A stretch of 48,167 nt of DNA from NCBI GenBank assembly GCA_028820795.1, contig JAPPHK010000240.1, positions 1 through 48,167 on the forward strand, written 5' to 3'. How positions within the stretch are numbered: position 1 is the first letter of the stretch; each line of letters starts with the position of its first letter. The stretch comes from Nitrospinota bacterium. GTDB taxonomy: Bacteria; UBA8248. This document shows, piece by piece, positions 1 to 48,167 of this stretch. Both the position numbers and the translations under genes were made by a program. The notes below the pieces were generated by a model that did no database searches, was not told where the DNA came from, and saw only the letters and a list, made by a program, of their open reading frames with translations.

Positions 1-165
1 GAATTTCCGTAAAATTCGATAAATACCGATAAATTCACGGGGTTTTTCGATAAATAAATGACAGTATATTTTCTGTGGATATGACGCCGCCGGGACCGGG
101 CGCAGGGAAATTCTGCCATGGCCCGTCCCTCCTTCGATGACGGCAGATGCGGGCAGTTGCGGGGG
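1..165. repeat. Left copy of a long-range inverted repeat (partner at 45646-45810) carrying three CGATAAA(T/A) iterons
   Basis: The reverse complement of 45751-45810 matches bases 1-60 with 7 mismatches by my count. Similarity resumes at about 100-165 (gcgcagg..aattctgcca.ggcccg ... acggcagatgcggg.agttgcggggg). ORFs here are Arg/Pro/Gly-rich and look spurious. Confidence 0.8.
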
Positions 166-403
166 CGAAAGTCCCCCTCCCGCAGAAACGCTGCGAGGAT
201 ACCGGGCCCCGGGCGGCGCGCCCGCGGCGGCAAATGGGTGGATTCGCGCGGCGCGACACCTTCGGCGCGAACGGCAAACAATTGCAACCTTTTGATAAGA
301 TAAGACTTATAGCGCAGCACTCGAAACATGGCGGGGAAGATACCCACAAGCCTCGTTTTGTGTTTTGATGGGGCGTCGCATAACCGACATCGTGGAGGTA
401 TAT

Positions 404-793
404 ATGGAAAAGAAGGTCATCCATACGGACAAGGCCGCATCGGGCAAGGTGCCGCTCTCACAAGCCATTCAGGCGGGAGAGTGGCTTCACTGCTCGGGGC
501 AGTTGCCTCTCGACCCCGCGACGGGCGAACTGGTTCCGGGCGGAGTCGCCGAACAGACGCGGCGGATCATCGAGAATCTGAAAGCCGTTTGCGAGGCGGG
601 CGGCACCTCACTCGAGAACGCTGTAAAAGTGACCATCTTCATGGAAGATCTGGCGGATCTGGGGGAAATGAACGCCGTCTTCGAAGAATACTTCGGGACG
701 GAAGACCCCCCGGCGCGAACGACTTTTCAGGCGGCGAAAATCATCGCGGGCGCAAAACTGGAAATCGAACTGCTCGCGTTCATCCCCCAGTAA
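404..793 (+). CDS. RidA/YjgF/UK114 family reactive-intermediate deaminase
   Basis: The translation MEKKVIHTDKA...GQLPLDPATGELV...TRRIIENLKAV...ARTTFQAAKI...IELLAF fits the family in length and pattern. GGAGG lies 5 nt upstream of ATG 404, so the longer ORF-track start at 365 is not needed. Confidence 0.8.
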   Translation: MEKKVIHTDKAASGKVPLSQAIQAGEWLHCSGQLPLDPATGELVPGGVAEQTRRIIENLKAVCEAGGTSLENAVKVTIFMEDLADLGEMNAVFEEYFGTEDPPARTTFQAAKIIAGAKLEIELLAFIPQ

Positions 794-808
794 AAATAGG
801 AGAACCTT

Positions 809-1438
809 TTGGCCACAAGAGCACCCATGGTCGGGATATTGATGGGAAGCGCATCGGATAAGCCGGTGATGGAAGAAGCCGCGAAGGCGCTCGAAACCTT
901 CAACATACCCTCCGAGATGAGAATCTTATCGGCTCACCGTACACCCGACGCCGTTCATGAATACGTGAAAACGGCGCCCGAGCGCGGGATCCGCGTGCTG
1001 ATAGCAGGCGCCGGCATGTCGGCGCACCTGGCGGGCGTCGTCGGAGCCGCTACGGATCTGCCCGTGATAGGCGTTCCCATCGACAGCTCTTCGCTCGGCG
1101 GCCTCGATTCTCTTCTCTCGACGGTGCAAATGCCTCCCGGCATTCCCGTTGCCACGATGGGGATTGGCGCAGCGGGAGCAAGAAACGCGGCCCTTCATGC
1201 CTCCCGGATACTCGCCTTGACCGATCAGAAACTCGCGAAGGAATACCGGCGCTTCGCACAGCAACAAACCGAGAAAGTTCTGGCCGCCGACGCCGAACTG
1301 CAGAAAGAAATCTCTCCTCAACTCACCCAAGCAAAAAAAGACGGTGCGAAACAACCACAAAATAACGCCAGAAAGAGTTCCGAGCAAAAACCGAGGCCCA
1401 AGCGGAGTCGCACCAAAAGAACATACCGGAAAAAATAG
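809..1438 (+). CDS. purE: N5-carboxyaminoimidazole ribonucleotide mutase (PurE) with a basic C-terminal tail
   Basis: Motifs GILMGSASD, LSAHRTP and GAGMSAHLAG are present. AGGAG lies 6 nt upstream of TTG 809; ATG 827 is an alternative start. The last ~45 residues are K/R/Q-rich and lie beyond the usual PurE core. Confidence 0.85.
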   Translation: MATRAPMVGILMGSASDKPVMEEAAKALETFNIPSEMRILSAHRTPDAVHEYVKTAPERGIRVLIAGAGMSAHLAGVVGAATDLPVIGVPIDSSSLGGLDSLLSTVQMPPGIPVATMGIGAAGARNAALHASRILALTDQKLAKEYRRFAQQQTEKVLAADAELQKEISPQLTQAKKDGAKQPQNNARKSSEQKPRPKRSRTKRTYRKK

Positions 1439-1441
1439 ACG

Positions 1442-2092
1442 GTGAGCAGAATCCTCCCGGTGAATCCTGATTCACCAGAAGATGAAGTAATTCAACGAGC
1501 TAGCGATGAACTGAGTTCAGGAAACATCGTCGCTTTGCCCACGGATACGATTTATGGGCTGTGTGCTCACGCCCTCGATAAAAGGGCCATCGAGAAACTC
1601 TACGAAACAAAGGGAAGAAAAGACCAGAAAGGCGCGCCCGTTCTCATCGGCTGCCGTTCCCAATTACAACGACTCGCCGAGAACATCTCTCCGCATGCAG
1701 CAAGCCTGATGGATTCCTTATGGCCCTCGGGCCTGACTTTGGTTTTACCGGCATCTCCCAAGTTGTCTCCCCTGCTAACCGAAGGTGGCGCGTCTATCGC
1801 CGTTCGCATGCCTGCTCAAGCGCTTTGCCGTGTTCTGGCCATGCGGGCAGGCCCGTTCGTGGCGACAAGCGCAAACCACTCCGGTGAACCCCCACTCCAA
1901 AGCGCTCAAGCGATAATATCTCGGTTCCAAAACAAGGTGGCGCTGACCATAGACGGCGGAAAAATAGGAAATACCCGGCCTTCCACCGTCGTGGATGCGA
2001 GAGGGGATAAGCCAAAACTCTTGCGCAAGGGTGTGGTTGATTTCGTTTCGGTGGTTCACGCATGGGACAAAGCGCGAGAACCGGCATCCTGA
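1442..2092 (+). CDS. tsaC: L-threonylcarbamoyladenylate synthase (YrdC/TsaC domain protein)
   Basis: YrdC-domain motifs ALPTDTIYGL, SANHSGEPP and PSTVVD are present in a 216-aa protein. The GTG start lies 3 nt after the purE stop. Confidence 0.75.
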   Translation: MSRILPVNPDSPEDEVIQRASDELSSGNIVALPTDTIYGLCAHALDKRAIEKLYETKGRKDQKGAPVLIGCRSQLQRLAENISPHAASLMDSLWPSGLTLVLPASPKLSPLLTEGGASIAVRMPAQALCRVLAMRAGPFVATSANHSGEPPLQSAQAIISRFQNKVALTIDGGKIGNTRPSTVVDARGDKPKLLRKGVVDFVSVVHAWDKAREPAS

Positions 2093-2094
2093 TC

Positions 2095-2394
2095 TTATTC
2101 GGGTTCAGGCATCCCTAAGACGATTCGGCCATCTCCTTCAACAATGCATTGACACGCCAGTCGATATTCATCCGGATTCCATCCATAGGCATCCAGCGTA
2201 TCTTTTTCGTCTTCCTGTTGGGAAGAGAGGAACTCGGCTCCGGAAATCACGATCACTTTACAAGTTGAACAAGCGCAATTTCCGCCACAATCGCAGGTAT
2301 GATCAATTCCATAGTCCAAATCCGCATCAAGAATGGAAACTCCGATCTGCGCTTCATATTCGACATCGAGATTTTCATATCGAATAACACTCAA
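2095..2394 (-). CDS. 2Fe-2S ferredoxin
   Basis: The cysteine pattern C-x-CGGNCACSTC ... LACQC is typical of 2Fe-2S ferredoxins. AGGAGG lies 7 nt upstream of TTG 2394; the ORF-track GTG at 2442 is the alternative start. Confidence 0.75.
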   Translation of the reverse strand: MSVIRYENLDVEYEAQIGVSILDADLDYGIDHTCDCGGNCACSTCKVIVISGAEFLSSQQEDEKDTLDAYGWNPDEYRLACQCIVEGDGRIVLGMPEPE

Positions 2395-2611
2395 CGACCA
2401 GCCTCCTGAAGAAATGGCACAAAATTTATCGAAACCGCACACTCACAAACCACTTTTCATGACCATGGGAATTCCAGGAACTCCCAATCGCAAAGCGGCA
2501 AATTTATTACCCTTTTTCACCCCATTAAACAAGTGCCTTCAACACTTCTTGTGCTGTATTTTCGACGATACCCGGCGCGAGCAATCGAATTTCCAAGGAA
2601 AAGAAAAGTAA

Positions 2612-3343
2612 CTAAACCGTGCCTTTCGGGGGAAGAACCACCATCGATTCCGTCCAGGCCCTATGGGACTGAGAGAGTAGAAACTCTATGGCTTCCGCCA
2701 CCAGATCAGGAGGGATCATCGCCTCAAAGTCGAACTCCCCCGGAATGGATTTCCACATATCCGTTGCGCAGGCTCCGGGCCGGAGGATGGTTAAACGAAT
2801 GCCTTTGGGTCTCAATTCTTCGACCAATGCCCTGGACAGTCCCTCAAGACCGGCTTTCGCGGCGCAATAAGCCGACGCTCCCGGAAATCCCGAAACGGCA
2901 CTTATCGAAGATATGTTTAAGACATCGCCTTTCGCCGATTCCAGTAAAGGACATAACGCCCGCGTCAGCATGAAAGGGGCGATGAGACATACTGAAACCG
3001 TAGCGTTAAATTCATCCACCGAGAGGCTTTCGATATCCTTGAATACACCCGAGCCCGCATTGTTTATCAACGCATCTACGCCTTCGAGCCTTTTTTCAGC
3101 CACTTCTTTAAGCGCTTCCACTTCGTCGGCTTTCGTCACGTCGCAACTGTGCGGGAAAATCTGCCCCACATACCCTTCCGAGTCAAAAGCCAATCTCGCC
3201 AGGGCATCGGCATCCCTCGAAACGGCAAGAATCTTCGCGCCCGCTTTTGCGAGACGGAGCGCGCTCTCACGGCCTATTCCCCGCGAAGCCCCGGTAAGAA
3301 CGATTCTCCTTTTCTCCAGGTGTCTCGGCTCACCGAACGCCAT
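2612..3343 (-). CDS. Short-chain dehydrogenase/reductase (SDR), possibly a sepiapterin-reductase-like partner of the upstream PTPS gene
   Basis: Motifs TGASRGIG, NNAG and YCAAKAG are present. ATG 3343 is preferred (GGAG 9 nt upstream); the longest ORF reaches 3388. Any of the candidate starts overlaps the end of the upstream gene. Confidence 0.8.
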   Translation of the reverse strand: MAFGEPRHLEKRRIVLTGASRGIGRESALRLAKAGAKILAVSRDADALARLAFDSEGYVGQIFPHSCDVTKADEVEALKEVAEKRLEGVDALINNAGSGVFKDIESLSVDEFNATVSVCLIAPFMLTRALCPLLESAKGDVLNISSISAVSGFPGASAYCAAKAGLEGLSRALVEELRPKGIRLTILRPGACATDMWKSIPGEFDFEAMIPPDLVAEAIEFLLSQSHRAWTESMVVLPPKGTV

Positions 3344-3758
3344 CGGGGTTTTCTCCATAATAATCCACGAAATTTCGCTCGTTTTCATACAAGCGGACGC
3401 GAAAAAGAATTTCTGAGTCTATATACTCCGCCAAACATTCCCAAATCGAAATCGCTATGTTCTCCGCAGTGGGGATCCTGTTTTTCAAGAAACCCGCAGC
3501 GTCTTCGTTCAAATTCTTGTGATCGAGCGCTTCTACGATTTCCCGCCTCATGAGCTTTTTCAAATCGGCCAGATTATAAGCCATCCCCGTATCAGGGTTT
3601 ACGAGACATCGCAGGGTTACCTCAAAAACATAATTGTGCCCATGATAGTGCGGATTGGCGCATTTTCCGTACAAGGCCTCATTCTGCTCCTCGCTCCAAT
3701 CAGGTCGAAACAACCGGTGCGCGGCGGAGAATTCTTCTTGCCTTGTTATCTCAATCAT
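3330..3758 (-). CDS. queD: 6-carboxytetrahydropterin synthase / 6-pyruvoyl-tetrahydropterin synthase family protein
   Basis: FSAAHRL, CANPHYHGHNY (C-x3-HGH) and LDHKNLN are signatures of the PTPS/QueD fold, in a 142-aa protein. I cannot decide between QueD and PTPS function from sequence alone. Confidence 0.8.
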   Translation of the reverse strand: MIEITRQEEFSAAHRLFRPDWSEEQNEALYGKCANPHYHGHNYVFEVTLRCLVNPDTGMAYNLADLKKLMRREIVEALDHKNLNEDAAGFLKNRIPTAENIAISIWECLAEYIDSEILFRVRLYENERNFVDYYGENPDGVR

Positions 3759-3776
3759 TTGCCTTCCATCCTACGC

Positions 3777-4979
3777 TTAAAGCGGGTCAATTACAGGGAC
3801 ATTCGTTTCTATCATATCCGCATATTTTAAGCCTGTGGCCGTATTGAATGTCACGATGCGCTCATCTCGTCCAATGTCACCTCTCTCAAGCAAAATATCC
3901 AAAGCCGCAATACAGGCCCCGCCTTCCGGGCAAATGAGAATCCCCTCTGAGGCACCTACTTTTCTTTGCGACTCGAACATCATTTCATCGGAGACCGCAA
4001 TCGCCGTTCCCCCACTTTCCCGAATGGCCCGAAGGCATAAAAAATCCGCCAGAACCTTAGGCGCACGCAAACCGGAAACCATCGTCGTCGGGTTATCCCA
4101 AAGGCACGAAACTTCATCGTTGTTCTCATATGCCCGCACGAGCGGGGCACAGCCCTCGGCCTGAACGCAAATCATCCGTGGCCTTTTTTCATCTATCCAG
4201 CCCAACTCCTGGAGTTCACCAAAGGCGCGCCACATCGCCACCAACCCCGTCCCGCCACCTGTGGGATATAGAATTACGTCGGGGACATCGCCACCGAGTT
4301 GTTCGACGAGTTCATAGGCCATCGTTTTCTTGCCTTCAGCTCGATAGGGCTCTTTGAACGTGGACAATTCAAACCAACCTTCTATCGGCGTTCTTTGCGC
4401 CACGATTTCCGCGCAATGATGGATATAACCACGAACAACTGTCACTTCTGCTCCCGCCAGAGCACATTCCACTTTATGCACGCTCGGTGCTTTTTGCGGC
4501 ACGTAGACGGAAGCCTCGATTCCCGCTCGCGAAGCGTAAGCTGCAGCCGCGCCACCTGCGTTTCCAGCCGTTGGGATGGCGATTTTTTTCACGCCCAGAT
4601 GCCTCGCCATCGTAACCGCTACGGATAATCCCCTGGACTTAAAACTCCCCGTTGGATTCAAGCCCTCATCTTTCACGAACAGATTGGAAAACCCCAAAAT
4701 TTTTTCAAGACGAGGCGCCCTCAACAAAGGCGTCATGCCTTCGCCGAGCGTAACGATGGCGCTTTCATCGGGTGCCGGGAGCATTTCATGATAGCGCCAT
4801 ATGGAATGCGCACGGCCCGCCATATTCTTGATATCTAAAGTCTGGGCGGCGGCTCCGGTGTCATACCGCGCCAGCAACGGAGCACCAAACGGGCTTAAAT
4901 TCATCAAACTGCCGGGTTCGAATTGTTCTCCGGATTTTGAACACTCAAGCCCCATGAATGCAGAATAAGAATTCATCAT
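3777..4979 (-). CDS. thrC: Threonine synthase (PLP-dependent, tryptophan-synthase-beta superfamily)
   Basis: The PLP-lysine context NPTGSFKSRG and the glycine loops TAGNAGGAAA and YPTGGGTG are present in a 400-aa protein. A related cysteate-synthase-type activity cannot be excluded. Confidence 0.75.
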   Translation of the reverse strand: MMNSYSAFMGLECSKSGEQFEPGSLMNLSPFGAPLLARYDTGAAAQTLDIKNMAGRAHSIWRYHEMLPAPDESAIVTLGEGMTPLLRAPRLEKILGFSNLFVKDEGLNPTGSFKSRGLSVAVTMARHLGVKKIAIPTAGNAGGAAAAYASRAGIEASVYVPQKAPSVHKVECALAGAEVTVVRGYIHHCAEIVAQRTPIEGWFELSTFKEPYRAEGKKTMAYELVEQLGGDVPDVILYPTGGGTGLVAMWRAFGELQELGWIDEKRPRMICVQAEGCAPLVRAYENNDEVSCLWDNPTTMVSGLRAPKVLADFLCLRAIRESGGTAIAVSDEMMFESQRKVGASEGILICPEGGACIAALDILLERGDIGRDERIVTFNTATGLKYADMIETNVPVIDPL

Positions 4980-5097
4980 GGAGTCTCATTCATGAAATTT
5001 TCATTCTCGATATTGTTGCTTCAAAAGCACTTTGATACCTTTCCATTGATTCCTATAACGATAGCGTCATCATCGCTGCCCCCGCAAGGAGAATCAA

Positions 5098-5976
5098 ATG
5101 GCACGCAAAATAAAAGCATTGCCGGGTCCGGCAAAAACCCATGGATTCGTAGAAATTGCAGAGGGTGTGCATATTTTCATTGGAGGAGACGGCGGCACGA
5201 ATTTCGGCCTTGTTCTTACGGACGAAAAACCGGTTATCGTTGATAACGATATCCGAATACGAAAGGCTTTTGTATCCGGGATGAAAGAAATCACCCGAAA
5301 ATCACCCGGGCTGGTGCTCAATACCCACCATAATTTCGACCACACCTCCGACAACGGTTATTACCACAAACGAGGGGCCGTTTCCGTCGGTGAGGAAAAC
5401 GTACGTTTGGAGATGGAACGAGAGGAAAACGAGGGCATCTGGGTGAAGCAAATGGCGGGCAGGCCGCAAAAAGTGGAGCACCTGATTGGCAAACTTCACA
5501 TCGCACCGCCCATAGTGACATTCGAAGGCGAAATTTCCATCCGCTACGGCGGGCGATTGTTCGAGATGGTTCACATTGGTCATTGCCATACAAAGGGAGA
5601 CACCGTTGTTTGGATGCCGGAGGAGAGAATTCTCTTCACGGGAGATCTGCTCGACTATCGAACCCACCCGGTGGCAAGACTGGGGAACTTCGGTAACTGG
5701 ATTGATGCGACCCCAAAACTAAAGAAATTTCCCGCCAAGTTCCTCATCCCCGGTCATGGGCCCATTCCCACGCAGCCCGCCTCAAAAGTATGGGATGAAT
5801 TCAAGGGCTATATGACGAAATTGCGCTCCCGCACCGCCGCAGCTCTAAAAAAACATGGGACCCCCGCTAAGGCGGTTCCGAGCGTTCACATGGATGAATA
5901 TCGCAATTGGTTTCGTTCTAATCTCGTTCCGCAAAACGCGACGTTAATGGCAAAGGAACTTAGAAAAAGAAGGTGA
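5098..5976 (+). CDS. MBL-fold metallo-hydrolase
   Basis: The H-x-H-x-DH-type motif LNTHHNFDHT and later GHCHTKGD and PGHGP are present. AAGGAG lies upstream of ATG 5098. Confidence 0.75.
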   Translation: MARKIKALPGPAKTHGFVEIAEGVHIFIGGDGGTNFGLVLTDEKPVIVDNDIRIRKAFVSGMKEITRKSPGLVLNTHHNFDHTSDNGYYHKRGAVSVGEENVRLEMEREENEGIWVKQMAGRPQKVEHLIGKLHIAPPIVTFEGEISIRYGGRLFEMVHIGHCHTKGDTVVWMPEERILFTGDLLDYRTHPVARLGNFGNWIDATPKLKKFPAKFLIPGHGPIPTQPASKVWDEFKGYMTKLRSRTAAALKKHGTPAKAVPSVHMDEYRNWFRSNLVPQNATLMAKELRKRR

Positions 5977-5981
5977 GAACC

Positions 5982-6623
5982 TCACACCCACTCCGTTGGT
6001 GGCGCTTCTCCCTCAAAATATCCGGAAGGAACATCCCCTCGCACACGACGGGCGGTCAGACGTTTTGTTATTAATGAAAACCGGCTTTCCACCTCGGCCG
6101 ATGAAGACCACGGCTCTTCATTCTGAAAACCGCCCATCCGAATTTCTCCCTCCACGATCAGAACGCCATCTTCTTCTCTGGGGGTGCTTCTCACTACTCC
6201 TGTTTTTTCATCCCAAAAATGCACGGCTCCATCGCTTGCTCCGAAAGCATAAACGGAACCACCTCGCTTCCAGTCCACCGTCGCAAACAGCCCACCTTTT
6301 TCTTCCCTTCTCATTTCCGCGTTGCTCGTACCCACGATGTATAAATCTCCCCAGATGAGAGGAGGCGCTATCACCCAGCCCGCCGTATTCGCCACTCGCC
6401 AGCGGAAATTGCCGCTTTCGCGATCCACGGCAAAAAAATGCCCCTTTTCCTGGTCGTTCAGTACGGCGAAAATTCCTTTTTCATCCGCGGCATACAGCGA
6501 AGTGTGCACACCAAGGCGTTCAAGAAGTTCGTCGGGTGGAATCGTCATGAAAACAATCTCTCCATCGGTGAGCATTGGTATATGTTGCTCAGAAGCTTTC
6601 AGCCGTAGAATACCCGAAGACAC
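5982..6623 (-). CDS. Hypothetical protein, possibly with PQQ-like beta-propeller repeats
   Basis: The 213-aa ORF has a GTG start with GAGGTGA upstream. Segments such as GNFRWRVANTAGWVIAPPLIWGDLYIVG and GSVYAFGASDGAVHFWD resemble propeller blades. I saw no firm family signature. Confidence 0.4.
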   Translation of the reverse strand: MSSGILRLKASEQHIPMLTDGEIVFMTIPPDELLERLGVHTSLYAADEKGIFAVLNDQEKGHFFAVDRESGNFRWRVANTAGWVIAPPLIWGDLYIVGTSNAEMRREEKGGLFATVDWKRGGSVYAFGASDGAVHFWDEKTGVVRSTPREEDGVLIVEGEIRMGGFQNEEPWSSSAEVESRFSLITKRLTARRVRGDVPSGYFEGEAPPTEWV

Positions 6624-6755
6624 CTATCACCTCTATCTCGCCAAGCGAGATGGAACAACGTACAGTTCAACCAGGTCGTGCGTCCGGAATATTTTTGATA
6701 AGATCGGTGAAGCAAGCACGGTTAAATACGGATGTTCTAGAAGAGGAGATTTCAC

Positions 6756-7328
6756 ATGGCCGTCATCACCATTTCGCGTCAATACGGGACAGGTGGAATT
6801 TTCATCGCGCGCAAACTCGCGAATAAACTGGGGTATGCGTTTCTGGGGCGCGACGAACTCGTCGAAATTTGCAAACAACGAGGTTTGACCCTGGATTTGG
6901 AGAAAATAGAAGGCCGTGCTCCGACAATCCTGGAACGTACCTTTGGCGTCGGACGAGACAGCTTGCGAAACGTTTTGTCTGAATGCATGAGTGAAGCGGC
7001 AGATAAAGGGAACGTGGTTGTCGGCGGGTGGGGTGGGCAAGTGCTCTTGAAGGATCGAACCGACGCTTTGCATCTTCGAATCGTCGGCAGCCTGGAGGCC
7101 CGCATCCGCCACTTCATGGAATCATCAGGCGTAACGAGAACGGCGGCGGAAGAAACCATCAAGAGATCAGACCGGGATCAGGGTTTGTTTTCCCAATATT
7201 TCTTCAATGTCGATTTTGCCGATTCAACTCTTTATCACGGCACATTTAACATGGAGCAAACATCATCCGAAAGCATGATTTCTTTCATCGAATCGATGAT
7301 TTCAGAAAAAGAAATTGCGGCTTCCTGA
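6756..7328 (+). CDS. Cytidylate-kinase-like family protein (P-loop-like, function unknown)
   Basis: The N-terminus AVITISRQYGTGG is characteristic of the cytidylate-kinase-like family. GAGGAG lies upstream of ATG 6756. Confidence 0.6.
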   Translation: MAVITISRQYGTGGIFIARKLANKLGYAFLGRDELVEICKQRGLTLDLEKIEGRAPTILERTFGVGRDSLRNVLSECMSEAADKGNVVVGGWGGQVLLKDRTDALHLRIVGSLEARIRHFMESSGVTRTAAEETIKRSDRDQGLFSQYFFNVDFADSTLYHGTFNMEQTSSESMISFIESMISEKEIAAS

Positions 7329-7343
7329 ATACTGCCAAGAAAA

Positions 7344-8579
7344 TCATCCTTTTCTTCTCGTTGCTTGCGCTGACGCCGCCGCCACTGCAACAAGCGATAA
7401 CATTTGAACACACAGCACGAGAATAAACGCCCAGTAATAGCTTTCCCATATGTCGAAAATATATCCCGCAATCCAAGGCCCGACGGCGGAGGCCAGTCCT
7501 CCTCCCGTTTGGCTAACACCCAGGATTCGGCCAAAACTCTTGCCAGCGAAAATATCGGCCTTTAGCGATACGAAAATCGCGCCACGAGCACCGGCGCCAA
7601 TGCCATAAACCAGAACATATGCATACCCTAGCCAAGCGAATCGTTCCGATAAATTCATCAATAGAATAACGCCCGACATGGCAACCAGGCTGAGCAGGTA
7701 AAAGGTTCGGGATCGCCCGATTCTATCTCCTACCCATCCACCCAAAATCCCTCCCAAGGCTCTGACAACTGCCAAGCCTCCTATAAGAGAAGCGGCTTTC
7801 AAGGTGCTCATTCCCACATCAACCATGTGGGCGGCTTGATGCACGCCGACCACGCTGAAACCAACGCCATTAAATATCCCTGCCAGAAACAGCAGCCAAA
7901 AAATCGAATCAGACAGTGCTTCTTTCAAGGTCCAGCTCGATTCGGGGTCATCACCTGTCATTTTTGGGGGTATATCGGCGCGGCTGCGGTGTAGAAGCAT
8001 ATTCAAGGGAACCAACAAGACGATGATGCCAATCGCCAGAAAAACATACGCCGTGCGCCACCCGAAAGTCGCAATCAGATAGGCGGAAAACGGAACCATG
8101 AGAATTCCGCCACAACTCCTTCCCGATAACGATATCCCCATCGCCACGGAACGGCGTTGCGCAAACCATTGACTGACAACGGTGCTCGTGGGAATGAAAC
8201 CAAACATGGTAATGCCTAGTGCTACAATGCCCCCGTAGAATAAATACAGGGTGGGCAAACTGGAAACCTTCGACATCAATGCAAGGCCGACAGCTAAAAT
8301 CGTGATCCCTGTGGGGATAATTACTCTCGGGCCCCAACGGTCCACCATTGCCCCGATAAACCCGGCGGAAATCGCAAACGTGGCCATCGAAAAAGAAAAC
8401 GCCAAGGCGGTGTCCGCTCGAGACCACCCGAATTCATCGAGAAACGCCACGTAAAAAACAGGAAACGTTCCGACGACGGAACCACCGACAGCCATGGTGA
8501 TAAATGTAAGACCCACTATTACCCAGCCATAATAGCGGCTTGAAGTCTCATTCGCGCTTTCTGAAAAATAGAACTTCAT
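7344..8579 (-). CDS. MFS transporter
   Basis: The 411-aa protein is hydrophobic with about 12 predicted helices by eye. The loop motif MVDRWGPR fits the MFS D-R-x-G-R-R-like signature. Confidence 0.75.
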   Translation of the reverse strand: MKFYFSESANETSSRYYGWVIVGLTFITMAVGGSVVGTFPVFYVAFLDEFGWSRADTALAFSFSMATFAISAGFIGAMVDRWGPRVIIPTGITILAVGLALMSKVSSLPTLYLFYGGIVALGITMFGFIPTSTVVSQWFAQRRSVAMGISLSGRSCGGILMVPFSAYLIATFGWRTAYVFLAIGIIVLLVPLNMLLHRSRADIPPKMTGDDPESSWTLKEALSDSIFWLLFLAGIFNGVGFSVVGVHQAAHMVDVGMSTLKAASLIGGLAVVRALGGILGGWVGDRIGRSRTFYLLSLVAMSGVILLMNLSERFAWLGYAYVLVYGIGAGARGAIFVSLKADIFAGKSFGRILGVSQTGGGLASAVGPWIAGYIFDIWESYYWAFILVLCVQMLSLVAVAAASAQATRRKG

Positions 8580-8595
8580 CTAACCGAATCCACGT

Positions 8596-8630
8596 GAAAA
8601 AAATACAGGCGCCCCATCAAAGAGGCGCCT
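8596..8630 (-). terminator. Rho-independent terminator downstream of dnaN
   Basis: On the minus strand this reads AGGCGCC-(10 nt loop)-GGCGCCT followed by GTATTTTTTC. Confidence 0.6.
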
Positions 8631-8712
8631 AAAAAACCATCATCCCCCAATAGTTCCACTCAGGGGAAAACTTGCTGCATCAATTGATCCTTCGGGCAAA
8701 CTGAATAGCTGT

Positions 8713-9870
8713 TTAGACACGCATCGGCATTACAACGTAAGTATAACCATCCGAGTCCTTCGGAGAGAGCACCCCAGGGCTCAGCGAATCCTTTAACTCC
8801 ATGCTGATTTGCTCTTCGTCCAATATGGAGAGCGCATCCAGACAATACCTCGAATTAAATCCAATCGTAATGTCGGTCTGCGCGTCCGATTCTATAATTT
8901 CCTCGGCTTCTCCCGCCTCAGAGCCGTTCGTCGTCAACTTCAACTGACCCGGGGAAAACGCAAACTTCACCATACGCGTTTCGTTGGTAAAAAGAGATAC
9001 CCGCCTGAGTGCCTGCGTTAAACTTTCCCGGTTCATCATAATGGAATACTCGTTGTTATCCGGGATCACTTGTCTGTATTTTGGAAATTCACCGTCTATC
9101 AGCCGGGCCGATAAGGCAATATTTTCCATTTGAAAAATGATGTGGTTTGGAGTGAGGGAGGCGGAAGCATCGTCTCCCGAAAGTGACAAACCCTGACCGC
9201 TTGAGACGTGGGTAAGAGAGACGGATACTTCACCCTCGATGCCCTGTAAGATTTTCACCAATTCTCCAAGTGCTTTTTTGTGGACAATCACTCCTTCGTT
9301 AAGCACCAATCCTTCACTCGGCCGCTCGATCATCGCCAACCGATGGCCATCCGTAGCGACGAGGCGCAGGATATCGCCTTCGGTTTCCATAAAAACACCA
9401 TTGTAGGTATAGCGCGTCTCATCCTGGGATATCGCAAACATCGTTTTTCGAATCATCTCCGATAAAACCGAAGCAGAAATTGTATGTGCGTCTGATTCGC
9501 CCGATTCAGGAAGTGCGGGAAATTCCGCGGGCGGCAATCCCGGAAACAGGAATTTCGAGCGCTCACAACGCATTTCAATCCACTGTCCGTCTTTTTCCGT
9601 AAAACGAACCTCTGATTCAGGAAGTTCTCGTACTATGTCGAACAATTTCCTTGCATTCAGCGTAACTTTCCCTGCTTCCTCCACTTCCGCCTCAAACATT
9701 CCCCGCATGCTTATGTCAAGATTCGTGCCCAACAAACGGATATTCTTGTTGCCTTCGGTTTCTACAAGCACATTTTGCAGTATTGGCATCGCGCTGCTTC
9801 TGTTTTCGACGACACCTTGTATCGTCTGCAGGGCTCTGAGCAACGTATCCTTTGATATGGCTAACTCCAC
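8713..9870 (-). CDS. dnaN: DNA polymerase III beta sliding clamp
   Basis: The N-terminus ELAISKDTLLRALQTIQGVVENRSSAMPILQNVLVE and the length (385 aa) are typical of DnaN. AAGGAG lies 8 nt upstream of GTG 9870. Confidence 0.9.
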   Translation of the reverse strand: MELAISKDTLLRALQTIQGVVENRSSAMPILQNVLVETEGNKNIRLLGTNLDISMRGMFEAEVEEAGKVTLNARKLFDIVRELPESEVRFTEKDGQWIEMRCERSKFLFPGLPPAEFPALPESGESDAHTISASVLSEMIRKTMFAISQDETRYTYNGVFMETEGDILRLVATDGHRLAMIERPSEGLVLNEGVIVHKKALGELVKILQGIEGEVSVSLTHVSSGQGLSLSGDDASASLTPNHIIFQMENIALSARLIDGEFPKYRQVIPDNNEYSIMMNRESLTQALRRVSLFTNETRMVKFAFSPGQLKLTTNGSEAGEAEEIIESDAQTDITIGFNSRYCLDALSILDEEQISMELKDSLSPGVLSPKDSDGYTYVVMPMRV

Positions 9871-10245
9871 AATACCAACTCCTTGTTATGGAACAGGGTT
9901 TTACGAATCATTGACCAGCATCAACTCGGATGTTGGTTTGATAATAGCAAATTAAAGGGTCTCGTGGGCATAAGATTCATATAAACCAAAGATGGATACA
10001 GGGCAAGAGGACGGATTTTTTGAAAATGACCTTATTTTCGTCCGGCGAAACTTGCTTCCACGTATTGGGGGGCGCAAACTGTCATTTCGCCATTATGAAT
10101 TGTTCAACAAGAAAAGAAATGTTGGAGCAGAAATACCATAAGACCATTCTTGAAAAAACGGAGACCGCAATTCTTGAATCCTCCATTTGAAATGGTAATA
10201 TGGCACGCTTGTTAATATGTTTGTTCTTTAACCTTTCTTTCTGCT

Positions 10246-10998
10246 ATGAACAAATCAATCTCCCAGCGCTCCATTCTCCACGTTTACGCACATCCTGACG
10301 ATGAATCCTTTGGAAATCCTGCCACAATTATGCTCTACGCGAACCAGGGCGTGCGTATGGGCCTCCTTACCTTCACGCGAGGAGAAGCTGGCCTTACAAA
10401 CGGCGTATGCCAGCCTGATGAGTTGGGCGATGTCCGAGAAAAAGAACTGAAAGACGCCTGCCACGTGCTCGGTATCAAAGATCTGACGCTTTGGAACTAC
10501 CCGGATGGTGGGTTGAAGTTCGTCGAGGAGTTGGAAATTCTACCTCGCATCGAAAAATTTATCCGAAACTTTTCCCCCGACGTGGTCGTGACGTATGGAG
10601 AAGACGGCGTTACCGGACATCCCGACCACATCGCCGTCGGCGGCTGGGTCACAACTGCTTTCCACCGGCAAGTGAGGAAATACCCCGGTGTTGCACCTAA
10701 GCGCCTGTACCACCGAATATCGCCACTAAAAAGACGCACCCTGTACAATCGCTCCGACCTCGTTTATCGGAACGACTACACGACCATAGTGGACGGGAGA
10801 AACTTTCCGCACGCGAGGCTAACAGCGCACGAATGCCATCGCTCCCAAAAACAAGCCACCGATTACACACAACCAAAAACGTTCGAGGCAGGGTTGGTGG
10901 ATTATTATGTCAGGCAGTACCCCGAATGGCGCGGAGGTCCGATCGAGGCCGATCTGTTCGGGGATTCACACCACTCCGATGAAACCAAATTACCCTGA
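10246..10998 (+). CDS. PIG-L/LmbE family deacetylase
   Basis: Motifs AHPDDESFG and GHPDHIAVG are characteristic of LmbE-like zinc deacetylases (the MshB/BshB type). Confidence 0.75.
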   Translation: MNKSISQRSILHVYAHPDDESFGNPATIMLYANQGVRMGLLTFTRGEAGLTNGVCQPDELGDVREKELKDACHVLGIKDLTLWNYPDGGLKFVEELEILPRIEKFIRNFSPDVVVTYGEDGVTGHPDHIAVGGWVTTAFHRQVRKYPGVAPKRLYHRISPLKRRTLYNRSDLVYRNDYTTIVDGRNFPHARLTAHECHRSQKQATDYTQPKTFEAGLVDYYVRQYPEWRGGPIEADLFGDSHHSDETKLP

Positions 10999-10999
10999 G

Positions 11000-11644
11000 T
11001 TACACTACCCTGCCATACGCGAGCCGCACATTTTTCACCGAAAGAGTACTGGCCCATTCAGGTATGTGAGTGCTCACGACCAAAGTGATTCCAGAGGCGG
11101 CTAACTCCTTGATTATTTCGACAATCAGCTTGCTGTTTTCCTCGTCCAAATGAGAGATGGGCTCGTCCAGAAGTAGCGTTTCCGCTCCCGCCGCTAACGC
11201 CCTGGCAAGGGCTACGCGCTTTTTCTCCCCTCCAGAGAGTTTTGCAGCGTCTCGGTGAATCAACCCTTCGCATCGCGTTTTGATAATGGCTTCTTCAGCC
11301 TCTTCATTCGCTTGCGATATGTTCATCCCGCGTGCACGGGGCCCATAAGAAACATTCAGCAACACGTTTCCACGAAAAAGATATGGCTCCTGGGCCAGGA
11401 GCGTGACCTTTCTCCTGTGCTCGAGTCCTGGTTTGCCGAAAATGATGGGTTCACCCTTATATCGGATGACACCGCCCTCGGGCGTAAGCAAACCCGCCAT
11501 CACACGCAAGAGCGTTGTTTTCCCGGAACCATTCGCTCCAGTGAGCAGCACCACCTCGCCGGACGAGACTGTCACCCTCTCGATGTCCAGAACCAAATCG
11601 GTCTCAAACCGAAATTTTACGTTATCCAGAAAAAATACTTCCAT
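11000..11644 (-). CDS. tupC: ABC transporter ATP-binding protein, tungstate-type by context
   Basis: Walker A (GANGSGKTT), the ABC signature (LSGGEKKRVALARAL) and Walker B (LLLDEP) are present. It is the last gene of the binding-protein/permease/ATPase trio. Confidence 0.7.
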   Translation of the reverse strand: MEVFFLDNVKFRFETDLVLDIERVTVSSGEVVLLTGANGSGKTTLLRVMAGLLTPEGGVIRYKGEPIIFGKPGLEHRRKVTLLAQEPYLFRGNVLLNVSYGPRARGMNISQANEEAEEAIIKTRCEGLIHRDAAKLSGGEKKRVALARALAAGAETLLLDEPISHLDEENSKLIVEIIKELAASGITLVVSTHIPEWASTLSVKNVRLAYGRVV

Positions 11645-11645
11645 A

Positions 11646-12332
11646 TCAGGACCTTTGAATGTAGCGAGAAAGCAAATTCGTCACGAAAATGATCGCCAAC
11701 AGCACAACGCCCAACGCGATCCCGAAACCGAATTCTCCTTTCATGCTTTCAAGCGCAATGGCTGTGGTCAGGGTTCGTGTATATCCTTCTATATTCCCAC
11801 CGAGCATCATGGCGATACCCACTTCCGATGATACGCGGCCAAATGCCGCCAACACAGCGGCCATCATCCCGAAGCGGGCTTCGCGCAGCACCGTCCATGC
11901 AACAAGCCCGTTCGACGCGCCCAATGTAAGGGCTGTTTCCCGTACCCTTTCATCAACGGATGCGACAGACGTCATGGAGAATACCGCCACGAGTGGAACC
12001 GCGAGGACAACCAATCCAATGACAATGGCCGAGGGAGTGAACAACAAGTCGGCGAAACCCAAAGGTCCTCGTCTGGAGAGAAAACCATATGCGAGCAACC
12101 CGATAACGACGGTCGGCAGACCCAGTGATGTCTGGAGCAGTGTGATAGCGAACCCGCGTCCTCTGAAGCGTCCCATCGCCAGCAAAAACCCAACCGGCAA
12201 GCCGATGAGAGACGCCAGAATCGTAGCCCAAAAACCTACTTTGATGGTCACCCAGGCGGCGAGCATCACCTGAGGATCCGCCCGAAGCACACGCATCAGT
12301 CCATCGGCAAATCCATCAAGCAAGTATTCCAA
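11646..12332 (-). CDS. tupB: ABC transporter permease, tungstate-type by context
   Basis: This is a 228-aa polytopic membrane protein lying between the TupA-like and ATPase genes, 1 nt from the ATPase gene. Confidence 0.7.
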   Translation of the reverse strand: MEYLLDGFADGLMRVLRADPQVMLAAWVTIKVGFWATILASLIGLPVGFLLAMGRFRGRGFAITLLQTSLGLPTVVIGLLAYGFLSRRGPLGFADLLFTPSAIVIGLVVLAVPLVAVFSMTSVASVDERVRETALTLGASNGLVAWTVLREARFGMMAAVLAAFGRVSSEVGIAMMLGGNIEGYTRTLTTAIALESMKGEFGFGIALGVVLLAIIFVTNLLSRYIQRS

Positions 12333-12353
12333 AACGCTCCTCCTCCAAGCCTA

Positions 12354-13181
12354 TCAACGGGAGTATTTCGCGTTTGGATAAAAGAGTTGCTTTCCCATGA
12401 GCCGAAAATCACGGATGATGCCTTGCCCCTCGGCGGATACAAGAAAATCGATATATTTCACCGCCAGACCAAACTTCACATGGGGATGACGCTTTGGGTT
12501 CACGGCGATCACGCTGTAAGGATTGTGCAAACGCTCTCCTCTCGGTCCTTGAATATTCAGGGATATCTTTCCCTTCGCAACAAGAGCGATATACGTGCCT
12601 CTGTCCGTAAGCGTGTATCCGCTTTTCTCGTCCGCCGCCATCAGCGTTCGGCCCATTCCCTGGCCCAAAGCGCGATACCAGGAACCAAACACGCCGACAC
12701 CGGCATCTCTCCAAAGCTCCATTTCCTTCTTGTGTGTTCCGGAATCATCGCCCCTGCTGAACCAGAGGCTTTTCGAATCCCTGATTTGGTGCAAAGCTTC
12801 GCTCACATTGAATGTCCTGAAAACCCCAGCAGGGTCCGATGCCGGTCCCACGATCACAAAATCGTTATACATGACGGCTCTTCTGTGAACACCGTAGGCT
12901 CTCTCCATGAACATATCTTCCGCTTTCTTTGCATGTACGAGCACAACGTCCACATCGCCATTTTGTCCCAAGCGCAATGCCTTGCCCGTGCCTACGGATA
13001 TGGTGTGCACGGAAACGCCATTTTTTTTCTCAAATATCGGATGTAATTGTTTGAGCAAGCCCGAATTCTCAGTACTCGTCGTCGTCGCAAGTTTCAGGCG
13101 CTCCTGCGCAGGAGCGTGGGTCCAAAACCCCAAAACCAACAAGAGGGCCAAGAAAAACCGCGAGAGAAAACACCGCGCCAT
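12354..13181 (-). CDS. tupA: Periplasmic tungstate-binding protein (TupA-like)
   Basis: A signal-peptide-like start MARCFLSRFFLALLLVLGFWTHAPAQ is present. Motifs ATTTSTENSGLL, GDVDVVLVHA and RGDDSGTHKKE match those I recall for TupA. The ORF-track start at 13304 would overlap the upstream gene. Confidence 0.75.
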   Translation of the reverse strand: MARCFLSRFFLALLLVLGFWTHAPAQERLKLATTTSTENSGLLKQLHPIFEKKNGVSVHTISVGTGKALRLGQNGDVDVVLVHAKKAEDMFMERAYGVHRRAVMYNDFVIVGPASDPAGVFRTFNVSEALHQIRDSKSLWFSRGDDSGTHKKEMELWRDAGVGVFGSWYRALGQGMGRTLMAADEKSGYTLTDRGTYIALVAKGKISLNIQGPRGERLHNPYSVIAVNPKRHPHVKFGLAVKYIDFLVSAEGQGIIRDFRLMGKQLFYPNAKYSR

Positions 13182-13191
13182 TGGAATGTAC

Positions 13192-13515
13192 TTATACTCT
13201 TGGTTGTTCTGAAGGCTCGAACGAAGGCGCACAACCCAGGATTTTGAGATCGATTTCATGAGAGAGCGCCTCGAGAAGCGTTTTTGTCTCGACTTGCGCG
13301 TCAATGGTTGAAGTCAGCCGTGCAAGAGACATGGGTTCACCATGTTCATTTTTCTCGGCGCAAGCATGAAAAGTTTGGTAATAGCCTAAATCGTCATAAG
13401 CTTCCAAAATCGCTTGCAAATAATTTTGTTGCGAAGTCGGCACGTGCAACCACCAGACAAGAGAACCATCGGATGATACTGGGTTGAGTTTCTTTTCATC
13501 CCGTAGGGAGGTCAT
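13192..13515 (-). CDS. Small hypothetical protein, DUF4911-like from memory
   Basis: The 107-aa protein carries the motif YLQAILEAYDDLGY, which resembles what I recall of the DUF4911 core. Its start overlaps the upstream gene's stop by 4 nt (ATGA). Confidence 0.4.
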   Translation of the reverse strand: MTSLRDEKKLNPVSSDGSLVWWLHVPTSQQNYLQAILEAYDDLGYYQTFHACAEKNEHGEPMSLARLTSTIDAQVETKTLLEALSHEIDLKILGCAPSFEPSEQPRV

Positions 13516-13916
13516 TCGCTCACTTGAATTCCACGTGCTGCTTGTCGAATGTACCCCGGCATTTCTTTTACAAACAAAGAGCGGGGCACTACCTTGTCAA
13601 AGCCCGCTCGCATCGCAGATTTGAGCAACTCCGGCTCGGTATGCTTGCCCCAGGCAATGGTGTGCGCGTCTTTATTTTTTTCACTGGCCTTTAGTTTTTT
13701 GACGAGTTCGCCTGCTCTTTCGCCACCTAGTTTGTGATGATGCAGGTCCGACATGAATAATGTAACTCGAAAACTATCAAGCGCCTCTTGAAATCTTTCC
13801 TCTGAATCGATGAACTCCAACAAAATACCTTGCGAACTCCCCTCTGCACGGATACCGCCGGAGAACATCAAATCAGAGCAAACGACAAAAACTCTTTTCG
13901 CCTCTTCCATCATCAT
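13512..13916 (-). CDS. Divergent stand-alone receiver (CheY-like) domain protein
   Basis: The 134-aa protein has a beta1-like RVFVVCSD, a candidate acceptor context TLFMSDL and a late FDKVVPR. The acidic pocket is not canonical (SD instead of DD). Its start overlaps the cupin gene's stop by 4 nt. Confidence 0.45.
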   Translation of the reverse strand: MMMEEAKRVFVVCSDLMFSGGIRAEGSSQGILLEFIDSEERFQEALDSFRVTLFMSDLHHHKLGGERAGELVKKLKASEKNKDAHTIAWGKHTEPELLKSAMRAGFDKVVPRSLFVKEMPGYIRQAARGIQVSE

Positions 13917-14308
13917 GAACCGTCTTTCTTCTCATGCAAGAATTCGTTTTTCGGTTCACCAACATAACCGGGCAAGTAGTCGATGCGTCCCGAGGACAAT
14001 ACCTCAATATATTTCGCTCCCTCAGGCCCCACGCCCGTTGCGCTATGGAAAACACCCCCCGGGATGGAAGCGAAACCACCGGGCTCGAGCCAATCCTCGA
14101 CCCCATCGATGTGCATTTTCAGTTTACCTTCCAGCACAACGATAAACTGATCTTCGGGGTGACTATGAATCGTGCTCTCATCGAACTGCGTGTCGCAAGC
14201 AATCTCGCCGCGTTGCATCGTCAAGCCATCCAACGCGACAGCTCGGCGCATGGTTCCCTTACGAAGATTCTGCGATTGCGGAATGTCTTCCCAGCGATGA
14301 AAACCCAA
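13913..14308 (-). CDS. Cupin domain protein
   Basis: The pattern HSHPEDQFIVVLEGKL ... PGGVFHS fits the two cupin motifs, in a 131-aa protein. Confidence 0.65.
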   Translation of the reverse strand: MGFHRWEDIPQSQNLRKGTMRRAVALDGLTMQRGEIACDTQFDESTIHSHPEDQFIVVLEGKLKMHIDGVEDWLEPGGFASIPGGVFHSATGVGPEGAKYIEVLSSGRIDYLPGYVGEPKNEFLHEKKDGS

Positions 14309-14377
14309 TGCCTAGTCCTTTGTCTTTGGCCTATCTGCCCCCAGGTCGACAGATACACAACTGGTGAGGGGAGATCG

Positions 14378-15784
14378 TTAGACTTCCACTTCCTCACCCA
14401 AGAGATCGATAAGGCCATGGATATTTTCGAGCGTATCGATTTTATAGAGCATCGCTTCAATCAAGGCGATCTGATTGCTCTCGTACACCAAACTAGTGCA
14501 CTCCGTGAATTTCTCGTAAAGCTCCTCGCGATCCATGGGGCGTTGGGGAGTGCCTCGGGAGATTTCCGACATTTTCTCATGCACCGTCCCGTCTTCCAGT
14601 TCTATCGCCACCTTGCCGCGAATGAGTGCGTAACCCTGGGCTTCGATTTCATCGTCCATGAAGGGGTTTACCTTTTTCATTATCTCCACGACGTCGGGGC
14701 GCCTTACGACTTCGTCTTTGTATTGAGCGATGCCGGCCGCGCGCTCCAGCAGCAAGATACCGAAACCGAACTGCAAAGAGAATTTCGCCTCCAGTTCATT
14801 TTGTGGCTCTTTGTAGCGCAGGGGCTCCAAAACGCGCGAGGTGGTACCGAACCGCAACTCTTTCACCTGGTCGGGTTTGATGTCGTTTTCCAGAATCAGG
14901 TCCCTGGCGGCATCCATGGCGGGGTGCGCAAGGGAGCCGCAAGGGTAGGGTTTAATCGAAACGCCCGGATCCACCGCCGACCAGGCGTTTCCGAGTTTCC
15001 CGACGATGTAATCCTTATCGCAGCCACCACCCATGATTTGGAAAAATCCCCACTGCCCATCGAATATCGTGGGGTCTGAAGTGTAGCCGCCCGATGCCAG
15101 TCTCGCCGCCACGACGCCGTTCTCCGCCGCCCGCCCGCAATGGTAGGGCTTCGTCATCGTCCCAAAATTCGCACGCAGACCGGCGCTTTCCGAACAAACG
15201 ATTCCGTAGCACATGCGCAATTGGTGCTCATCCAATCCCATCAACTTCGCCGCTGCAGTCGCCGCCCCGATTGCGCCGATCGTTCCCGTGGAATGAAATC
15301 CATTGATGTAATGATCCGGCCGAATCGCCTCCGCCACCTTACATTCCACTTCAAAGCCGAGCGCAAATGCGGTGAGCAACTCCTGTCCTGTTGCGCCCAG
15401 CGCCTCGGCAAGGGCCAGAGCAGAAGGCAGCACTGGACATGTGGGGTGAGTCAACAAGCCGTAAACGCGATCCGGATAGCTGCTCAACTGCGTATCGTCA
15501 TAATCCATCGCGTGGCCGGCGACGCCATTGGCCAAAGCGGCGAGATGTGCCGGCACCGTCATGCCGGTACCGATTACCCGCGCCTCGGGTTCTCCTCCAA
15601 TTTCCTTAAGGTAGTTTTGGATAACATGACCACTTTCTTCCGTGGAGCCCGCAACCATCAGACCGATTCCATCCACGAAACAGCGGCGCATGATCACCCG
15701 TACATCTTCAGGGATGTTTTCGTACTCCGTATTCAAGACGAATTCGACGACGGCATCTGTGATGAGAGAATCTGAATCGCTCAT
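14378..15784 (-). CDS. MmgE/PrpD family protein (2-methylcitrate-dehydratase-like)
   Basis: The 468-aa protein has the N-terminus ITDAVVEFVLNTEYENIPEDVRVIMRRCFVDGIGLMVAG and the internal motif GFHSTGTIGA, typical of the family. Confidence 0.8.
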   Translation of the reverse strand: MSDSDSLITDAVVEFVLNTEYENIPEDVRVIMRRCFVDGIGLMVAGSTEESGHVIQNYLKEIGGEPEARVIGTGMTVPAHLAALANGVAGHAMDYDDTQLSSYPDRVYGLLTHPTCPVLPSALALAEALGATGQELLTAFALGFEVECKVAEAIRPDHYINGFHSTGTIGAIGAATAAAKLMGLDEHQLRMCYGIVCSESAGLRANFGTMTKPYHCGRAAENGVVAARLASGGYTSDPTIFDGQWGFFQIMGGGCDKDYIVGKLGNAWSAVDPGVSIKPYPCGSLAHPAMDAARDLILENDIKPDQVKELRFGTTSRVLEPLRYKEPQNELEAKFSLQFGFGILLLERAAGIAQYKDEVVRRPDVVEIMKKVNPFMDDEIEAQGYALIRGKVAIELEDGTVHEKMSEISRGTPQRPMDREELYEKFTECTSLVYESNQIALIEAMLYKIDTLENIHGLIDLLGEEVEV

Positions 15785-15818
15785 AACCTCACCTTTCTGA
15801 AAAATCGTTGATAATGGA

Positions 15819-16013
15819 TCAATTTTTTTTCTTCTCCACCCATTCTGACGCAGGATTCTGTGGAACAGTAATCAATTTCACCTGGGGTTTAGGACAAAAA
15901 TATCCGGTTAATGTTGAAAAAACCGACGTATTCGAACAAATCCCACTTAGAGCGAAAATTAAAAGCCCTGACAATAGCAATGTGCCCAGCAACCAAATCA
16001 CACCACGGGTCAT
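15819..16013 (-). CDS. Possible small membrane-anchored protein (64 aa)
   Basis: An internal ATG at 16013 has GAGGGA upstream. The product MTRGVIWLLGTLLLSGLLIFALSG... has one clear hydrophobic helix. It lies 34 nt upstream of the PrpD-family gene. I see no family support. Confidence 0.3.
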   Translation of the reverse strand: MTRGVIWLLGTLLLSGLLIFALSGICSNTSVFSTLTGYFCPKPQVKLITVPQNPASEWVEKKKN

Positions 16014-16476
16014 GACAGATCCCTCGAAACCCCCAGCTTCTAGGTGAATCGAATACAGATGAAGGAGGCGCGTCGTTTTTCGGTTAGCAAAAAATAAAAA
16101 ACGAGTCGTCTCGCTCGGCGACCCGCGATTCGAATCACTGTACAGGGAGATGATATTCTTTCCCTGTGTCTTCAATGACCCATTGCAGTAATCACAAAAA
16201 CGAAACCTAGCAAAAACCATATCGATCGGCAAGGTAAAATCACTTTTTTCTCTATTTCCATTTTACATATCTCAATAAGACTGGAATAATAAGAGGAGAA
16301 AGGGGTAGGAGAACCCATGTCCAGCATTATGCTTTATTCGCCGGGAGTGGATCCGTTGATTTAACGGGGTTTATTATTTTTTGCTTTTGCTTGTGATTTT
16401 TTGCGCAAGCGGAGCGGACTACTAGTCTGATGGCAAAATGCGTATCGTTACGACATCCAAATAAGTGGAGTTTCAA

Positions 16477-17589
16477 ATGATTTTAAATATTGAAGCCGGT
16501 GACATCCTGCCCGCAAAAGATGCCATCGCTTTGATGGACCAAGCAGACCTCGGACCTTCCATCGATGTTCCTGAAATTCCCGAAAACGCTCATCCCGAGA
16601 ACATCACGGAAGAGGAGAGGGAGTTCCTGCAAGGCGAGGTCAGGCGTCTCAAGAAAGAAAGGAACGCTCTAATCCTGGCGCATAATTATGTACCCAGAGA
16701 TATTCAGGACGTATCCGATGTCATCGGGGATTCATTATTCTTGGCCCAGCAAGGCGCCGCATCGGATGCGGATTATCTCGTCGAGCCATCCGTCTTGTTC
16801 ATGAATCAGATTTTGGCCGCTCTCAAGAAACCCCACCAAACCGTTCTGGCCCCCAGCCTCGATGCGCTCTGCTCTTTGGCCGCTCATGCTGACGTGGCTA
16901 AAATTCGGGATTGGAAAAAAGAGCATCCAGACGGAATCGTTATCAGTTACGTAAACACGTATCTCGAAGTAAAGGCAGAGAGCGATTACTGCTGCGCGTC
17001 CGCCAACGCGGGCAAGGTCACCCTCCACATCCTCGAAAACTCAAGGCCCGAGCAGCCCATATTGTTTTTGCCCGACGTATTCCTGGGCTTCTATGCCGCC
17101 AAGCTCCTGGAGAGCAAGGGTCATTCTTTGGACCGCCTCCATCTCATGATGGGTGCGTGTCACGTACATGAGAGAATTCGTCCGCACCATGTTCTGGAAC
17201 AGCAACAACTACACCCCGAGGCTATCACCGTGGTTCACCCCGAGTGCGGCTGCACCAGCGCCTGTATGCGCCAAGTGAACGAAGGCATCGTGCCCGAGGA
17301 TATGCTCCAGTTCCGATCGACTCAAGGAATGATCAAGCTGGTAGAGGAAGTCCCGCACTCGAAAGTCATCGTGGCTACCGAGGTCGGAAACCTCCATCCC
17401 ATGTCCAAGGCGGTTCCGGACAAAACCTTGATACCAGCGAGCCGTGAAGCCCTTTGCGCCTACATGAAACAAAACACGCTGCATAACCTGTATGAATGCC
17501 TCCGGGACCTAAAACATGAAATTACCGTAGATCTGGAGCTGGCTCGACGCGCACGAATTCCCATCGAGCGCATGCTCGAAATCGTATAA
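16477..17589 (+). CDS. nadA: Quinolinate synthase
   Basis: The motif LKKERNALILAHNYVPRDIQDVSDVIGDS and conserved Cys-containing segments (YVNTY..., HPECGC) are present. GGAG lies 8 nt upstream of ATG 16477; the ORF-track start is GTG 16465. Confidence 0.9.
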   Translation: MILNIEAGDILPAKDAIALMDQADLGPSIDVPEIPENAHPENITEEEREFLQGEVRRLKKERNALILAHNYVPRDIQDVSDVIGDSLFLAQQGAASDADYLVEPSVLFMNQILAALKKPHQTVLAPSLDALCSLAAHADVAKIRDWKKEHPDGIVISYVNTYLEVKAESDYCCASANAGKVTLHILENSRPEQPILFLPDVFLGFYAAKLLESKGHSLDRLHLMMGACHVHERIRPHHVLEQQQLHPEAITVVHPECGCTSACMRQVNEGIVPEDMLQFRSTQGMIKLVEEVPHSKVIVATEVGNLHPMSKAVPDKTLIPASREALCAYMKQNTLHNLYECLRDLKHEITVDLELARRARIPIERMLEIV

Positions 17590-17607
17590 CTCCGATTACC
17601 ACTCGAC

Positions 17608-18492
17608 ATGGATATCCGCTCTAAAATCCGCGAATGGCTCCTGGAAGATTTTGGTGGCGCTCCCCTTCAGTATGACGCGGAAAAAGAACCCTCGTGTGTG
17701 GCGGAGTTGCGCTCGAAAAGCGATGCCATTCTCGCGGGATCTCCGTTTTTCCTTCCCATTCTGGAAGAGACCCAAAAACTATTGGCTCTCGGGAAAAGTC
17801 AATCGCCCGAGGTCAACTGGTTAAAAGATGAAGGAGCCAGAATTTCCAAAGGCGAACTTCTGGCGCACGTTTCCGGTCACACCCAGACCATCCTGAAAGC
17901 GGAGCGCACCGCGCTCAATCTCCTTTCGCATATCTCTGAAATAGCGACGCATACGGCAAATACCTTGGCTTGTTTCGTAGACTTCCCAGAATCTCTCAAA
18001 GGCATCATTGATACAAGAAAGAACCGGCCGGGCCTGCGTTATTTTGAAAAATACGCTGTTCGCGCAGGTGGCGGGCGGAACCATCGACTCGGTTTTTTCG
18101 ACGGAGAAATGATAAAGGACAACGACATCGTTGCCGCCGGTTCCATCGCCTCCGCCATCGACAGGCAATTCGGAAATCGCTACATGACGGAAACTCAAAT
18201 CGAAGTGCAGAGTTTGTCTCAACTGGAAGAAGTCATCGATGACGGACGAGTGCACATGATTCTGCTTGATAATATGGACATCGAAACTCTCCGAAAGGCA
18301 GTCGCAATTACCCGGAAAGTCGGCATCGCATCAAACACGAAAAAACCCTACGAGTTGGAAGCCTCCGGCATTGCCAACGCCGACATCAGGAGCGTTGCGG
18401 AAACGGGGGTAGACTATATCTCCACCAGCTCGCTCGTCCGCTCCGCCCCTCCACTTGACTTTCACATGAAGATCACAAAAGTAGATTTATGA
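17608..18492 (+). CDS. nadC: Nicotinate-nucleotide diphosphorylase (carboxylating)
   Basis: The motif TRKNRPGLRYFEKYAVRAGGGRNHRLGFFDGEMIKDND is the classic QPRTase core. The gene lies directly downstream of nadA. Confidence 0.9.
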   Translation: MDIRSKIREWLLEDFGGAPLQYDAEKEPSCVAELRSKSDAILAGSPFFLPILEETQKLLALGKSQSPEVNWLKDEGARISKGELLAHVSGHTQTILKAERTALNLLSHISEIATHTANTLACFVDFPESLKGIIDTRKNRPGLRYFEKYAVRAGGGRNHRLGFFDGEMIKDNDIVAAGSIASAIDRQFGNRYMTETQIEVQSLSQLEEVIDDGRVHMILLDNMDIETLRKAVAITRKVGIASNTKKPYELEASGIANADIRSVAETGVDYISTSSLVRSAPPLDFHMKITKVDL

Positions 18493-18568
18493 TACTCTCG
18501 AGAAAGTGTTTTTCACCGACTCGTCCCAATTTATTGTATCTTCGACTTAATTACTTCCGAGGGAAATC

Positions 18569-19093
18569 ATGTCTTTAGAAGTCGACTCTAAAAGCGTGGA
18601 ATACTACAAAGCTTCGGACGGGCGCATTATTGCCATCCACATTAAGGGAGATTTTAACGATTACACCAAATTTCCTCCATATCTGGACACGGAGGAAGCG
18701 AAAGAACACATCCTCACCGCATACGCCGGGCAGGACATTGAAGCGGAACGCAATACAAAAGCCCACATGACGGATGATGACGTGCCCCTGCAAATCATCG
18801 TCTTGAACAGACCCAAAGGCGCGATAACCAAAGCGCACTATCACGTGGTGGAAGAGAGAACCACGAATACCACACGGCACCAGATTCTCCTGTGCCAACG
18901 CGGGAAGGTTCGAGTCGGCGTATTTACGAAAGAAGGAGAAAATCTGGGCGATGCGATTTTGCATCGCGACGATCTCATACTGATGTACGAGGGACACGAG
19001 GTTGAATTCCTGGAAGATGATTCAAAACTCATCGAAATCAAAGAAGGCCCTTTCCCGGAAACAGACGAGCGCGACAAAGTCGATTTAAAATAA
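18569..19093 (+). CDS. Hypothetical protein, cupin-like beta-barrel (tentative)
   Basis: The 174-aa protein has KAHYHVVEE ... ILLCQRGKVRVGVF ... GHEVEF, which suggests a cupin fold. I recognised no specific family. Confidence 0.4.
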   Translation: MSLEVDSKSVEYYKASDGRIIAIHIKGDFNDYTKFPPYLDTEEAKEHILTAYAGQDIEAERNTKAHMTDDDVPLQIIVLNRPKGAITKAHYHVVEERTTNTTRHQILLCQRGKVRVGVFTKEGENLGDAILHRDDLILMYEGHEVEFLEDDSKLIEIKEGPFPETDERDKVDLK

Positions 19094-19136
19094 ACAGATA
19101 TGGACACCATCCAATCAGTCTATTTGGAGAGACGCC

Positions 19137-20153
19137 ATGAAATTTTGCACCTTTGAAGTGCGAACACCTGTTGGACCATTCGAGCGTTTGGGAGCCGTTG
19201 TATCCGAAGGCAATGACCTCCGATACGTCGACCTCAATTTCGCTGCAGCTGCGGAGTTCAAACAGCGTGGCTCTTCACGACCCCAAGCCATGGCGGACGC
19301 CCTCATTCCATCCGAGATGCTCGCCATCGCGGCATCGGGCAGAGGCGGTGTTGAAGCCGCCGAAGAAGCGCTCGAATTCGCACTCGAAAATGAAGACGCT
19401 ACCGGACCTCGCGGGGAGCAAATCATTTATTCACCGAGCGAAGCCCGGCTGCTCGCGCCCATCAAACAACCCCCGCTCATTCGCGGCTTCGCCGGATTCG
19501 AGCGTCATCTTAAAAAAACATTCGAAGTGATGAACATGGAAATCCCCAAAACCTGGTACGAGCGCCCCCTTGCCTTCAAAGCGAGTTGTGGTCACATGGC
19601 CGGGCCCGAGGAGGAAGTTCCCTGGCCGAGCTTCACAGAGAAAATGGATTTCGAACTCGAGTTCTGCTGCGTTATCGGCGTGCCGGGGAGAGACATCTCT
19701 GAAGAAGATGCGCATGAGCACATCTTTGGTTACGCGATATTGAACGACTGGAGCGCCCGGGACGCGCAGGGCGGCGAAATGGCGATGGGAACAGGGCCAT
19801 ACAAGAGCAAAGACTGGTGCTGGAGCCTTGGTCCCTGGATAGCTACACCCGATGAGGTCGGCGATCCCAAAAACATTCCCATGGCCGCGAGAGTCAATGG
19901 AGAAACATGGGTGGAAACCACACCCGGGGAGATGTATTGGACTTTCTCTCAAATCATCGCCTACACCGCCAGGGATGAGAATCTCCTGACTGGGGACTTA
20001 ATGGGATCAGGCACCGTTCCAGGAGGATGCGGCATGGAGATGGAACGCTGGATTCAACCGGGCGATATCGTGGAAATTGACATGGGGCCGCTGGGGGTCA
20101 TGAGAAACAAGGTTGGCCTAAAGCCGGAGCCCAAACCCTACACGTACAAATAG
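19137..20153 (+). CDS. Fumarylacetoacetate hydrolase (FAH) family protein
   Basis: Motifs DFELEFCCVIG, GYAILNDWSARD and GDLMGSGT are typical of FAH-family hydrolases and isomerases. Confidence 0.8.
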   Translation: MKFCTFEVRTPVGPFERLGAVVSEGNDLRYVDLNFAAAAEFKQRGSSRPQAMADALIPSEMLAIAASGRGGVEAAEEALEFALENEDATGPRGEQIIYSPSEARLLAPIKQPPLIRGFAGFERHLKKTFEVMNMEIPKTWYERPLAFKASCGHMAGPEEEVPWPSFTEKMDFELEFCCVIGVPGRDISEEDAHEHIFGYAILNDWSARDAQGGEMAMGTGPYKSKDWCWSLGPWIATPDEVGDPKNIPMAARVNGETWVETTPGEMYWTFSQIIAYTARDENLLTGDLMGSGTVPGGCGMEMERWIQPGDIVEIDMGPLGVMRNKVGLKPEPKPYTYK

Positions 20154-20155
20154 CC

Positions 20156-22525
20156 TTAAGATTCTTTTTCCTGGTCGCTTGCTTGTGGGTTCATGAGGTG
20201 AACGACTCTTTGCGGGAAAGGTATCTCGATACCTTCTTCTCGAAGCCGCCGATCGATCTCAAACCTCAAATCACTTGCGACCCCCAACCGTCTCATCACA
20301 TCTGAAGTAAAGCACCGTAATTCGAAATCCAGGCTGCTCGCGCCAAAATCGCGAAACACGACGGTAGGAGCGGGATCATCGCTTACCCGCTCGTTCTTCT
20401 CGGCGATATCCATAAGAATCCCCCGAACCTTTTCCACATCGGAGCCGTAAGCCACGCCTACCCCGATCTCCACGCGACCATACTGATCCCGATGCGTCAG
20501 GTTGGTAACCGATGTCGAAATAATCTCCGCGTTCGGAATAATCACCGATGCGCGCTGCCAGGTTTCGAGTTCCGTCGCGCGAAACTGTATTCTTTTCACA
20601 ATTCCCTCATCGCTGCCCACGCGCACCCAATCGCCAACCTTAATGGGCCTCTCAACCAAAAGTATCAATCCCGAAATAAAGTTGTTCACTACATTCTGCA
20701 GCCCGAAACCGATCCCCACCGAGAGCGCGCTGACAACCAGCGCCAGGTTCGAGAGATCAATCCCCGTCACTGAAATACTCAATAACGCCGCAACGATTAC
20801 GCCCGCATAACCGAATCCTGCATTCAGGGAGTGGCGTATCCCCGCAGGCAAACTCGTCTGCTCGAGAAACCTCTCGGACAACTGTCTTTGCAAGAACCTC
20901 GCTCCGGCCATGGCGATGAAGAAAATTGCAATAGCCAGGATAATTTCGATGACTGAGATACGAATGCTTCCCACCTGGAATCCGGACAAGGTTTGCATCG
21001 TCCAGCGAATCAGATCGTCCGGAGGCACTCCCCATACAGGCACGATAATCAGAACGCCGCATAAAAATACTACAGGATCAACAACGACTCGCCCCCAGGA
21101 ACGAAATCTTTCGAACGTACGGGAAGAAATGTGGAGTTTGTGCTGAATTGACTCAGATTCCGTCGACCAGGAAACCAGCTCGCGGACGTAACCACGCAAC
21201 AAAACAACCATCCACAACAAAAGGCCCGTCCAAAGAAGGTTGGTGAGAAGGCGCTTGCCCAGAGCGCTATATCCAACGAACAAAGCTGCAATACCTATAA
21301 CCGCAAGTAACCTTGCAGAACGACTAATGAATCTCCATGTCTTTTCTTGCTGCGAGATTTCACCCTCTTGAGCCGCTTCGGCTCGCCAGAGTTCTACTCT
21401 CCCCAGCTTCAAAAAAATCCAGCCCTCCAGAATACCAAATACGGTCGAATAGATAGATTGCGCTTCAGCGGAGCCTCCCCTTTCACCCCAAAGATTCGAA
21501 AAAAACATGTCGATTGAAAAAACAGCCGCCAGAATGAAAACCAAGCGATAAGCGCTTTGCGCATTCTCAGTGGATTGACTTGTAAGTCGCCAAGCCGGTC
21601 GGCTTGGGCAGAGAAAAGATTTTGCAAACGCAACAACAACACAAAAGAACAACATGGATAAAAGAAAAGACGTGAGCACTTCCGCAAACAGGCCGCTCAC
21701 CAAAGCACCCGGACGAGTCACCCATAAGTAGAGCACCGCTAAAACAGTTCCCGGTAAAATGCTGTTGCCGACGCTTTCCATTACGGCGCCGCCAAAGCGA
21801 CGCGAGTAAGAAGGCTCCAATATCCCTGAGTCTCGACCCGAGAATGTCAAAACGCTGCGCCTTATTCCCCATCCTAAAAATGCGCCCAGTATCAAAACCA
21901 CGAATCCCGGCAACAATACTGCGCTTCCGACAACACCCGTAGACCGATTTACAAACCAATCGAATGGAGAAAGGATAATTCGTCGAACTTCAACTGCAAT
22001 TTCCGGAACACCTTTATTGAGCACACCAGGCGCTATAGGTATCGGGGTTCTTCTGGACATGTCTCCCAAAAACCGCTCTAACCTCTCCCTGGACAATGTT
22101 TCTTCCAGCTCCGTTGCACGAACAATGGCCAAATCCGCCTCAGCGATTCGGGCCCGAGCGATAGCTGCTTGACGATTGTACTTTTCCCTTTTCTCGGCTA
22201 TCTCTCTTGCCTCCGGAGAACTGTCTTTTGCCGGGGGAGGGCCAATCGCCCGGAGGAGTCTTTCGGAAAGCTGGAGATCTTTTTGAAAGCCTAGTTTGGC
22301 GCTATCCGCTCGCGAGCGGACTTGCCGCACCAAGGACAAATAGCCCTGAGTACGGGCCGGGGTTTTTTCTTTGCCCTGAAGATAAAGATTAGCGTCTCGC
22401 AAAACGATTGCCCAATCCTTTGTTTCTGCTGTTTCGATTGAAGCAACGTCCACCGCTAACGTTACCGAGGAGAGGAAAAGCGAAATCACCAAAACAAAAT
22501 AAAGACAAACTAATCTGCGGCTCAT
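20156..22525 (-). CDS. Large mechanosensitive channel (MscS family, MscK/KefA-like architecture)
   Basis: It has an N-terminal signal-like segment, a coiled periplasmic region and many TM helices. The MscS core is present (ISGLILLVERPIKVGDWVRVG...GIVKRIQFRATELETW...IIPNAEI). ATG 22525 is preferred over the TTG at 22567. Confidence 0.85.
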   Translation of the reverse strand: MSRRLVCLYFVLVISLFLSSVTLAVDVASIETAETKDWAIVLRDANLYLQGKEKTPARTQGYLSLVRQVRSRADSAKLGFQKDLQLSERLLRAIGPPPAKDSSPEAREIAEKREKYNRQAAIARARIAEADLAIVRATELEETLSRERLERFLGDMSRRTPIPIAPGVLNKGVPEIAVEVRRIILSPFDWFVNRSTGVVGSAVLLPGFVVLILGAFLGWGIRRSVLTFSGRDSGILEPSYSRRFGGAVMESVGNSILPGTVLAVLYLWVTRPGALVSGLFAEVLTSFLLSMLFFCVVVAFAKSFLCPSRPAWRLTSQSTENAQSAYRLVFILAAVFSIDMFFSNLWGERGGSAEAQSIYSTVFGILEGWIFLKLGRVELWRAEAAQEGEISQQEKTWRFISRSARLLAVIGIAALFVGYSALGKRLLTNLLWTGLLLWMVVLLRGYVRELVSWSTESESIQHKLHISSRTFERFRSWGRVVVDPVVFLCGVLIIVPVWGVPPDDLIRWTMQTLSGFQVGSIRISVIEIILAIAIFFIAMAGARFLQRQLSERFLEQTSLPAGIRHSLNAGFGYAGVIVAALLSISVTGIDLSNLALVVSALSVGIGFGLQNVVNNFISGLILLVERPIKVGDWVRVGSDEGIVKRIQFRATELETWQRASVIIPNAEIISTSVTNLTHRDQYGRVEIGVGVAYGSDVEKVRGILMDIAEKNERVSDDPAPTVVFRDFGASSLDFELRCFTSDVMRRLGVASDLRFEIDRRLREEGIEIPFPQRVVHLMNPQASDQEKES

Positions 22526-22799
22526 GAGTCTCTCGCTTTCGACATCATTTACGTCCACGGATGTCAAAATGAAGAAAATCCAATATCAAACAGCCTCACC
22601 ATCTGTATTTATACTACTGAGTTTCAGCCCCACGCGAACATGGTTCGACGCTGCCACTAAAATTATTATGACCAAAGCGCCGGTGAGCAACTGGGCCATG
22701 ACGCTAGATTCATGGTATTTCATAGTTCCGTTCCATCATCGCAATTGCCCATTTGCCGTAGAGCCTCGGCATCACACGCAACATCCGTTTTGCCAATCA

Positions 22800-24176
22800 T
22801 CAATATCCTGCTTCTGCATGTGAGCCTATTCCTCTTCGTCTGCTCCAAACCAAAAACCAAACCAGGAGGCATATACCACCCGTAAAATGACTTATCGTCA
22901 TCGCGCCCCATACACCCGAGGCTTCGAATCCCAAAGGCAACGCGGCAAAATACGCGAGAGGAATCTGAAAACCCCACCGGACGAAAGCTTCCACAACCAT
23001 CGGCGGTTTCGTGTTCGCTGCTCCTTGAAAAGCACCCGCCAGCATTCGCCGGACAGCTTCAAACAAAGTGCCGATGGAGAGTATGCGGACACAAGCGACG
23101 CCAACGTCGACTCCCTCGCCCTTCATTCCGAAAATCAAGACAATTTCCCTTGCGAAAAAATACAAAAGAAATGTCACGCCACACATCATGACGAACAAGC
23201 CGGCCATAGCGAAATAGACGCTTTTTAGCGCCCTATCGGGACGATTGGCGCCTACGTTTTGTCCCACCATCGTCCGTACGGCAGATTGAATTCCAAAACC
23301 GGGCAATCGCGAAAACGTCCCGAGCCGATTCCCAATCGACCATGCGGCTAATACCACTGGCCCAAACAACGCCAAAATCTTGAGCAAGATGAGAAGGGCG
23401 CCGCGCTCCAGTAAATTTTGCGCCGCCGCGGGCCAGCCCAACAAAATAATACGGCGCATGCTTTTCAAATCGGGTTTGAGATGAACTAACCTGATACGGA
23501 GACGAGAACGCCCCGATGTCAAAAACCACAGGACGACAAGAACTCCTATGATGCGACCAATTCCAATACCAATAGCGGAACCTGGGAGTCCGAATCCCGC
23601 GAACGGCCCAATACCAAAAACAAGGAGGGGAATGAACGTAATGGATAAAAGCGTCGAAATTCCAAGGCCAATCAAGGATTTTCCAGGTTCACCGGAAGAT
23701 TTCAACATATGCGAAACGGTGAAAATACCATCCACGAACGCGATGGTTAGAAAAGATGCCTGCAAATACCCAACGCCAACTCGAATTACATTCGTATCAG
23801 AAGTCAAAAGACCGAGCAAATACGATGACAACACATAACCAAGAATGCTGATTGAAACGTAATAGACACCCGCCAGCAAAATCGCCTGTGCCGCCGCATG
23901 GCTTGCGTGTTCAGGTTCTTTCGCTCCGATTCTCTGGGCCACCAAAGCGCTGCCCGCGATTCTGATGCCGAAGCCGACTGCACGAAAAAAGAAGATGATC
24001 ATAAAACTCAAAGAAACTGCAGCCAGATATTCGGGCCCCAAACGTCCTACCCAAAAGATTTCGACCAGTATGTCGGCGTTCCAGGCTATCGGTTCCAGAC
24101 ATGACGGAACAGCCAGGCGAAACAGCCCAAAGCCGATTGAACCTTTTGTGTAGTCATAACGCTTAATGGATTTCAT
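22800..24176 (-). CDS. MATE family efflux transporter (copy 2)
   Basis: This is a polytopic protein starting MKSIKRYDYTKGSIGFGLFRLAVP, parallel to the upstream paralog's RRYDYTKGPIGRSLVVLSLP. Its ATG overlaps the upstream stop (ATGA at 24173-24176). The ORF-track start at 24320 is rejected. Confidence 0.8.
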   Translation of the reverse strand: MKSIKRYDYTKGSIGFGLFRLAVPSCLEPIAWNADILVEIFWVGRLGPEYLAAVSLSFMIIFFFRAVGFGIRIAGSALVAQRIGAKEPEHASHAAAQAILLAGVYYVSISILGYVLSSYLLGLLTSDTNVIRVGVGYLQASFLTIAFVDGIFTVSHMLKSSGEPGKSLIGLGISTLLSITFIPLLVFGIGPFAGFGLPGSAIGIGIGRIIGVLVVLWFLTSGRSRLRIRLVHLKPDLKSMRRIILLGWPAAAQNLLERGALLILLKILALFGPVVLAAWSIGNRLGTFSRLPGFGIQSAVRTMVGQNVGANRPDRALKSVYFAMAGLFVMMCGVTFLLYFFAREIVLIFGMKGEGVDVGVACVRILSIGTLFEAVRRMLAGAFQGAANTKPPMVVEAFVRWGFQIPLAYFAALPLGFEASGVWGAMTISHFTGGICLLVWFLVWSRRRGIGSHAEAGY

Positions 24177-25576
24177 GAAGAATGTGATTCGCCCTTTGGC
24201 ACCATACTTTCTAACTTTCTCCGCCAACCAATCGCAAACCACACGAATAACGCCAATCCACCGATGAGTTGACTCGCCGCTACCGCCCACCAAATACCCA
24301 ATTCCCGAAATCCCATCCAAACCGCCAGCATATATGCGCCCGGCAACTGCACGATCCAGCGAACGATTGCTTCAACGATCATGGGAGGCCTGGTGGATGA
24401 CGCCCCTTCAAATATTCCCGCCACGACACGCCTGGTAGCTTCAAATCCAAGGCCTACACACAAAATTTGCAGGCAAATCACCGCGTGGGGCAATGCGGCG
24501 CCTTTTATCCCGAAAAAAGTAACGACTTCTTTGCTCCAGACAACGAAGCCTGTGATGACGACAACCATGATGGAAACAACAGTCCCTACCGTCACCCAAG
24601 CGCTGCGGATGGCCCGCTCAGGCTTTCTCGCGCCGATATTTTGACCCACCATCGTCCGCACAGCCCCCTGGAGGGAAAACCCGGGCATTCTTCCCATATT
24701 GTTGACACGACTGCCCAGGCCCCATGCCGCAAGAGCAAGCGCGCCAAACGGAGCAAGCATCCACACCAATACCAAGTTGGCGCCTCTCTCAAAAAACATT
24801 TGCCCCCAAGCGGGCCAACCCAGCCCAAGTATGCGCTTCATCTCAGTGGGACGCGGGCTCAGATGGTGCCATTTCAGGTGTATTCTGGCATACCCCCTGA
24901 ATAGAATGAGTAACATCACGAGGCAACCCGCCAGCCTTCCCGCGCCTAAACCGAAATAAGCGCCAGCCAGATGAAACGGAGGGATCAATCCGAATCCAAA
25001 GATAAAAGCGGGCATGGCGATGAATGTAACGCCTGAATTGATAATCATGCCGAAAAGCGAATATTTCGGTTCACCAGCGCCTCGGAATAAATTTGCAAGG
25101 GTGAATATTCCGTCGACGAACAAAAGCACGAGGAACCCGGCTCGCAGATAAATCGTCGATAAATACAAAAGTTTCGGATCAGACGTCATCCACCCCATAA
25201 AGTAAGGTGAGAAGATGTATCCTGCGCCGCAAAAGGGAATGAAGAAGAACGTTTGAAGCAAAATACATTGACCTGCAATAAGAGCAGCACCTTCCTCATC
25301 ATTCGCGCCAACTCTTTGCGCAACCAGCGCTTGGCCCGCTACACGAATACCCATGCCCATTGCTCTCACCATCATGGGAATCATGTAGCCCAATGACATC
25401 GCTCCGAGTGCGTCCGAGCCCAACCGGCCCACCCAGTAAATTTCAACGATCGTATCGATGTTCCAAGAAATCAGTTCAGCGAAAATCGGCAGGGACAGAA
25501 CTACTAAGCTTCGCCCGATGGGGCCTTTGGTATAATCATATCTTCTTGTTTTCGACCGCAATTGAGCCATGCGCAC
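24173..25576 (-). CDS. MATE family efflux transporter (copy 1)
   Basis: The 467-aa protein has about 12 TM helices and is clearly paralogous to the downstream gene along its whole length. Confidence 0.8.
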   Translation of the reverse strand: MRMAQLRSKTRRYDYTKGPIGRSLVVLSLPIFAELISWNIDTIVEIYWVGRLGSDALGAMSLGYMIPMMVRAMGMGIRVAGQALVAQRVGANDEEGAALIAGQCILLQTFFFIPFCGAGYIFSPYFMGWMTSDPKLLYLSTIYLRAGFLVLLFVDGIFTLANLFRGAGEPKYSLFGMIINSGVTFIAMPAFIFGFGLIPPFHLAGAYFGLGAGRLAGCLVMLLILFRGYARIHLKWHHLSPRPTEMKRILGLGWPAWGQMFFERGANLVLVWMLAPFGALALAAWGLGSRVNNMGRMPGFSLQGAVRTMVGQNIGARKPERAIRSAWVTVGTVVSIMVVVITGFVVWSKEVVTFFGIKGAALPHAVICLQILCVGLGFEATRRVVAGIFEGASSTRPPMIVEAIVRWIVQLPGAYMLAVWMGFRELGIWWAVAASQLIGGLALFVWFAIGWRRKLESMVPKGESHSS

Positions 25577-25706
25577 ATACTATCCTAATCAAAGCTATTT
25601 GGATGCAGTATTTACAGATGGGGATTTCCCCGGAGGGCTGGAAAGTTTTCACTCCACAAGATAGGTTGCACCCATTAACGAAGTATCCACGCTCAGCACA
25701 ACCGGA

Positions 25707-26501
25707 ATGTTTGGTGCTCTCATGCTCGATTTCATAGAAAAAACACTCAAAGATGCGGGCGCACTGGCCTTGTCGTTCATGAACAACGCCATAGGCGAGC
25801 AAAAACAAGACCGAAGTCTGGTGAGCGAGGCGGACCTCGAAGTGGAAAGATTCATTATTTCCCGCCTGAAGACATCATTCCCGAACGACAATGTTATCGG
25901 CGAAGAACTCGGCGGCGGAGAAACTCAATACTCCAAACACTCGCGTCTTTGGGCGATTGACCCCATTGATGGCACCAACCCGTTTCTGAACGGCCTGCCC
26001 ACATGGGGCGTATCCATCGGCGTCATGGAAAACGGAAAACCCCTCGCCGGAGGATTCTACATGCCCGTCGTGGATGAAATATTTCTTGCCCGCGTGGGAG
26101 AAAGCGCCACCAAAAACGGGAAGATACTTCCTAATCTCAAAAACATGGAAATATCCAATCAAACCGTCATGCTTGGTCCCTCGTCTCGAAAGCGTTTTTA
26201 TAAAATAGATTATCCAGGAAAATCCGTCGCCTATGGAAGCGCTTCCGCACATGTGGCGTATGCGGCTACCGGTGGCGTCATCGCCGCTTTGGTCGATAGA
26301 CCCCAAATTTGGGATATCTTGGGTCCTCTCGCCGTATTACAGGAAGTGGGAGGAGGCGCATATCATCCTGATGGCCATTCTCTCGATCTCCAGAAACTCG
26401 CGAATGGCGAAAAAGCCGAAGGGCCCGTCTTTTTTGGCCTAAAGGAAAATGCGGAAAAAATATTCCCTCTTATCGAAGTGTACCCCAGGCCAAAGTTCTA
26501 G
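25707..26501 (+). CDS. Inositol monophosphatase family protein
   Basis: The motifs WAIDPIDGTNPF and EELGG metal-binding context are typical of the IMPase/SuhB/CysQ fold. Confidence 0.8.
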   Translation: MFGALMLDFIEKTLKDAGALALSFMNNAIGEQKQDRSLVSEADLEVERFIISRLKTSFPNDNVIGEELGGGETQYSKHSRLWAIDPIDGTNPFLNGLPTWGVSIGVMENGKPLAGGFYMPVVDEIFLARVGESATKNGKILPNLKNMEISNQTVMLGPSSRKRFYKIDYPGKSVAYGSASAHVAYAATGGVIAALVDRPQIWDILGPLAVLQEVGGGAYHPDGHSLDLQKLANGEKAEGPVFFGLKENAEKIFPLIEVYPRPKF

Positions 26502-26604
26502 TTTTCAGCCCTGAAACCCGGCTCCGAAATCACTTTGCATTAAATCCCCTTCATCAAAACGAAACAGGCGATAGCCGCTTATATACGGCTCAATCGCAAC
26601 TTTT

Positions 26605-28476
26605 CTAAGTATCCACCCAAACAGGACTAGACCAAGCGATTTCCCCATCGTCTTGCACTAAACGGACATAATAATAATCCGACGCCCTCTCCCTGCCACT
26701 CGAATCGATCCACTCAAAAGAGACCGATTCCCGCCCCGGTTCATCTACATGAATTTCTCTCGCATTCTTGATGAATACGAGTTTACGGACCGGGGAGCAG
26801 GCCTCTGCACGAACTTTCAGTTTTCTAACAGCCAATTCATCCAACTTAATCTCTGAGCCCATGGGGGCGTCATTCAAGAAAAACTCAAGAATAATTCGCG
26901 CTCCTGTCGTGGCGTAGCAACGCCGCTCCCAAAGGGCCTTGAATATACCTTCCCGATCAAAGGTCTGCGCCCACACACAAGCCAATCCTCCTCTCCAGGC
27001 ATTCTTGAGGCGCAACCGATTCGAAAATCCAGGCTGAGAAGTGTGCGTATCCGAACCAGCGATGATGCCCAGGCGATATCCTTTCTCGAGCGCATCCTGC
27101 ACGCTTTGTCCTTCGTAGCGCGCCGGATTAACCAAAGGCCTTTCACAGCCATTGGCTTCGGAGTTGCCCCAACAGGAATAAATTTCGACGAGGCGCTGAA
27201 ACCTCGGGTCGTGCCAGCGCCAGCGGGTGCCAATCACAGCACTCACCGAGTGATGGGGAATTGTCATCACGCGGCCCTCTAATCCTTCCAGTTGTTTCCA
27301 GAGCTTTGCCGGATGATCGGAGTCGGAGTTTCGGGAGTCGAGCTTCGGAATATCCTGGTCATCCAAGAAATAGACATTCTTGTTCCCATCTTGCTCCAGC
27401 ATGCCAAACCATTCATACGCAGGAAGGGCCACGTATCTTCCCGCTTCAGAAAAACGATTCGCCGCATCAGCAACTTCTTTCCATTGCGCCTCATCCATTC
27501 GCATGGCCAAAGAAGTGCATGCGGCGAAATCCACCCCTGCGCAATCCCGCGCATAGGTGTGGACGTACTCCACGATTTCGCGCGCGGTCGATGGTCTCGG
27601 ATATTCCCCCACGCACAATCCGCTCATGCAATGCGGGTCTCCAAAAAGAAGCGTGCGTTCCGGGGCTTCGTCAAAGACCTGGATTGGTGGTGTATGAGCG
27701 GCTGGCAATCCATCCGCCAAGACCTTCAGCCGATGAACGCCCCGAGCTCTCAACACTATATTTTCGCAAACAAAAACCCCGGGGGACTCCTGTTGAAAAG
27801 TTGCGCTGCTTTCATCAGGCAACTGTAGTTTCGGGGTGGATGTACCTGTTATCGCAACATTATGAAAACAATCTCGCACCACAACCCGGACGGAAAAGTC
27901 CTGTCCCTTGATTACCTGCGCCGGCGCCGTCACCCAAAGGAAGGATGGTTCCTCGGGAAGCACATCAAAGGTCGGAGGATTTGAAATAAGCTCCCAGTTA
28001 CCCTCACCGCCAGAATCAATGGATAAAGTGACCTCGACAGACATGGCCAAGAACTGCGCCTGCACACCGGGGATGCCGGATGGCGTCCATCCATAGTCGA
28101 GCTCGATGGAATCACCTTCCTCTAAAGAGGAACCCTGAACCTTTAATTCAAGGCTGGCCGGAAGGAAAGTATAGCCTAGCACCGGTTCTATTAATGCAGG
28201 AACTAAAGCAACTTTCTCGTTCGAGCATCGGAATTTACAATATCCTGCAGCCGTCACGTTTTCAAATTGGGGCGTCGTGAACCCGTTAGGAGGCGTGAAT
28301 CGAAGACCCCCGCCTTGGTCGATTCCACGCGGACCAACTTCATATGCAACGCGCCACTTCCCCATCCTGCCCGCTACGATCGGGTTTTGAGGCGCTATCT
28401 CCGCACGACCAATATCTTCACCATGAAAATACTCTCGCAGCGCACCAATCCCCCGCCGAGGGGCTGTCATGAACAA
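26605..28476 (-). CDS. DUF3604/PHP-like metal-dependent hydrolase-like protein with an unknown N-terminal beta-rich half
   Basis: The C-terminal half has FGDPHC, IPHHS, GSDTHT and CYATTGARI, resembling what I recall of DUF3604. The first histidine motif is degenerate (GDPHCMS). The N-terminal ~270 aa is unassigned. Confidence 0.5.
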   Translation of the reverse strand: MFMTAPRRGIGALREYFHGEDIGRAEIAPQNPIVAGRMGKWRVAYEVGPRGIDQGGGLRFTPPNGFTTPQFENVTAAGYCKFRCSNEKVALVPALIEPVLGYTFLPASLELKVQGSSLEEGDSIELDYGWTPSGIPGVQAQFLAMSVEVTLSIDSGGEGNWELISNPPTFDVLPEEPSFLWVTAPAQVIKGQDFSVRVVVRDCFHNVAITGTSTPKLQLPDESSATFQQESPGVFVCENIVLRARGVHRLKVLADGLPAAHTPPIQVFDEAPERTLLFGDPHCMSGLCVGEYPRPSTAREIVEYVHTYARDCAGVDFAACTSLAMRMDEAQWKEVADAANRFSEAGRYVALPAYEWFGMLEQDGNKNVYFLDDQDIPKLDSRNSDSDHPAKLWKQLEGLEGRVMTIPHHSVSAVIGTRWRWHDPRFQRLVEIYSCWGNSEANGCERPLVNPARYEGQSVQDALEKGYRLGIIAGSDTHTSQPGFSNRLRLKNAWRGGLACVWAQTFDREGIFKALWERRCYATTGARIILEFFLNDAPMGSEIKLDELAVRKLKVRAEACSPVRKLVFIKNAREIHVDEPGRESVSFEWIDSSGRERASDYYYVRLVQDDGEIAWSSPVWVDT

Positions 28477-28550
28477 CCTCCCTTTCGAATAAAGAAAGTT
28501 TTAAAACTCATGGCCACGAAAGAGAAAACCTTCTAAAGGAATGAGCGAAT

Positions 28551-29222
28551 TTATTCCCATGTGAGCATCGCGGCGTACCCGTCTCTTGGTACATTCGAAT
28601 GAATTGGCAAGCCTTTGACCCGCTTAAATTCCTGGATGGTGATCAGGTGCACATTCGCTTCCCACAATATGTGGCGAAACGTGCACTCGAGCGTCTGGTA
28701 ATAGAGAAGAGGATCGTTCTCGTCTTTACGAAAACCCCTCTCGTGCGCAGGGAGAACGAGATTTTGAAAATAATCAATCACCCGCTCACCGTTCGCCCAT
28801 TTTCTATCGGGAGAATACCTCCGGGGCAATTCCTTTTCTCTCAGCGTGGCAAGCGTTTCTTTCGATAGAACCTCCCGGCACAAAGCGCATGCATCATCAA
28901 GCGCTGCCAGGACATCGGACATTCCAGGAAAGCGCGCCGGGTCCAACATTCTGTCCGCACCGCCGGTATCCGCCAGAGATTTATCCCGCGGCAAGGAACC
29001 CGGATACAAAACCGGGGGCCAAAATTCCAGAAAGAAAAGGTATGGAATCCATGCCGTATGGCTGATTTGTTCTTTGATGGACCAAGCTCCCCAACTCTTC
29101 TCTGGCAGCTTCCACTCCCATAATTCCTGCGGAAGCCCGTTCGTTTCTTCTCGAAACACATCCACCAAATTGCTATATTCTGGAAATACGTCCAGCCCCG
29201 GGGTAGAGAAATCTTCTGTCAT
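28551..29222 (-). CDS. DinB-like four-helix-bundle protein (tentative), paralog A
   Basis: His-containing helices are present (SIKEQISHTAW, LPAHERG, FRHILWEANVHLITIQ). It is clearly related to the 30775-31458 product: ...RH(I/V)LW...(H)L..I..., with a C-terminal G-Y-(A/T)-(A/T). Confidence 0.4.
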   Translation of the reverse strand: MTEDFSTPGLDVFPEYSNLVDVFREETNGLPQELWEWKLPEKSWGAWSIKEQISHTAWIPYLFFLEFWPPVLYPGSLPRDKSLADTGGADRMLDPARFPGMSDVLAALDDACALCREVLSKETLATLREKELPRRYSPDRKWANGERVIDYFQNLVLPAHERGFRKDENDPLLYYQTLECTFRHILWEANVHLITIQEFKRVKGLPIHSNVPRDGYAAMLTWE

Positions 29223-29239
29223 AATGTTTCCTCAACACA

Positions 29240-30139
29240 TCAAATGTCGTCCATTTTCATCGGCAAACGTTCCGCATACACCGTTGCCGCCTGCTGGGGT
29301 GACAAGTCCTTGTCCATCGTCTCTACGGTTTGCTCCGCCAAAGGCGTTGTTGCCAGATGGGAATAAACGGCCACGGCTCCTTCGTGGAACTTCGGTGTAA
29401 CGCCGGCGGCTTCAAAGGTCTGTGCAATCTGTTTCATTTCGTCGATATACCGCCATGCCACAACCGGGAGTCGGGGGGCGCTTGCGATTATCTGTTTATA
29501 AGAGGCCTCCTGGCTTGCTCGAAACTCATGACTTACTTCCTCGGCGAGACCAAGCGCTTCGGCCAGAGTGATAACGGCCGTTTGAAGAGCATGGGTTCCT
29601 TTCGTAAGAGCGGCATAACACATCTTGATCCCGGAAGCCCGGCCAATCTCCGGCCCAAGCTGGCGAACCACGATCCCCCTCCCATCCAATGCCGCTAGCA
29701 GCTCCGCCCGCTCGCCGCTGAAGTAAAACCTGGTGTTGTTCCGTGTCTCACTGGGTGGTGGGCCCAATATCCCTCCGTCAATGAAATCCGCTCCGGCATC
29801 AGAAATTCTTCTTGCGATAGCTTTTGCCGTTTCCGGCGACACGGCGTTGCAGTCCGCATACGGGGGGCAGAAACCGGAAGCTGACATGGTTTCCGCCACT
29901 TCGTCCGCCGCCTGAGCGGCCAAACCAGGAGGCACGATGGATAAGACAATATCCGCACGTCCCAGCATTTCGGCCATTTTCGGGAAATCCCGGATACCCC
30001 CTTCGGCGGCCAGGCGCTTCGTCCGCTCACTTCTGTTCGCGAGACACGTTATCACCTCAAACCCGTGCAATCTGAGCATTCGCCCCACTGCATGTCCCAT
30101 ATCTCCCGGGCTCATGATGGCAACGGTTGTAAGTGTCAT
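29240..30139 (-). CDS. NAD(P)-dependent oxidoreductase (6-phosphogluconate-dehydrogenase-type NAD-binding domain)
   Basis: An N-terminal dinucleotide fold VAIMSPGDMGHAVGRML is present in a 299-aa protein. The layout resembles 3-hydroxyisobutyrate-dehydrogenase-like proteins. Confidence 0.6.
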   Translation of the reverse strand: MTLTTVAIMSPGDMGHAVGRMLRLHGFEVITCLANRSERTKRLAAEGGIRDFPKMAEMLGRADIVLSIVPPGLAAQAADEVAETMSASGFCPPYADCNAVSPETAKAIARRISDAGADFIDGGILGPPPSETRNNTRFYFSGERAELLAALDGRGIVVRQLGPEIGRASGIKMCYAALTKGTHALQTAVITLAEALGLAEEVSHEFRASQEASYKQIIASAPRLPVVAWRYIDEMKQIAQTFEAAGVTPKFHEGAVAVYSHLATTPLAEQTVETMDKDLSPQQAATVYAERLPMKMDDI

Positions 30140-30271
30140 GCGAGCACCTCCTCTTGCCCGAATTTAGAAATAAACAATATATGCCGAGTCTAGCAGAAAT
30201 GGAGCTCTTCAGAGAAAAGGTGTTGACAGTTGATGAAACTAGCTTCAGGAGTTACGCACTTTCTGGACAGA

Positions 30272-30778
30272 TTATCTTTTCCAGGCACATTTTTTTTCTT
30301 TTGGAGAATACACCATCGAACCTGCAGGCTCGCTTGCTGTCGAATCTCTCGTCATGCGCAGCAGATTTACAGAGAAAATAGTGTTTGTTGCTCCCGCGAT
30401 CACAAGCATGTCGCTACCGAGCCGACAAACCAATTCTGCCCTTTGTCTTCTCTTCTTGTCGCTCACCTCGGCCCATGGCAACAGAATGTCAACAGACAAC
30501 CTCTTGGGGGCTGTCTCAGAAACGCGAACGTCCGCACGGCTGGTGTGCTTTGAAGCATCCAGATATCTCTTGAGAATTTGGCCTGCGTTCTTTGCGATGG
30601 TTTCTGGAGGCATGCCTCTCCATTTCCTTGCCTCCGCGACCAAAGTTGCTTTAATGCCCGTTTCGGAAAGAAATAACGGTTTCGAGAAGAACAAAAGCGC
30701 ACCCGCTACGGATGCAAATGAGATGAAGAAAAACCAAAAAAGGAAATTCTTTCGTGGTGAACCCGTGATTCTCATCAA
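30272..30778 (-). CDS. Hypothetical N-terminally membrane-anchored protein
   Basis: The 168-aa protein has one hydrophobic helix (FLFWFFFISFASVAGALLFF). Its start overlaps the upstream stop by 4 nt. I recognised no family. Confidence 0.4.
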   Translation of the reverse strand: MMRITGSPRKNFLFWFFFISFASVAGALLFFSKPLFLSETGIKATLVAEARKWRGMPPETIAKNAGQILKRYLDASKHTSRADVRVSETAPKRLSVDILLPWAEVSDKKRRQRAELVCRLGSDMLVIAGATNTIFSVNLLRMTRDSTASEPAGSMVYSPKEKKCAWKR

Positions 30779-31458
30779 TAGATTGGATAGGCGGTTGTGT
30801 AGCCGCCCACAGGAGCATCGGGATAGACGGGAGACAAACCTAAGGCTTCACGATGCAGCCTGATGGAGCGCAAATGAATCAAGTCATCCCAGAGTACGTG
30901 ACGTAGCGTCGCCAGGGGCGTAATTCGAAATCCATGCCCATGCTCCGGATCTATCGTAAATCCATCCGGGTGGCATTTCATACACCGGCTCCACAAATCA
31001 ACGGAGCGCTCCTCGCTCACACCTACGACCGATGAATCCGTAAAAACAAACAAGAGCGACTTATTCGCCGAATCCTCGTTCGCCAGCTTTTCTACTTGGT
31101 TCGCCGCTGCTTCACAAGCTTCGGAAAAACGTAAATGCAGCCACTCGATATCCCCATACCGCTTAGAGGAAAAACGCCGGTCGTCATCCCGCGTATTGAT
31201 GAACGTAGCGAACTGGCTCATATCCACAACCGGCCAAGGCAGGCCAGTGGCGCCGTAGAGAACCATGAACCACCGTGTCGTGATGTAGGCCATATGGCTG
31301 AGCTGCCTTCTTGGGGACCAGCGCGCCCATTCTTCCATCCCCGTTCTATCCAATTGCTCCTCGGATAAATCGATGAGTTCGCCCATACTCCATGCAGGTA
31401 TTTGCCGGTAGACATGGGCGATTTCACTTGGTGTAAGCGGATATAAAGATTCGCTCAT
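30775..31458 (-). CDS. DinB-like four-helix-bundle protein (tentative), paralog B
   Basis: The 227-aa protein has QLSHMAYI and LRHVLWDDLIHLRSIRL, parallel to paralog A. Its start overlaps the HAD gene's stop by 4 nt. Confidence 0.4.
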   Translation of the reverse strand: MSESLYPLTPSEIAHVYRQIPAWSMGELIDLSEEQLDRTGMEEWARWSPRRQLSHMAYITTRWFMVLYGATGLPWPVVDMSQFATFINTRDDDRRFSSKRYGDIEWLHLRFSEACEAAANQVEKLANEDSANKSLLFVFTDSSVVGVSEERSVDLWSRCMKCHPDGFTIDPEHGHGFRITPLATLRHVLWDDLIHLRSIRLHREALGLSPVYPDAPVGGYTTAYPIY

Positions 31459-32165
31459 GCCCTGACGCCCCCGTCCAGGAGTTCACAAACCGCTTGTTTG
31501 TTCTCCAGGGTAGCGAAAAGAAAATCCGGCGAAGCACTCGCCAACTCGTAAAGTGAATCCCCTCCTGTAGCCACAGCTATCGTGCTCGCGCCACATACGC
31601 GACCCGCAGAAACGTCGCGCCATGTATCACCAATCACCCAACGAGAAACGGAATCGCGCGGGAATATCTTTTCAATGATCGCCTCACCCCTTTGAAATCC
31701 TGCTTCCAGTAATTCCGCCCTGTCTCCAGAATCGGAGCCAAACCCTCCGAATGAAAAAAACTCGTTCAGCCCGCCACGCGAGAGTTTGATTCGCGCACCC
31801 GCTTCAATATTGCCCGTTCCCAGCCCCATGAACACGTCCGTTCGATTCTTCAACCGAGACAGCAAATCGGGAATTCCCGGCATCAGATGAAAATTTTTAG
31901 ATTCCCTAACCGTAGTCGGCAGGATTTCCACATATTTCTTCAAAAGGGCCTTTACCTCAGACTCGCTCCCGCGACGCTCAAGGTGAGAACGAAACATCTC
32001 TTGCACGATGAGTTCATCTGTTTTTCCATGCGGCCGAACATGGCGCATCGCGTTAGGTATCCCGTACATTCGCTTAAAAGCGATATTCAGGGCTGCTGCG
32101 CCCGCTCCTCCGCTTAAAAGCAAAGTACCATCCACATCGAACAGGATCAGGTGAATTGAATTCAA
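31455..32165 (-). CDS. HAD-superfamily hydrolase (phosphoglycolate-phosphatase-like)
   Basis: HAD motif I (LILFDVDGTL), then LGTGN and a late GDTWRD are present. The in-frame TTG at 32165 gives MNSIHLILFDVDGT. The longest ORF (to 32354) would overlap the divergent SDR gene, so the start is uncertain. Confidence 0.65.
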   Translation of the reverse strand: MNSIHLILFDVDGTLLLSGGAGAAALNIAFKRMYGIPNAMRHVRPHGKTDELIVQEMFRSHLERRGSESEVKALLKKYVEILPTTVRESKNFHLMPGIPDLLSRLKNRTDVFMGLGTGNIEAGARIKLSRGGLNEFFSFGGFGSDSGDRAELLEAGFQRGEAIIEKIFPRDSVSRWVIGDTWRDVSAGRVCGASTIAVATGGDSLYELASASPDFLFATLENKQAVCELLDGGVRA

Positions 32166-32278
32166 CGCTTTCTTTCCAATATGTAATCTTGGGTAAATCC
32201 GGGTGAGACAACTTCCCTGTATGGTATAACACGCTGTGGGAATGAACCAGCAATACATACAGAATAAGGAGATGAGAG

Positions 32279-32983
32279 TTGCCAGATCAGAAAATCGCCG
32301 TCGTAACGGGTGGCAACAAGGGCATCGGTTTTGGGATTTGCCGGGCGCTTTCAAGACAAGGGGCGAAAACCATCCTGACGGCGCGAGATGTCTCCAGGGG
32401 TGAAATCGCTAAAGAGCAGCTGAAAAAAAAAGGGCTGGAAGTAGTGTTCCATCCCTTGGATGTCACCGACCGGAACAGCATTGATTCTCTGGCCAGCTTT
32501 TTAACGAGAGAATTCGGACGACTAGATATCTTGATCAACAACGCGGCCATCAGGAAAGATGCCGGGATGATGGGACTGGACATATCCATCGATATCGTCC
32601 GCGATATGATGGAAACCAACCTCTACGGCCCGCTTATGATATGTCAGGCCTTGGCGCCCCTATTGAAAAAAAGTGCTGCGGGTAGAATCGTTAACGTCTC
32701 GAGCGGCATGGGCTCTCTCGCCAGCATGGGCGGAGGCTCTCCCGCATACAGAATCACGAAAACCGCTCTGAATGCGATGACGAAAGTTCTCGCGAGCGAA
32801 TTCCGGGGAACAGGAGTGTTGGTCAATTGTTGCCATCCAGGATGGGTGAGAACCGACATGGGCGGCCGCGGAGCCTCTAAATCCATAGATGAAGGAGCAG
32901 ATACGCCCGTATGGCTCGCTTTGCTGCCTAAAGATGGGCCTAACGGCGGGTATTTCCAGGACAGAAAACCCATGCCGTGGTAG
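32279..32983 (+). CDS. SDR family oxidoreductase (carbonyl-reductase-like)
   Basis: Motifs VTGGNKGIG, NNAA, YRITK and HPGWVRTDM are present. AAGGAG lies 7 nt upstream of the TTG start at 32279. Confidence 0.8.
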   Translation: MPDQKIAVVTGGNKGIGFGICRALSRQGAKTILTARDVSRGEIAKEQLKKKGLEVVFHPLDVTDRNSIDSLASFLTREFGRLDILINNAAIRKDAGMMGLDISIDIVRDMMETNLYGPLMICQALAPLLKKSAAGRIVNVSSGMGSLASMGGGSPAYRITKTALNAMTKVLASEFRGTGVLVNCCHPGWVRTDMGGRGASKSIDEGADTPVWLALLPKDGPNGGYFQDRKPMPW

Positions 32984-33097
32984 AGGACGTGTTTATTTCA
33001 TCACGTCGCCGGCGTGCTCAAGGCCGGCGTCCGGTGATTGCTTCGATAAAAATAGTATCAAGCGGCATTAACTATCGATTTCGTCGGCTTTTTAAAA

Positions 33098-33673
33098 TCA
33101 AGCCGATGTTTTTGCATAATCCCATCCCGTTACAAACAATTTCACTTCGCCGGTTGATTCCTCATATTTATAGCGAGTTAACTTGGCGAGATCGTCACCA
33201 TAGACATGAATGCCCACCACGGGTTCAGACGATGCACAACTAACCCGGTGCACGTCGTTGTCCATTGTACAGCACACGAAGACATCTCCGGGCCCGGCCA
33301 GGCGTTTCCCTTGTGGCGTGAGTTTTACGCGGGCGCCACTCTCGCGGGGACCCTCGCGCAAAAAACTCTCTTCATTCTCCATTCCACGGTAAATGCCTAT
33401 CACTCCCCAGGTGCCGTGATCATGAATCGGTGTGGTCTGCCCCACATCCCATATGCCGGCGCCAACAGAAAAGCTCTCGTCCGGTTCGACATGAACCCGG
33501 TTGAGCGTAAAACCTTCTTTTTTCACCAAGAGCTGATCGGCATTCAACAGGTTCGGCTCATCCAAAATCGGCTCGAGAGCCGTCACTACGCGAGAAGTTA
33601 CTTCTTCTTCGGTACCGCCAGTCTTTACAATTTCGCGAACTTGGTCGATAAAATCATTCATCTTTTTAGTCAT
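33098..33673 (-). CDS. Cysteine-dioxygenase-type cupin (thiol dioxygenase-like)
   Basis: The motif TPIHDHGTWGVIGIYRG plus a later DVHRV fits the 3-His cupin site of bacterial CDO/3-mercaptopropionate dioxygenase homologs. Confidence 0.6.
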   Translation of the reverse strand: MTKKMNDFIDQVREIVKTGGTEEEVTSRVVTALEPILDEPNLLNADQLLVKKEGFTLNRVHVEPDESFSVGAGIWDVGQTTPIHDHGTWGVIGIYRGMENEESFLREGPRESGARVKLTPQGKRLAGPGDVFVCCTMDNDVHRVSCASSEPVVGIHVYGDDLAKLTRYKYEESTGEVKLFVTGWDYAKTSA

Positions 33674-33722
33674 CTATGATCCCCCAAGTTTTTGGGATGC
33701 ATCCCAGCGAAATCCACACGTC

Positions 33723-34274
33723 CTAATTTTTGTGTTTCATTTCATGGAGCAAGAGCGCTATCTTCAGTGATACGCTACTGGCGAATCCGCCGAGCTCGCC
33801 CGAGCCCGCGATGACTCTATGTCATGGTATTATAAGTGGAACGGGATTTCTATGAAGCGCCTGGCCGACGGCGCGCGAAGCTTTCGGGTTTCCAATCTGA
33901 TTCGCCACCCAGCCGTAGGAGCGTGTCTCGCCATACGGAATTTTTTCCGTCTGCCTCAGCACCTTCCTCATAAAAGGCGTGAGAGGGGATAGGTCCGTCT
34001 TCAACTCAAAACTTTTTCGAGTGCCCTCTAGATACTCTTCAATCTCAATTGAAACTCGAAGACTCAATGACGTTGATTGTTCACTTGCATGATCAGCCAC
34101 GAGAGGTTTTTCCACCCCAGACAACATTCTGATTTCCGCTATACCCTCATCCGATACAAACACGGAGAATTCCGTACGCACCTTCTGGAGCCACTTGGCA
34201 ACATGATTTTCCAACGATTCCCCGTCTTTCTGGAACAACTCCCCCTGACGCCATTTATCCACCCGGCGCGCCAT
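33723..34274 (-). CDS. ogt: Methylated-DNA--protein-cysteine methyltransferase (Ogt/MGMT family) with in-frame TGA at the catalytic Cys codon; candidate selenoprotein, alternatively a fresh pseudogene
   Basis: The ORF-track product ends ...YGWVANQIGNPKASRAVGQALHRNPVPLIIP, then TGA (33822-33824). The same frame continues HRVIAGSGELGGFASSVSLKIALLLHEMKHKN to TAG (33723-33725). The family signature is (I/V)PCHRV. AAGGAG lies 8 nt upstream of ATG 34274. Confidence 0.6.
33787..33811 (-). promoter_or_regulatory. Candidate bacterial SECIS-like hairpin downstream of the ogt TGA
   Basis: On the coding strand there is a 7-bp stem (one G-U pair that exists only on this strand) with loop GGGC, spanning +14 to +31 after the TGA. 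It is extendable past a bulged G. I did not fold it computationally. Confidence 0.4.
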
Positions 34275-34297
34275 CTTAAATTCTCCTTTTCATACTG

Positions 34298-35494
34298 CTA
34301 AAACGCCGTGGCCACTCCTTTCACGTAGGCTTGCCCCGTTCGCAACCGCAAGATTTGATTCGTGCCGTCTGAATGCAAGAACGTACTGGCGTCGCGAAGG
34401 TATTTCTCCATGGGAGCATCGTGCATGATGCCCGCGCCGCCGAATACCTCCATGCCCAGACGCGCGCAATCAAAGGCGACTTCCGATGCGAAAACTTTGC
34501 ATTTCCATCCTTGCGTGAAATCATAGGGCTTTTGATGATCCACCGCCCAGGCGGTGCGCCAGATGTACGTGCGTGCAATGTCCAGATTCATTGCCATATC
34601 GGCGAGCATGGTTTCTATCGCCTGGTGCTGGCCGATGGGCTTGCCACCCTGGACTCGTTCACGGCTGTAGGCGAGCGCTTTTTCGAACGCGGCGCGTCCG
34701 ACACCTAGGGCCGTGGCGGCTGCTTCGGGTTTTCCCATCGCCAGGAGATTGCCCCTGATTTCGAACATGTTGCCTTCACCCAGAATCACATGGTTCTCGG
34801 GAATCTCGACATCTTCATAGAAAATTTCTGAATTCATCGAAAGACGCTGGCCAATTTTTTCATGTACTTCGCCTATCGATATGCCTGGAGTCTCTCTAGG
34901 CACCAGAAAGCCGGTTAAGCCTTCCCTCAAGTTTTTATTGAGGTCGGTTCTCGCCGCCAAAACATACAACGACGCAACAGGGCCGTTGCTGACATAGCGC
35001 TTCTTCCCATTGATGACCCATTTACCGCCTTCTTTCTCCGCGCGCGTATAAAGCGCAATGGAGGGATCGTCGTAATATCCCTGATGATCGGTTCCCGCTC
35101 CTTCTTCCGTCATGGAAATCGCAGCCAGGAATCTTGGTTCCTCACACAATCGTTTCATCCAGGGATCTCTGACTCCAGACTCTACTTTCTCGAAGATATG
35201 GGACAGCTTCCAAGTCTGATCCAGGTTCACCGCAAAACCAAGATCTCCCGCGGCAAGCTCTTCTCCCGCCAGACAGCACGAAAGCACATCTGCACCCATA
35301 CCACCATATTCTTTGGGATAAGGAAGTTGCCTTAAACCCAAAGCGCTCGCTTTTTCGGTCAGATCCCACGGCATCCGCTCTTCCCAGTCCTGAATCCGGT
35401 CTCTATCGGGAGCCACCGGAGCCAGTTCTTCATAGGAAAATTTTCTGGCTATTTCCTGAATCCGTATTTGCTCTTCATTCAACGTGAATTCCAT
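34298..35494 (-). CDS. Acyl-CoA dehydrogenase family protein
   Basis: The 398-aa protein has a typical ACAD layout (FTLNEEQ..., central beta domain, C-terminal ...FGGAGIMHDAPMEKYLRDA...EGTNQI). GGGAGGAG lies 5 nt upstream of ATG 35494. Confidence 0.85.
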   Translation of the reverse strand: MEFTLNEEQIRIQEIARKFSYEELAPVAPDRDRIQDWEERMPWDLTEKASALGLRQLPYPKEYGGMGADVLSCCLAGEELAAGDLGFAVNLDQTWKLSHIFEKVESGVRDPWMKRLCEEPRFLAAISMTEEGAGTDHQGYYDDPSIALYTRAEKEGGKWVINGKKRYVSNGPVASLYVLAARTDLNKNLREGLTGFLVPRETPGISIGEVHEKIGQRLSMNSEIFYEDVEIPENHVILGEGNMFEIRGNLLAMGKPEAAATALGVGRAAFEKALAYSRERVQGGKPIGQHQAIETMLADMAMNLDIARTYIWRTAWAVDHQKPYDFTQGWKCKVFASEVAFDCARLGMEVFGGAGIMHDAPMEKYLRDASTFLHSDGTNQILRLRTGQAYVKGVATAF

Positions 35495-35567
35495 GAACGC
35501 TCCTCCCGTCAATCACCCCTTGAAAGCGAGGCAAATAGTCAATCACTTTAAGGAAATCAAAAACGTA

Positions 35568-35951
35568 TCATGACGAACAAGACAATGCGCGATTAGCCGC
35601 ATCCATCTCCATGACGCCAGACGGCCTCTCAACGCCTTCGACGAAGGCAGCATCCGCACCGGCCATCTCAAGCTGAAAAACAACCTCGTTCAAGTCCGCG
35701 TTCGGAGATAGCAATATCCCTCGCCTCGCGGGCATACCCGTTTGAGCCACCTCGCCTACTTTCTGAAAAACTTCGGGAACACGAACAAACGCATCAAGGT
35801 CTTGTTTGTTTACGACGCCAATCAAACGCTTATTATCAAAAACCGCCGCCCAGGGCGCGTTTATCCTGTTCATGGCCGCCCAGGTTTCTCTAGCGTCTTC
35901 TTCCACTCCAACAATCGCTACCGCTTGCAAAAAACACTCCCTGACTTTCAT
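35568..35951 (-). CDS. CBS-pair domain protein
   Basis: The 127-aa protein has two CBS-like repeats (...AAVFDNKRLIGVVNKQDL... and ...AAFVEGVERPSGVMEMD...). Its start overlaps the upstream stop by 4 nt. Confidence 0.6.
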   Translation of the reverse strand: MKVRECFLQAVAIVGVEEDARETWAAMNRINAPWAAVFDNKRLIGVVNKQDLDAFVRVPEVFQKVGEVAQTGMPARRGILLSPNADLNEVVFQLEMAGADAAFVEGVERPSGVMEMDAANRALSCSS

Positions 35952-36649
35952 CGGTCGATGTTCTCGGCAACCGACAGATGACCAAAACGCGGCATCGCTT
36001 CAACTTTCAAAAACGTTGATTTCATCGATTTTATTTTCTCGAGCGGGTGTTGAGCAATTTCATTGGCCAGAGCCTTGGTTTCCCTCAACAAGTCTTTTTT
36101 CGATGTGACACGATTCACCAATCCTAAGCGATATCCCTCTCGCGCATCAAATCTTCTGCCAGTGAGCACTAAATCTTTCGCGGCTGGCACAAAAGTCTGT
36201 CGCGTCAGACGAACGGTAGCGTCTCCTCCTGGAAATACTCCCAACGCAGTCTCCGGATATCCCAAAACCGCGTCTCCCGCCGCAAGACGAATATCACATG
36301 AAAGCATCAACACCATTCCCCACCCGAAGGCGGGCCCGTTCACCGCCGCTATCGTCGGGATGGGCAGTTCACGAAGGGTTGTACTCCATCTCTCGCCCAA
36401 TAACATGAAGCGCTCTGCCTGTTCTTTCGTATGGGCAGCGCTTTCCTTGAGGTCGCGTCCTGACGAAAAAGAGCTTCCGGCGCCCGTCACGATAAGGACT
36501 TTAACGTCTTGCCTCCCTTTCATTTCATCCATCTTCTTGCACATGGCTTCCATCAATGGCGTGCTGAACGCATTTCGCAATTCCGGCCGATTCACGGTGA
36601 TACTCACGATTCCTGATTCTGCATGTATGATGAGGAGGTCTTTGTTCAT
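35948..36649 (-). CDS. Enoyl-CoA hydratase/isomerase (crotonase) family protein, copy 2
   Basis: Motifs ITVNRPELRNA, VTGAGSSFSSGRDLKE and AAVNGPAFGWGMVLMLSCDIRLA are present. ATG 36649 is preferred; the TTG at 36661 is the alternative. Confidence 0.8.
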   Translation of the reverse strand: MNKDLLIIHAESGIVSITVNRPELRNAFSTPLMEAMCKKMDEMKGRQDVKVLIVTGAGSSFSSGRDLKESAAHTKEQAERFMLLGERWSTTLRELPIPTIAAVNGPAFGWGMVLMLSCDIRLAAGDAVLGYPETALGVFPGGDATVRLTRQTFVPAAKDLVLTGRRFDAREGYRLGLVNRVTSKKDLLRETKALANEIAQHPLEKIKSMKSTFLKVEAMPRFGHLSVAENIDR

Positions 36650-36662
36650 ATTTCGCCACAAT

Positions 36663-36694
36663 GAACAAAAAGCCTGTCCCCTGAGGGACAGGCT
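36663..36694 (-). terminator. Strong hairpin plus T-tract between the two crotonase genes
   Basis: On the minus strand this reads AGCCTGTCCC-TCAG-GGGACAGGCT followed by TTTTGTTC: a perfect 10-bp stem. Confidence 0.65.
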
Positions 36695-36721
36695 TGATGT
36701 TCTATAAAATTGGCAACTTCT

Positions 36722-37504
36722 TTATTCTCCGGTAAAAACAGGCTTCCTCTTCTCTTTGAACGCCGCCAGCGCCTCGGCGAAATCCTTGGTGTGATTCAAC
36801 GGCAACCTGAGGGCATTGGAAAACTCGATGGCCTGGCTGAGCGGCATATCGAGAGTTTGATCGATCGCTTTTTTCGCGCTCCGTACTCCCAAAGGGCCGT
36901 TGTCTCTAATCCTCTCCGCCATAGTAGTGGCTTCATCCATCAGTACATCCAGCGGATGCGCTCTGTTCACCAAACCGATGCGCTCCGCTTCTTTTCCATC
37001 GATTCTCTTGCTCGTGAAAACCAACTCTTTCGCCTGGCCGGCCGGCATGATTCTTTGAAGCCAGACTACGCCGCCTGCCCCGGGGAAGATGCCCAGGCTG
37101 CATTCCGGAAAACAAATAGTGGCTTCTTCAGCAGCCAGCCTGATATCGCATACCAAGGTAATTTCAACGCCCCAGCCGAATGTGTGGCCATTGATGGCGG
37201 CGATGGTGGGCATGGGCAAGCGTTCCCATAACGACGTTGCCGACATCACATAGCGCTGGTATTGATCGGCCATCTCCTTCGTATGCGTTGCGCTTTCTTT
37301 CAGGTCGCGGCCGGTGCTGAAACCACGTCCCTCTCCAGTGAGAATAACCACCCGCACATTTTGCGCGTCGGCCAAAGTTCGCGCCAATTCCACGAATTCT
37401 TCCGCCATCTTGAAACTGATTGCGTTCAGACTATCCGGACGGTCGAACTTCACTACCGCCAATCCATCTTTTTCCGTATAGGTTAACGTTTCAAATTCGC
37501 GCAC
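36722..37504 (-). CDS. Enoyl-CoA hydratase/isomerase (crotonase) family protein, copy 1
   Basis: Motifs VKFDRPDSLNA, LTGEGRGFSTGRDLKE and AAINGHTFGWGVEITLVCDIRLA are present. The GTG start has AGGAGAGGG upstream. Confidence 0.8.
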   Translation of the reverse strand: MREFETLTYTEKDGLAVVKFDRPDSLNAISFKMAEEFVELARTLADAQNVRVVILTGEGRGFSTGRDLKESATHTKEMADQYQRYVMSATSLWERLPMPTIAAINGHTFGWGVEITLVCDIRLAAEEATICFPECSLGIFPGAGGVVWLQRIMPAGQAKELVFTSKRIDGKEAERIGLVNRAHPLDVLMDEATTMAERIRDNGPLGVRSAKKAIDQTLDMPLSQAIEFSNALRLPLNHTKDFAEALAAFKEKRKPVFTGE

Positions 37505-37545
37505 ACGCCCTCTCCTGGGAAATACTAAATTACTCTAAATTTGAA

Positions 37546-38088
37546 TCAGCTTTTCAGGTGGCTGGCTACTTCTTCGACAAACTTCAGCGTCGTGTCTCTC
37601 ATTTCATCAGCCTGCAAATTACTGACCGGGTGAGGCAACTGAATATAGGGATGCCCTTCCATGCCCTTGCCACGGAACTGAAAGTCCGCCGCGTTCTTGA
37701 ACGCCTCGGTGATGATGGTCGTTGAAGGGACGCCCCGTTTTTCAAATTCAACCGTGTCGTGCACACTGCACAACGTGCAGGAGCCTCAGCCTCCCAAAGC
37801 GGCTATCGCCACATCCACCTCCTGGGCCATTTCTTCGATCATTTCATCAGTGGCCGGCTTCGAGTAATGCTCTTTGCGCCTCGATACGACTCTGGCCACG
37901 TCGTATTGCTCGCGTAGGGCATTCCCCAGGGTTTCCAAAATGATATCCGCTTGCTCCTTGGTGTTATCGAGGAGTCCCACCACCTTTCCCGAAAGATCGC
38001 CGGGCCGTTGCGCAAGCTCGATTCGTGCGGCCGACCCTCCCGCTGTCGGATCGATGAATCCCATTCCGTTCGCCATGGTTTTCTCCAT
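37546..38088 (-). CDS. UGSC-motif selenoprotein candidate (U-x-x-C), split into two ORFs by TGA in the ORF track
   Basis: ORFs 37786-38088 and 37546-37773 are in the same frame. Read through the TGA (37786-37788), the junction is ...VAIAALGG-U-GSCTLCSVHDTVEFEKRG.... The M of the second ORF is an internal TTG Leu codon. ATG 38076 (GGAG upstream) is an alternative start. Confidence 0.7.
37756..37774 (-). promoter_or_regulatory. Candidate bacterial SECIS-like hairpin downstream of the UGSC TGA
   Basis: On the coding strand there is an 8-bp stem (one strand-specific G-U pair) with apical GUG, spanning +12 to +30 after the TGA. An alternative 6-bp hairpin spans +6 to +20. Confidence 0.4.
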
Positions 38089-38270
38089 ATAATATGTGAA
38101 TTCAACCGGACTTAAATCATATCCCGCAATTCATTCCTTGTCTACGATATCAGCCTATTCGTTATTTCCATGAATATGCGAATGTTGGTTTATCCGCTTC
38201 TCAGATTCGCCAAATTTTGGCAAAATCAAGTCTAATTTACGGAAAACCTCTTACCTTAAGGAGCAGACAA

Positions 38271-40532
38271 ATGGCCGATTACGATATCATCGGCAAGTCG
38301 AATGTTCGATACGACGCGATTCCAAAAGCTGATGGCTCCATGCCTTATGGAGAAGACGCGATACCCGCTGGCGCCCTGCTGTGCGGCGTACTGTTTACGC
38401 CCATCCCCGTAGGCCGCTTGAAAAAACTCGACACCTCAAAAGCCGAAAAAATCCCAGGCGTAGCCGCCATTCTGACTGCAAAGGATATTCCGGGCACAAA
38501 CGCGCGATTCAGCTCCGGCACGCCGGGCCTGCCCCATCAGCCAGTGCTGGTGGAAGACAAGATTGAATTCACCGGAGATGCCCTCGCTATCGTTGGCGCC
38601 GAAAACAGAGAAGCGCTTGATGCCGCAATATCGGCAATCGAAGTGGAAATCGAGTCGGAAGAGGGCGTGTGGACAACGCGTCACGATGAAACAAGCGCCG
38701 AAAAACGACAAGCGTGTGACTTTGAAGCTACCCGCGGAGACGTAAAGAGAGCGTTTGACGAAGCCGATGTGGTGATTGAGAAAACATACACTACGCAACT
38801 CGCTGAACACGCCTTCCTGGAACCCGCTTCCGGTACTTCCTGGATGGAGGAAGACGGCGTCATCACCATCCGCGTCGGAACCCAACTCATTGAATACTAT
38901 CGCGCCATTGCGGCGATTTTAGGAATCTCGCATAGCCGCGTCCGCCACCTCGGCACTTATGTCGGCGGCGGATTCGGCGCCAAGGGCATGTTGACTGTAG
39001 AGCCTTACCTGGCGCTGCTCACCTGGCATACGCAAAGGCCCGCCGTCATGGTGCTGGGTCGCGAGCACGGCATCAGAAATACCTCGAAAAAACATCCTTT
39101 CTATATGAGATACAAAACAGGAGCGACCAAGGACGGGAAAATCCTTGCCGTAGAAGCGGATATCGTGGGCGATGCAGGCGCCTATCCGTACAAATCCAAT
39201 CTATTCCTCTTGGGCGCGATGTGCATCGCCGCAGGCCCTTACGATGTCCCCAACGCAAAAATTCGCGCCCACGGCTATCTCACCAACAATCCCATCACGA
39301 ACGCGATGCGCGGTGTAGGGTCGAACCAGGTTTGCTTCGCATATGAGACTCAAATGGACCTGGTGGCGGACGCCATCGGGATGGATAAATACGAATTCCG
39401 GCGGAAAAATTTCATCCAGAAGGGCCAGGAACTGCCGACCGGGCAGAAAATTCCTTATGAACCGAACCTGGAAGGATGTCTCGACAGTGCGCTTCAGGCC
39501 TTGGGTGATCCCGCAGAACCAGGCCCGGGAAAACGCATTGGCAGGGCGGCGGCAGCGAACATCACTGGTTACGGAAGACCGCATGACGATGCGAATGCGG
39601 CGGTTCACCTCGAGCCGGATGGCAGCGCCGTTGTTCGCGTGAGCGCGCCGGACATAGGCGCCGGCCAGGGCGCTACGCTTCAAAGCATCACGGCTGAAAC
39701 CCTCGGGCTCAGGCTCGACCAGGTATCCACCCGCCTGTCAGATTCCGCCACAACACCACTCTCGGGAATCACGGCAGGTTCCCGCCAAACACTCATGGCG
39801 GGGCACGCTGTTCGACTTGCCGCAGACGAGGTACGGAAAGCCGTGACCAAAGGCGCAGCTGCGTTACTTGAAGCTGCAGAGGAGGACATTCGCCTTGGAG
39901 GTGGTGAGGCTTGGGTGGCGTCCGCTCCCGAGAGAAGACTCGGCATCGGTGCAGCTGCTGGCGAAGCGAAAAAAATGGGTGAAGCGCTACATTGCACCCA
40001 TGGCTACAACATGCCGGGACATGAGTACGAGAATCCGGAGCGATACATGAACGGCATGGGCGGATGGTCGGACTACACCTTTGGTGTTCATGCAAGTGAA
40101 GTGGAAGTCGACATCGAGACCGGCGAAGTGAATCTCTTGAAGCACGTCGCTTCCCACGATGTCGGACGAGCGCTGAATCCTCAAAGTGTTGAGGGGCAAT
40201 TCGAAGGCGGCGCGGTGATGGGGATTGGTTATGCGCTGCATGAGGAAATCACCATGGTGGAAGGTGACTGTCGATCACAAAGCTTCCACGAGTACCTGAT
40301 CCCTACTTCATCGGATATCGGCGAGTTTGAGTGTGTTGTTCTTGAATGTGGGGAGGGCGCAGGCCCATATGGTGCACGAGGCGTCGGAGAGCCTCCTTGC
40401 AATAATGCGCCGGCCGCCGTTGCTCTTGCCATCAATGATGCGATAGGCACGGAAGTCTACGATTTACCCATCACGCCCGAACGTGTTTGCTGGGCAGTCA
40501 CGAAGAAAAACGGTAAAAGCAACGGCCATTAA
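38271..40532 (+). CDS. Xanthine dehydrogenase / aldehyde oxidase family molybdopterin-binding subunit
   Basis: An N-terminal a/b-hammerhead-like segment (...LLCGVLFTPIPVGRLKKLDTSKAEKIPGVAAILTAKDIPG) and a C-terminal GARGVGEPP active-site context are present. AAGGAG lies upstream of ATG 38271; the ORF-track start is 38217. Confidence 0.85.
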   Translation: MADYDIIGKSNVRYDAIPKADGSMPYGEDAIPAGALLCGVLFTPIPVGRLKKLDTSKAEKIPGVAAILTAKDIPGTNARFSSGTPGLPHQPVLVEDKIEFTGDALAIVGAENREALDAAISAIEVEIESEEGVWTTRHDETSAEKRQACDFEATRGDVKRAFDEADVVIEKTYTTQLAEHAFLEPASGTSWMEEDGVITIRVGTQLIEYYRAIAAILGISHSRVRHLGTYVGGGFGAKGMLTVEPYLALLTWHTQRPAVMVLGREHGIRNTSKKHPFYMRYKTGATKDGKILAVEADIVGDAGAYPYKSNLFLLGAMCIAAGPYDVPNAKIRAHGYLTNNPITNAMRGVGSNQVCFAYETQMDLVADAIGMDKYEFRRKNFIQKGQELPTGQKIPYEPNLEGCLDSALQALGDPAEPGPGKRIGRAAAANITGYGRPHDDANAAVHLEPDGSAVVRVSAPDIGAGQGATLQSITAETLGLRLDQVSTRLSDSATTPLSGITAGSRQTLMAGHAVRLAADEVRKAVTKGAAALLEAAEEDIRLGGGEAWVASAPERRLGIGAAAGEAKKMGEALHCTHGYNMPGHEYENPERYMNGMGGWSDYTFGVHASEVEVDIETGEVNLLKHVASHDVGRALNPQSVEGQFEGGAVMGIGYALHEEITMVEGDCRSQSFHEYLIPTSSDIGEFECVVLECGEGAGPYGARGVGEPPCNNAPAAVALAINDAIGTEVYDLPITPERVCWAVTKKNGKSNGH

Positions 40533-40546
40533 CAGACGTTAATCAC

Positions 40547-40580
40547 AAAAGAGCCCCGGCATTATTGTCGGGGCTCTTTT
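40547..40580. terminator. Bidirectional rho-independent terminator between convergent genes
   Basis: The sequence AAAAGAGCCCCG-(10 nt)-CGGGGCTCTTTT has A/T tracts on both sides, 15 nt after the stop of the molybdopterin-subunit gene. Confidence 0.8.
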
Positions 40581-40709
40581 CTAAGGAAACGTGCCCTGCA
40601 TTTTTTTTATAGCAATAAGCTGACCGAATAGAATCTGTTCGAAATTTTGGTATGCCGTAGATGTTGTTGAAAATCAGGCCTGCCGCTGATCATCACTTAG
40701 ATAAAATTT

Positions 40710-41729
40710 TTACACATCAAATTTTTTTGTAACCGCTCGACACGCCACGGTAATTCCGTGCATGACCATACTCGAAGGCGAACCCATGCTTCCAGCAACC
40801 AATAAATGAAGATCGTCAGGATCTCCAACCACAGGCACAAAAAAACTGTCATCATTTACATTCACGGGAAACGGCCAGCGATCCGCGCCTTTCTCGCCTC
40901 TCCAGATGCCGCCGCGCTTTATATTCCCTATAGTGCGCCCACCCATTTCTAATAATTGTTGATGAACATCACTGCGAGTCAGCCCGGCGTCGGCGCACAG
41001 GTGCGCATGTTGCGCGCCCAGAACAACCGCCATATCTGCTTGCCGATACATATTTGGCCCACCCAATGCGGACATCATATCGGCAACCGTTGTAAGAAGA
41101 CGGTCAGGAGTCAGGCTCGCATCGTCCCATACCTGCACCGGTCCTTCGAGAGGAATCATGGTCACCACGTTATCGCTCTCCGAAAACCCTTTCGATTCCG
41201 CATACGACTCCCAAGGCGATTCCTCCTCGTTCTCCCGGATGCAAAAAGTGTTTCGCCAAGGGCCGCCAAAACCGCCGAGACAGGTAATTCCGGGAATACC
41301 ACCTCCCACATTCATCATGATGAGCCTCACGGCACGGCCGATAGTCAGGTTTGCGCGAAATCCGGGGCCCATGCAGCCCACGCCGCCATGCATCCCGATT
41401 TCTCTGGCGTAGGGGCCATTGACCAACAGAAAAGGCGCGCCCGCGCTCGTCGTTGCCTGAATCAGGTTTACGTTAAAACGCTCATCAAGAAGCGCTTCCA
41501 GTCCCGCTATCAACACCGGCATGTATTCAGGCTTGCAGCCCGCCATCACGGCATGGGCCGCCACGCCTTGGATGCTGAGTTCCCCACCCGCCGGTGCGAC
41601 ATGACCGAGTACTTCGCTCGGCTCCCTTGTCGTTCCCGAGAGCATCAAAGCGATTCTCTCATCCGTGGGCGTCACGACAGGCAGGCCGTCCGACCATTCC
41701 TTGTCAAAGAAAAACTCGAATTCATCCAT
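40710..41729 (-). CDS. Uncharacterised conserved protein, tandem paralog 1 of 4
   Basis: The 339-aa protein starts MDEFEFFFDKEWSDGLPVVTPTDERI. It shares HAVMAGCKPEYMPV and NGPYAREIGMHGGVGCMGPGFRANLTIGRAVRL blocks with the next three genes. GAGGAAG lies upstream. Confidence 0.75.
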   Translation of the reverse strand: MDEFEFFFDKEWSDGLPVVTPTDERIALMLSGTTREPSEVLGHVAPAGGELSIQGVAAHAVMAGCKPEYMPVLIAGLEALLDERFNVNLIQATTSAGAPFLLVNGPYAREIGMHGGVGCMGPGFRANLTIGRAVRLIMMNVGGGIPGITCLGGFGGPWRNTFCIRENEEESPWESYAESKGFSESDNVVTMIPLEGPVQVWDDASLTPDRLLTTVADMMSALGGPNMYRQADMAVVLGAQHAHLCADAGLTRSDVHQQLLEMGGRTIGNIKRGGIWRGEKGADRWPFPVNVNDDSFFVPVVGDPDDLHLLVAGSMGSPSSMVMHGITVACRAVTKKFDV

Positions 41730-41764
41730 GCATTCTTCCTCAGAAGCAAACCTGGCGGAATGGC

Positions 41765-42781
41765 TTATGGTTGATAGCCAGACGATATCGCCTCACTGCC
41801 ATCCACCCAACCAGGCATAACGGCCGTCACCGGCCCGGGCGTACCCCCTGCGACGAGAAGTATCAGATCATCTTCATCCTTAACCGCCGGAACCAGAAAC
41901 GAATCATCTTGCAGATCCGCGTCAATTGGCCACTTGGCTATCATCTCCTCACGCCAATAGCCCGACTTTTTCAGCTCTCCCAAAGGTCGGCGCGCAAGTT
42001 CCATAATTCGGCGATGGACATCTTTTTTCCCCAATCCAGCATCCGAACACATACGCGCATGATCCGGCCCCAAAGCAACTACAACTTGGGTTTTCAGCCA
42101 GATGTTCAACGAACCTAAAGTGGATATTTTATCCGCTAATCCTACGAAAAAAGATTCCGGCTCCTTGGAATAATCATCGATATATCCTTGAGGCGCCTCC
42201 GTCATCACGGCGGTTACGACATCGTCATCCTGTTGGAACCCTCTCGTGACGGACAACGGCTCCCAGGGACTTTCCGCTTCATTCTCGGCGATACAAAAAG
42301 TATACCTGGCGGGTGAGCCGAACGTACTCATCGAGGCAAAAACCGGCACACCGCCGCCCAGGTTCATGAGAATCAGCCGGATGGCGCGACCAATCGTCGC
42401 ATTCGCCCGAAAACCCGGGCCAAAGCATCCCGTGCCTCCATGCAGGCCGATTTTTTGCGCATAAGGGCCATTCACGATAATTAGAGGTGCTGCGCTATGC
42501 ATGGTGCCTTGTACGCCGTTCAGGTTGAGTTTCGGCGCAAGAAGCGCTTTAAGACCAGCAATAACGACGGGCAAAAACGAAGGCTCACACCCCGCCATCA
42601 CGGCGTGCGCGGCTATCGCTTCGACGCTGGCTTCCCCCATGAGGGGCGGAACCAAGCCAAGGACTTCCGAAGCCCCGTGTCTTGTGCCCGAGAGCATGTT
42701 CGTAATTCGTTCTTGGGTCGGGGGAACAATCGGCAAACCGTCCGACCAGGATTTTTGAAAGAAAAACTCGAATTCATCCAT
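41765..42781 (-). CDS. Uncharacterised conserved protein, tandem paralog 2 of 4
   Basis: The 338-aa protein starts MDEFEFFFQKSWSDGLPIVPPTQERI and carries the same conserved blocks. Confidence 0.75.
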   Translation of the reverse strand: MDEFEFFFQKSWSDGLPIVPPTQERITNMLSGTRHGASEVLGLVPPLMGEASVEAIAAHAVMAGCEPSFLPVVIAGLKALLAPKLNLNGVQGTMHSAAPLIIVNGPYAQKIGLHGGTGCFGPGFRANATIGRAIRLILMNLGGGVPVFASMSTFGSPARYTFCIAENEAESPWEPLSVTRGFQQDDDVVTAVMTEAPQGYIDDYSKEPESFFVGLADKISTLGSLNIWLKTQVVVALGPDHARMCSDAGLGKKDVHRRIMELARRPLGELKKSGYWREEMIAKWPIDADLQDDSFLVPAVKDEDDLILLVAGGTPGPVTAVMPGWVDGSEAISSGYQP

Positions 42782-42822
42782 GGGAATATGACACCGCTTT
42801 ACCTGTCATTGCGGCCGCGGCG

Positions 42823-43857
42823 CTAGACCTCATAGGCGCCATGAACGGCCCGGCTGCCACCGCTCCAACCATGGCAGACAGCGCTGCCCGATCCCCAGCC
42901 GCCTGCAACGATCAAGTGCAGATCACGTGAGTCCTTGATGACGGGAACGAAAAATTCGTCGTCATCGGGGTCCACATGAATATACATATCCAGGGCGCGC
43001 TCTCGCCGCCAGTTACCGCCTCTTTTCAACTCCTTCACTTTGTGACCGGCCAACTCGCATAGACGCCGATGCACGTCTGCGCGCGCGAGGCCTCCCTCGG
43101 AACAAATTTTCGCATGCTGGGGATTCATGGCGACAACCATATCGGTCCTGGGCGCGTGCATGTTCCAGGAACCCAAACCCGTCATCGCATCGGCGATTCC
43201 TCTTAGCAGCCTCTCGGGCTCCTCGCTGACGTCATCGAAGGTCAGGCGTGGGCTTTCCACCATGGCCATGGTGATTACATTCTCGTCCGTCCCGTATCCT
43301 CTCGATTCAGCGAGCGTCTCCCAGGGGTGAAACTGGAGGTTCTCGGTGACGCACGCGGTATAACGCAACGGCGTGCCGAAAATCGTCATGGAAGAAACGC
43401 CCGGGATGCCCCCGCCTAAGTTCATTAAAATCAGGCGGATCGCGCGGCCAACGCTAGCGTTGGCCCTGAAACCGGGACCAAAACAGCCATTGCCCCCGTG
43501 AATACCGATTTCCTGCGAATAAGGGCCGTTCACGATCATCAACGGCGCTACGCCGTGCATCGTACCCTGCACGCCGTTCATGTTGAATTCATCGAGAAGC
43601 ATAAGCGAAGTGGCACCGAGTACGACCGGCAGATATTCCGGCTTACAGCCGGCCATCACCGCATGGACCGCCACGCTATGGACCGTAGCCTCCCCCATGG
43701 CGGGAGGAACTTGGCCTATCAGTTCGGCCGGATTTCTCTTCGTGCCCGAGAGCATGCGCTCGATGCGCTCTTCCGTAGGAGTGACGACGGGCAAGCCGTC
43801 CGACCAGGGTTTTTCCAGAAAAAACTCGAATTCATCCTGAGGATCGCTCAAAACCAT
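42823..43857 (-). CDS. Uncharacterised conserved protein, tandem paralog 3 of 4
   Basis: The 344-aa protein starts MVLSDPQDEFEFFLEKPWSDGLPVVTPTEERI and carries the same conserved blocks. Confidence 0.75.
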   Translation of the reverse strand: MVLSDPQDEFEFFLEKPWSDGLPVVTPTEERIERMLSGTKRNPAELIGQVPPAMGEATVHSVAVHAVMAGCKPEYLPVVLGATSLMLLDEFNMNGVQGTMHGVAPLMIVNGPYSQEIGIHGGNGCFGPGFRANASVGRAIRLILMNLGGGIPGVSSMTIFGTPLRYTACVTENLQFHPWETLAESRGYGTDENVITMAMVESPRLTFDDVSEEPERLLRGIADAMTGLGSWNMHAPRTDMVVAMNPQHAKICSEGGLARADVHRRLCELAGHKVKELKRGGNWRRERALDMYIHVDPDDDEFFVPVIKDSRDLHLIVAGGWGSGSAVCHGWSGGSRAVHGAYEV

Positions 43858-43884
43858 TCACCTCAAAAGATATCGGGGGGCTCA

Positions 43885-44916
43885 TCATGATTCATATGCG
43901 CGGGAAACCGAACGGCTGCTCCCGTTCCAGCCGTGCATCACAGCGGTTATCGGCCCCGGAACGCCGCCCGCCACGATCAAGATCAGCCTTTGGGCCTCTT
44001 TTATCGTCGGAACGAACGCTTCGTCATCTTCCAGATCGACGGGCATCGGGAAGTCTCTGATGCGATTTTCCCGGAAATGTCCCCCCGTTTTCAGTTCGCC
44101 CACCGTGCGGCCGGCGATTTCGCAAAGCTTTCCGTGGACATCCGACTTTGAATACCCCTTCTTTGCGCAAATCGAAGCCTGTTGCGGGCTCATCGCCACC
44201 ACCAAATCCGTGTTGGCCCAACAATTCCACGAACCCAGATGCGACATGGTGTCCGCAATAGAGGGCAACATGCGCTCGGGATCGTCGCTCACGTCATCCC
44301 AGGACATGACGGGACCTTCCACGTGCACGGCGGTGACGACGTTCTCCTCTGCGCCAAAACCCATCGACTGCGCAAGTGACCCCCAGGGGCTTTCCGATTC
44401 ATTCTCGGCGATGCAGTACGTGAACCTCCCCGGTTGTGAGAACGTGCTCATCGAGGTGATGCCCGGTATTCCGCCGCCGATGTTGAGGAGCAAAAGCCTG
44501 ATGGCGCGGCCGATCGTCGCGTTGGCTCTGTTTCCGGGGCCGAAACAGCCGAGACCGCCGTGCAGGCCGATTTCCCTGGCGTAAGGGCCGTTCACGATCA
44601 AAAGGGGCGCCGCGCAGGACAGCGTCGCCTGCACGCCGCCCACGTTGAATTTTTCTTCCAGCATGGCCTCCACGGCTCCGAGGAGAACGGGCATGTACTC
44701 CGGCTTGCATCCGGCCATGACGGCATGAACGGCGATGGTCCGAACGTCCGCCGGCGCCAGAAGCGGCGGTACGTCGCCGATGACTTCGTCCGGGTCGCGG
44801 CTCACCGCCGCCAGCATGAGGCCCAGACGTTCTTCCGTCGGGGGGATGACCGGCAGGCCGTCCGACCAGGGTTTATCGAAGAAATACTCGAACTCGTCCA
44901 CGGGAGGAACGCTCAC
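43885..44916 (-). CDS. Uncharacterised conserved protein, tandem paralog 4 of 4
   Basis: GTG 44916 (GGAGG 6 nt upstream) gives VSVPPVDEFEYFFDKPWSDGLPVIPPTEERL. The ORF-track start at 44979 adds 21 non-homologous residues. This copy is visibly more GC-rich than paralogs 1-3. Confidence 0.7.
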   Translation of the reverse strand: MSVPPVDEFEYFFDKPWSDGLPVIPPTEERLGLMLAAVSRDPDEVIGDVPPLLAPADVRTIAVHAVMAGCKPEYMPVLLGAVEAMLEEKFNVGGVQATLSCAAPLLIVNGPYAREIGLHGGLGCFGPGNRANATIGRAIRLLLLNIGGGIPGITSMSTFSQPGRFTYCIAENESESPWGSLAQSMGFGAEENVVTAVHVEGPVMSWDDVSDDPERMLPSIADTMSHLGSWNCWANTDLVVAMSPQQASICAKKGYSKSDVHGKLCEIAGRTVGELKTGGHFRENRIRDFPMPVDLEDDEAFVPTIKEAQRLILIVAGGVPGPITAVMHGWNGSSRSVSRAYES

Positions 44917-45067
44917 GAAATGCCTCCGGTCAATTATCCGAGGAAAGGGATACGCCTGTTTCGCCGCACAAATATACATGGGCGCTGGACAGATTGCGAG
45001 TCCGTGTCGTTAGAATACGCCCGAGATGCTATCCTCCGTAAACACCTCATTTACAGGAGCTTATACC

Positions 45068-45454
45068 ATGCCGATCTACAGAAATCTCGCCGGCCGTAAC
45101 CAGGGAAAGGCGGCCGACTACGTGACCGCCGACGCCGCGTGGGTCGATGGCGTTCACACCACCATCGGTTACTTCCGCATGGCGGCGCACGGCCATTCCA
45201 ACCCCCACTATCACCACGACGAGCAGTTCCTCTATCTCCTGAAGGGCGGGCTGCGGATCGCCGTGGAAGGAGAGATACTGGAAGCAGCGCCCGGAGATCT
45301 CGTGCAGTTCCGCCCGGGCGAGGTGCACGAGATCATGGCGCTCGACGAACCCGTGGAGCTTCTTCTCACGAGGTCTCCGGCGCGGCCGGGTCTCGAGGTG
45401 CTCGCCGTGACGCCCGAGGGAGCGCGCGCCAGGAGCCTCCTGCGCCCCGAATAG
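45068..45454 (+). CDS. Cupin domain protein
   Basis: The pattern HSNPHYHHDEQFLYLLKGGL ... PGEVHE fits the cupin motifs. AGGAG lies 8 nt upstream of ATG 45068; the ORF-track start is 45026. Confidence 0.65.
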   Translation: MPIYRNLAGRNQGKAADYVTADAAWVDGVHTTIGYFRMAAHGHSNPHYHHDEQFLYLLKGGLRIAVEGEILEAAPGDLVQFRPGEVHEIMALDEPVELLLTRSPARPGLEVLAVTPEGARARSLLRPE

Positions 45455-45645
45455 CCTCATCGGCGCAACGCCAATGTTATCAGCTTGTTTCACGGCATCA
45501 CCATGCGCGGTGCGGCCCGCGGACGGCCCCGTTTCGCCCTCCGCGCGTGAGCCGCTCTCGCCGGAATCCTCCCTGCAGCGTCTCGCCGCCCAGGCGAGTG
45601 CCCGGGATTTCATGCCCGCGAATCCGCGCATCAGCGCGCGAATCA

Positions 45646-45810
45646 CACCCCCGCAACTCCCCGCATCTGCCGTTACCGCAGGCGGGGCGGGCCGTGGCAG
45701 AATTCTCCTGCGCCGCCGGAGCTGCGCCCATTTCCGAGCAAAAAAATCTCCATTTATTTATCGAAATACCCCGTGAATTTATCGAATTTTATCGAAATTT
45801 TTGGAAATTC
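45646..45810. repeat. Right (inverted) copy of the long-range repeat seen at 1-165
   Basis: See feature 1-165. It has the same iteron triplet (atttatcgaaa / tttatcgaat / ttatcgaaat) and the same acggcagatgcgggNagttgcggggg core, in opposite orientation. Confidence 0.8.
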
Positions 45811-45811
45811 A

Positions 45812-45924
45812 TTTTTTCCGGACGCGCCCGGCCGCTTCACCATCCTACGCGAGTTTTCCTCGAGGCCCACGACGGCAATTGCGGGGAATTGCGACCGAGA
45901 AGAGTCAAACCCGATCGGGGAGGG
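45812..45924. repeat. Direct repeat unit A1 (~112 bp)
   Basis: It matches 46022-46135 with 7 substitutions and 1 indel by my count. Confidence 0.85.
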
Positions 45925-45989
45925 AGGTCGATTCCGACCGAGGAGGGAGGTCGATTCCGACCGAATAGGGAGGAATCGAACCCGGCCGG
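45921..45989. repeat. Three tandem 23-bp units, each with a GGTCG-N4-CGACC mini-hairpin (third unit degenerate)
   Basis: The sequence agggaggtcgattccgaccgagg / agggaggtcgattccgaccgaat / agggaggaatcgaacccggccgg is read directly. Confidence 0.8.
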
Positions 45990-46021
45990 GGAACGGGCGT
46001 TAGCCGGGTGAGGAGAGGTCC

Positions 46022-46135
46022 GTTTTTCCCGGACGCGCCAGGGCGCTTCACCATCCTACGCGAATTTTCCTCGAGGCTCATGACGGCAACTGCGGGGAAT
46101 TGCGACCGAGAAGAGTCAAACCCGACCGGGGAGGG
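46022..46135. repeat. Direct repeat unit A2 (~112 bp)
   Basis: This is the partner of A1. It is followed by GGTCG-CTCT-CGACC: the same stem with a different loop from the hairpins after A1. Confidence 0.85.
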
Positions 46136-46433
46136 TCGCTCTCGACCGATCAGGGAGAGAGCGGGATCATCCACCGGCGCGGCCGGCGCGTGCGGCGGAC
46201 CGGGCGAGCGGGATGAATTCCGCGCGGTCCGGTTTTATCCAGAGCGGGGAGGGAGGGATCAACCGCAAGGTGGGATGAGTGGATCGGAGGGAATCATGCT
46301 TCACTCGCCCTTTCTCGGCTTGAAAACCAACCCCCCCTTAACGGGACCGTTGAAATAGTCCTTACGGGGGGATGATGCCCCACAAAGAGCACCGTCCAAT
46401 GCGGGAGGGTGGTTTTGCTCTTCGCTTTTGATC

Positions 46434-46573
46434 GTCATTCCGGCGAAAGCCGGAATCCAGAGCGGACGGGAGTCGATGAAAGCGCGGGATAGACAATCCG
46501 GTGGAAGTGGCGGTGTTTCTTCGACTCCGGGTTTTCCCATCGGTACTGGATTCCGGCGCAAGGCCGGAATGAC
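46434..46573. mobile_element. MITE-like 140-bp element with 27-28-bp hairpin-forming terminal inverted repeats
   Basis: gtcattccggcGAAAgccggaatccag (46434-46460) pairs with the reverse complement of ctggattccggcGCAAGGccggaatgac (46546-73). A nested inverted repeat is present: cgggagtcga (46467-76) with tcgactccgg (46521-30). There is no coding capacity. Confidence 0.55.
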
Positions 46574-46626
46574 GCCCAAAAACAAGGGGCGCGTTCGCGA
46601 CCCGAGGTTCGACCACCAAATGCAAA

Positions 46627-46697
46627 GGGACGCATATATGCGTCCCCTGCGGCGATATTGCGGGAATTCGCAGGGGCGGTTCGCGAACCGCCCCTGC
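46627..46697. repeat. Two perfect palindromes (20 nt and 28 nt)
   Basis: gggacgcatatatgcgtccc (46627-46646) and gcaggggcggttcgcgaaccgcccctgc (46670-46697) are read directly. Confidence 0.85.
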
Positions 46698-46803
46698 TTT
46701 CTCAACAACCCCGCCTTGGTCGGGTTTGACCCTCAAGAGGGAGTGGTCTCCCTCTTCCGCAGGGACAGGCCACGGCCCGTCCCTGAAAAATCCGTCTTTC
46801 CGC

Positions 46804-48167
46804 CTACCAGCGCCTGGAGCCCCGCAGCAGCACGCCGCTCTCGGGCGCCGCGCCGTCCGCGGGTTCGGTGAGCGAAGCCTCCAGCTCCAGGTCGAGGGCC
46901 GGCCCCAGGCTCCAGCGCGCGCCCGCGCGCCAGGTCTCGCCGCCCTCCGAGTGCGAAAGGCCCGCATACGGCGTCAACAGCCCCCGGTAGGCGGCGAGGC
47001 CGTAGCCCACCTCCGCTTCGAGCCGCGCCCCGGGGTCGAAGTTTCTCGCGGAGACGCCCTGCGCCTGCGACCACAGCCGCTCCGCGCCGCCCGAGTCCGC
47101 CCCCCAGGCGGAGGCCAGGCTCATCGACAGCCCGCGTCCGCCCGAAGCCGGGGCGTAGCGCATCGATCCGCTCACCCCCCATTCCTCATAATCGCTCTCC
47201 TCGTGCTTCACCAGGGCGCGCGCGCCCACCTCGAGCGTGAGGCGCTTCGCCGCGAAGCGCAGGCTTCCGCCGACTTCGAGGCCGCTGCCGGTCTCCGCGT
47301 CGCCCCGCTCGTGGCGGTAGCCCACCTCCACCGAGGGCGTCAGCACGCCGGCCGCCCCCAGCCGGAACGAGCGCGAGCCCTCGAGCAGCAGGCGGAGGCG
47401 CATCGTGTCCGCCTCGACTTCGGGCAGGCCCGCCGCCGCGTCCGAACGCGACGCGCTCAGCAGGAAGTCCCCGCGCAGCGCGAGTTCGAACCCGCCGGCC
47501 ATGCGCGCCGGGAGCAGGATTCCGCGCCCCCCCGCCGCCGTCATGCCCGACTCGATGTCCGTCTCGACCGGCGCCGCGCCGCGCCGGGTCTGTATCGTCA
47601 TGTCGCCCCGGCCCATGCCCAGCGCCCCCCACAGGGAGAGCCGCTCGCTCAACTGATAGCGCAGGTAGGGGTAGACGCCCGTGAGCGCGCTCTCCACCTC
47701 GCAGGCGCTCCGGCACGACCCGCCCGCGCGGTAGCTCCCCTCGCCCCTGCTCAGCGCGAGCGCCACGCCGACGAGCGCGGCGCCCGATTCGAAGTCCAGG
47801 CCCAGCGTCGCCGTCGTCACCTCGCCCTCGAGCGCCAGGCCGTCCGCCGCGCCCTCGAAGTTCGAGCGCGCCCCCCGGCCCCACGCCGACCAGCGCGCGC
47901 CCGCCTCCATGCTCTCCGCGGAGGCCAGGTGGAAGGAGCTCGCGAGGAGCACCTCGCTCATCCTGAGCTCGCGCCAGACCGCGTCCACGTCCTCGCCCGT
48001 CCGCTCGTTCAGGGCGCGTCCGGTGAGGGGGCGGTCCGCCCCCGGGAGCAGCGCGTCCGCGTGCGCGCCCATGTTCTGGCCGCCGATCGTCACGCCGCCC
48101 GCCTGCCCGCGCAGGCGCGCCTCGATGGCGCCGGCCACGTGGTCCGACGCCGCGCGCGAGAAGCGCG
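46804..48167 (-). CDS. Autotransporter outer-membrane beta-barrel domain protein, 5' end outside the window
   Basis: There are alternating beta-strand patterns with Gly/Ala/Ser/Arg-rich turns, and the C-terminus ends ...VLLRGSRRW (terminal aromatic). The frame stays open upstream of the GTG at 48138 to the window edge. The gene is very GC-rich. Confidence 0.6.
   Translation of the reverse strand, partial: RFSRAASDHVAGAIEARLRGQAGGVTIGGQNMGAHADALLPGADRPLTGRALNERTGEDVDAVWRELRMSEVLLASSFHLASAESMEAGARWSAWGRGARSNFEGAADGLALEGEVTTATLGLDFESGAALVGVALALSRGEGSYRAGGSCRSACEVESALTGVYPYLRYQLSERLSLWGALGMGRGDMTIQTRRGAAPVETDIESGMTAAGGRGILLPARMAGGFELALRGDFLLSASRSDAAAGLPEVEADTMRLRLLLEGSRSFRLGAAGVLTPSVEVGYRHERGDAETGSGLEVGGSLRFAAKRLTLEVGARALVKHEESDYEEWGVSGSMRYAPASGGRGLSMSLASAWGADSGGAERLWSQAQGVSARNFDPGARLEAEVGYGLAAYRGLLTPYAGLSHSEGGETWRAGARWSLGPALDLELEASLTEPADGAAPESGVLLRGSRRW

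Follow-up and report, generated by a model that had tools for sequence, protein, structure and literature searches.

The window analysed here, a stretch of 48,167 nucleotides from a contig labelled Nitrospinota, carries on its minus strand a reading frame whose first 150 codons, counted from an ATG at 34274, end in ...ALHRNPVPLIIP and are followed by a TGA (33824..33822), the only in-frame TGA of the ORF 34274..33723. The question raised by this locus is whether the TGA ends a truncated DNA repair methyltransferase or is read as selenocysteine (Sec) within a longer one. As the initial annotation had described, the frame runs on past the TGA for a further 32 codons, HRVIAGSGELGGFASSVSLKIALLLHEMKHKN, up to a TAG at 33725..33723. 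Read in this way, the coding sequence (33723..34274, minus strand) is complete and comprises 183 codons (M1–N183, with U151 at the TGA) plus the TAG. A Shine–Dalgarno sequence read from the DNA, AGGAG (34283..34287, minus strand), lies 8 nt 5' of the ATG, which itself follows the stop codon of the preceding acyl-CoA dehydrogenase gene by 23 nt.

For assignment of the product to a family, a combination of its translation, profile searches and matches to PDB sequences was used; Pfam and NCBIfam scores were obtained with Cys put in place of Sec at the TGA. The match to PF01035, the AGT DNA-binding/active-site domain, crosses the TGA with an E value of 1.3e-30 and 105.5 bits (cut-off 27), spanning profile positions 1–79 of 81 and residues 100–178 of the product (33741..33977, minus strand). 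The NCBIfam model TIGR00589 ('ogt') likewise crosses the TGA (103.9 bits, cut-off 46.4; E 3.5e-30). In alignments to the Mycobacterium tuberculosis OGT (4wxc and 4bhc; E 2.6e-23) and to human AGT (48% identity over 79 residues), the TGA fell in the column of the PCHRV cysteine, i.e. at the place of the alkyl acceptor Cys145 of the human protein, which bears out the earlier proposal that it stands exactly on the acceptor codon. The active-site motif accordingly reads I-P-U-H-R-V, with Sec rather than Cys as the nucleophile. Human Y114, R128, N137, H146, K165 and E172 align with Y120, R134, N143, H152, K171 and E178 here, and human Y158 aligns with F164. The fold and motifs (the Tyr, the finger Arg, N-P-x-P-x-x-x-P, H-R-V and the Glu at the end) are the same as those of the Cys-type Ogt/AGT proteins, namely M. 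tuberculosis OGT (4bhb/4wxc), E. coli Ada-C (1sfe) and human AGT (1eh6); the window protein differs from them in its Sec acceptor, in Phe164 for human Tyr158, and in that its N-terminal domain gave no PF02870 match when the 183-residue product was searched against Pfam. The ORF at 34274..33723 is a real Ogt/MGMT-family gene, and the replacement of its acceptor Cys by Sec is well supported.

Gene callers and public records give a different product, a truncated protein of 150 aa. A search at the protein level returned ~53 public clusters at 64–91% identity, all ending in ...PL[VI]IP and mostly at 150 aa; the named ones are Nitrospinae/Nitrospinota MGMTs, with one labelled Gammaproteobacteria. 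The closest Cys-containing forms in this search reached only 47–54% identity. Such records, together with the loss of the active site that a stop at this codon would entail, are what would be expected of a pseudogene, in which a nonsense mutation had struck a Cys-type ogt and left a decaying remnant downstream. At the DNA level the TGA was kept in 24 of 24 further loci with ~50–91% identity. These comprise 16 genome loci (L001–L016), four more divergent loci (L076, L077, L078 and L080) and four distant syntenic loci (L085–L088), all from MAGs labelled Nitrospinota and probably belonging to GTDB phylum UBA8248. Every one of them continues after the TGA with HRV... and an intact family C-terminus, and has its stop codon at the identical position or no more than a few codons away.

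Among the 21 closest sequences, for which dS was ~0.7–0.9, the mean pairwise dN/dS was 0.14 after the TGA, compared with 0.15 for everything upstream of it and 0.12 for the upstream section of the domain, and neither an indel nor a stop was seen in the 32 codons after the TGA. These 32 codons are under purifying selection equal to that on the upstream part, in keeping with the initial annotation, which had called them family-like and free of stops and frameshifts. It had also named decay after the TGA and loss of the stem-loop in orthologues as marks of a pseudogene; neither was seen in the 24 further loci. The TGA recurs, moreover, in at least 118 loci of other species' genomes (see below). 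An error of assembly or sequencing, by which TGC or TGT became TGA in the scaffold, would take one base change, but TGA stands at this position in dozens of assemblies made independently by various projects with various technologies, closed long-read chromosomes among them. Since the TGA is conserved, dN/dS after it is 0.14 and indels and stops are absent, neither a pseudogene nor an assembly error can explain the locus; we regard the decaying remnant as exceedingly improbable and the miscalled base as practically negligible.

Gene order around the locus is also kept among the relatives, and runs xanthine-dehydrogenase (XDH)-like gene, UGSC gene (split in two by gene calling), enoyl-CoA hydratases, CBS protein, acyl-CoA dehydrogenase, MGMT, a 191-aa ORF, SDR and HAD. 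The 191-aa ORF (33098..33673, minus strand), identified as a conserved syntenic partner directly downstream of MGMT from the gene tables of relatives, shows 51–94% identity in the clade loci by tblastn and gave no match in Pfam.

The initial annotation had pointed to a hairpin at +14 to +31 after the TGA, with a 7-bp stem including one G-U pair, a GGGC loop and room for extension past a bulge, and had placed it where bacterial SECIS elements lie. On refolding, the same structure was obtained: the core helix pairs 33808..33802 with 33797..33791 around the loop GGGC at 33801..33798, and the extended stem (33810..33788, minus strand) has 9 bp with a bulged G and a free energy of -11.8 kcal/mol. 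It begins 11 nt after the TGA, and after this 11-nt spacer the RNA reads CGCGGGCUC-GGGC-GAGCUC(G)GCG. Folded as a single sequence the region did no better than shuffled versions of itself (z -1.0; 31 of 200 shuffles fold as well). Searches against Rfam gave no match at the gathering score over the whole window, and at 33700..33900, with E values up to 10 allowed, only chance-level matches (snoR28 and gyrA, E above 3). To our knowledge, the SECIS models of Rfam include no general bacterial one, so that the missing match says little. With a lone fold that is unremarkable and no Rfam match, the case for the hairpin rests on comparison with relatives.

For this comparison 25 sequences were used. 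The 7-bp helix was paired in 99.4% of cells, against 27–53% when the partner columns were slid, and none of 500 shuffles reached the observed pairing or covariation score. Two of the pairs showed compensatory change. In L085–L087 a G-C pair has become C-G by two synonymous third-position changes, GCG to GCC in an Ala codon and CUC to CUG in a Leu codon; in L005, L012 and L014 a C-G pair has become U-A, with C changed to U at a third codon position and GAG changed synonymously to GAA. The apical loop reads GGGC, GGGU or AGGU among the relatives. As the stem also codes for a conserved peptide, A-G-S-G-E-L-G, part of the conservation of the hairpin reflects constraint on the protein. The nearest Cys orthologue (L083/L084; TGC, 52% identity, partly syntenic) has no equivalent hairpin. 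Across Sec and Cys forms more widely, folding downstream of the codon was better in the Sec forms (mean z -0.36 vs +0.20; Mann–Whitney p 3e-6), an effect that is modest and weakly supportive. A reading of the hairpin as a terminator or attenuator was considered and rejected; no U-run follows it, and there is no terminator-like site near the TGA.

In form, the hairpin resembles the SECIS of E. coli fdhF, which Liu et al. are said to have described in 1998 as a minimal 17-nt stem-loop 11 nt after the UGA, reportedly with the apical loop GGUC and a bulged U. Both lie inside the coding sequence, share the 11-nt spacer and have a small apical loop with G, which is GGGC here. They differ in sequence, in the bulge (a G on the 3' side here, a U in fdhF) and in stability, the fdhF hairpin giving ~-4 kcal/mol when folded, compared with the value of -11.8 kcal/mol above. 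The conservation of the hairpin as a structure, to a degree beyond chance, supports its identification as a putative bacterial SECIS, as had been proposed.

Purifying selection after the TGA shows continued translation only, and does not tell which residue enters at the codon. Read-through could occur without Sec if a near-cognate or suppressor tRNA put in Cys, Trp or Gly, or if the lineage used genetic code table 4 or 25. As an ordinary stop, TGA is used more often in the window than TAA or TAG, ending 16 of 37 long ORFs, and a codon-usage scan of the window found only two credible in-frame TGAs, those of the MGMT gene and of a UGSC gene; other candidates were antisense to longer ORFs or otherwise unconvincing (one was left aside). 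This pattern of stop-codon usage excludes genetic codes 4 and 25. The second gene lies 3.5 kb from the first on the same strand, where the initial annotation had noticed a TGA with a U-x-x-C motif. It proved to be a second selenoprotein gene (37546..38088, minus strand), matching PF24696 (E 9e-52) and NCBIfam NF041046, 'UGSC family (seleno)protein', with its in-frame TGA at 37788..37786 in the motif GG-U-GSC. Beginning 11 nt after this TGA is a hairpin, GUUGUGCA-GUG-UGCACGAC (37774..37756, minus strand). Folded as a single sequence it is not set apart by thermodynamics (z +0.3). Both TGA and hairpin are kept in the syntenic loci, the sole change in the hairpin being a compensatory G-C to A-U in L277.

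Genes for Sec decoding were looked for directly. Neither selA, selB, selD nor tRNA-Sec was found in the 48-kb window or in any of the clade loci retrieved. ARAGORN, run on the window and all 285 loci, returned no tRNA-Sec from the clade, and the sole one came from an unrelated Desulfomonile locus (L143). Pfam searches of ten further ORFs of the window gave housekeeping functions only (dnaN, nadA, prpD-like, MscS, MFS and a PLP enzyme). That the Sec machinery is not seen directly is the second point on the side of Sec-free read-through. Against it, both credible in-frame TGAs stand where known selenoprotein families have a redox or nucleophile Cys, both are followed at 11 nt by a conserved hairpin, and use of Sec is documented for a relative that shares the synteny. 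This relative, L198, comes from the MAG FO_M_Nitrospinota_01 and matches the window in UGSC (79% identity), XDH (75%), the 191-aa ORF (67%) and MGMT (52%, TGA present). In BSepDB, the search of which was limited to genomes that hold two or more of SelA, SelB and SelD, FO_M_Nitrospinota_01 is assigned to GTDB phylum UBA8248 and listed with 54 selenoprotein genes (PMC13326102). From this relative and the literature we infer that the host lineage would possess the machinery for Sec. The earlier view that the organism probably decodes Sec is strengthened by the UGSC gene, a member of a recognised selenoprotein family with a conserved hairpin at the same spacing, and read-through of the MGMT codon without Sec appears very improbable.

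Predictions of Sec-containing MGMT in other bacteria go back to 2005, and the window gene is not the discovery of a new type. CHY0809 of Carboxydothermus hydrogenoformans was reported in that year as the only known case and as a single recent event (PMC1287953); two sequences from Olavius symbionts (PMC1976440) and one from the GOS metagenome (PMC2398784) followed, and Sec-MGMT is listed in reviews of 2022 and 2026 (PMC9312934 and PMC13188914). The initial annotation, which had taken Sec-MGMT to be perhaps rare rather than entirely new, was right in this. GTDB species genomes were scanned with the degenerate DNA pattern AVG-x5-NP-x5-P-TGA-HR, which matched at least 118 loci. Among the matches listed, 114 of 118 had an intact family C-terminus, and some eight phyla were represented: Nitrospirota, Desulfobacterota, Dehalococcoidia, Planctomycetota, Bacillota, Fusobacteriota, Myxococcota and the Nitrospinota/UBA8248 group. 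Cultured carriers among the matches listed were Propionigenium maris DSM 9537, Gudongella spp. and a Desulfarculales strain. The Sec column is common to 136 unique Sec forms and 107 unique Cys forms, the latter with TGC or TGT. On a rough neighbour-joining tree, Sec and Cys must have been exchanged at least 12 times. Taken with the published cases, the scan and the tree place the window gene as a new member, fixed in its clade, of a family that is already known and fairly widespread.

The closest published parallel is CHY0809 (ABB14497.1), likened to the window gene here by its published description. Both belong to PF01035/COG0350, have a TGA at the active-site Cys and a stem-loop just downstream, and the prediction of CHY0809 likewise relied on Sec/Cys homology. 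They differ in lineage, the window gene being Nitrospinota-labelled and probably of UBA8248 and CHY0809 belonging to Bacillota, and in history, since the Sec form is fixed throughout the window clade with conserved synteny, whereas the C. hydrogenoformans case was described in 2005 as a single recent event. Bacillota Sec forms, as sampled, have ~36–60% identity to the window gene over the tblastn-aligned regions, and their hairpin, with a 5-bp stem and the loop AGGUG, is unlike that of the window gene while lying at the same distance after the UGA.

U151 would very probably serve as a single-use acceptor, Sec being inserted through the hairpin and SelB, and the full-length protein repairing O6-alkylguanine irreversibly. 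In this scheme the UGA at 33824..33822 would not be read as a stop in translation; the hairpin at 33810..33788, with its G-rich loop GGGC, would act as a bacterial SECIS and bring SelB–GTP–Sec-tRNA(Sec) to the ribosome. Sec would then be inserted, and translation would go on for 32 codons and finish the active-site domain. The O6-alkylguanine would be flipped from the DNA with the help of the Arg134 finger and Tyr120, and the selenolate would attack the alkyl carbon to form Se-alkyl-selenocysteine, for one irreversible turnover per molecule. As Sec is largely ionised at neutral pH, it should depend less than a thiol on neighbouring residues for its activation.

Decoding of UGA as Sec is generally inefficient in bacteria and competes with RF2, and the codon might for this reason act mainly as a selenium-dependent switch, at which termination gives a dead 150-residue DNA-binding fragment and the full-length protein is made only with Sec-tRNA. 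ATL proteins, to which the product has a weak match (3gva; E 7e-07), offer some precedent, as they are non-catalytic relatives of the fold that can be functional and bind alkylated DNA through the same PF01035 fold. ATLs are, however, complete proteins without the acceptor residue, whereas in the window gene the acceptor codon is recoded and not lost; the 150-residue fragment would be without the final helices of the domain and so without H152 and E178, and nothing suggests that it folds. A predominant role as a switch therefore has a slim chance in our estimation, and it refines the main explanation, Sec insertion at U151, but does not replace it.

The chemistry proposed for U151 has an engineered counterpart. 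Human AGT C145U, in whose active site the acceptor is likewise a selenolate, guards E. coli against MNNG and tolerates N137A, a change that inactivates the Cys form (Haruna et al. 2014, PMC4150793). It was made with a UAG codon, EF-Tu and tRNA-UTu and has no SECIS, whereas the window gene is of the natural UGA/SECIS type. In the literature, neither proteomic nor 75Se evidence for any natural Sec-MGMT was found.

The residue at the position of human Tyr158, F164 here, was then compared between the two forms. Phe occupies this position in 134 of 136 unique Sec forms vs 24 of 107 Cys forms, 82 of the latter having Tyr; these counts ignore kinship for the most part, and the Cys sample is biased to relatives of the query. 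After clustering at 70% identity, Phe was found in 27 of 27 Sec clusters and 8 of 29 Cys clusters. The rough tree contains several Sec/Phe clades with Cys/Tyr sister groups, and the pairing is apparently not one inherited event. Tyr158 belongs to the lining of the active-site pocket; in simulations it is part of a water chain His146–Cys145–Tyr158–Lys165 (PMC9515978). If the association is functional, the Tyr hydroxyl and the water/proton relay may be unneeded or even harmful with a permanently ionised selenolate, and the Sec/Phe pairing would, if true, be the natural counterpart of the engineered N137A result. That natural Sec-type alkyltransferases form a mechanistically distinct subclass, and are not simple Cys-to-Sec swaps, is a tentative idea that we hold to be possible but rather doubtful, and the association in the sequences compared should be taken as a lead and not as a result. 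The window clade suits the testing of this idea, having a fixed Sec form and a Cys-containing sister lineage, with cultured carriers available elsewhere.

For annotation, the finding implies a systematic error, in that the truncated 150-residue 'methyltransferases' of this clade in public records would really be selenoproteins of 183 residues. Sec-MGMT also appears to be no one-off of Carboxydothermus, as it is lineage-fixed here and the further loci found by the scan come mostly from selenoprotein-rich groups. It is unusual for Sec to be spent on a protein that is inactivated by its first and only reaction. The literature does not seem to contain a characterised natural Sec-MGMT, and the window gene, which will not surprise a selenoprotein specialist, may serve as an entry point to a natural selenoenzyme. 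Sister lineages with Sec and Cys, together with the cultured carriers, would offer a way to ask what the selenolate buys, be it speed, function at low pH or substrate range.

Public records of the MGMT of this clade, drawn from the protein clusters retrieved by protein search (P0001-P0053), are all truncated, with lengths of 138-150 residues and a C-terminal ...PL[VI]IP, and some of them carry the label 'methylated-DNA--[protein]-cysteine S-methyltransferase'. These truncated records are a systematic mis-annotation of a selenoprotein. The second TGA-containing gene, a selenoprotein gene of the UGSC family (37546-38088, minus strand; TGA at 37788-37786), is likewise broken by gene callers, into pieces of 96 and 72-75 amino acids at all syntenic loci. 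Its hairpin (37774-37756) does not vary within the clade except for one compensatory change, in locus L277.

Gene calls also differ between L083 and L084, the near-identical contigs of the Cys-MGMT sister lineage, which carry the nearest Cys-type orthologue. At approximately 949-4027, the AhpC/Redoxin gene is called as 187 amino acids on one and 151 on the other, and the OsmC gene as 81 and 156, respectively. These discrepancies may reflect either further TGA-interrupted selenoprotein genes or differences in assembly.

The residue corresponding to human Tyr158, encoded here by the F164 codon (33783-33785, minus strand), was compared across the loci fetched from public genomes (L001-L285). Phe occupied this position in 134/136 unique Sec-type MGMTs, as against 24/107 Cys forms. 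When counted by 70%-identity clusters, Phe was found in all 27 of the Sec clusters and in 8 of 29 Cys clusters. A rough neighbor-joining tree placed Cys/Tyr sister groups beside several Sec/Phe clades.

Lying 49 nt 3' of the MGMT stop codon on the minus strand, a 191-amino acid ORF (33098-33673) gave no match when searched against Pfam; its synteny is kept across the clade at 51-94% identity, and two tandem copies are present in L198, the syntenic relative from MAG FO_M_Nitrospinota_01. Between the two enoyl-CoA hydratase genes, a perfect 11-bp palindrome, AAGCCTGTCCC...GGGACAGGCTT, is followed by a T-run (36670-36695), which looks like a minus-strand terminator. This terminator-like site is internal to a group of genes that otherwise resembles a single operon. 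The window (1-48167) forms a portion of the 55.8-kb ENA ERZ23495471 scaffold_1247, and its gene content is ordinary chromosomal (dnaN, nadA, PrpD-like, MscS, MFS, MatE, and XDH-like). tRNA genes and Rfam matches were sought over its entire length, and none were found.

Among the matches listed, TGA-type MGMT with an intact C terminus was also present in cultured organisms (loci L271, L191, L233, and L177), the carriers being Propionigenium maris DSM 9537, Gudongella sp. DL1XJH-153 and SC589, and Desulfarculales strain Dcd-1. These cultured carriers could serve as experimental systems for TGA-type MGMT.

Follow-up and report, generated by a model that had tools for sequence, protein, structure and literature searches.

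The stretch of DNA analysed here (the window, 48,167 nucleotides) carries, as a single gene, a member of the known UGSC selenoprotein family in which an in-frame UGA is read as selenocysteine (Sec) with the help of a hairpin in the coding sequence downstream; the probability of this reading is put at roughly 0.9. The gene itself is already known, as the family has been catalogued since 2007-2008 and is described by curated HMMs. It corresponds to the 'UGSC-containing protein' of Zhang and Gladyshev and has been listed since 2007-2008 among the most abundant aquatic selenoprotein families, with 255 Sec forms versus 21 Cys forms in the Global Ocean Sampling (GOS) data, where it is also among the most abundant selenoprotein families (PMC2398784). 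It was still listed as uncharacterised in reviews of 2022 and 2026, and the papers found to mention it treat it as a catalogue entry.

Gene structure and start codon

Two minus-strand ORFs lie in one frame, 37786..38088 (100 aa, starting with ATG) and 37546..37773 (75 aa, starting with TTG), and the gap between them consists of the TGA at 37786-37788 plus 12 nt. The joined translation from the first ATG comprises 180 codons, followed by an ordinary TGA stop at 37546-37548, and the junction read through the internal TGA is ...EVDVAIAALGG-U-GSC-TLCSVHDTVEFEKRGVPSTTIITEAF... (at other extents, AIAALGG-U-GSC-TLCSVHDTVEFEK or AALGG-U-GSCTLCSVHDTVEFEK). Re-translation bore out the same-frame split, the coordinates and the read-through product given in the initial annotation. 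Its length of 180 aa for the joined product applies to the longest ORF, which runs from ATG 38088 and has Sec at residue 101; the likely start, however, lies at ATG 38076. The first ATG is replaced by TTG in the closest relatives, whereas the second (38076-38074) is conserved across all lineages and is preceded by a GGAG, and for these reasons the second ATG is probably the true start, giving a product of 176 aa in which Sec is residue 97. The features of the gene and its surroundings are collected in Table 1.

Table 1 Features of the UGSC locus and of the neighbouring genes in the window
Feature	Position	Strand	Basis or remark
UGSC-family selenoprotein CDS (probable start)	37546..38076	-	176 aa, Sec residue 97; NF041046/PF24696, start conservation, full-length Cys homologs
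In-frame TGA, read as selenocysteine	37786..37788	-	TGA in 77/77 loci; Cys (TGC/TGT) at the column in 72 Cys-form loci
Codons TGA GGC TCC TGC of the U-G-S-C redox motif	37777..37788	-	invariant in alignments
Candidate bacterial SECIS hairpin	37756..37774	-	MFE fold, frozen synonymous sites, pairing, RNAalifold, contrast with Cys forms
GGAG Shine-Dalgarno sequence	38083..38086	-	6 nt before ATG 38076; (A/G)GGAG at the same spacing in most loci
Sigma-70-like promoter match TAGACA-17-TATGAT (10/12; tentative)	38116..38144	-	divergent intergenic region upstream of the UGSC gene; consensus scan
Enoyl-CoA hydratase	36722..37504	-	PF00378, 4.9e-61; 41 nt downstream of UGSC
Xanthine-dehydrogenase-family Mo-binding subunit (Mo-hydroxylase)	38217-40532	+	divergent; separates the partner paralogs from UGSC
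Four tandem partner paralogs	40710-41729, 41765-42781, 42823-43857, 43885-44979	-	about 50% identity across phyla, invariant motifs

In the consensus scan, the number of sigma-70-like sites was not above the shuffle expectation, so that the match upstream of the gene is a tentative promoter candidate. The enoyl-CoA hydratase gene on the other side is probably co-transcribed with UGSC and is followed by a terminator-like hairpin at 36670-36695, with an 11-bp stem and a T tract.

Homologs and the Sec/Cys column

The joined protein, with U replaced by C, passed both the NCBIfam equivalog model NF041046 'UGSC family (seleno)protein' (149 bits; curated cutoff 125) and the Pfam model PF24696 'UGSC family' (176.1 bits; cutoff 25), and both models were matched by all 63 aligned relatives. 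This HMM search had been proposed in the initial annotation, which gave the product name; the name is real and belongs to NF041046. An exhaustive HMM search returned 4,665 cluster representatives at E <= 1e-3. Among 5.8 billion proteins, 119 relatives were found, nearly all of them fragments of ~100 aa that cover ~55% of the query and end in ...GG, and the N-terminal half is 98% identical to one public-database sequence (P0001). The fragments are explained by gene callers stopping at the conserved UGA, and the mis-annotation by standard callers that had been predicted is evident in more than 100 database homologs of this type.

Full-length relatives, a few of them found directly and many more by profile, carry G-[H/D]-C-G-S-C-T at the junction. 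In the alignment, GG-U-GSCT of the window protein is placed on G[HD]-C-GSCT of these homologs with the motif invariant, and the full-length Cys homologs remain aligned past the junction and over the C-terminal half as far as a conserved LPHP motif. Homologs spanning the junction thus exist and do not end at the TGA column, and the U-G-S-C (Sec-x-x-Cys) motif noticed initially falls on the conserved column of the family. In one relative, P0308, the residue in this column is Trp.

Of 80 related loci collected from species-representative genomes, 77 had a readable junction, and all 77, from several phyla, have TGA at the Sec column. After this TGA the frame stays open and encodes the near-invariant GSCTLCSVHDT[VI]EFEK. 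The alternation of Cys with Sec that had been anticipated was found in 72 Cys-form loci, which have TGC (43) or TGT (29) at the same column. Among the hosts are MAGs labelled Nitrospinota/Nitrospinaceae, with 94-99% identity to the window, members of the Burkholderiales and of other Betaproteobacteria, Chloroflexota/SAR202 and Tectomicrobia, besides others. A Sec-form host named in PMC1976440 is Hyphomonas neptunium.

Probable selenocysteine decoding

The stop codons of 27 Pfam-supported genes in the window were 12 TGA, 9 TAA and 6 TAG, and UGA also ends the UGSC gene. Since UGA is the commonest normal stop and serves as the stop of UGSC too, recoding is local, and a global reassignment of UGA was ruled out by this stop-codon usage. 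At a distance of 3.5 kb downstream, the minus strand carries another recoded gene (33723..34274), which encodes a homolog of O6-methylguanine-DNA methyltransferase (Sec-MGMT), which is a selenoprotein family listed in the literature. Its TGA (33822-33824) coincides precisely with the catalytic Cys in P-C-HRV. This TGA is kept in 19 related loci, one relative (L049) has TGC, and a GAGCUC-GGGC-GAGCUC hairpin with compensatory changes comes after it. According to BSepDB, 'Nitrospinota' MAGs of the GTDB phylum UBA8248 rank in the top ten of bacteria by number of selenoprotein genes (48-54), and one of these MAGs, FO_M_Nitrospinota_01, is the source of a UGSC locus in our set (L013). From the local UGA recoding, the Sec-MGMT and the selenoprotein-rich lineage, we infer that the organism decodes Sec.

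Insertion of another amino acid at the UGA, whether by near-cognate Trp or Cys or through a lineage-wide reassignment of the codon, would agree with the Trp found in P0308 and with the content of the window, in which the Sec machinery is not seen directly: no selA, selB or selD domain was present among the 35 ORFs scanned, and no tRNA gene, including tRNA-Sec, in the 48 kb. This is nevertheless very improbable. Besides the stop-codon usage (12 of 27 genes, and the same gene), which speaks against global reassignment, each of two unrelated families has its recoded UGA precisely at the position of the catalytic Cys, the UGA forms have a hairpin of their own at the canonical 11-nt spacing, and relatives in the lineage are reported with about 50 selenoproteins. 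Decoding of the UGSC UGA as Sec is a mechanism that the comparison of sequences supports well, if it does not prove it.

A candidate SECIS hairpin

The coding-strand hairpin with a GUG loop was found at the position given initially, +12..+30 after the UGA, and its conservation proved to be specific to the UGA forms. It has the form GUUGUGCA-GUG-UGCACGAC, in which 11 nt separate the UGA from an 8-bp stem with the 5' arm GUUGUGCA at 37774-37767, the GUG loop at 37766-37764 and the 3' arm UGCACGAC at 37763-37756. The hairpin belongs to the MFE fold and, on its own, was no more stable than shuffled sequence (z = -0.49). Single-sequence folding is uninformative by itself; conservation of the hairpin beyond chance is strongly supported by the comparative data.

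Codon entropies were computed over 76 distinct sequences. Codons +4..+10 (ACG TTG TGC AGT GTG CAC GAC) had synonymous entropies of 0, 0.24, 0, 0, 0, 0.35 and 0.10 bits, whereas equally invariant flanking residues (Gly at -2, -1 and +1, Ser at +2, Thr at +11, Gly at +18 and Pro at +20) had 1.3-1.9 bits, and the frozen block coincides exactly with the hairpin. In the 71 distinct Sec-form sequences, standard pairs were present in 568 of 568 pair cells. All seven stem substitutions, comprising four changes from G-C to G-U and three double changes from G-C to A-U, keep the pairing; the double changes are confined to one of the eight pairs in three related loci, so that strict covariation is thin. 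The same helix was recovered by RNAalifold. At similar GC content, none of 67 distinct Cys-form genes had 8/8 pairs (mean 4.3/8), in contrast to 70 of 70 Sec forms. Because the sequence varies little and the double changes come from related loci, the argument for a SECIS rests mainly on the synonymous freeze and the contrast between Sec and Cys forms. An invariant U-G pair, together with the G-U variants, makes the structure specific to the coding strand. An alternative 10-bp register, chosen by RNAfold in some homologs, was rejected: it was 86% paired, which is no better than shuffles, and the compensatory changes did not fit it.

No SECIS or other RNA family in Rfam matched the whole window at gathering thresholds, and a local permissive scan at E <= 10 gave chance-level matches only. 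As Rfam models cover few lineages, the missing match does not count against a SECIS function. Under the rules derived from the E. coli fdhF SECIS and used in bSECISearch, an 11-nt spacer and an apical loop containing G/U are expected, and both fit the hairpin here. The SECIS proposed in the initial annotation thus found no counterpart in Rfam but gained support from the frozen synonymous sites, the covariation and the absence of the helix in Cys forms, and the hairpin is a probable bacterial SECIS.

Were the 19-nt hairpin instead a regulatory RNA, a DNA-level site or a by-product of codon bias for the TLCSVHD peptide, the lack of an Rfam match and of the bulged U of the E. coli fdhF element would be expected, and the near-invariant sequence does limit covariation. 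Such origins are, however, extremely improbable given that codons with four- or sixfold degeneracy (ACG, TTG, AGT, GTG) are frozen across phyla of differing GC content while those of adjacent invariant residues vary freely, that every substitution in the stem preserves pairing, that the U-G pair and G-U variants tie the structure to the coding strand, that the helix is missing from every Cys-form gene, and that its position and G-containing loop fit the rules for bacterial SECIS elements.

A genuine stop at the TGA, in a pseudogene, through a sequencing error or between two small genes of 100 and 75 aa, would suit the two ORFs obtained with table 11, the 100-aa length of most database entries and a GAGG 10 nt before the TTG, but it is effectively refuted by the TGA at one column in 77/77 loci of several phyla, beyond which the frame is intact and the protein nearly invariant, by full-length Cys homologs that cover both halves as one domain, by the position of the TTG within the 5' arm of the conserved hairpin, and by the G-S-C-T codons between TGA and TTG, which are the most conserved part of the family. 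The initial statement that no Shine-Dalgarno sequence precedes this TTG was nearly right, as the GAGG is made up of the UGA and the invariant Gly codon.

Predicted fold and remote homology to GrdB, GrdF and GrdH

A structure was modelled with AF2 for the closest full-length Cys homolog (P0096, 40% identical to the window protein) from a 64-sequence alignment, with a pLDDT of 93 and a pTM of 0.88. The model consists of five parallel beta-alpha units and places the U/C-G-S-C motif where strand 3 passes into the next helix. Its PDB matches were flavodoxin/Rossmann-like domains at TM 0.4-0.55, including lumazine synthase, CheY-like, Fe-ADH N-domain and PurE-type folds, and no thioredoxin fold was among the top 50 structure matches. 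A PDB sequence search with UGSC gave chance matches only. The fold is therefore predicted to be flavodoxin/Rossmann-like and not thioredoxin-like, which may be new. The 2008 GOS paper had described UGSC as having a 'likely Trx-like fold' and as being fused to a domain Unknown_1 (PMC2398784); the fold suggestion is unsupported by the five parallel beta-alpha units and the top 50 matches of the model.

At scores below threshold, the GrdB model TIGR01917 was matched by the window protein and 12 of 63 relatives (best E = 1.5e-4), other relatives matched the sibling GrdF, GrdH and PB-family models, and no unrelated family recurred as much. The Pfam GRDB model had no match at E <= 0.01 among the 63 members. 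The window protein scored 18.4 bits versus a cutoff of 602 for TIGR01917, 12.9 versus 65 for TIGR01918 and 11.2 versus 300 for PrdB. With scores so far below the cutoffs and a length of 176 aa versus ~436 aa, membership in the GrdB/GrdF/GrdH/PrdB family was rejected. In an hhalign comparison with grdF, grdH and grdB-like genes from megaplasmids, the UGSC profile aligned over 86 columns with a probability of 89.5% (E = 2e-6), positions 90-180 of UGSC falling on GrdF 340-428 and the Sec on Sec350 of GrdB/F. Reversed and shuffled decoys gave E = 0.03-0.9, and the alignment persisted with the motif masked (E = 3e-4) and with the post-motif region alone (E = 5.5e-5). These profile alignments suggest that the Sec half of UGSC is remotely homologous to GrdB/GrdF/GrdH, a relation that may be new.

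A partner family of ~340 aa and the gene neighbourhood

In nearly all cases UGSC is linked, and at times fused, to a family of ~340-aa proteins that had no Pfam or NCBIfam match; this association may be new. As measured by tblastn, 47 of the 77 loci have the partner gene at most 300 nt from UGSC and another 18 have it at most 5.5 kb away, in all cases on the UGSC strand, which amounts to 65 of 68 informative loci; three loci with adequate flanks lack it, and the flanks of the other nine are truncated. In Cys-form operons, from Sphingobium baderi and a metagenome, the UGSC and partner genes overlap by 4 nt. Natural single-chain fusions of UGSC and partner also occur (P0435 and P0374; hhalign 100%), and the 'UGSC/Unknown_1' fusion described in 2008 (PMC2398784) is probably the same.

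At least 5,905 homologs of the partner exist, every one annotated 'hypothetical', and the invariant motifs of the family are WSDGLPV..PT, HAVMAGC, GxGCxGPGxRAN and VAGG. Its invariant Cys residues include those of HAVMAGC and of a further motif, R-x-T-x-C-x-x-EN. A PDB sequence search with the partner gave chance matches only, and a fold comparison yielded no significant PDB match, the best being the class I Fe-S fumarate hydratase alpha subunit (E = 4.9e-3, TM 0.30), a similarity too weak to be relied on. A three-Cys Fe-S site in the partner is made less likely by a distant partner in which one of the Cys is Ala. A pyruvoyl subunit of the GrdE/GrdG/PrdA type was rejected at an hhalign probability of 0.07% versus GrdG.

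In the window, the four partner paralogs lie upstream of UGSC and are not adjacent to it owing to the intervening Mo-hydroxylase gene, an arrangement also present in ten related loci (L001-L010). Other neighbours in the window encode enoyl-CoA hydratases and an acyl-CoA dehydrogenase. The Burkholderiales UGSC genes are accompanied by TctC/Bug receptors, PanE-like reductases and MmgE/PrpD, and those of Sphingobium by a thiolase, acyl-CoA dehydrogenases and an acyl-CoA synthetase, with a LysR regulator also present in Sphingobium baderi LL03. Taken as a whole, the neighbouring genes point loosely to organic-acid or acyl-CoA catabolism.

Proposed mechanism and function

In the proposed mechanism, translation would start at ATG 38076, and at the UGA (37786-37788) the ribosome would insert Sec without terminating. 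The 8-bp hairpin with its invariant GUG loop, 11 nt downstream, would serve as the SECIS bound by SelB-GTP-Sec-tRNA(Sec), and translation would run on for 79 codons to the ordinary UGA stop, which has no such hairpin. The product would be a 176-aa five-stranded flavodoxin/Rossmann-like alpha/beta domain with U-G-S-C opening the helix that follows the third strand. The Sec would pair with the Cys three positions further on as a selenol/thiol redox couple, as is the case in the homologous Sec domain at the C-terminus of GrdB/GrdF/GrdH. The selenolate would attack either a substrate or an intermediate bound to the partner, resolution of the adduct by the nearby Cys would leave an Se-S bond, and this bond would then be re-reduced.

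On the functional side, the role most likely to fit this scheme would be that of a redox subunit in a two-component enzyme with the ~340-aa partner, probably in organic-acid/acyl-CoA catabolism. As an overall assignment, UGSC as such a Sec/Cys subunit and distant relative of the GrdB Sec domain is offered tentatively. In a broader and equally speculative form, UGSC and its partner could represent a widespread two-component, sometimes fused, Sec/Cys enzyme of aerobic and marine bacteria and some archaea, the redox subunit of which might be a minimal version related to the Sec domain of glycine/sarcosine/betaine reductase protein B and might carry out a reductive step in organic-acid/acyl-CoA catabolism. 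If this were true, a single selenoprotein subunit could acquire different substrate specificities from the four partner paralogs.

In biological terms, the gene by itself brings no novelty. What might merit specialist attention are the handles on UGSC function, namely the flavodoxin-like fold, the homology to GrdB/F/H and the partner family without a model, each of which is testable. For annotation, the locus illustrates that gene callers split or truncate UGSC, and the same window holds a second mis-called selenoprotein gene, that of Sec-MGMT.

Comparison with known systems

Compared with the UGSC family as defined by NF041046 and PF24696, the window protein shares the length of ~175 aa, the U-G-S-C motif and its column, and shows no essential difference; Sec forms outnumber Cys forms here as they do in GOS (255 versus 21). 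In the lineage of the window, however, the usual adjacent partner gene is displaced by the inserted Mo-hydroxylase gene.

The hairpin resembles a SECIS of the E. coli fdhF type in lying inside the CDS, in having its base 11 nt after the UGA and in its G/U apical loop, but it is shorter (8 bp with a 3-nt loop), has no bulged U and has no Rfam match. With the thioredoxin-fold UxxC/CxxU selenoproteins (Trx-like, Prx-like and SelW-like), UGSC has in common a U-x-x-C at the N-terminus of a helix, whereas the thioredoxin fold, a mixed sheet of beta-alpha-beta-alpha-beta-beta-alpha order, differs from the five parallel beta-alpha units of the P0096 model.

The closest parallel outside the family is found in GrdB/GrdF/GrdH (TIGR01917, TIGR01918) and PrdB. 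Both groups share the U-G-[ST]-C-T-x-C motif and ~90 residues after it, and both end in an (I/L)PHP(L/V) strand; the Grd and Prd proteins are Sec/Cys redox centres of multi-subunit enzymes, as UGSC is proposed to be. GrdB has ~436 aa and PrdB ~240 aa, in contrast to the 176 aa of UGSC, which is without the N-terminal two-thirds, and the Grd/Prd partners are the pyruvoyl-forming GrdE/GrdG/PrdA, to which the UGSC partner is unrelated. While Grd and Prd belong to amino-acid-fermenting anaerobes, the hosts of UGSC are mostly aerobic or marine Proteobacteria, Chloroflexota and 'Nitrospinota'.

A second UGA-recoded gene in the window

Besides the UGSC selenoprotein gene, the window contains a second UGA-recoded gene, which encodes an O6-methylguanine-DNA methyltransferase (MGMT) homolog. 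Read through its TGA, the product runs ...PLIIP-U-HRVIAGSGELGGF..., with selenocysteine (Sec) at the position of the catalytic Cys of PCHRV, while ORF callers cut the protein short at 150 aa. The TGA was kept in 19 related loci and was replaced by TGC in one (L049). Sec-MGMT is an already known selenoprotein family.

Features of the window
Feature	Position	Strand	Remark
MatE-family transporter ORF	22800..24320	minus	tandem pair
MatE-family transporter ORF	24173..25576	minus	tandem pair
MGMT homolog	33723..34274	minus	PF01035
Recoded TGA of MGMT homolog	33822-33824	minus	replaces catalytic Cys codon of PCHRV
Hairpin GAGCUC-GGGC-GAGCUC of MGMT homolog	~33788..33810	minus	3' of TGA, compensatory changes
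127-aa ORF	35568..35951	minus	between second enoyl-CoA hydratase and acyl-CoA dehydrogenase
Xanthine dehydrogenase/aldehyde oxidase family Mo-cofactor-binding subunit	38217..40532	plus	divergent from UGSC
Partner paralog	40710-41729	minus	tandem array of four
Partner paralog	41765-42781	minus	tandem array of four
Partner paralog	42823-43857	minus	tandem array of four
Partner paralog	43885-44979	minus	tandem array of four

Genetic context of the UGSC gene

A family of ~340-aa proteins is the near-obligatory neighbour of UGSC and is fused to it in some cases. The four tandem paralogs in the window shared ~50% identity. Cys-containing motifs were invariant in this partner family, for which neither Pfam nor NCBIfam holds a model; its homologs, at least 5,905 in number, are all labelled 'hypothetical', and fold comparison against the PDB returned nothing convincing. 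The UGSC and partner genes are adjacent elsewhere, whereas in the lineage of the window they are separated by the Mo-cofactor-binding subunit gene, an arrangement also found in loci L001-L010, L013 and L050. No genes for the small (2Fe-2S) or medium (FAD) subunits were seen next to the Mo-cofactor-binding subunit gene.

Among the other ORFs, the 127-aa ORF was conserved across 13 related loci and had no match in a Pfam search. The two MatE ORFs overlap by 148 nt in longest-ORF coordinates, and the true start of the downstream gene is probably a codon further in than that of its longest ORF. GC content was ~0.51 over most of the window, rising to 0.62 at 44-46 kb and 0.70 at 46-48 kb. ORFs in ~44000..48167 had absent or only weak Pfam matches, such as a sub-threshold OMP beta-barrel match for the ORF at 46804-48138, and this end may be of foreign origin or may reflect a join made during assembly.

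Variation and distribution of the UGSC family

One full-length UGSC relative (P0308) carried Trp at the Sec/Cys column (GH-W-GSCTS), a single mutation (TGA to TGG) away from the Sec codon. The protein may be a genuine form that is inactive or variant, or the Trp may be an artefact of assembly or gene calling. Cys-form homologs were often found in archaea (loci L103-L157), including many Methanobacteriaceae and several haloarchaea, and some were plasmid-borne. The UGSC family thus extends far beyond the Sec forms of aquatic bacteria that the literature describes.

Follow-up and report, generated by a model that had tools for sequence, protein, structure and literature searches.

FAM, a large family of paralogous proteins coupled to the UGSC selenoprotein, as candidate subunits of a redox enzyme for organic acids

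The 48,167-nucleotide stretch of Nitrospinota DNA analysed here (contig JAPPHK010000240.1, hereafter the window) carries four consecutive genes encoding related proteins, and the question that it raises is what kind of system would employ four diverged copies of a protein matching no characterised family.

The four-gene array and its family

The ORFs at 40710-44916 bear out the first-pass annotation of four minus-strand genes spaced by 27-41 nt (Table 1), with intergenic gaps of 35 nt between c4 and c3, 41 nt between c3 and c2, and 27 nt between c2 and c1. The GTG start of c1 has a GGAGG sequence 7 nt upstream, and an alternative start, the ATG at 44979, would yield a protein of 364 residues. 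The four proteins are collinear, and their pairwise identity, initially estimated at roughly half, was measured as 51-55%; all of the motif blocks first listed for them are present in the four copies. Asp14, Cys65, Asn127, Arg132, and Glu166 are retained in c1.

Table 1. Coordinates of the features of the window discussed in the text.
Feature	Position	Strand	Remarks
FAM paralog c1	43885-44916	-	343 aa from the GTG at 44916; first transcribed
FAM paralog c2	42823-43857	-	344 aa ORF
FAM paralog c3	41765-42781	-	338 aa ORF; copy used for modelling
FAM paralog c4	40710-41729	-	339 aa ORF; last of the array
Small cupin	45026-45454	+	142 aa; PF07883; divergent from the FAM array
Orphan XDH/aldehyde-oxidase-family Mo-cofactor-binding large subunit	38217-40532	+	PF01315, PF02738, PF20256
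UGSC family selenoprotein	37546-38088	-	180 aa; NF041046 149 bits (cutoff 125); PF24696 176 bits
SECIS-like hairpin	37756-37774	-	begins 11 nt after the UGA
Enoyl-CoA hydratase	36722-37504	-	downstream of UGSC, same strand
Enoyl-CoA hydratase	35948-36661	-	downstream of UGSC, same strand
127-aa ORF without family	35568-35951	-	downstream of UGSC, same strand
Acyl-CoA dehydrogenase	34298-35512	-	downstream of UGSC, same strand

Every copy of the array has positional orthologs in other Nitrospinota, and two have them in Tectomicrobia as well. Those of c1 were found at three loci (L003, L017, and L019) and at the Tectomicrobia locus L001. In the tree, c2 clusters with its positional orthologs, the Tectomicrobia sequence L001_c2, and a Betaproteobacteria/Chloroflexota clade, and c4 clusters with its positional orthologs and other Nitrospinota copies (L028 and L029). 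The dN/dS values against orthologs ranged from 0.03 to 0.18 over the four copies (0.11-0.18 for c1, 0.03-0.10 for c2, about 0.07 for c3, and 0.07-0.10 for c4), indicative of purifying selection on each. These ratios, together with the positional orthologs, indicate that the array genes are functional and old. A recent lineage-specific duplication, which would have counted against the first-pass annotation, is refuted by the positional orthologs and the conserved neighbourhood.

We use FAM as a working name for the family of the four array proteins. None of the four has a match in Pfam, NCBIfam, or the PDB sequences, and the initial impression that the family could not be assigned has stood, profile and sequence searches having returned no characterised family. 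At least 7,929 homologs of c3 were found among up to 8,000 candidates, the family comprises 6,152 clusters at 50% identity, and a Pfam domain is absent from all 120 c3 homologs among the matches listed. By these searches, FAM is a very large family that databases do not describe.

The three cysteines first named as invariant, in the AGC, G-C-x-GPG, and C-x-x-EN motifs, are so among the array proteins and throughout a subfamily alignment of 62 sequences, in which a fourth, Cys245, also invariant in the four copies, is at least 90% conserved. Family-wide the claim narrows to a single residue. Among 138 diverse domains representing the whole family, the AGC cysteine (Cys65) is 97% conserved and is alone near-universal; the C-x-x-EN cysteine is conserved at 87% and the G-C-x-GPG cysteine at just 31%, and a three-cysteine cluster therefore cannot be a feature of the whole family. 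In the same domains Gly64, Arg132, and Glu166 are 100% conserved, and Cys65, Arg132, and Glu166 are the family-wide constants of FAM.

Coupling of FAM to the UGSC selenoprotein

FAM is a constant partner of the UGSC (seleno)protein, to which it is almost always adjacent or fused. A distance of no more than 400 bp between UGSC and FAM, or a fusion of the two, was recorded for 25 of 29 and 59 of 67 evaluable genome loci from many phyla, and the same arrangement was found in all plasmid loci (10/10) of cultured bacteria and haloarchaea. Fusions in either order number about 20 among the best 150 family representatives; some of these gene calls are cut at the Sec codon. Seven FAM-FAM fusions among the same representatives make a pairing of FAM subunits plausible. 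When a natural UGSC/FAM fusion was modelled, a single two-domain protein was predicted, confidently docked (pLDDT 84.9, pTM 0.84) and having a disordered linker. The proposal of the first-pass annotation that the array forms part of a multi-component system is thus borne out by UGSC adjacency or fusion across many phyla. The annotation had cited UGSC just as nearby context, which is correct as to location, but understates what is the defining partner across many phyla.

The lineage of the window departs from this adjacency, as the UGSC gene lies 2.6 kb from the FAM array, past a conserved orphan Mo-hydroxylase subunit gene, and heads another operon. The order of UGSC, the two enoyl-CoA hydratase genes, the 127-aa ORF, and the acyl-CoA dehydrogenase gene is syntenic in most of the close loci (L002-L021, L031, and L034), a few of which lack one of these genes.

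The UGSC gene of the window is a bona fide member of its family (NF041046/PF24696), with an in-frame TGA at 37786-37788 as the Sec codon in the context AALGG-U-GSC. TGA is found at the U position in 63 of the 66 UGSC genes of the first locus set, which is to say in all that are readable, the motif being unreadable in the remaining three matches; over all loci, there are 148 TGA-containing UGSC genes. The SECIS-like hairpin following the codon has an 8-bp stem in the minimum-free-energy fold, its nucleotide sequence is conserved across phyla, and one base pair of the 6-bp consensus stem shows a compensatory G-C/C-G change in 6 of 17 sequences. As the region is also coding and the z-score obtained for the 66-nt fold was not significant, the hairpin is modestly supported.

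UGSC was described in the 2008 GOS study of Zhang and Gladyshev as a major aquatic selenoprotein family, and was noted to be fused with a conserved Cys-bearing domain of unknown function as the 'UGSC/Unknown_1 fusion' (PMC2398784). That domain is probably FAM. A 2026 review lists UGSC among prokaryotic selenoproteins whose function is largely uncharacterised (PMC13188914). The literature searched yielded no description of systematic FAM-UGSC pairing, of the paralog arrays, or of the TrxB, TctC, and PrpD contexts presented below.

Genomic context and a proposed UGSC-dependent reductase

Most FAM-UGSC loci lie among genes for carboxylate transporters, PrpD-family proteins, CoA-transferases, and acyl-CoA enzymes. 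TctC is encoded within 5 kb of FAM at 29/43 and 17/80 loci and a CoA-transferase at 3/10 and 13/80 loci, and PrpD-family genes are found beside UGSC-FAM or a few genes away (L088/L089, L091-L094, and L176-L179). Also frequent near FAM are TRAP transporters, enoyl-CoA hydratases, acyl-CoA dehydrogenases, and LysR or GntR regulators. The neighbouring genes vary so widely that no single substrate can be named. The UGSC-FAM operons of Roseovarius, Arthrobacter, and Variovorax SRS16 include trxB or both trxB and trxA, the V. boronicumulans locus encodes a TrxB-like flavoprotein, and the Sporomusa locus encodes an FAD oxidoreductase; TrxB is confined to a minority, being encoded at 4/10 loci of cultured organisms and at 4/80 loci of the second scan. 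A redox role, initially thought conceivable, is the best reading of the TGA at the U position, the trxB and trxA genes in some operons, and the conservation of Cys65.

The constant pairing suggests that FAM and UGSC form a redox enzyme for organic acids whose chemistry is based on selenium or a thiol. On balance, we lean toward the view that the FAM paralogs are substrate-binding catalytic subunits and that with UGSC they constitute an undescribed two-component enzyme of this kind, for which we infer a reductase activity, an electron path, and a chemistry as follows. UGSC would be a flavodoxin-like domain whose Sec (or Cys) is placed where a strand passes into a helix, and would dock onto a FAM subunit. 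A small organic acid would be bound by FAM, its carboxylate held by the invariant Arg132 and Asn127, and Glu166/Asp14 would carry out acid-base steps. The selenolate would attack the carbon next to the carboxylate, in an addition reaction if the substrate is an unsaturated di- or tricarboxylate or in a displacement if that carbon bears a leaving group, and subsequent attack of a thiol on the selenium would release the reduced product. Candidates for the resolving thiol are Cys65 of FAM and, in UGSC, the second Cys of the U-x-x-C motif; since the latter is replaced by Ser in one UGSC subfamily, another thiol must resolve the intermediate there. The Se-S or S-S bond would then be re-reduced by thioredoxin reductase and thioredoxin, whether operon-encoded or housekeeping. 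In the window's genome, one UGSC gene would serve the four anciently diverged FAM paralogs, which might be isoforms differing in substrate or might assemble into hetero-oligomers.

The predicted fold of FAM raised another possibility. For the AlphaFold model of c3 (pLDDT 87.5, pTM 0.89), class I fumarate hydratases of two organisms took the first 21 places among the PDB fold matches (best E = 2.9e-4 at a probability of 0.91), and the matches also included CyuA. FAM could therefore be a hydro-lyase resembling class I fumarate hydratase and containing an Fe-S cluster or another metal centre, in which the three subfamily cysteines bind the cluster and di- or tricarboxylates are hydrated or dehydrated, with UGSC merely repairing or protecting FAM. 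The invariance of these cysteines in the window's subfamily and the occurrence of PrpD, aconitase X, and carboxylate transporters among the neighbours are in keeping with such a role. However, the TM-scores of the best matches were just 0.26-0.31, with rmsd values of 12-16 Å and identities of 9-13%, and FAM is without sequence or profile similarity to the fumarate hydratase or CyuA families. Two of the cysteines are not constant family-wide, and the spacing of the three in FAM (54 and 44 residues) presumably differs from that of the fumarate hydratase ligands. As a hydro-lyase role would also not account for the almost obligatory fusion of FAM with a Sec domain, we consider this assignment unlikely.

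The orphan Mo-hydroxylase subunit offers a different partner. The XDH-family gene, which scored under the cutoffs of all NCBIfam equivalogs, lies between UGSC and the FAM array, divergent from UGSC, and no gene for a 2Fe-2S or FAD subunit is found among the window ORFs scanned. The link to FAM first suggested by this proximity holds for Nitrospinota and Tectomicrobia, where the UGSC/XDH/FAM arrangement is conserved and XDH lies within 5 kb of FAM at 28/35 loci; the cupin gene is also beside the array at 28/35 loci of this group and at the Tectomicrobia locus L001. Two further Nitrospinota loci (L042 and L072) have a single FAM gene and XDH without UGSC. Elsewhere the link is rare (3/43, 0/10, and 2/80 loci), whereas UGSC is nearly always there, and recognisable Fe-S, flavin, or XdhC-like features were absent from FAM in profile searches. 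It is thus rather improbable that in the window's genome FAM serves the Mo-hydroxylase in electron transfer, maturation, or sulfur or selenium delivery, in place of the Fe-S and FAD subunits that it lacks.

We likewise give little credence to FAM-UGSC as a general thiol/selenol stress-defence pair detoxifying peroxides, disulfides, or electrophiles, rather than a catabolic enzyme. The thioredoxin system linked in some operons and the recurrence of GST genes nearby (6/146 neighbour ORFs) would be consistent with defence, as would the view that most bioinformatically identified prokaryotic selenoproteins are redox proteins (PMC13188914). The operons nonetheless hold solute-binding proteins, LysR/GntR regulators, PrpD, CoA-transferases, and acyl-CoA enzymes, and the one to four diverged FAM paralogs per locus, with multiple loci per genome, resemble substrate diversification.

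Relation to glycine and proline reductases and other known systems

When 28 diverse UGSC proteins were searched, the GrdB model was matched by 17, general selenoprotein B by 13, GrdH by 10, GrdF by 9, and PrdB by 5, while unrelated models recurred in at most 2 of the 28. The GrdB-type matches are individually weak, the best having E = 1.2e-5, and Pfam GRDB was matched by none of the UGSC members; as a group they point to a remote relationship between UGSC and the portion of selenoprotein B, from glycine and proline reductases, that carries Sec. The Pfam and NCBIfam models of GrdE and PrdA found no similarity in any of 72 FAM members, and the analogy with these reductases is therefore functional only.

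In GrdE and PrdA a Cys gives rise to the pyruvoyl group, and the sole near-universal Cys of FAM follows an invariant Gly, but it is very doubtful that FAM is a functional analogue self-cleaved at Gly64-Cys65 to an amine-binding pyruvoyl, with UGSC carrying out reductive C-N cleavage like PrdB or GrdB: some loci do lie near proline/hydroxyproline-type genes (aconitase X with DUF126, and the ornithine cyclodeaminase and DHDPS families) and the remote UGSC-GrdB/PrdB relationship would fit, but the GrdE/PrdA models are unmatched, Cys65 is modelled in a short inter-helix turn that may or may not permit self-cleavage, and the theme of most neighbourhoods is the metabolism of carboxylates and acyl-CoA rather than the fermentation of amino acids.

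Among known systems, the alpha-type domain of class I (4Fe-4S) fumarate hydratase/tartrate dehydratase is the best and a consistent PDB fold match to FAM, which by gene context would also act on di- or tricarboxylates; it differs in the low scores and missing profile match given above and in that the candidate cluster cysteines are not conserved across FAM. The two-component redox enzyme that we propose for FAM and UGSC would share with GrdB/F/H and GrdE/G/I, and with PrdB and PrdA, the pairing of a U-x-x-C Sec subunit with a separate substrate-specific subunit, as well as the presence of several paralogous substrate subunits. The weak matches of UGSC to GrdB, GrdF, GrdH, and PrdB extend across the Sec region, and grd operons also carry trxB and trxA, as do some UGSC-FAM operons. 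In contrast, no similarity of FAM to GrdE, GrdG, GrdI, or PrdA could be detected, UGSC, at just 150-180 residues or so, is without the long N-terminal region of GrdB, and equivalents of GrdA, GrdC, and GrdD were not seen in annotated FAM-UGSC neighbourhoods. UGSC-FAM is hosted mainly by bacteria of water and soil, aerobic or facultative, and by haloarchaea, rather than by amino-acid-fermenting anaerobes, and the genomic context of the pair is that of carboxylate and acyl-CoA catabolism.

Four tandem paralogs of a family lacking annotation

Examination of the window revealed four minus-strand open reading frames arranged head to tail, with intergenic gaps of 35, 41, and 27 nt, whose products are collinear and share 51-55% identity. 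The tandem set of four paralogs described in the first-pass annotation was thereby borne out, and all of the shared motif blocks it had listed were found in the four proteins. We refer to the family as FAM and to its members in the window as c1 through c4. The GTG at 44916 is most likely the start codon of c1, because a GGAGG sequence lies 7 nt upstream; the alternative is an ATG at 44979. Purifying selection is strong on each copy, with dN/dS values of 0.03-0.18 against orthologs from two related genomes.

Features of the window discussed in the text
Feature	Position	Strand	Remarks
MmgE/PrpD-family gene	14378-15784	-	
FAA-hydrolase-family gene	19137-20153	+	
O6-methylguanine-DNA methyltransferase gene	33723-34274	-	PF01035; in-frame TGA 33822-33824
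127-aa ORF	35568-35951	-	
UGSC selenoprotein gene	37546-38088	-	NF041046 149 bits (cutoff 125); PF24696 176 bits (cutoff 25)
XDH/aldehyde-oxidase-family Mo-binding large subunit	38217-40532	+	
FAM c4	40710-41729	-	ORF, 339 aa
FAM c3	41765-42781	-	ORF, 338 aa
FAM c2	42823-43857	-	ORF, 344 aa
FAM c1	43885-44916	-	ORF, 343 aa; transcribed first
Region of elevated G+C	~45500-48167		
444-aa ORF	46804-48138	-	

The genes follow the order cupin (plus strand), the four FAM genes, an orphan Mo-binding subunit of the XDH family (plus strand), and a minus-strand block comprising a gene for a member of the selenoprotein family UGSC, two enoyl-CoA hydratase genes, the 127-aa ORF, and an acyl-CoA dehydrogenase gene. 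This order was found again in approximately 20 related genomes, and Tectomicrobia possess a version with three FAM genes. The closest relatives of the window are Nitrospinota metagenome-assembled genomes, with protein identities of about 91-92%. The gene order suggests that one UGSC gene serves four FAM genes, and this UGSC gene lies outside the operon of the array. The 127-aa ORF, located between the second enoyl-CoA hydratase gene and the acyl-CoA dehydrogenase gene, had no match in Pfam or NCBIfam, but its location is conserved among the loci of Nitrospinota and Tectomicrobia.

In a neighbor-joining tree, each FAM copy of the window clustered with its positional ortholog from other genomes, two of the four had counterparts in Tectomicrobia, and the FAM-FAM pairs of Betaproteobacteria formed two position-specific clades. 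A recent tandem duplication is ruled out by the tree and the positional orthologs; as judged from these sequence relationships, the copies stem from old duplications and have since been kept.

The window contained no tRNA genes or Rfam families, no genes for selenocysteine (Sec) machinery were present among the ORFs scanned, and a promoter and terminator scan gave no signal above chance. At the end of the window, the G+C content climbs from about 0.52 to 0.62-0.70, and long overlapping ORFs occupy both strands; among these, the 444-aa ORF gave only weak matches to outer-membrane beta-barrel or autotransporter proteins. Foreign DNA or a join made during assembly could account for this region.

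None of the four FAM proteins matched a model in Pfam-A or NCBIfam, even at E ≤ 1. When 72 diverse members were searched one by one against Pfam and NCBIfam at E ≤ 5, only scattered single matches with no recurring family were obtained, and sequence and profile searches of the PDB gave no match. The family is nonetheless large. A word-indexed search returned at least 7,929 significant homologues; among the 120 matches listed, none carried a Pfam domain and nearly all were named "hypothetical protein". When 1.84 billion representatives were searched exhaustively with a profile, 6,152 clusters at 50% identity were recovered, among which 1,734 had E ≤ 1e-30. Genome scans detected the family in Nitrospinota, Tectomicrobia/Entotheonella, Chloroflexota (SAR202 and Dehalococcoidia), Beta-, Alpha-, Gamma-, and Deltaproteobacteria, Rokubacteria/Methylomirabilota, Binatia, Acidobacteriota, Actinomycetota, Bacillota, Poribacteria, and haloarchaea. 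These thousands of hypothetical proteins merit a family model.

Residue conservation was assessed with 138 near-full-length domains from diverse representatives, using the numbering of c3. Gly64, Arg132, and Glu166 were conserved in all domains, Asn127 in 98%, and Cys65 and Trp173 in 97% each, while the positions of a W-x-D-G-L-P motif were conserved at 89-97%. Cys163 was found in 87% of the domains and Cys119 in just 31%, with Ala or Val as the usual replacement. The three invariant Cys residues proposed in the first-pass annotation thus held within the subfamily, where they were invariant in 62 sequences, but not across the family.

These frequencies bear on the rival explanation that FAM is an Fe-S hydro-lyase. 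The AlphaFold model of c3 was confident (pLDDT 87.5, pTM 0.89), and its top fold matches in the PDB were class I fumarate hydratases. The match was consistent, but TM scores were only 0.26-0.31 (E = 2.9e-4); the matches below these were still weaker and partial, and we treat the modeled fold as one having no close solved relative. In class I fumarate hydratase, three Cys residues ligate a 4Fe-4S cluster, whereas the equivalent set is not conserved across FAM. On the basis of this conservation, a three-Cys metal cluster was set aside as an unlikely family-wide trait.

A second rival explanation is that FAM acts as a helper of the Mo enzyme. In both Nitrospinota and Tectomicrobia, the gene for the Mo-binding subunit is conserved in its place separating UGSC from the FAM array, and at two additional loci of related genomes (L042 and L072) one FAM gene is paired with an XDH gene and UGSC is absent. 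The Mo-binding subunit occurs near FAM almost exclusively in the lineage of the window, and no gene for a 2Fe-2S or FAD subunit to accompany it was found among the window ORFs scanned.

Coupling of FAM with the selenoprotein UGSC

FAM, UGSC, and the other window genes were mapped on 76 loci from reference genomes in a first scan, and further loci comprised 10 annotated plasmid loci of cultured organisms and 80 loci from a second scan made with a fusion-protein profile. Outside the lineage of the window, UGSC was fused to or within 400 bp of FAM in 25 of 29 evaluable loci of the first scan, as it was in 59 of 67 evaluable loci of the second. Among the cultured organisms, UGSC was within the same 400 bp of FAM or fused to it in 8 of 10 loci by tblastn, and in all 10 when Pfam matches were counted. 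The commonest operon forms were FAM-UGSC, FAM-FAM-UGSC, and UGSC-FAM. Fusions in either order numbered about 20 among the best 150 FAM representatives, which also included 7 FAM-FAM double-domain proteins of about 710 aa; many of the gene calls for these UGSC/FAM fusions are cut short exactly at the Sec codon. In the predicted structure of one natural fusion protein, P0138, the two domains were docked as one protein although the linker was disordered (pLDDT 84.9, pTM 0.84).

A "UGSC/Unknown_1" fusion was noted in the 2008 GOS study (PMC2398784), and Unknown_1 is probably FAM. The functions of UGSC proteins are still counted as largely uncharacterized in a 2026 review of selenoproteins (PMC13188914), and the literature searched contained no functional study of UGSC and no functional description of FAM or of its pairing with UGSC.

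The window UGSC gene has an in-frame TGA within ...AALGG-TGA-GSC... and encodes a full family member when this codon is read through. Of the 66 UGSC genes in the first set of loci, 63 had a readable motif, and all 63 carried TGA at the U position; over all loci, 148 genes had TGA there. A conserved hairpin with one compensatory pair begins 11 nt 3' of the UGA. Support for this putative SECIS element is modest, because the hairpin stretch is also coding. A further in-frame TGA was found in the window within the O6-methylguanine-DNA methyltransferase gene, falling exactly on the position of the active-site Cys (...VPLIIP-U-HRVIAGSGELGGF...) and thus indicating a second selenoprotein gene; Sec-containing forms of this family are already listed in the literature (PMC13188914).

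A fold search with the fusion model was informative for the UGSC domain alone, which is flavodoxin-like (TM to target 0.5-0.57) with its Cys/Sec at a strand-to-helix junction; it gave no further information on FAM. When 28 diverse UGSC proteins were searched against NCBIfam, recurrent weak matches covered the Sec region, all with scores far below the curated cutoffs. The Sec-bearing selenoprotein B subunit GrdB (TIGR01917) was matched by 17 of the 28, with a best E value of 1.2e-5, and the general glycine/betaine/sarcosine/D-proline reductase selenoprotein B model (TIGR01918) was matched weakly by 13. GrdH, GrdF, and PrdB were weakly matched by 10, 9, and 5, respectively; each unrelated model was matched by at most 2. 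The Pfam GRDB family was rejected as a home for UGSC, with 0 of 28 matching. We read UGSC as a probable remote homologue of the Sec-bearing part of selenoprotein B, and not as a member. Profile-profile comparison found no relationship between FAM and UGSC, and FAM is therefore not a diverged UGSC or GrdB domain.

In the glycine and proline reductases, selenoprotein B is partnered by the substrate subunits GrdE and PrdA, and a third rival explanation makes FAM a pyruvoyl-forming analogue of GrdE. Formation of the pyruvoyl group in GrdE and PrdA needs autoproteolysis at a Cys; FAM has an invariant Gly64 followed by Cys65. Similarity to any model of GrdE/PrdA-type subunits in Pfam or NCBIfam was seen in 0 of 72 FAM members.

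One UGSC subfamily has the motif H-C/U-G-(A/S)-S, with Ser in place of the second Cys of U-x-x-C. The motif was seen in P0138-type fusions (alignment A5) and at loci L060 and L094, and the subfamily is usually encoded upstream of FAM, beside MmgE/PrpD genes. With the second Cys missing, another thiol must complete the redox cycle in this subfamily, and Cys65 of FAM is the obvious candidate.

Gene neighborhoods of the FAM-UGSC pair

Genes found with FAM and UGSC in cultured organisms
Organism	Genes	Adjoining or nearby
Roseovarius	LysR, FAM, UGSC, trxB	CaiB-type CoA-transferase, TRAP transporter
Arthrobacter	trxB, trxA, FAM, UGSC	
Variovorax SRS16	trxB, TctC, SDR, FAM, UGSC	
V. boronicumulans	TrxB-like flavoprotein, TctC, UGSC-FAM fusion	
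Sporomusa	UGSC-FAM fusion, FAD oxidoreductase, MFS transporter	aconitase X
Vibrio europaeus	aconitase X, DUF126, one small opposite-strand gene, UGSC-FAM fusion, enolase-family gene	
Natrinema (haloarchaeon)	UGSC, FAM, CoA-transferase, HMG-CoA-lyase-like gene, enoyl-CoA hydratase	
Halalkalicoccus (haloarchaeon)	UGSC, FAM, CoA-transferase, TRAP transporter	
Paracoccus	split UGSC, FAM	selB 3 kb off

Across cultured and metagenomic loci alike, these neighborhoods center on the import and breakdown of di- and tricarboxylic acids and of their CoA esters, sometimes with an NAD(P)H-disulfide reductase. A dedicated gene for such a reductase was present in 4 of the 10 cultured loci (in addition to the FAD oxidoreductase of Sporomusa) and in 4 of the 80 loci of the second scan, and was absent from the window. 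In metagenomic loci, TctC solute receptors were the most frequent neighbor (24 of 146 neighbor ORFs), and TctC was encoded within 5 kb in 29 of 43 and 17 of 80 loci. An MmgE/PrpD-family gene lay beside, or a few genes from, a UGSC-then-FAM pair at L088/L089, L091-L094, and L176-L179, and loci of this form also carried GntR regulators and genes for Ldh_2, FAA-hydrolase, UbiD, and CoA-transferase. That FAM and UGSC are instead a stress-defense pair is the remaining rival explanation, to be set against this catabolic theme.

Several further observations concern individual loci. The MmgE/PrpD- and FAA-hydrolase-family genes of the window belong to families that directly adjoin UGSC-FAM pairs elsewhere (L088-L094, L176-L180); lying 20-25 kb from the array, they are too distant for us to call them linked to it. 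The UGSC protein on the plasmid of Arthrobacter sp. ERGS1:01 (L083, 7000-7815) has a C-terminal extension with a weak NifU-like match (E = 4e-6, just above the Pfam cutoff), and the trxB-trxA-FAM-UGSC operon of this strain directly follows a phosphosulfolactate synthase gene. The Natrinema locus, too, has a short (155-aa) gene annotated as phosphosulfolactate synthase about 2 kb away, encoded on the other strand. On Paracoccus ferrooxidans pFER4 (L082), where selB is about 3 kb from the split UGSC and FAM genes, genes for DsrE, TusA, and cysteine desulfurase are found upstream; being in culture, this host would allow study of the Sec form. Roseovarius, Paracoccus, Variovorax, Arthrobacter, Vibrio europaeus, and haloarchaea are likewise tractable for study.

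With UGSC almost always paired with a single unannotated family, what had been an orphan selenoprotein becomes a testable enzyme defined by two genes. The partner family shows conserved Cys, Arg, and Glu residues and natural fusions, and it comes with occasional dedicated thioredoxin reductases and with carboxylate-catabolic operons.

Proposed chemistry and relation to selenoprotein B reductases

We tentatively propose, as a possibility that we place somewhat below an even chance, that FAM and UGSC form a new class of enzyme that works without an organic or metal cofactor. Organic acids, either unsaturated di- or tricarboxylates or alpha-substituted acids, would be reduced jointly by the selenolate of a small flavodoxin-like subunit and a thiol belonging to an undescribed catalytic fold, with electrons from the thioredoxin system. 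The hosts would be haloarchaea and aerobic bacteria of marine, freshwater, and soil habitats.

The genetic coupling, the fusions, and the conserved residues come directly from the data, as do the signs of a remote relationship to GrdB, whereas we infer the reductase activity, electron path, and chemistry of the pair. The most likely mechanism is as follows. UGSC would dock on a FAM subunit holding the carboxylate substrate through Arg132 and Asn127, and the selenolate would bond to a carbon adjacent to a carboxylate. To form this bond, the selenolate could add to an unsaturated di- or tricarboxylate of the kind that PrpD-type dehydratases produce, or it could displace a leaving group, as in the glycine, betaine, and proline reductases. 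A thiol, either Cys65 or the second Cys of U-x-x-C, would then attack the selenium with release of the reduced product, and the resulting Se-S or S-S bond would be reset by thioredoxin reductase and thioredoxin. The substrate of FAM probably differs among paralogs.

If true, the proposal would assign a role both to a selenoprotein family that ranks among the most abundant in aquatic environments and to a currently unannotated protein family comprising more than 6,000 clusters. The FAM-UGSC system has the look of a pared-down, non-homologous counterpart of the selenoprotein B reductases that has moved into the aerobic metabolism of organic acids. If the reductase idea is right, chemistry of the selenoprotein B type extends to that metabolism from the fermentation of amino acids by anaerobes.
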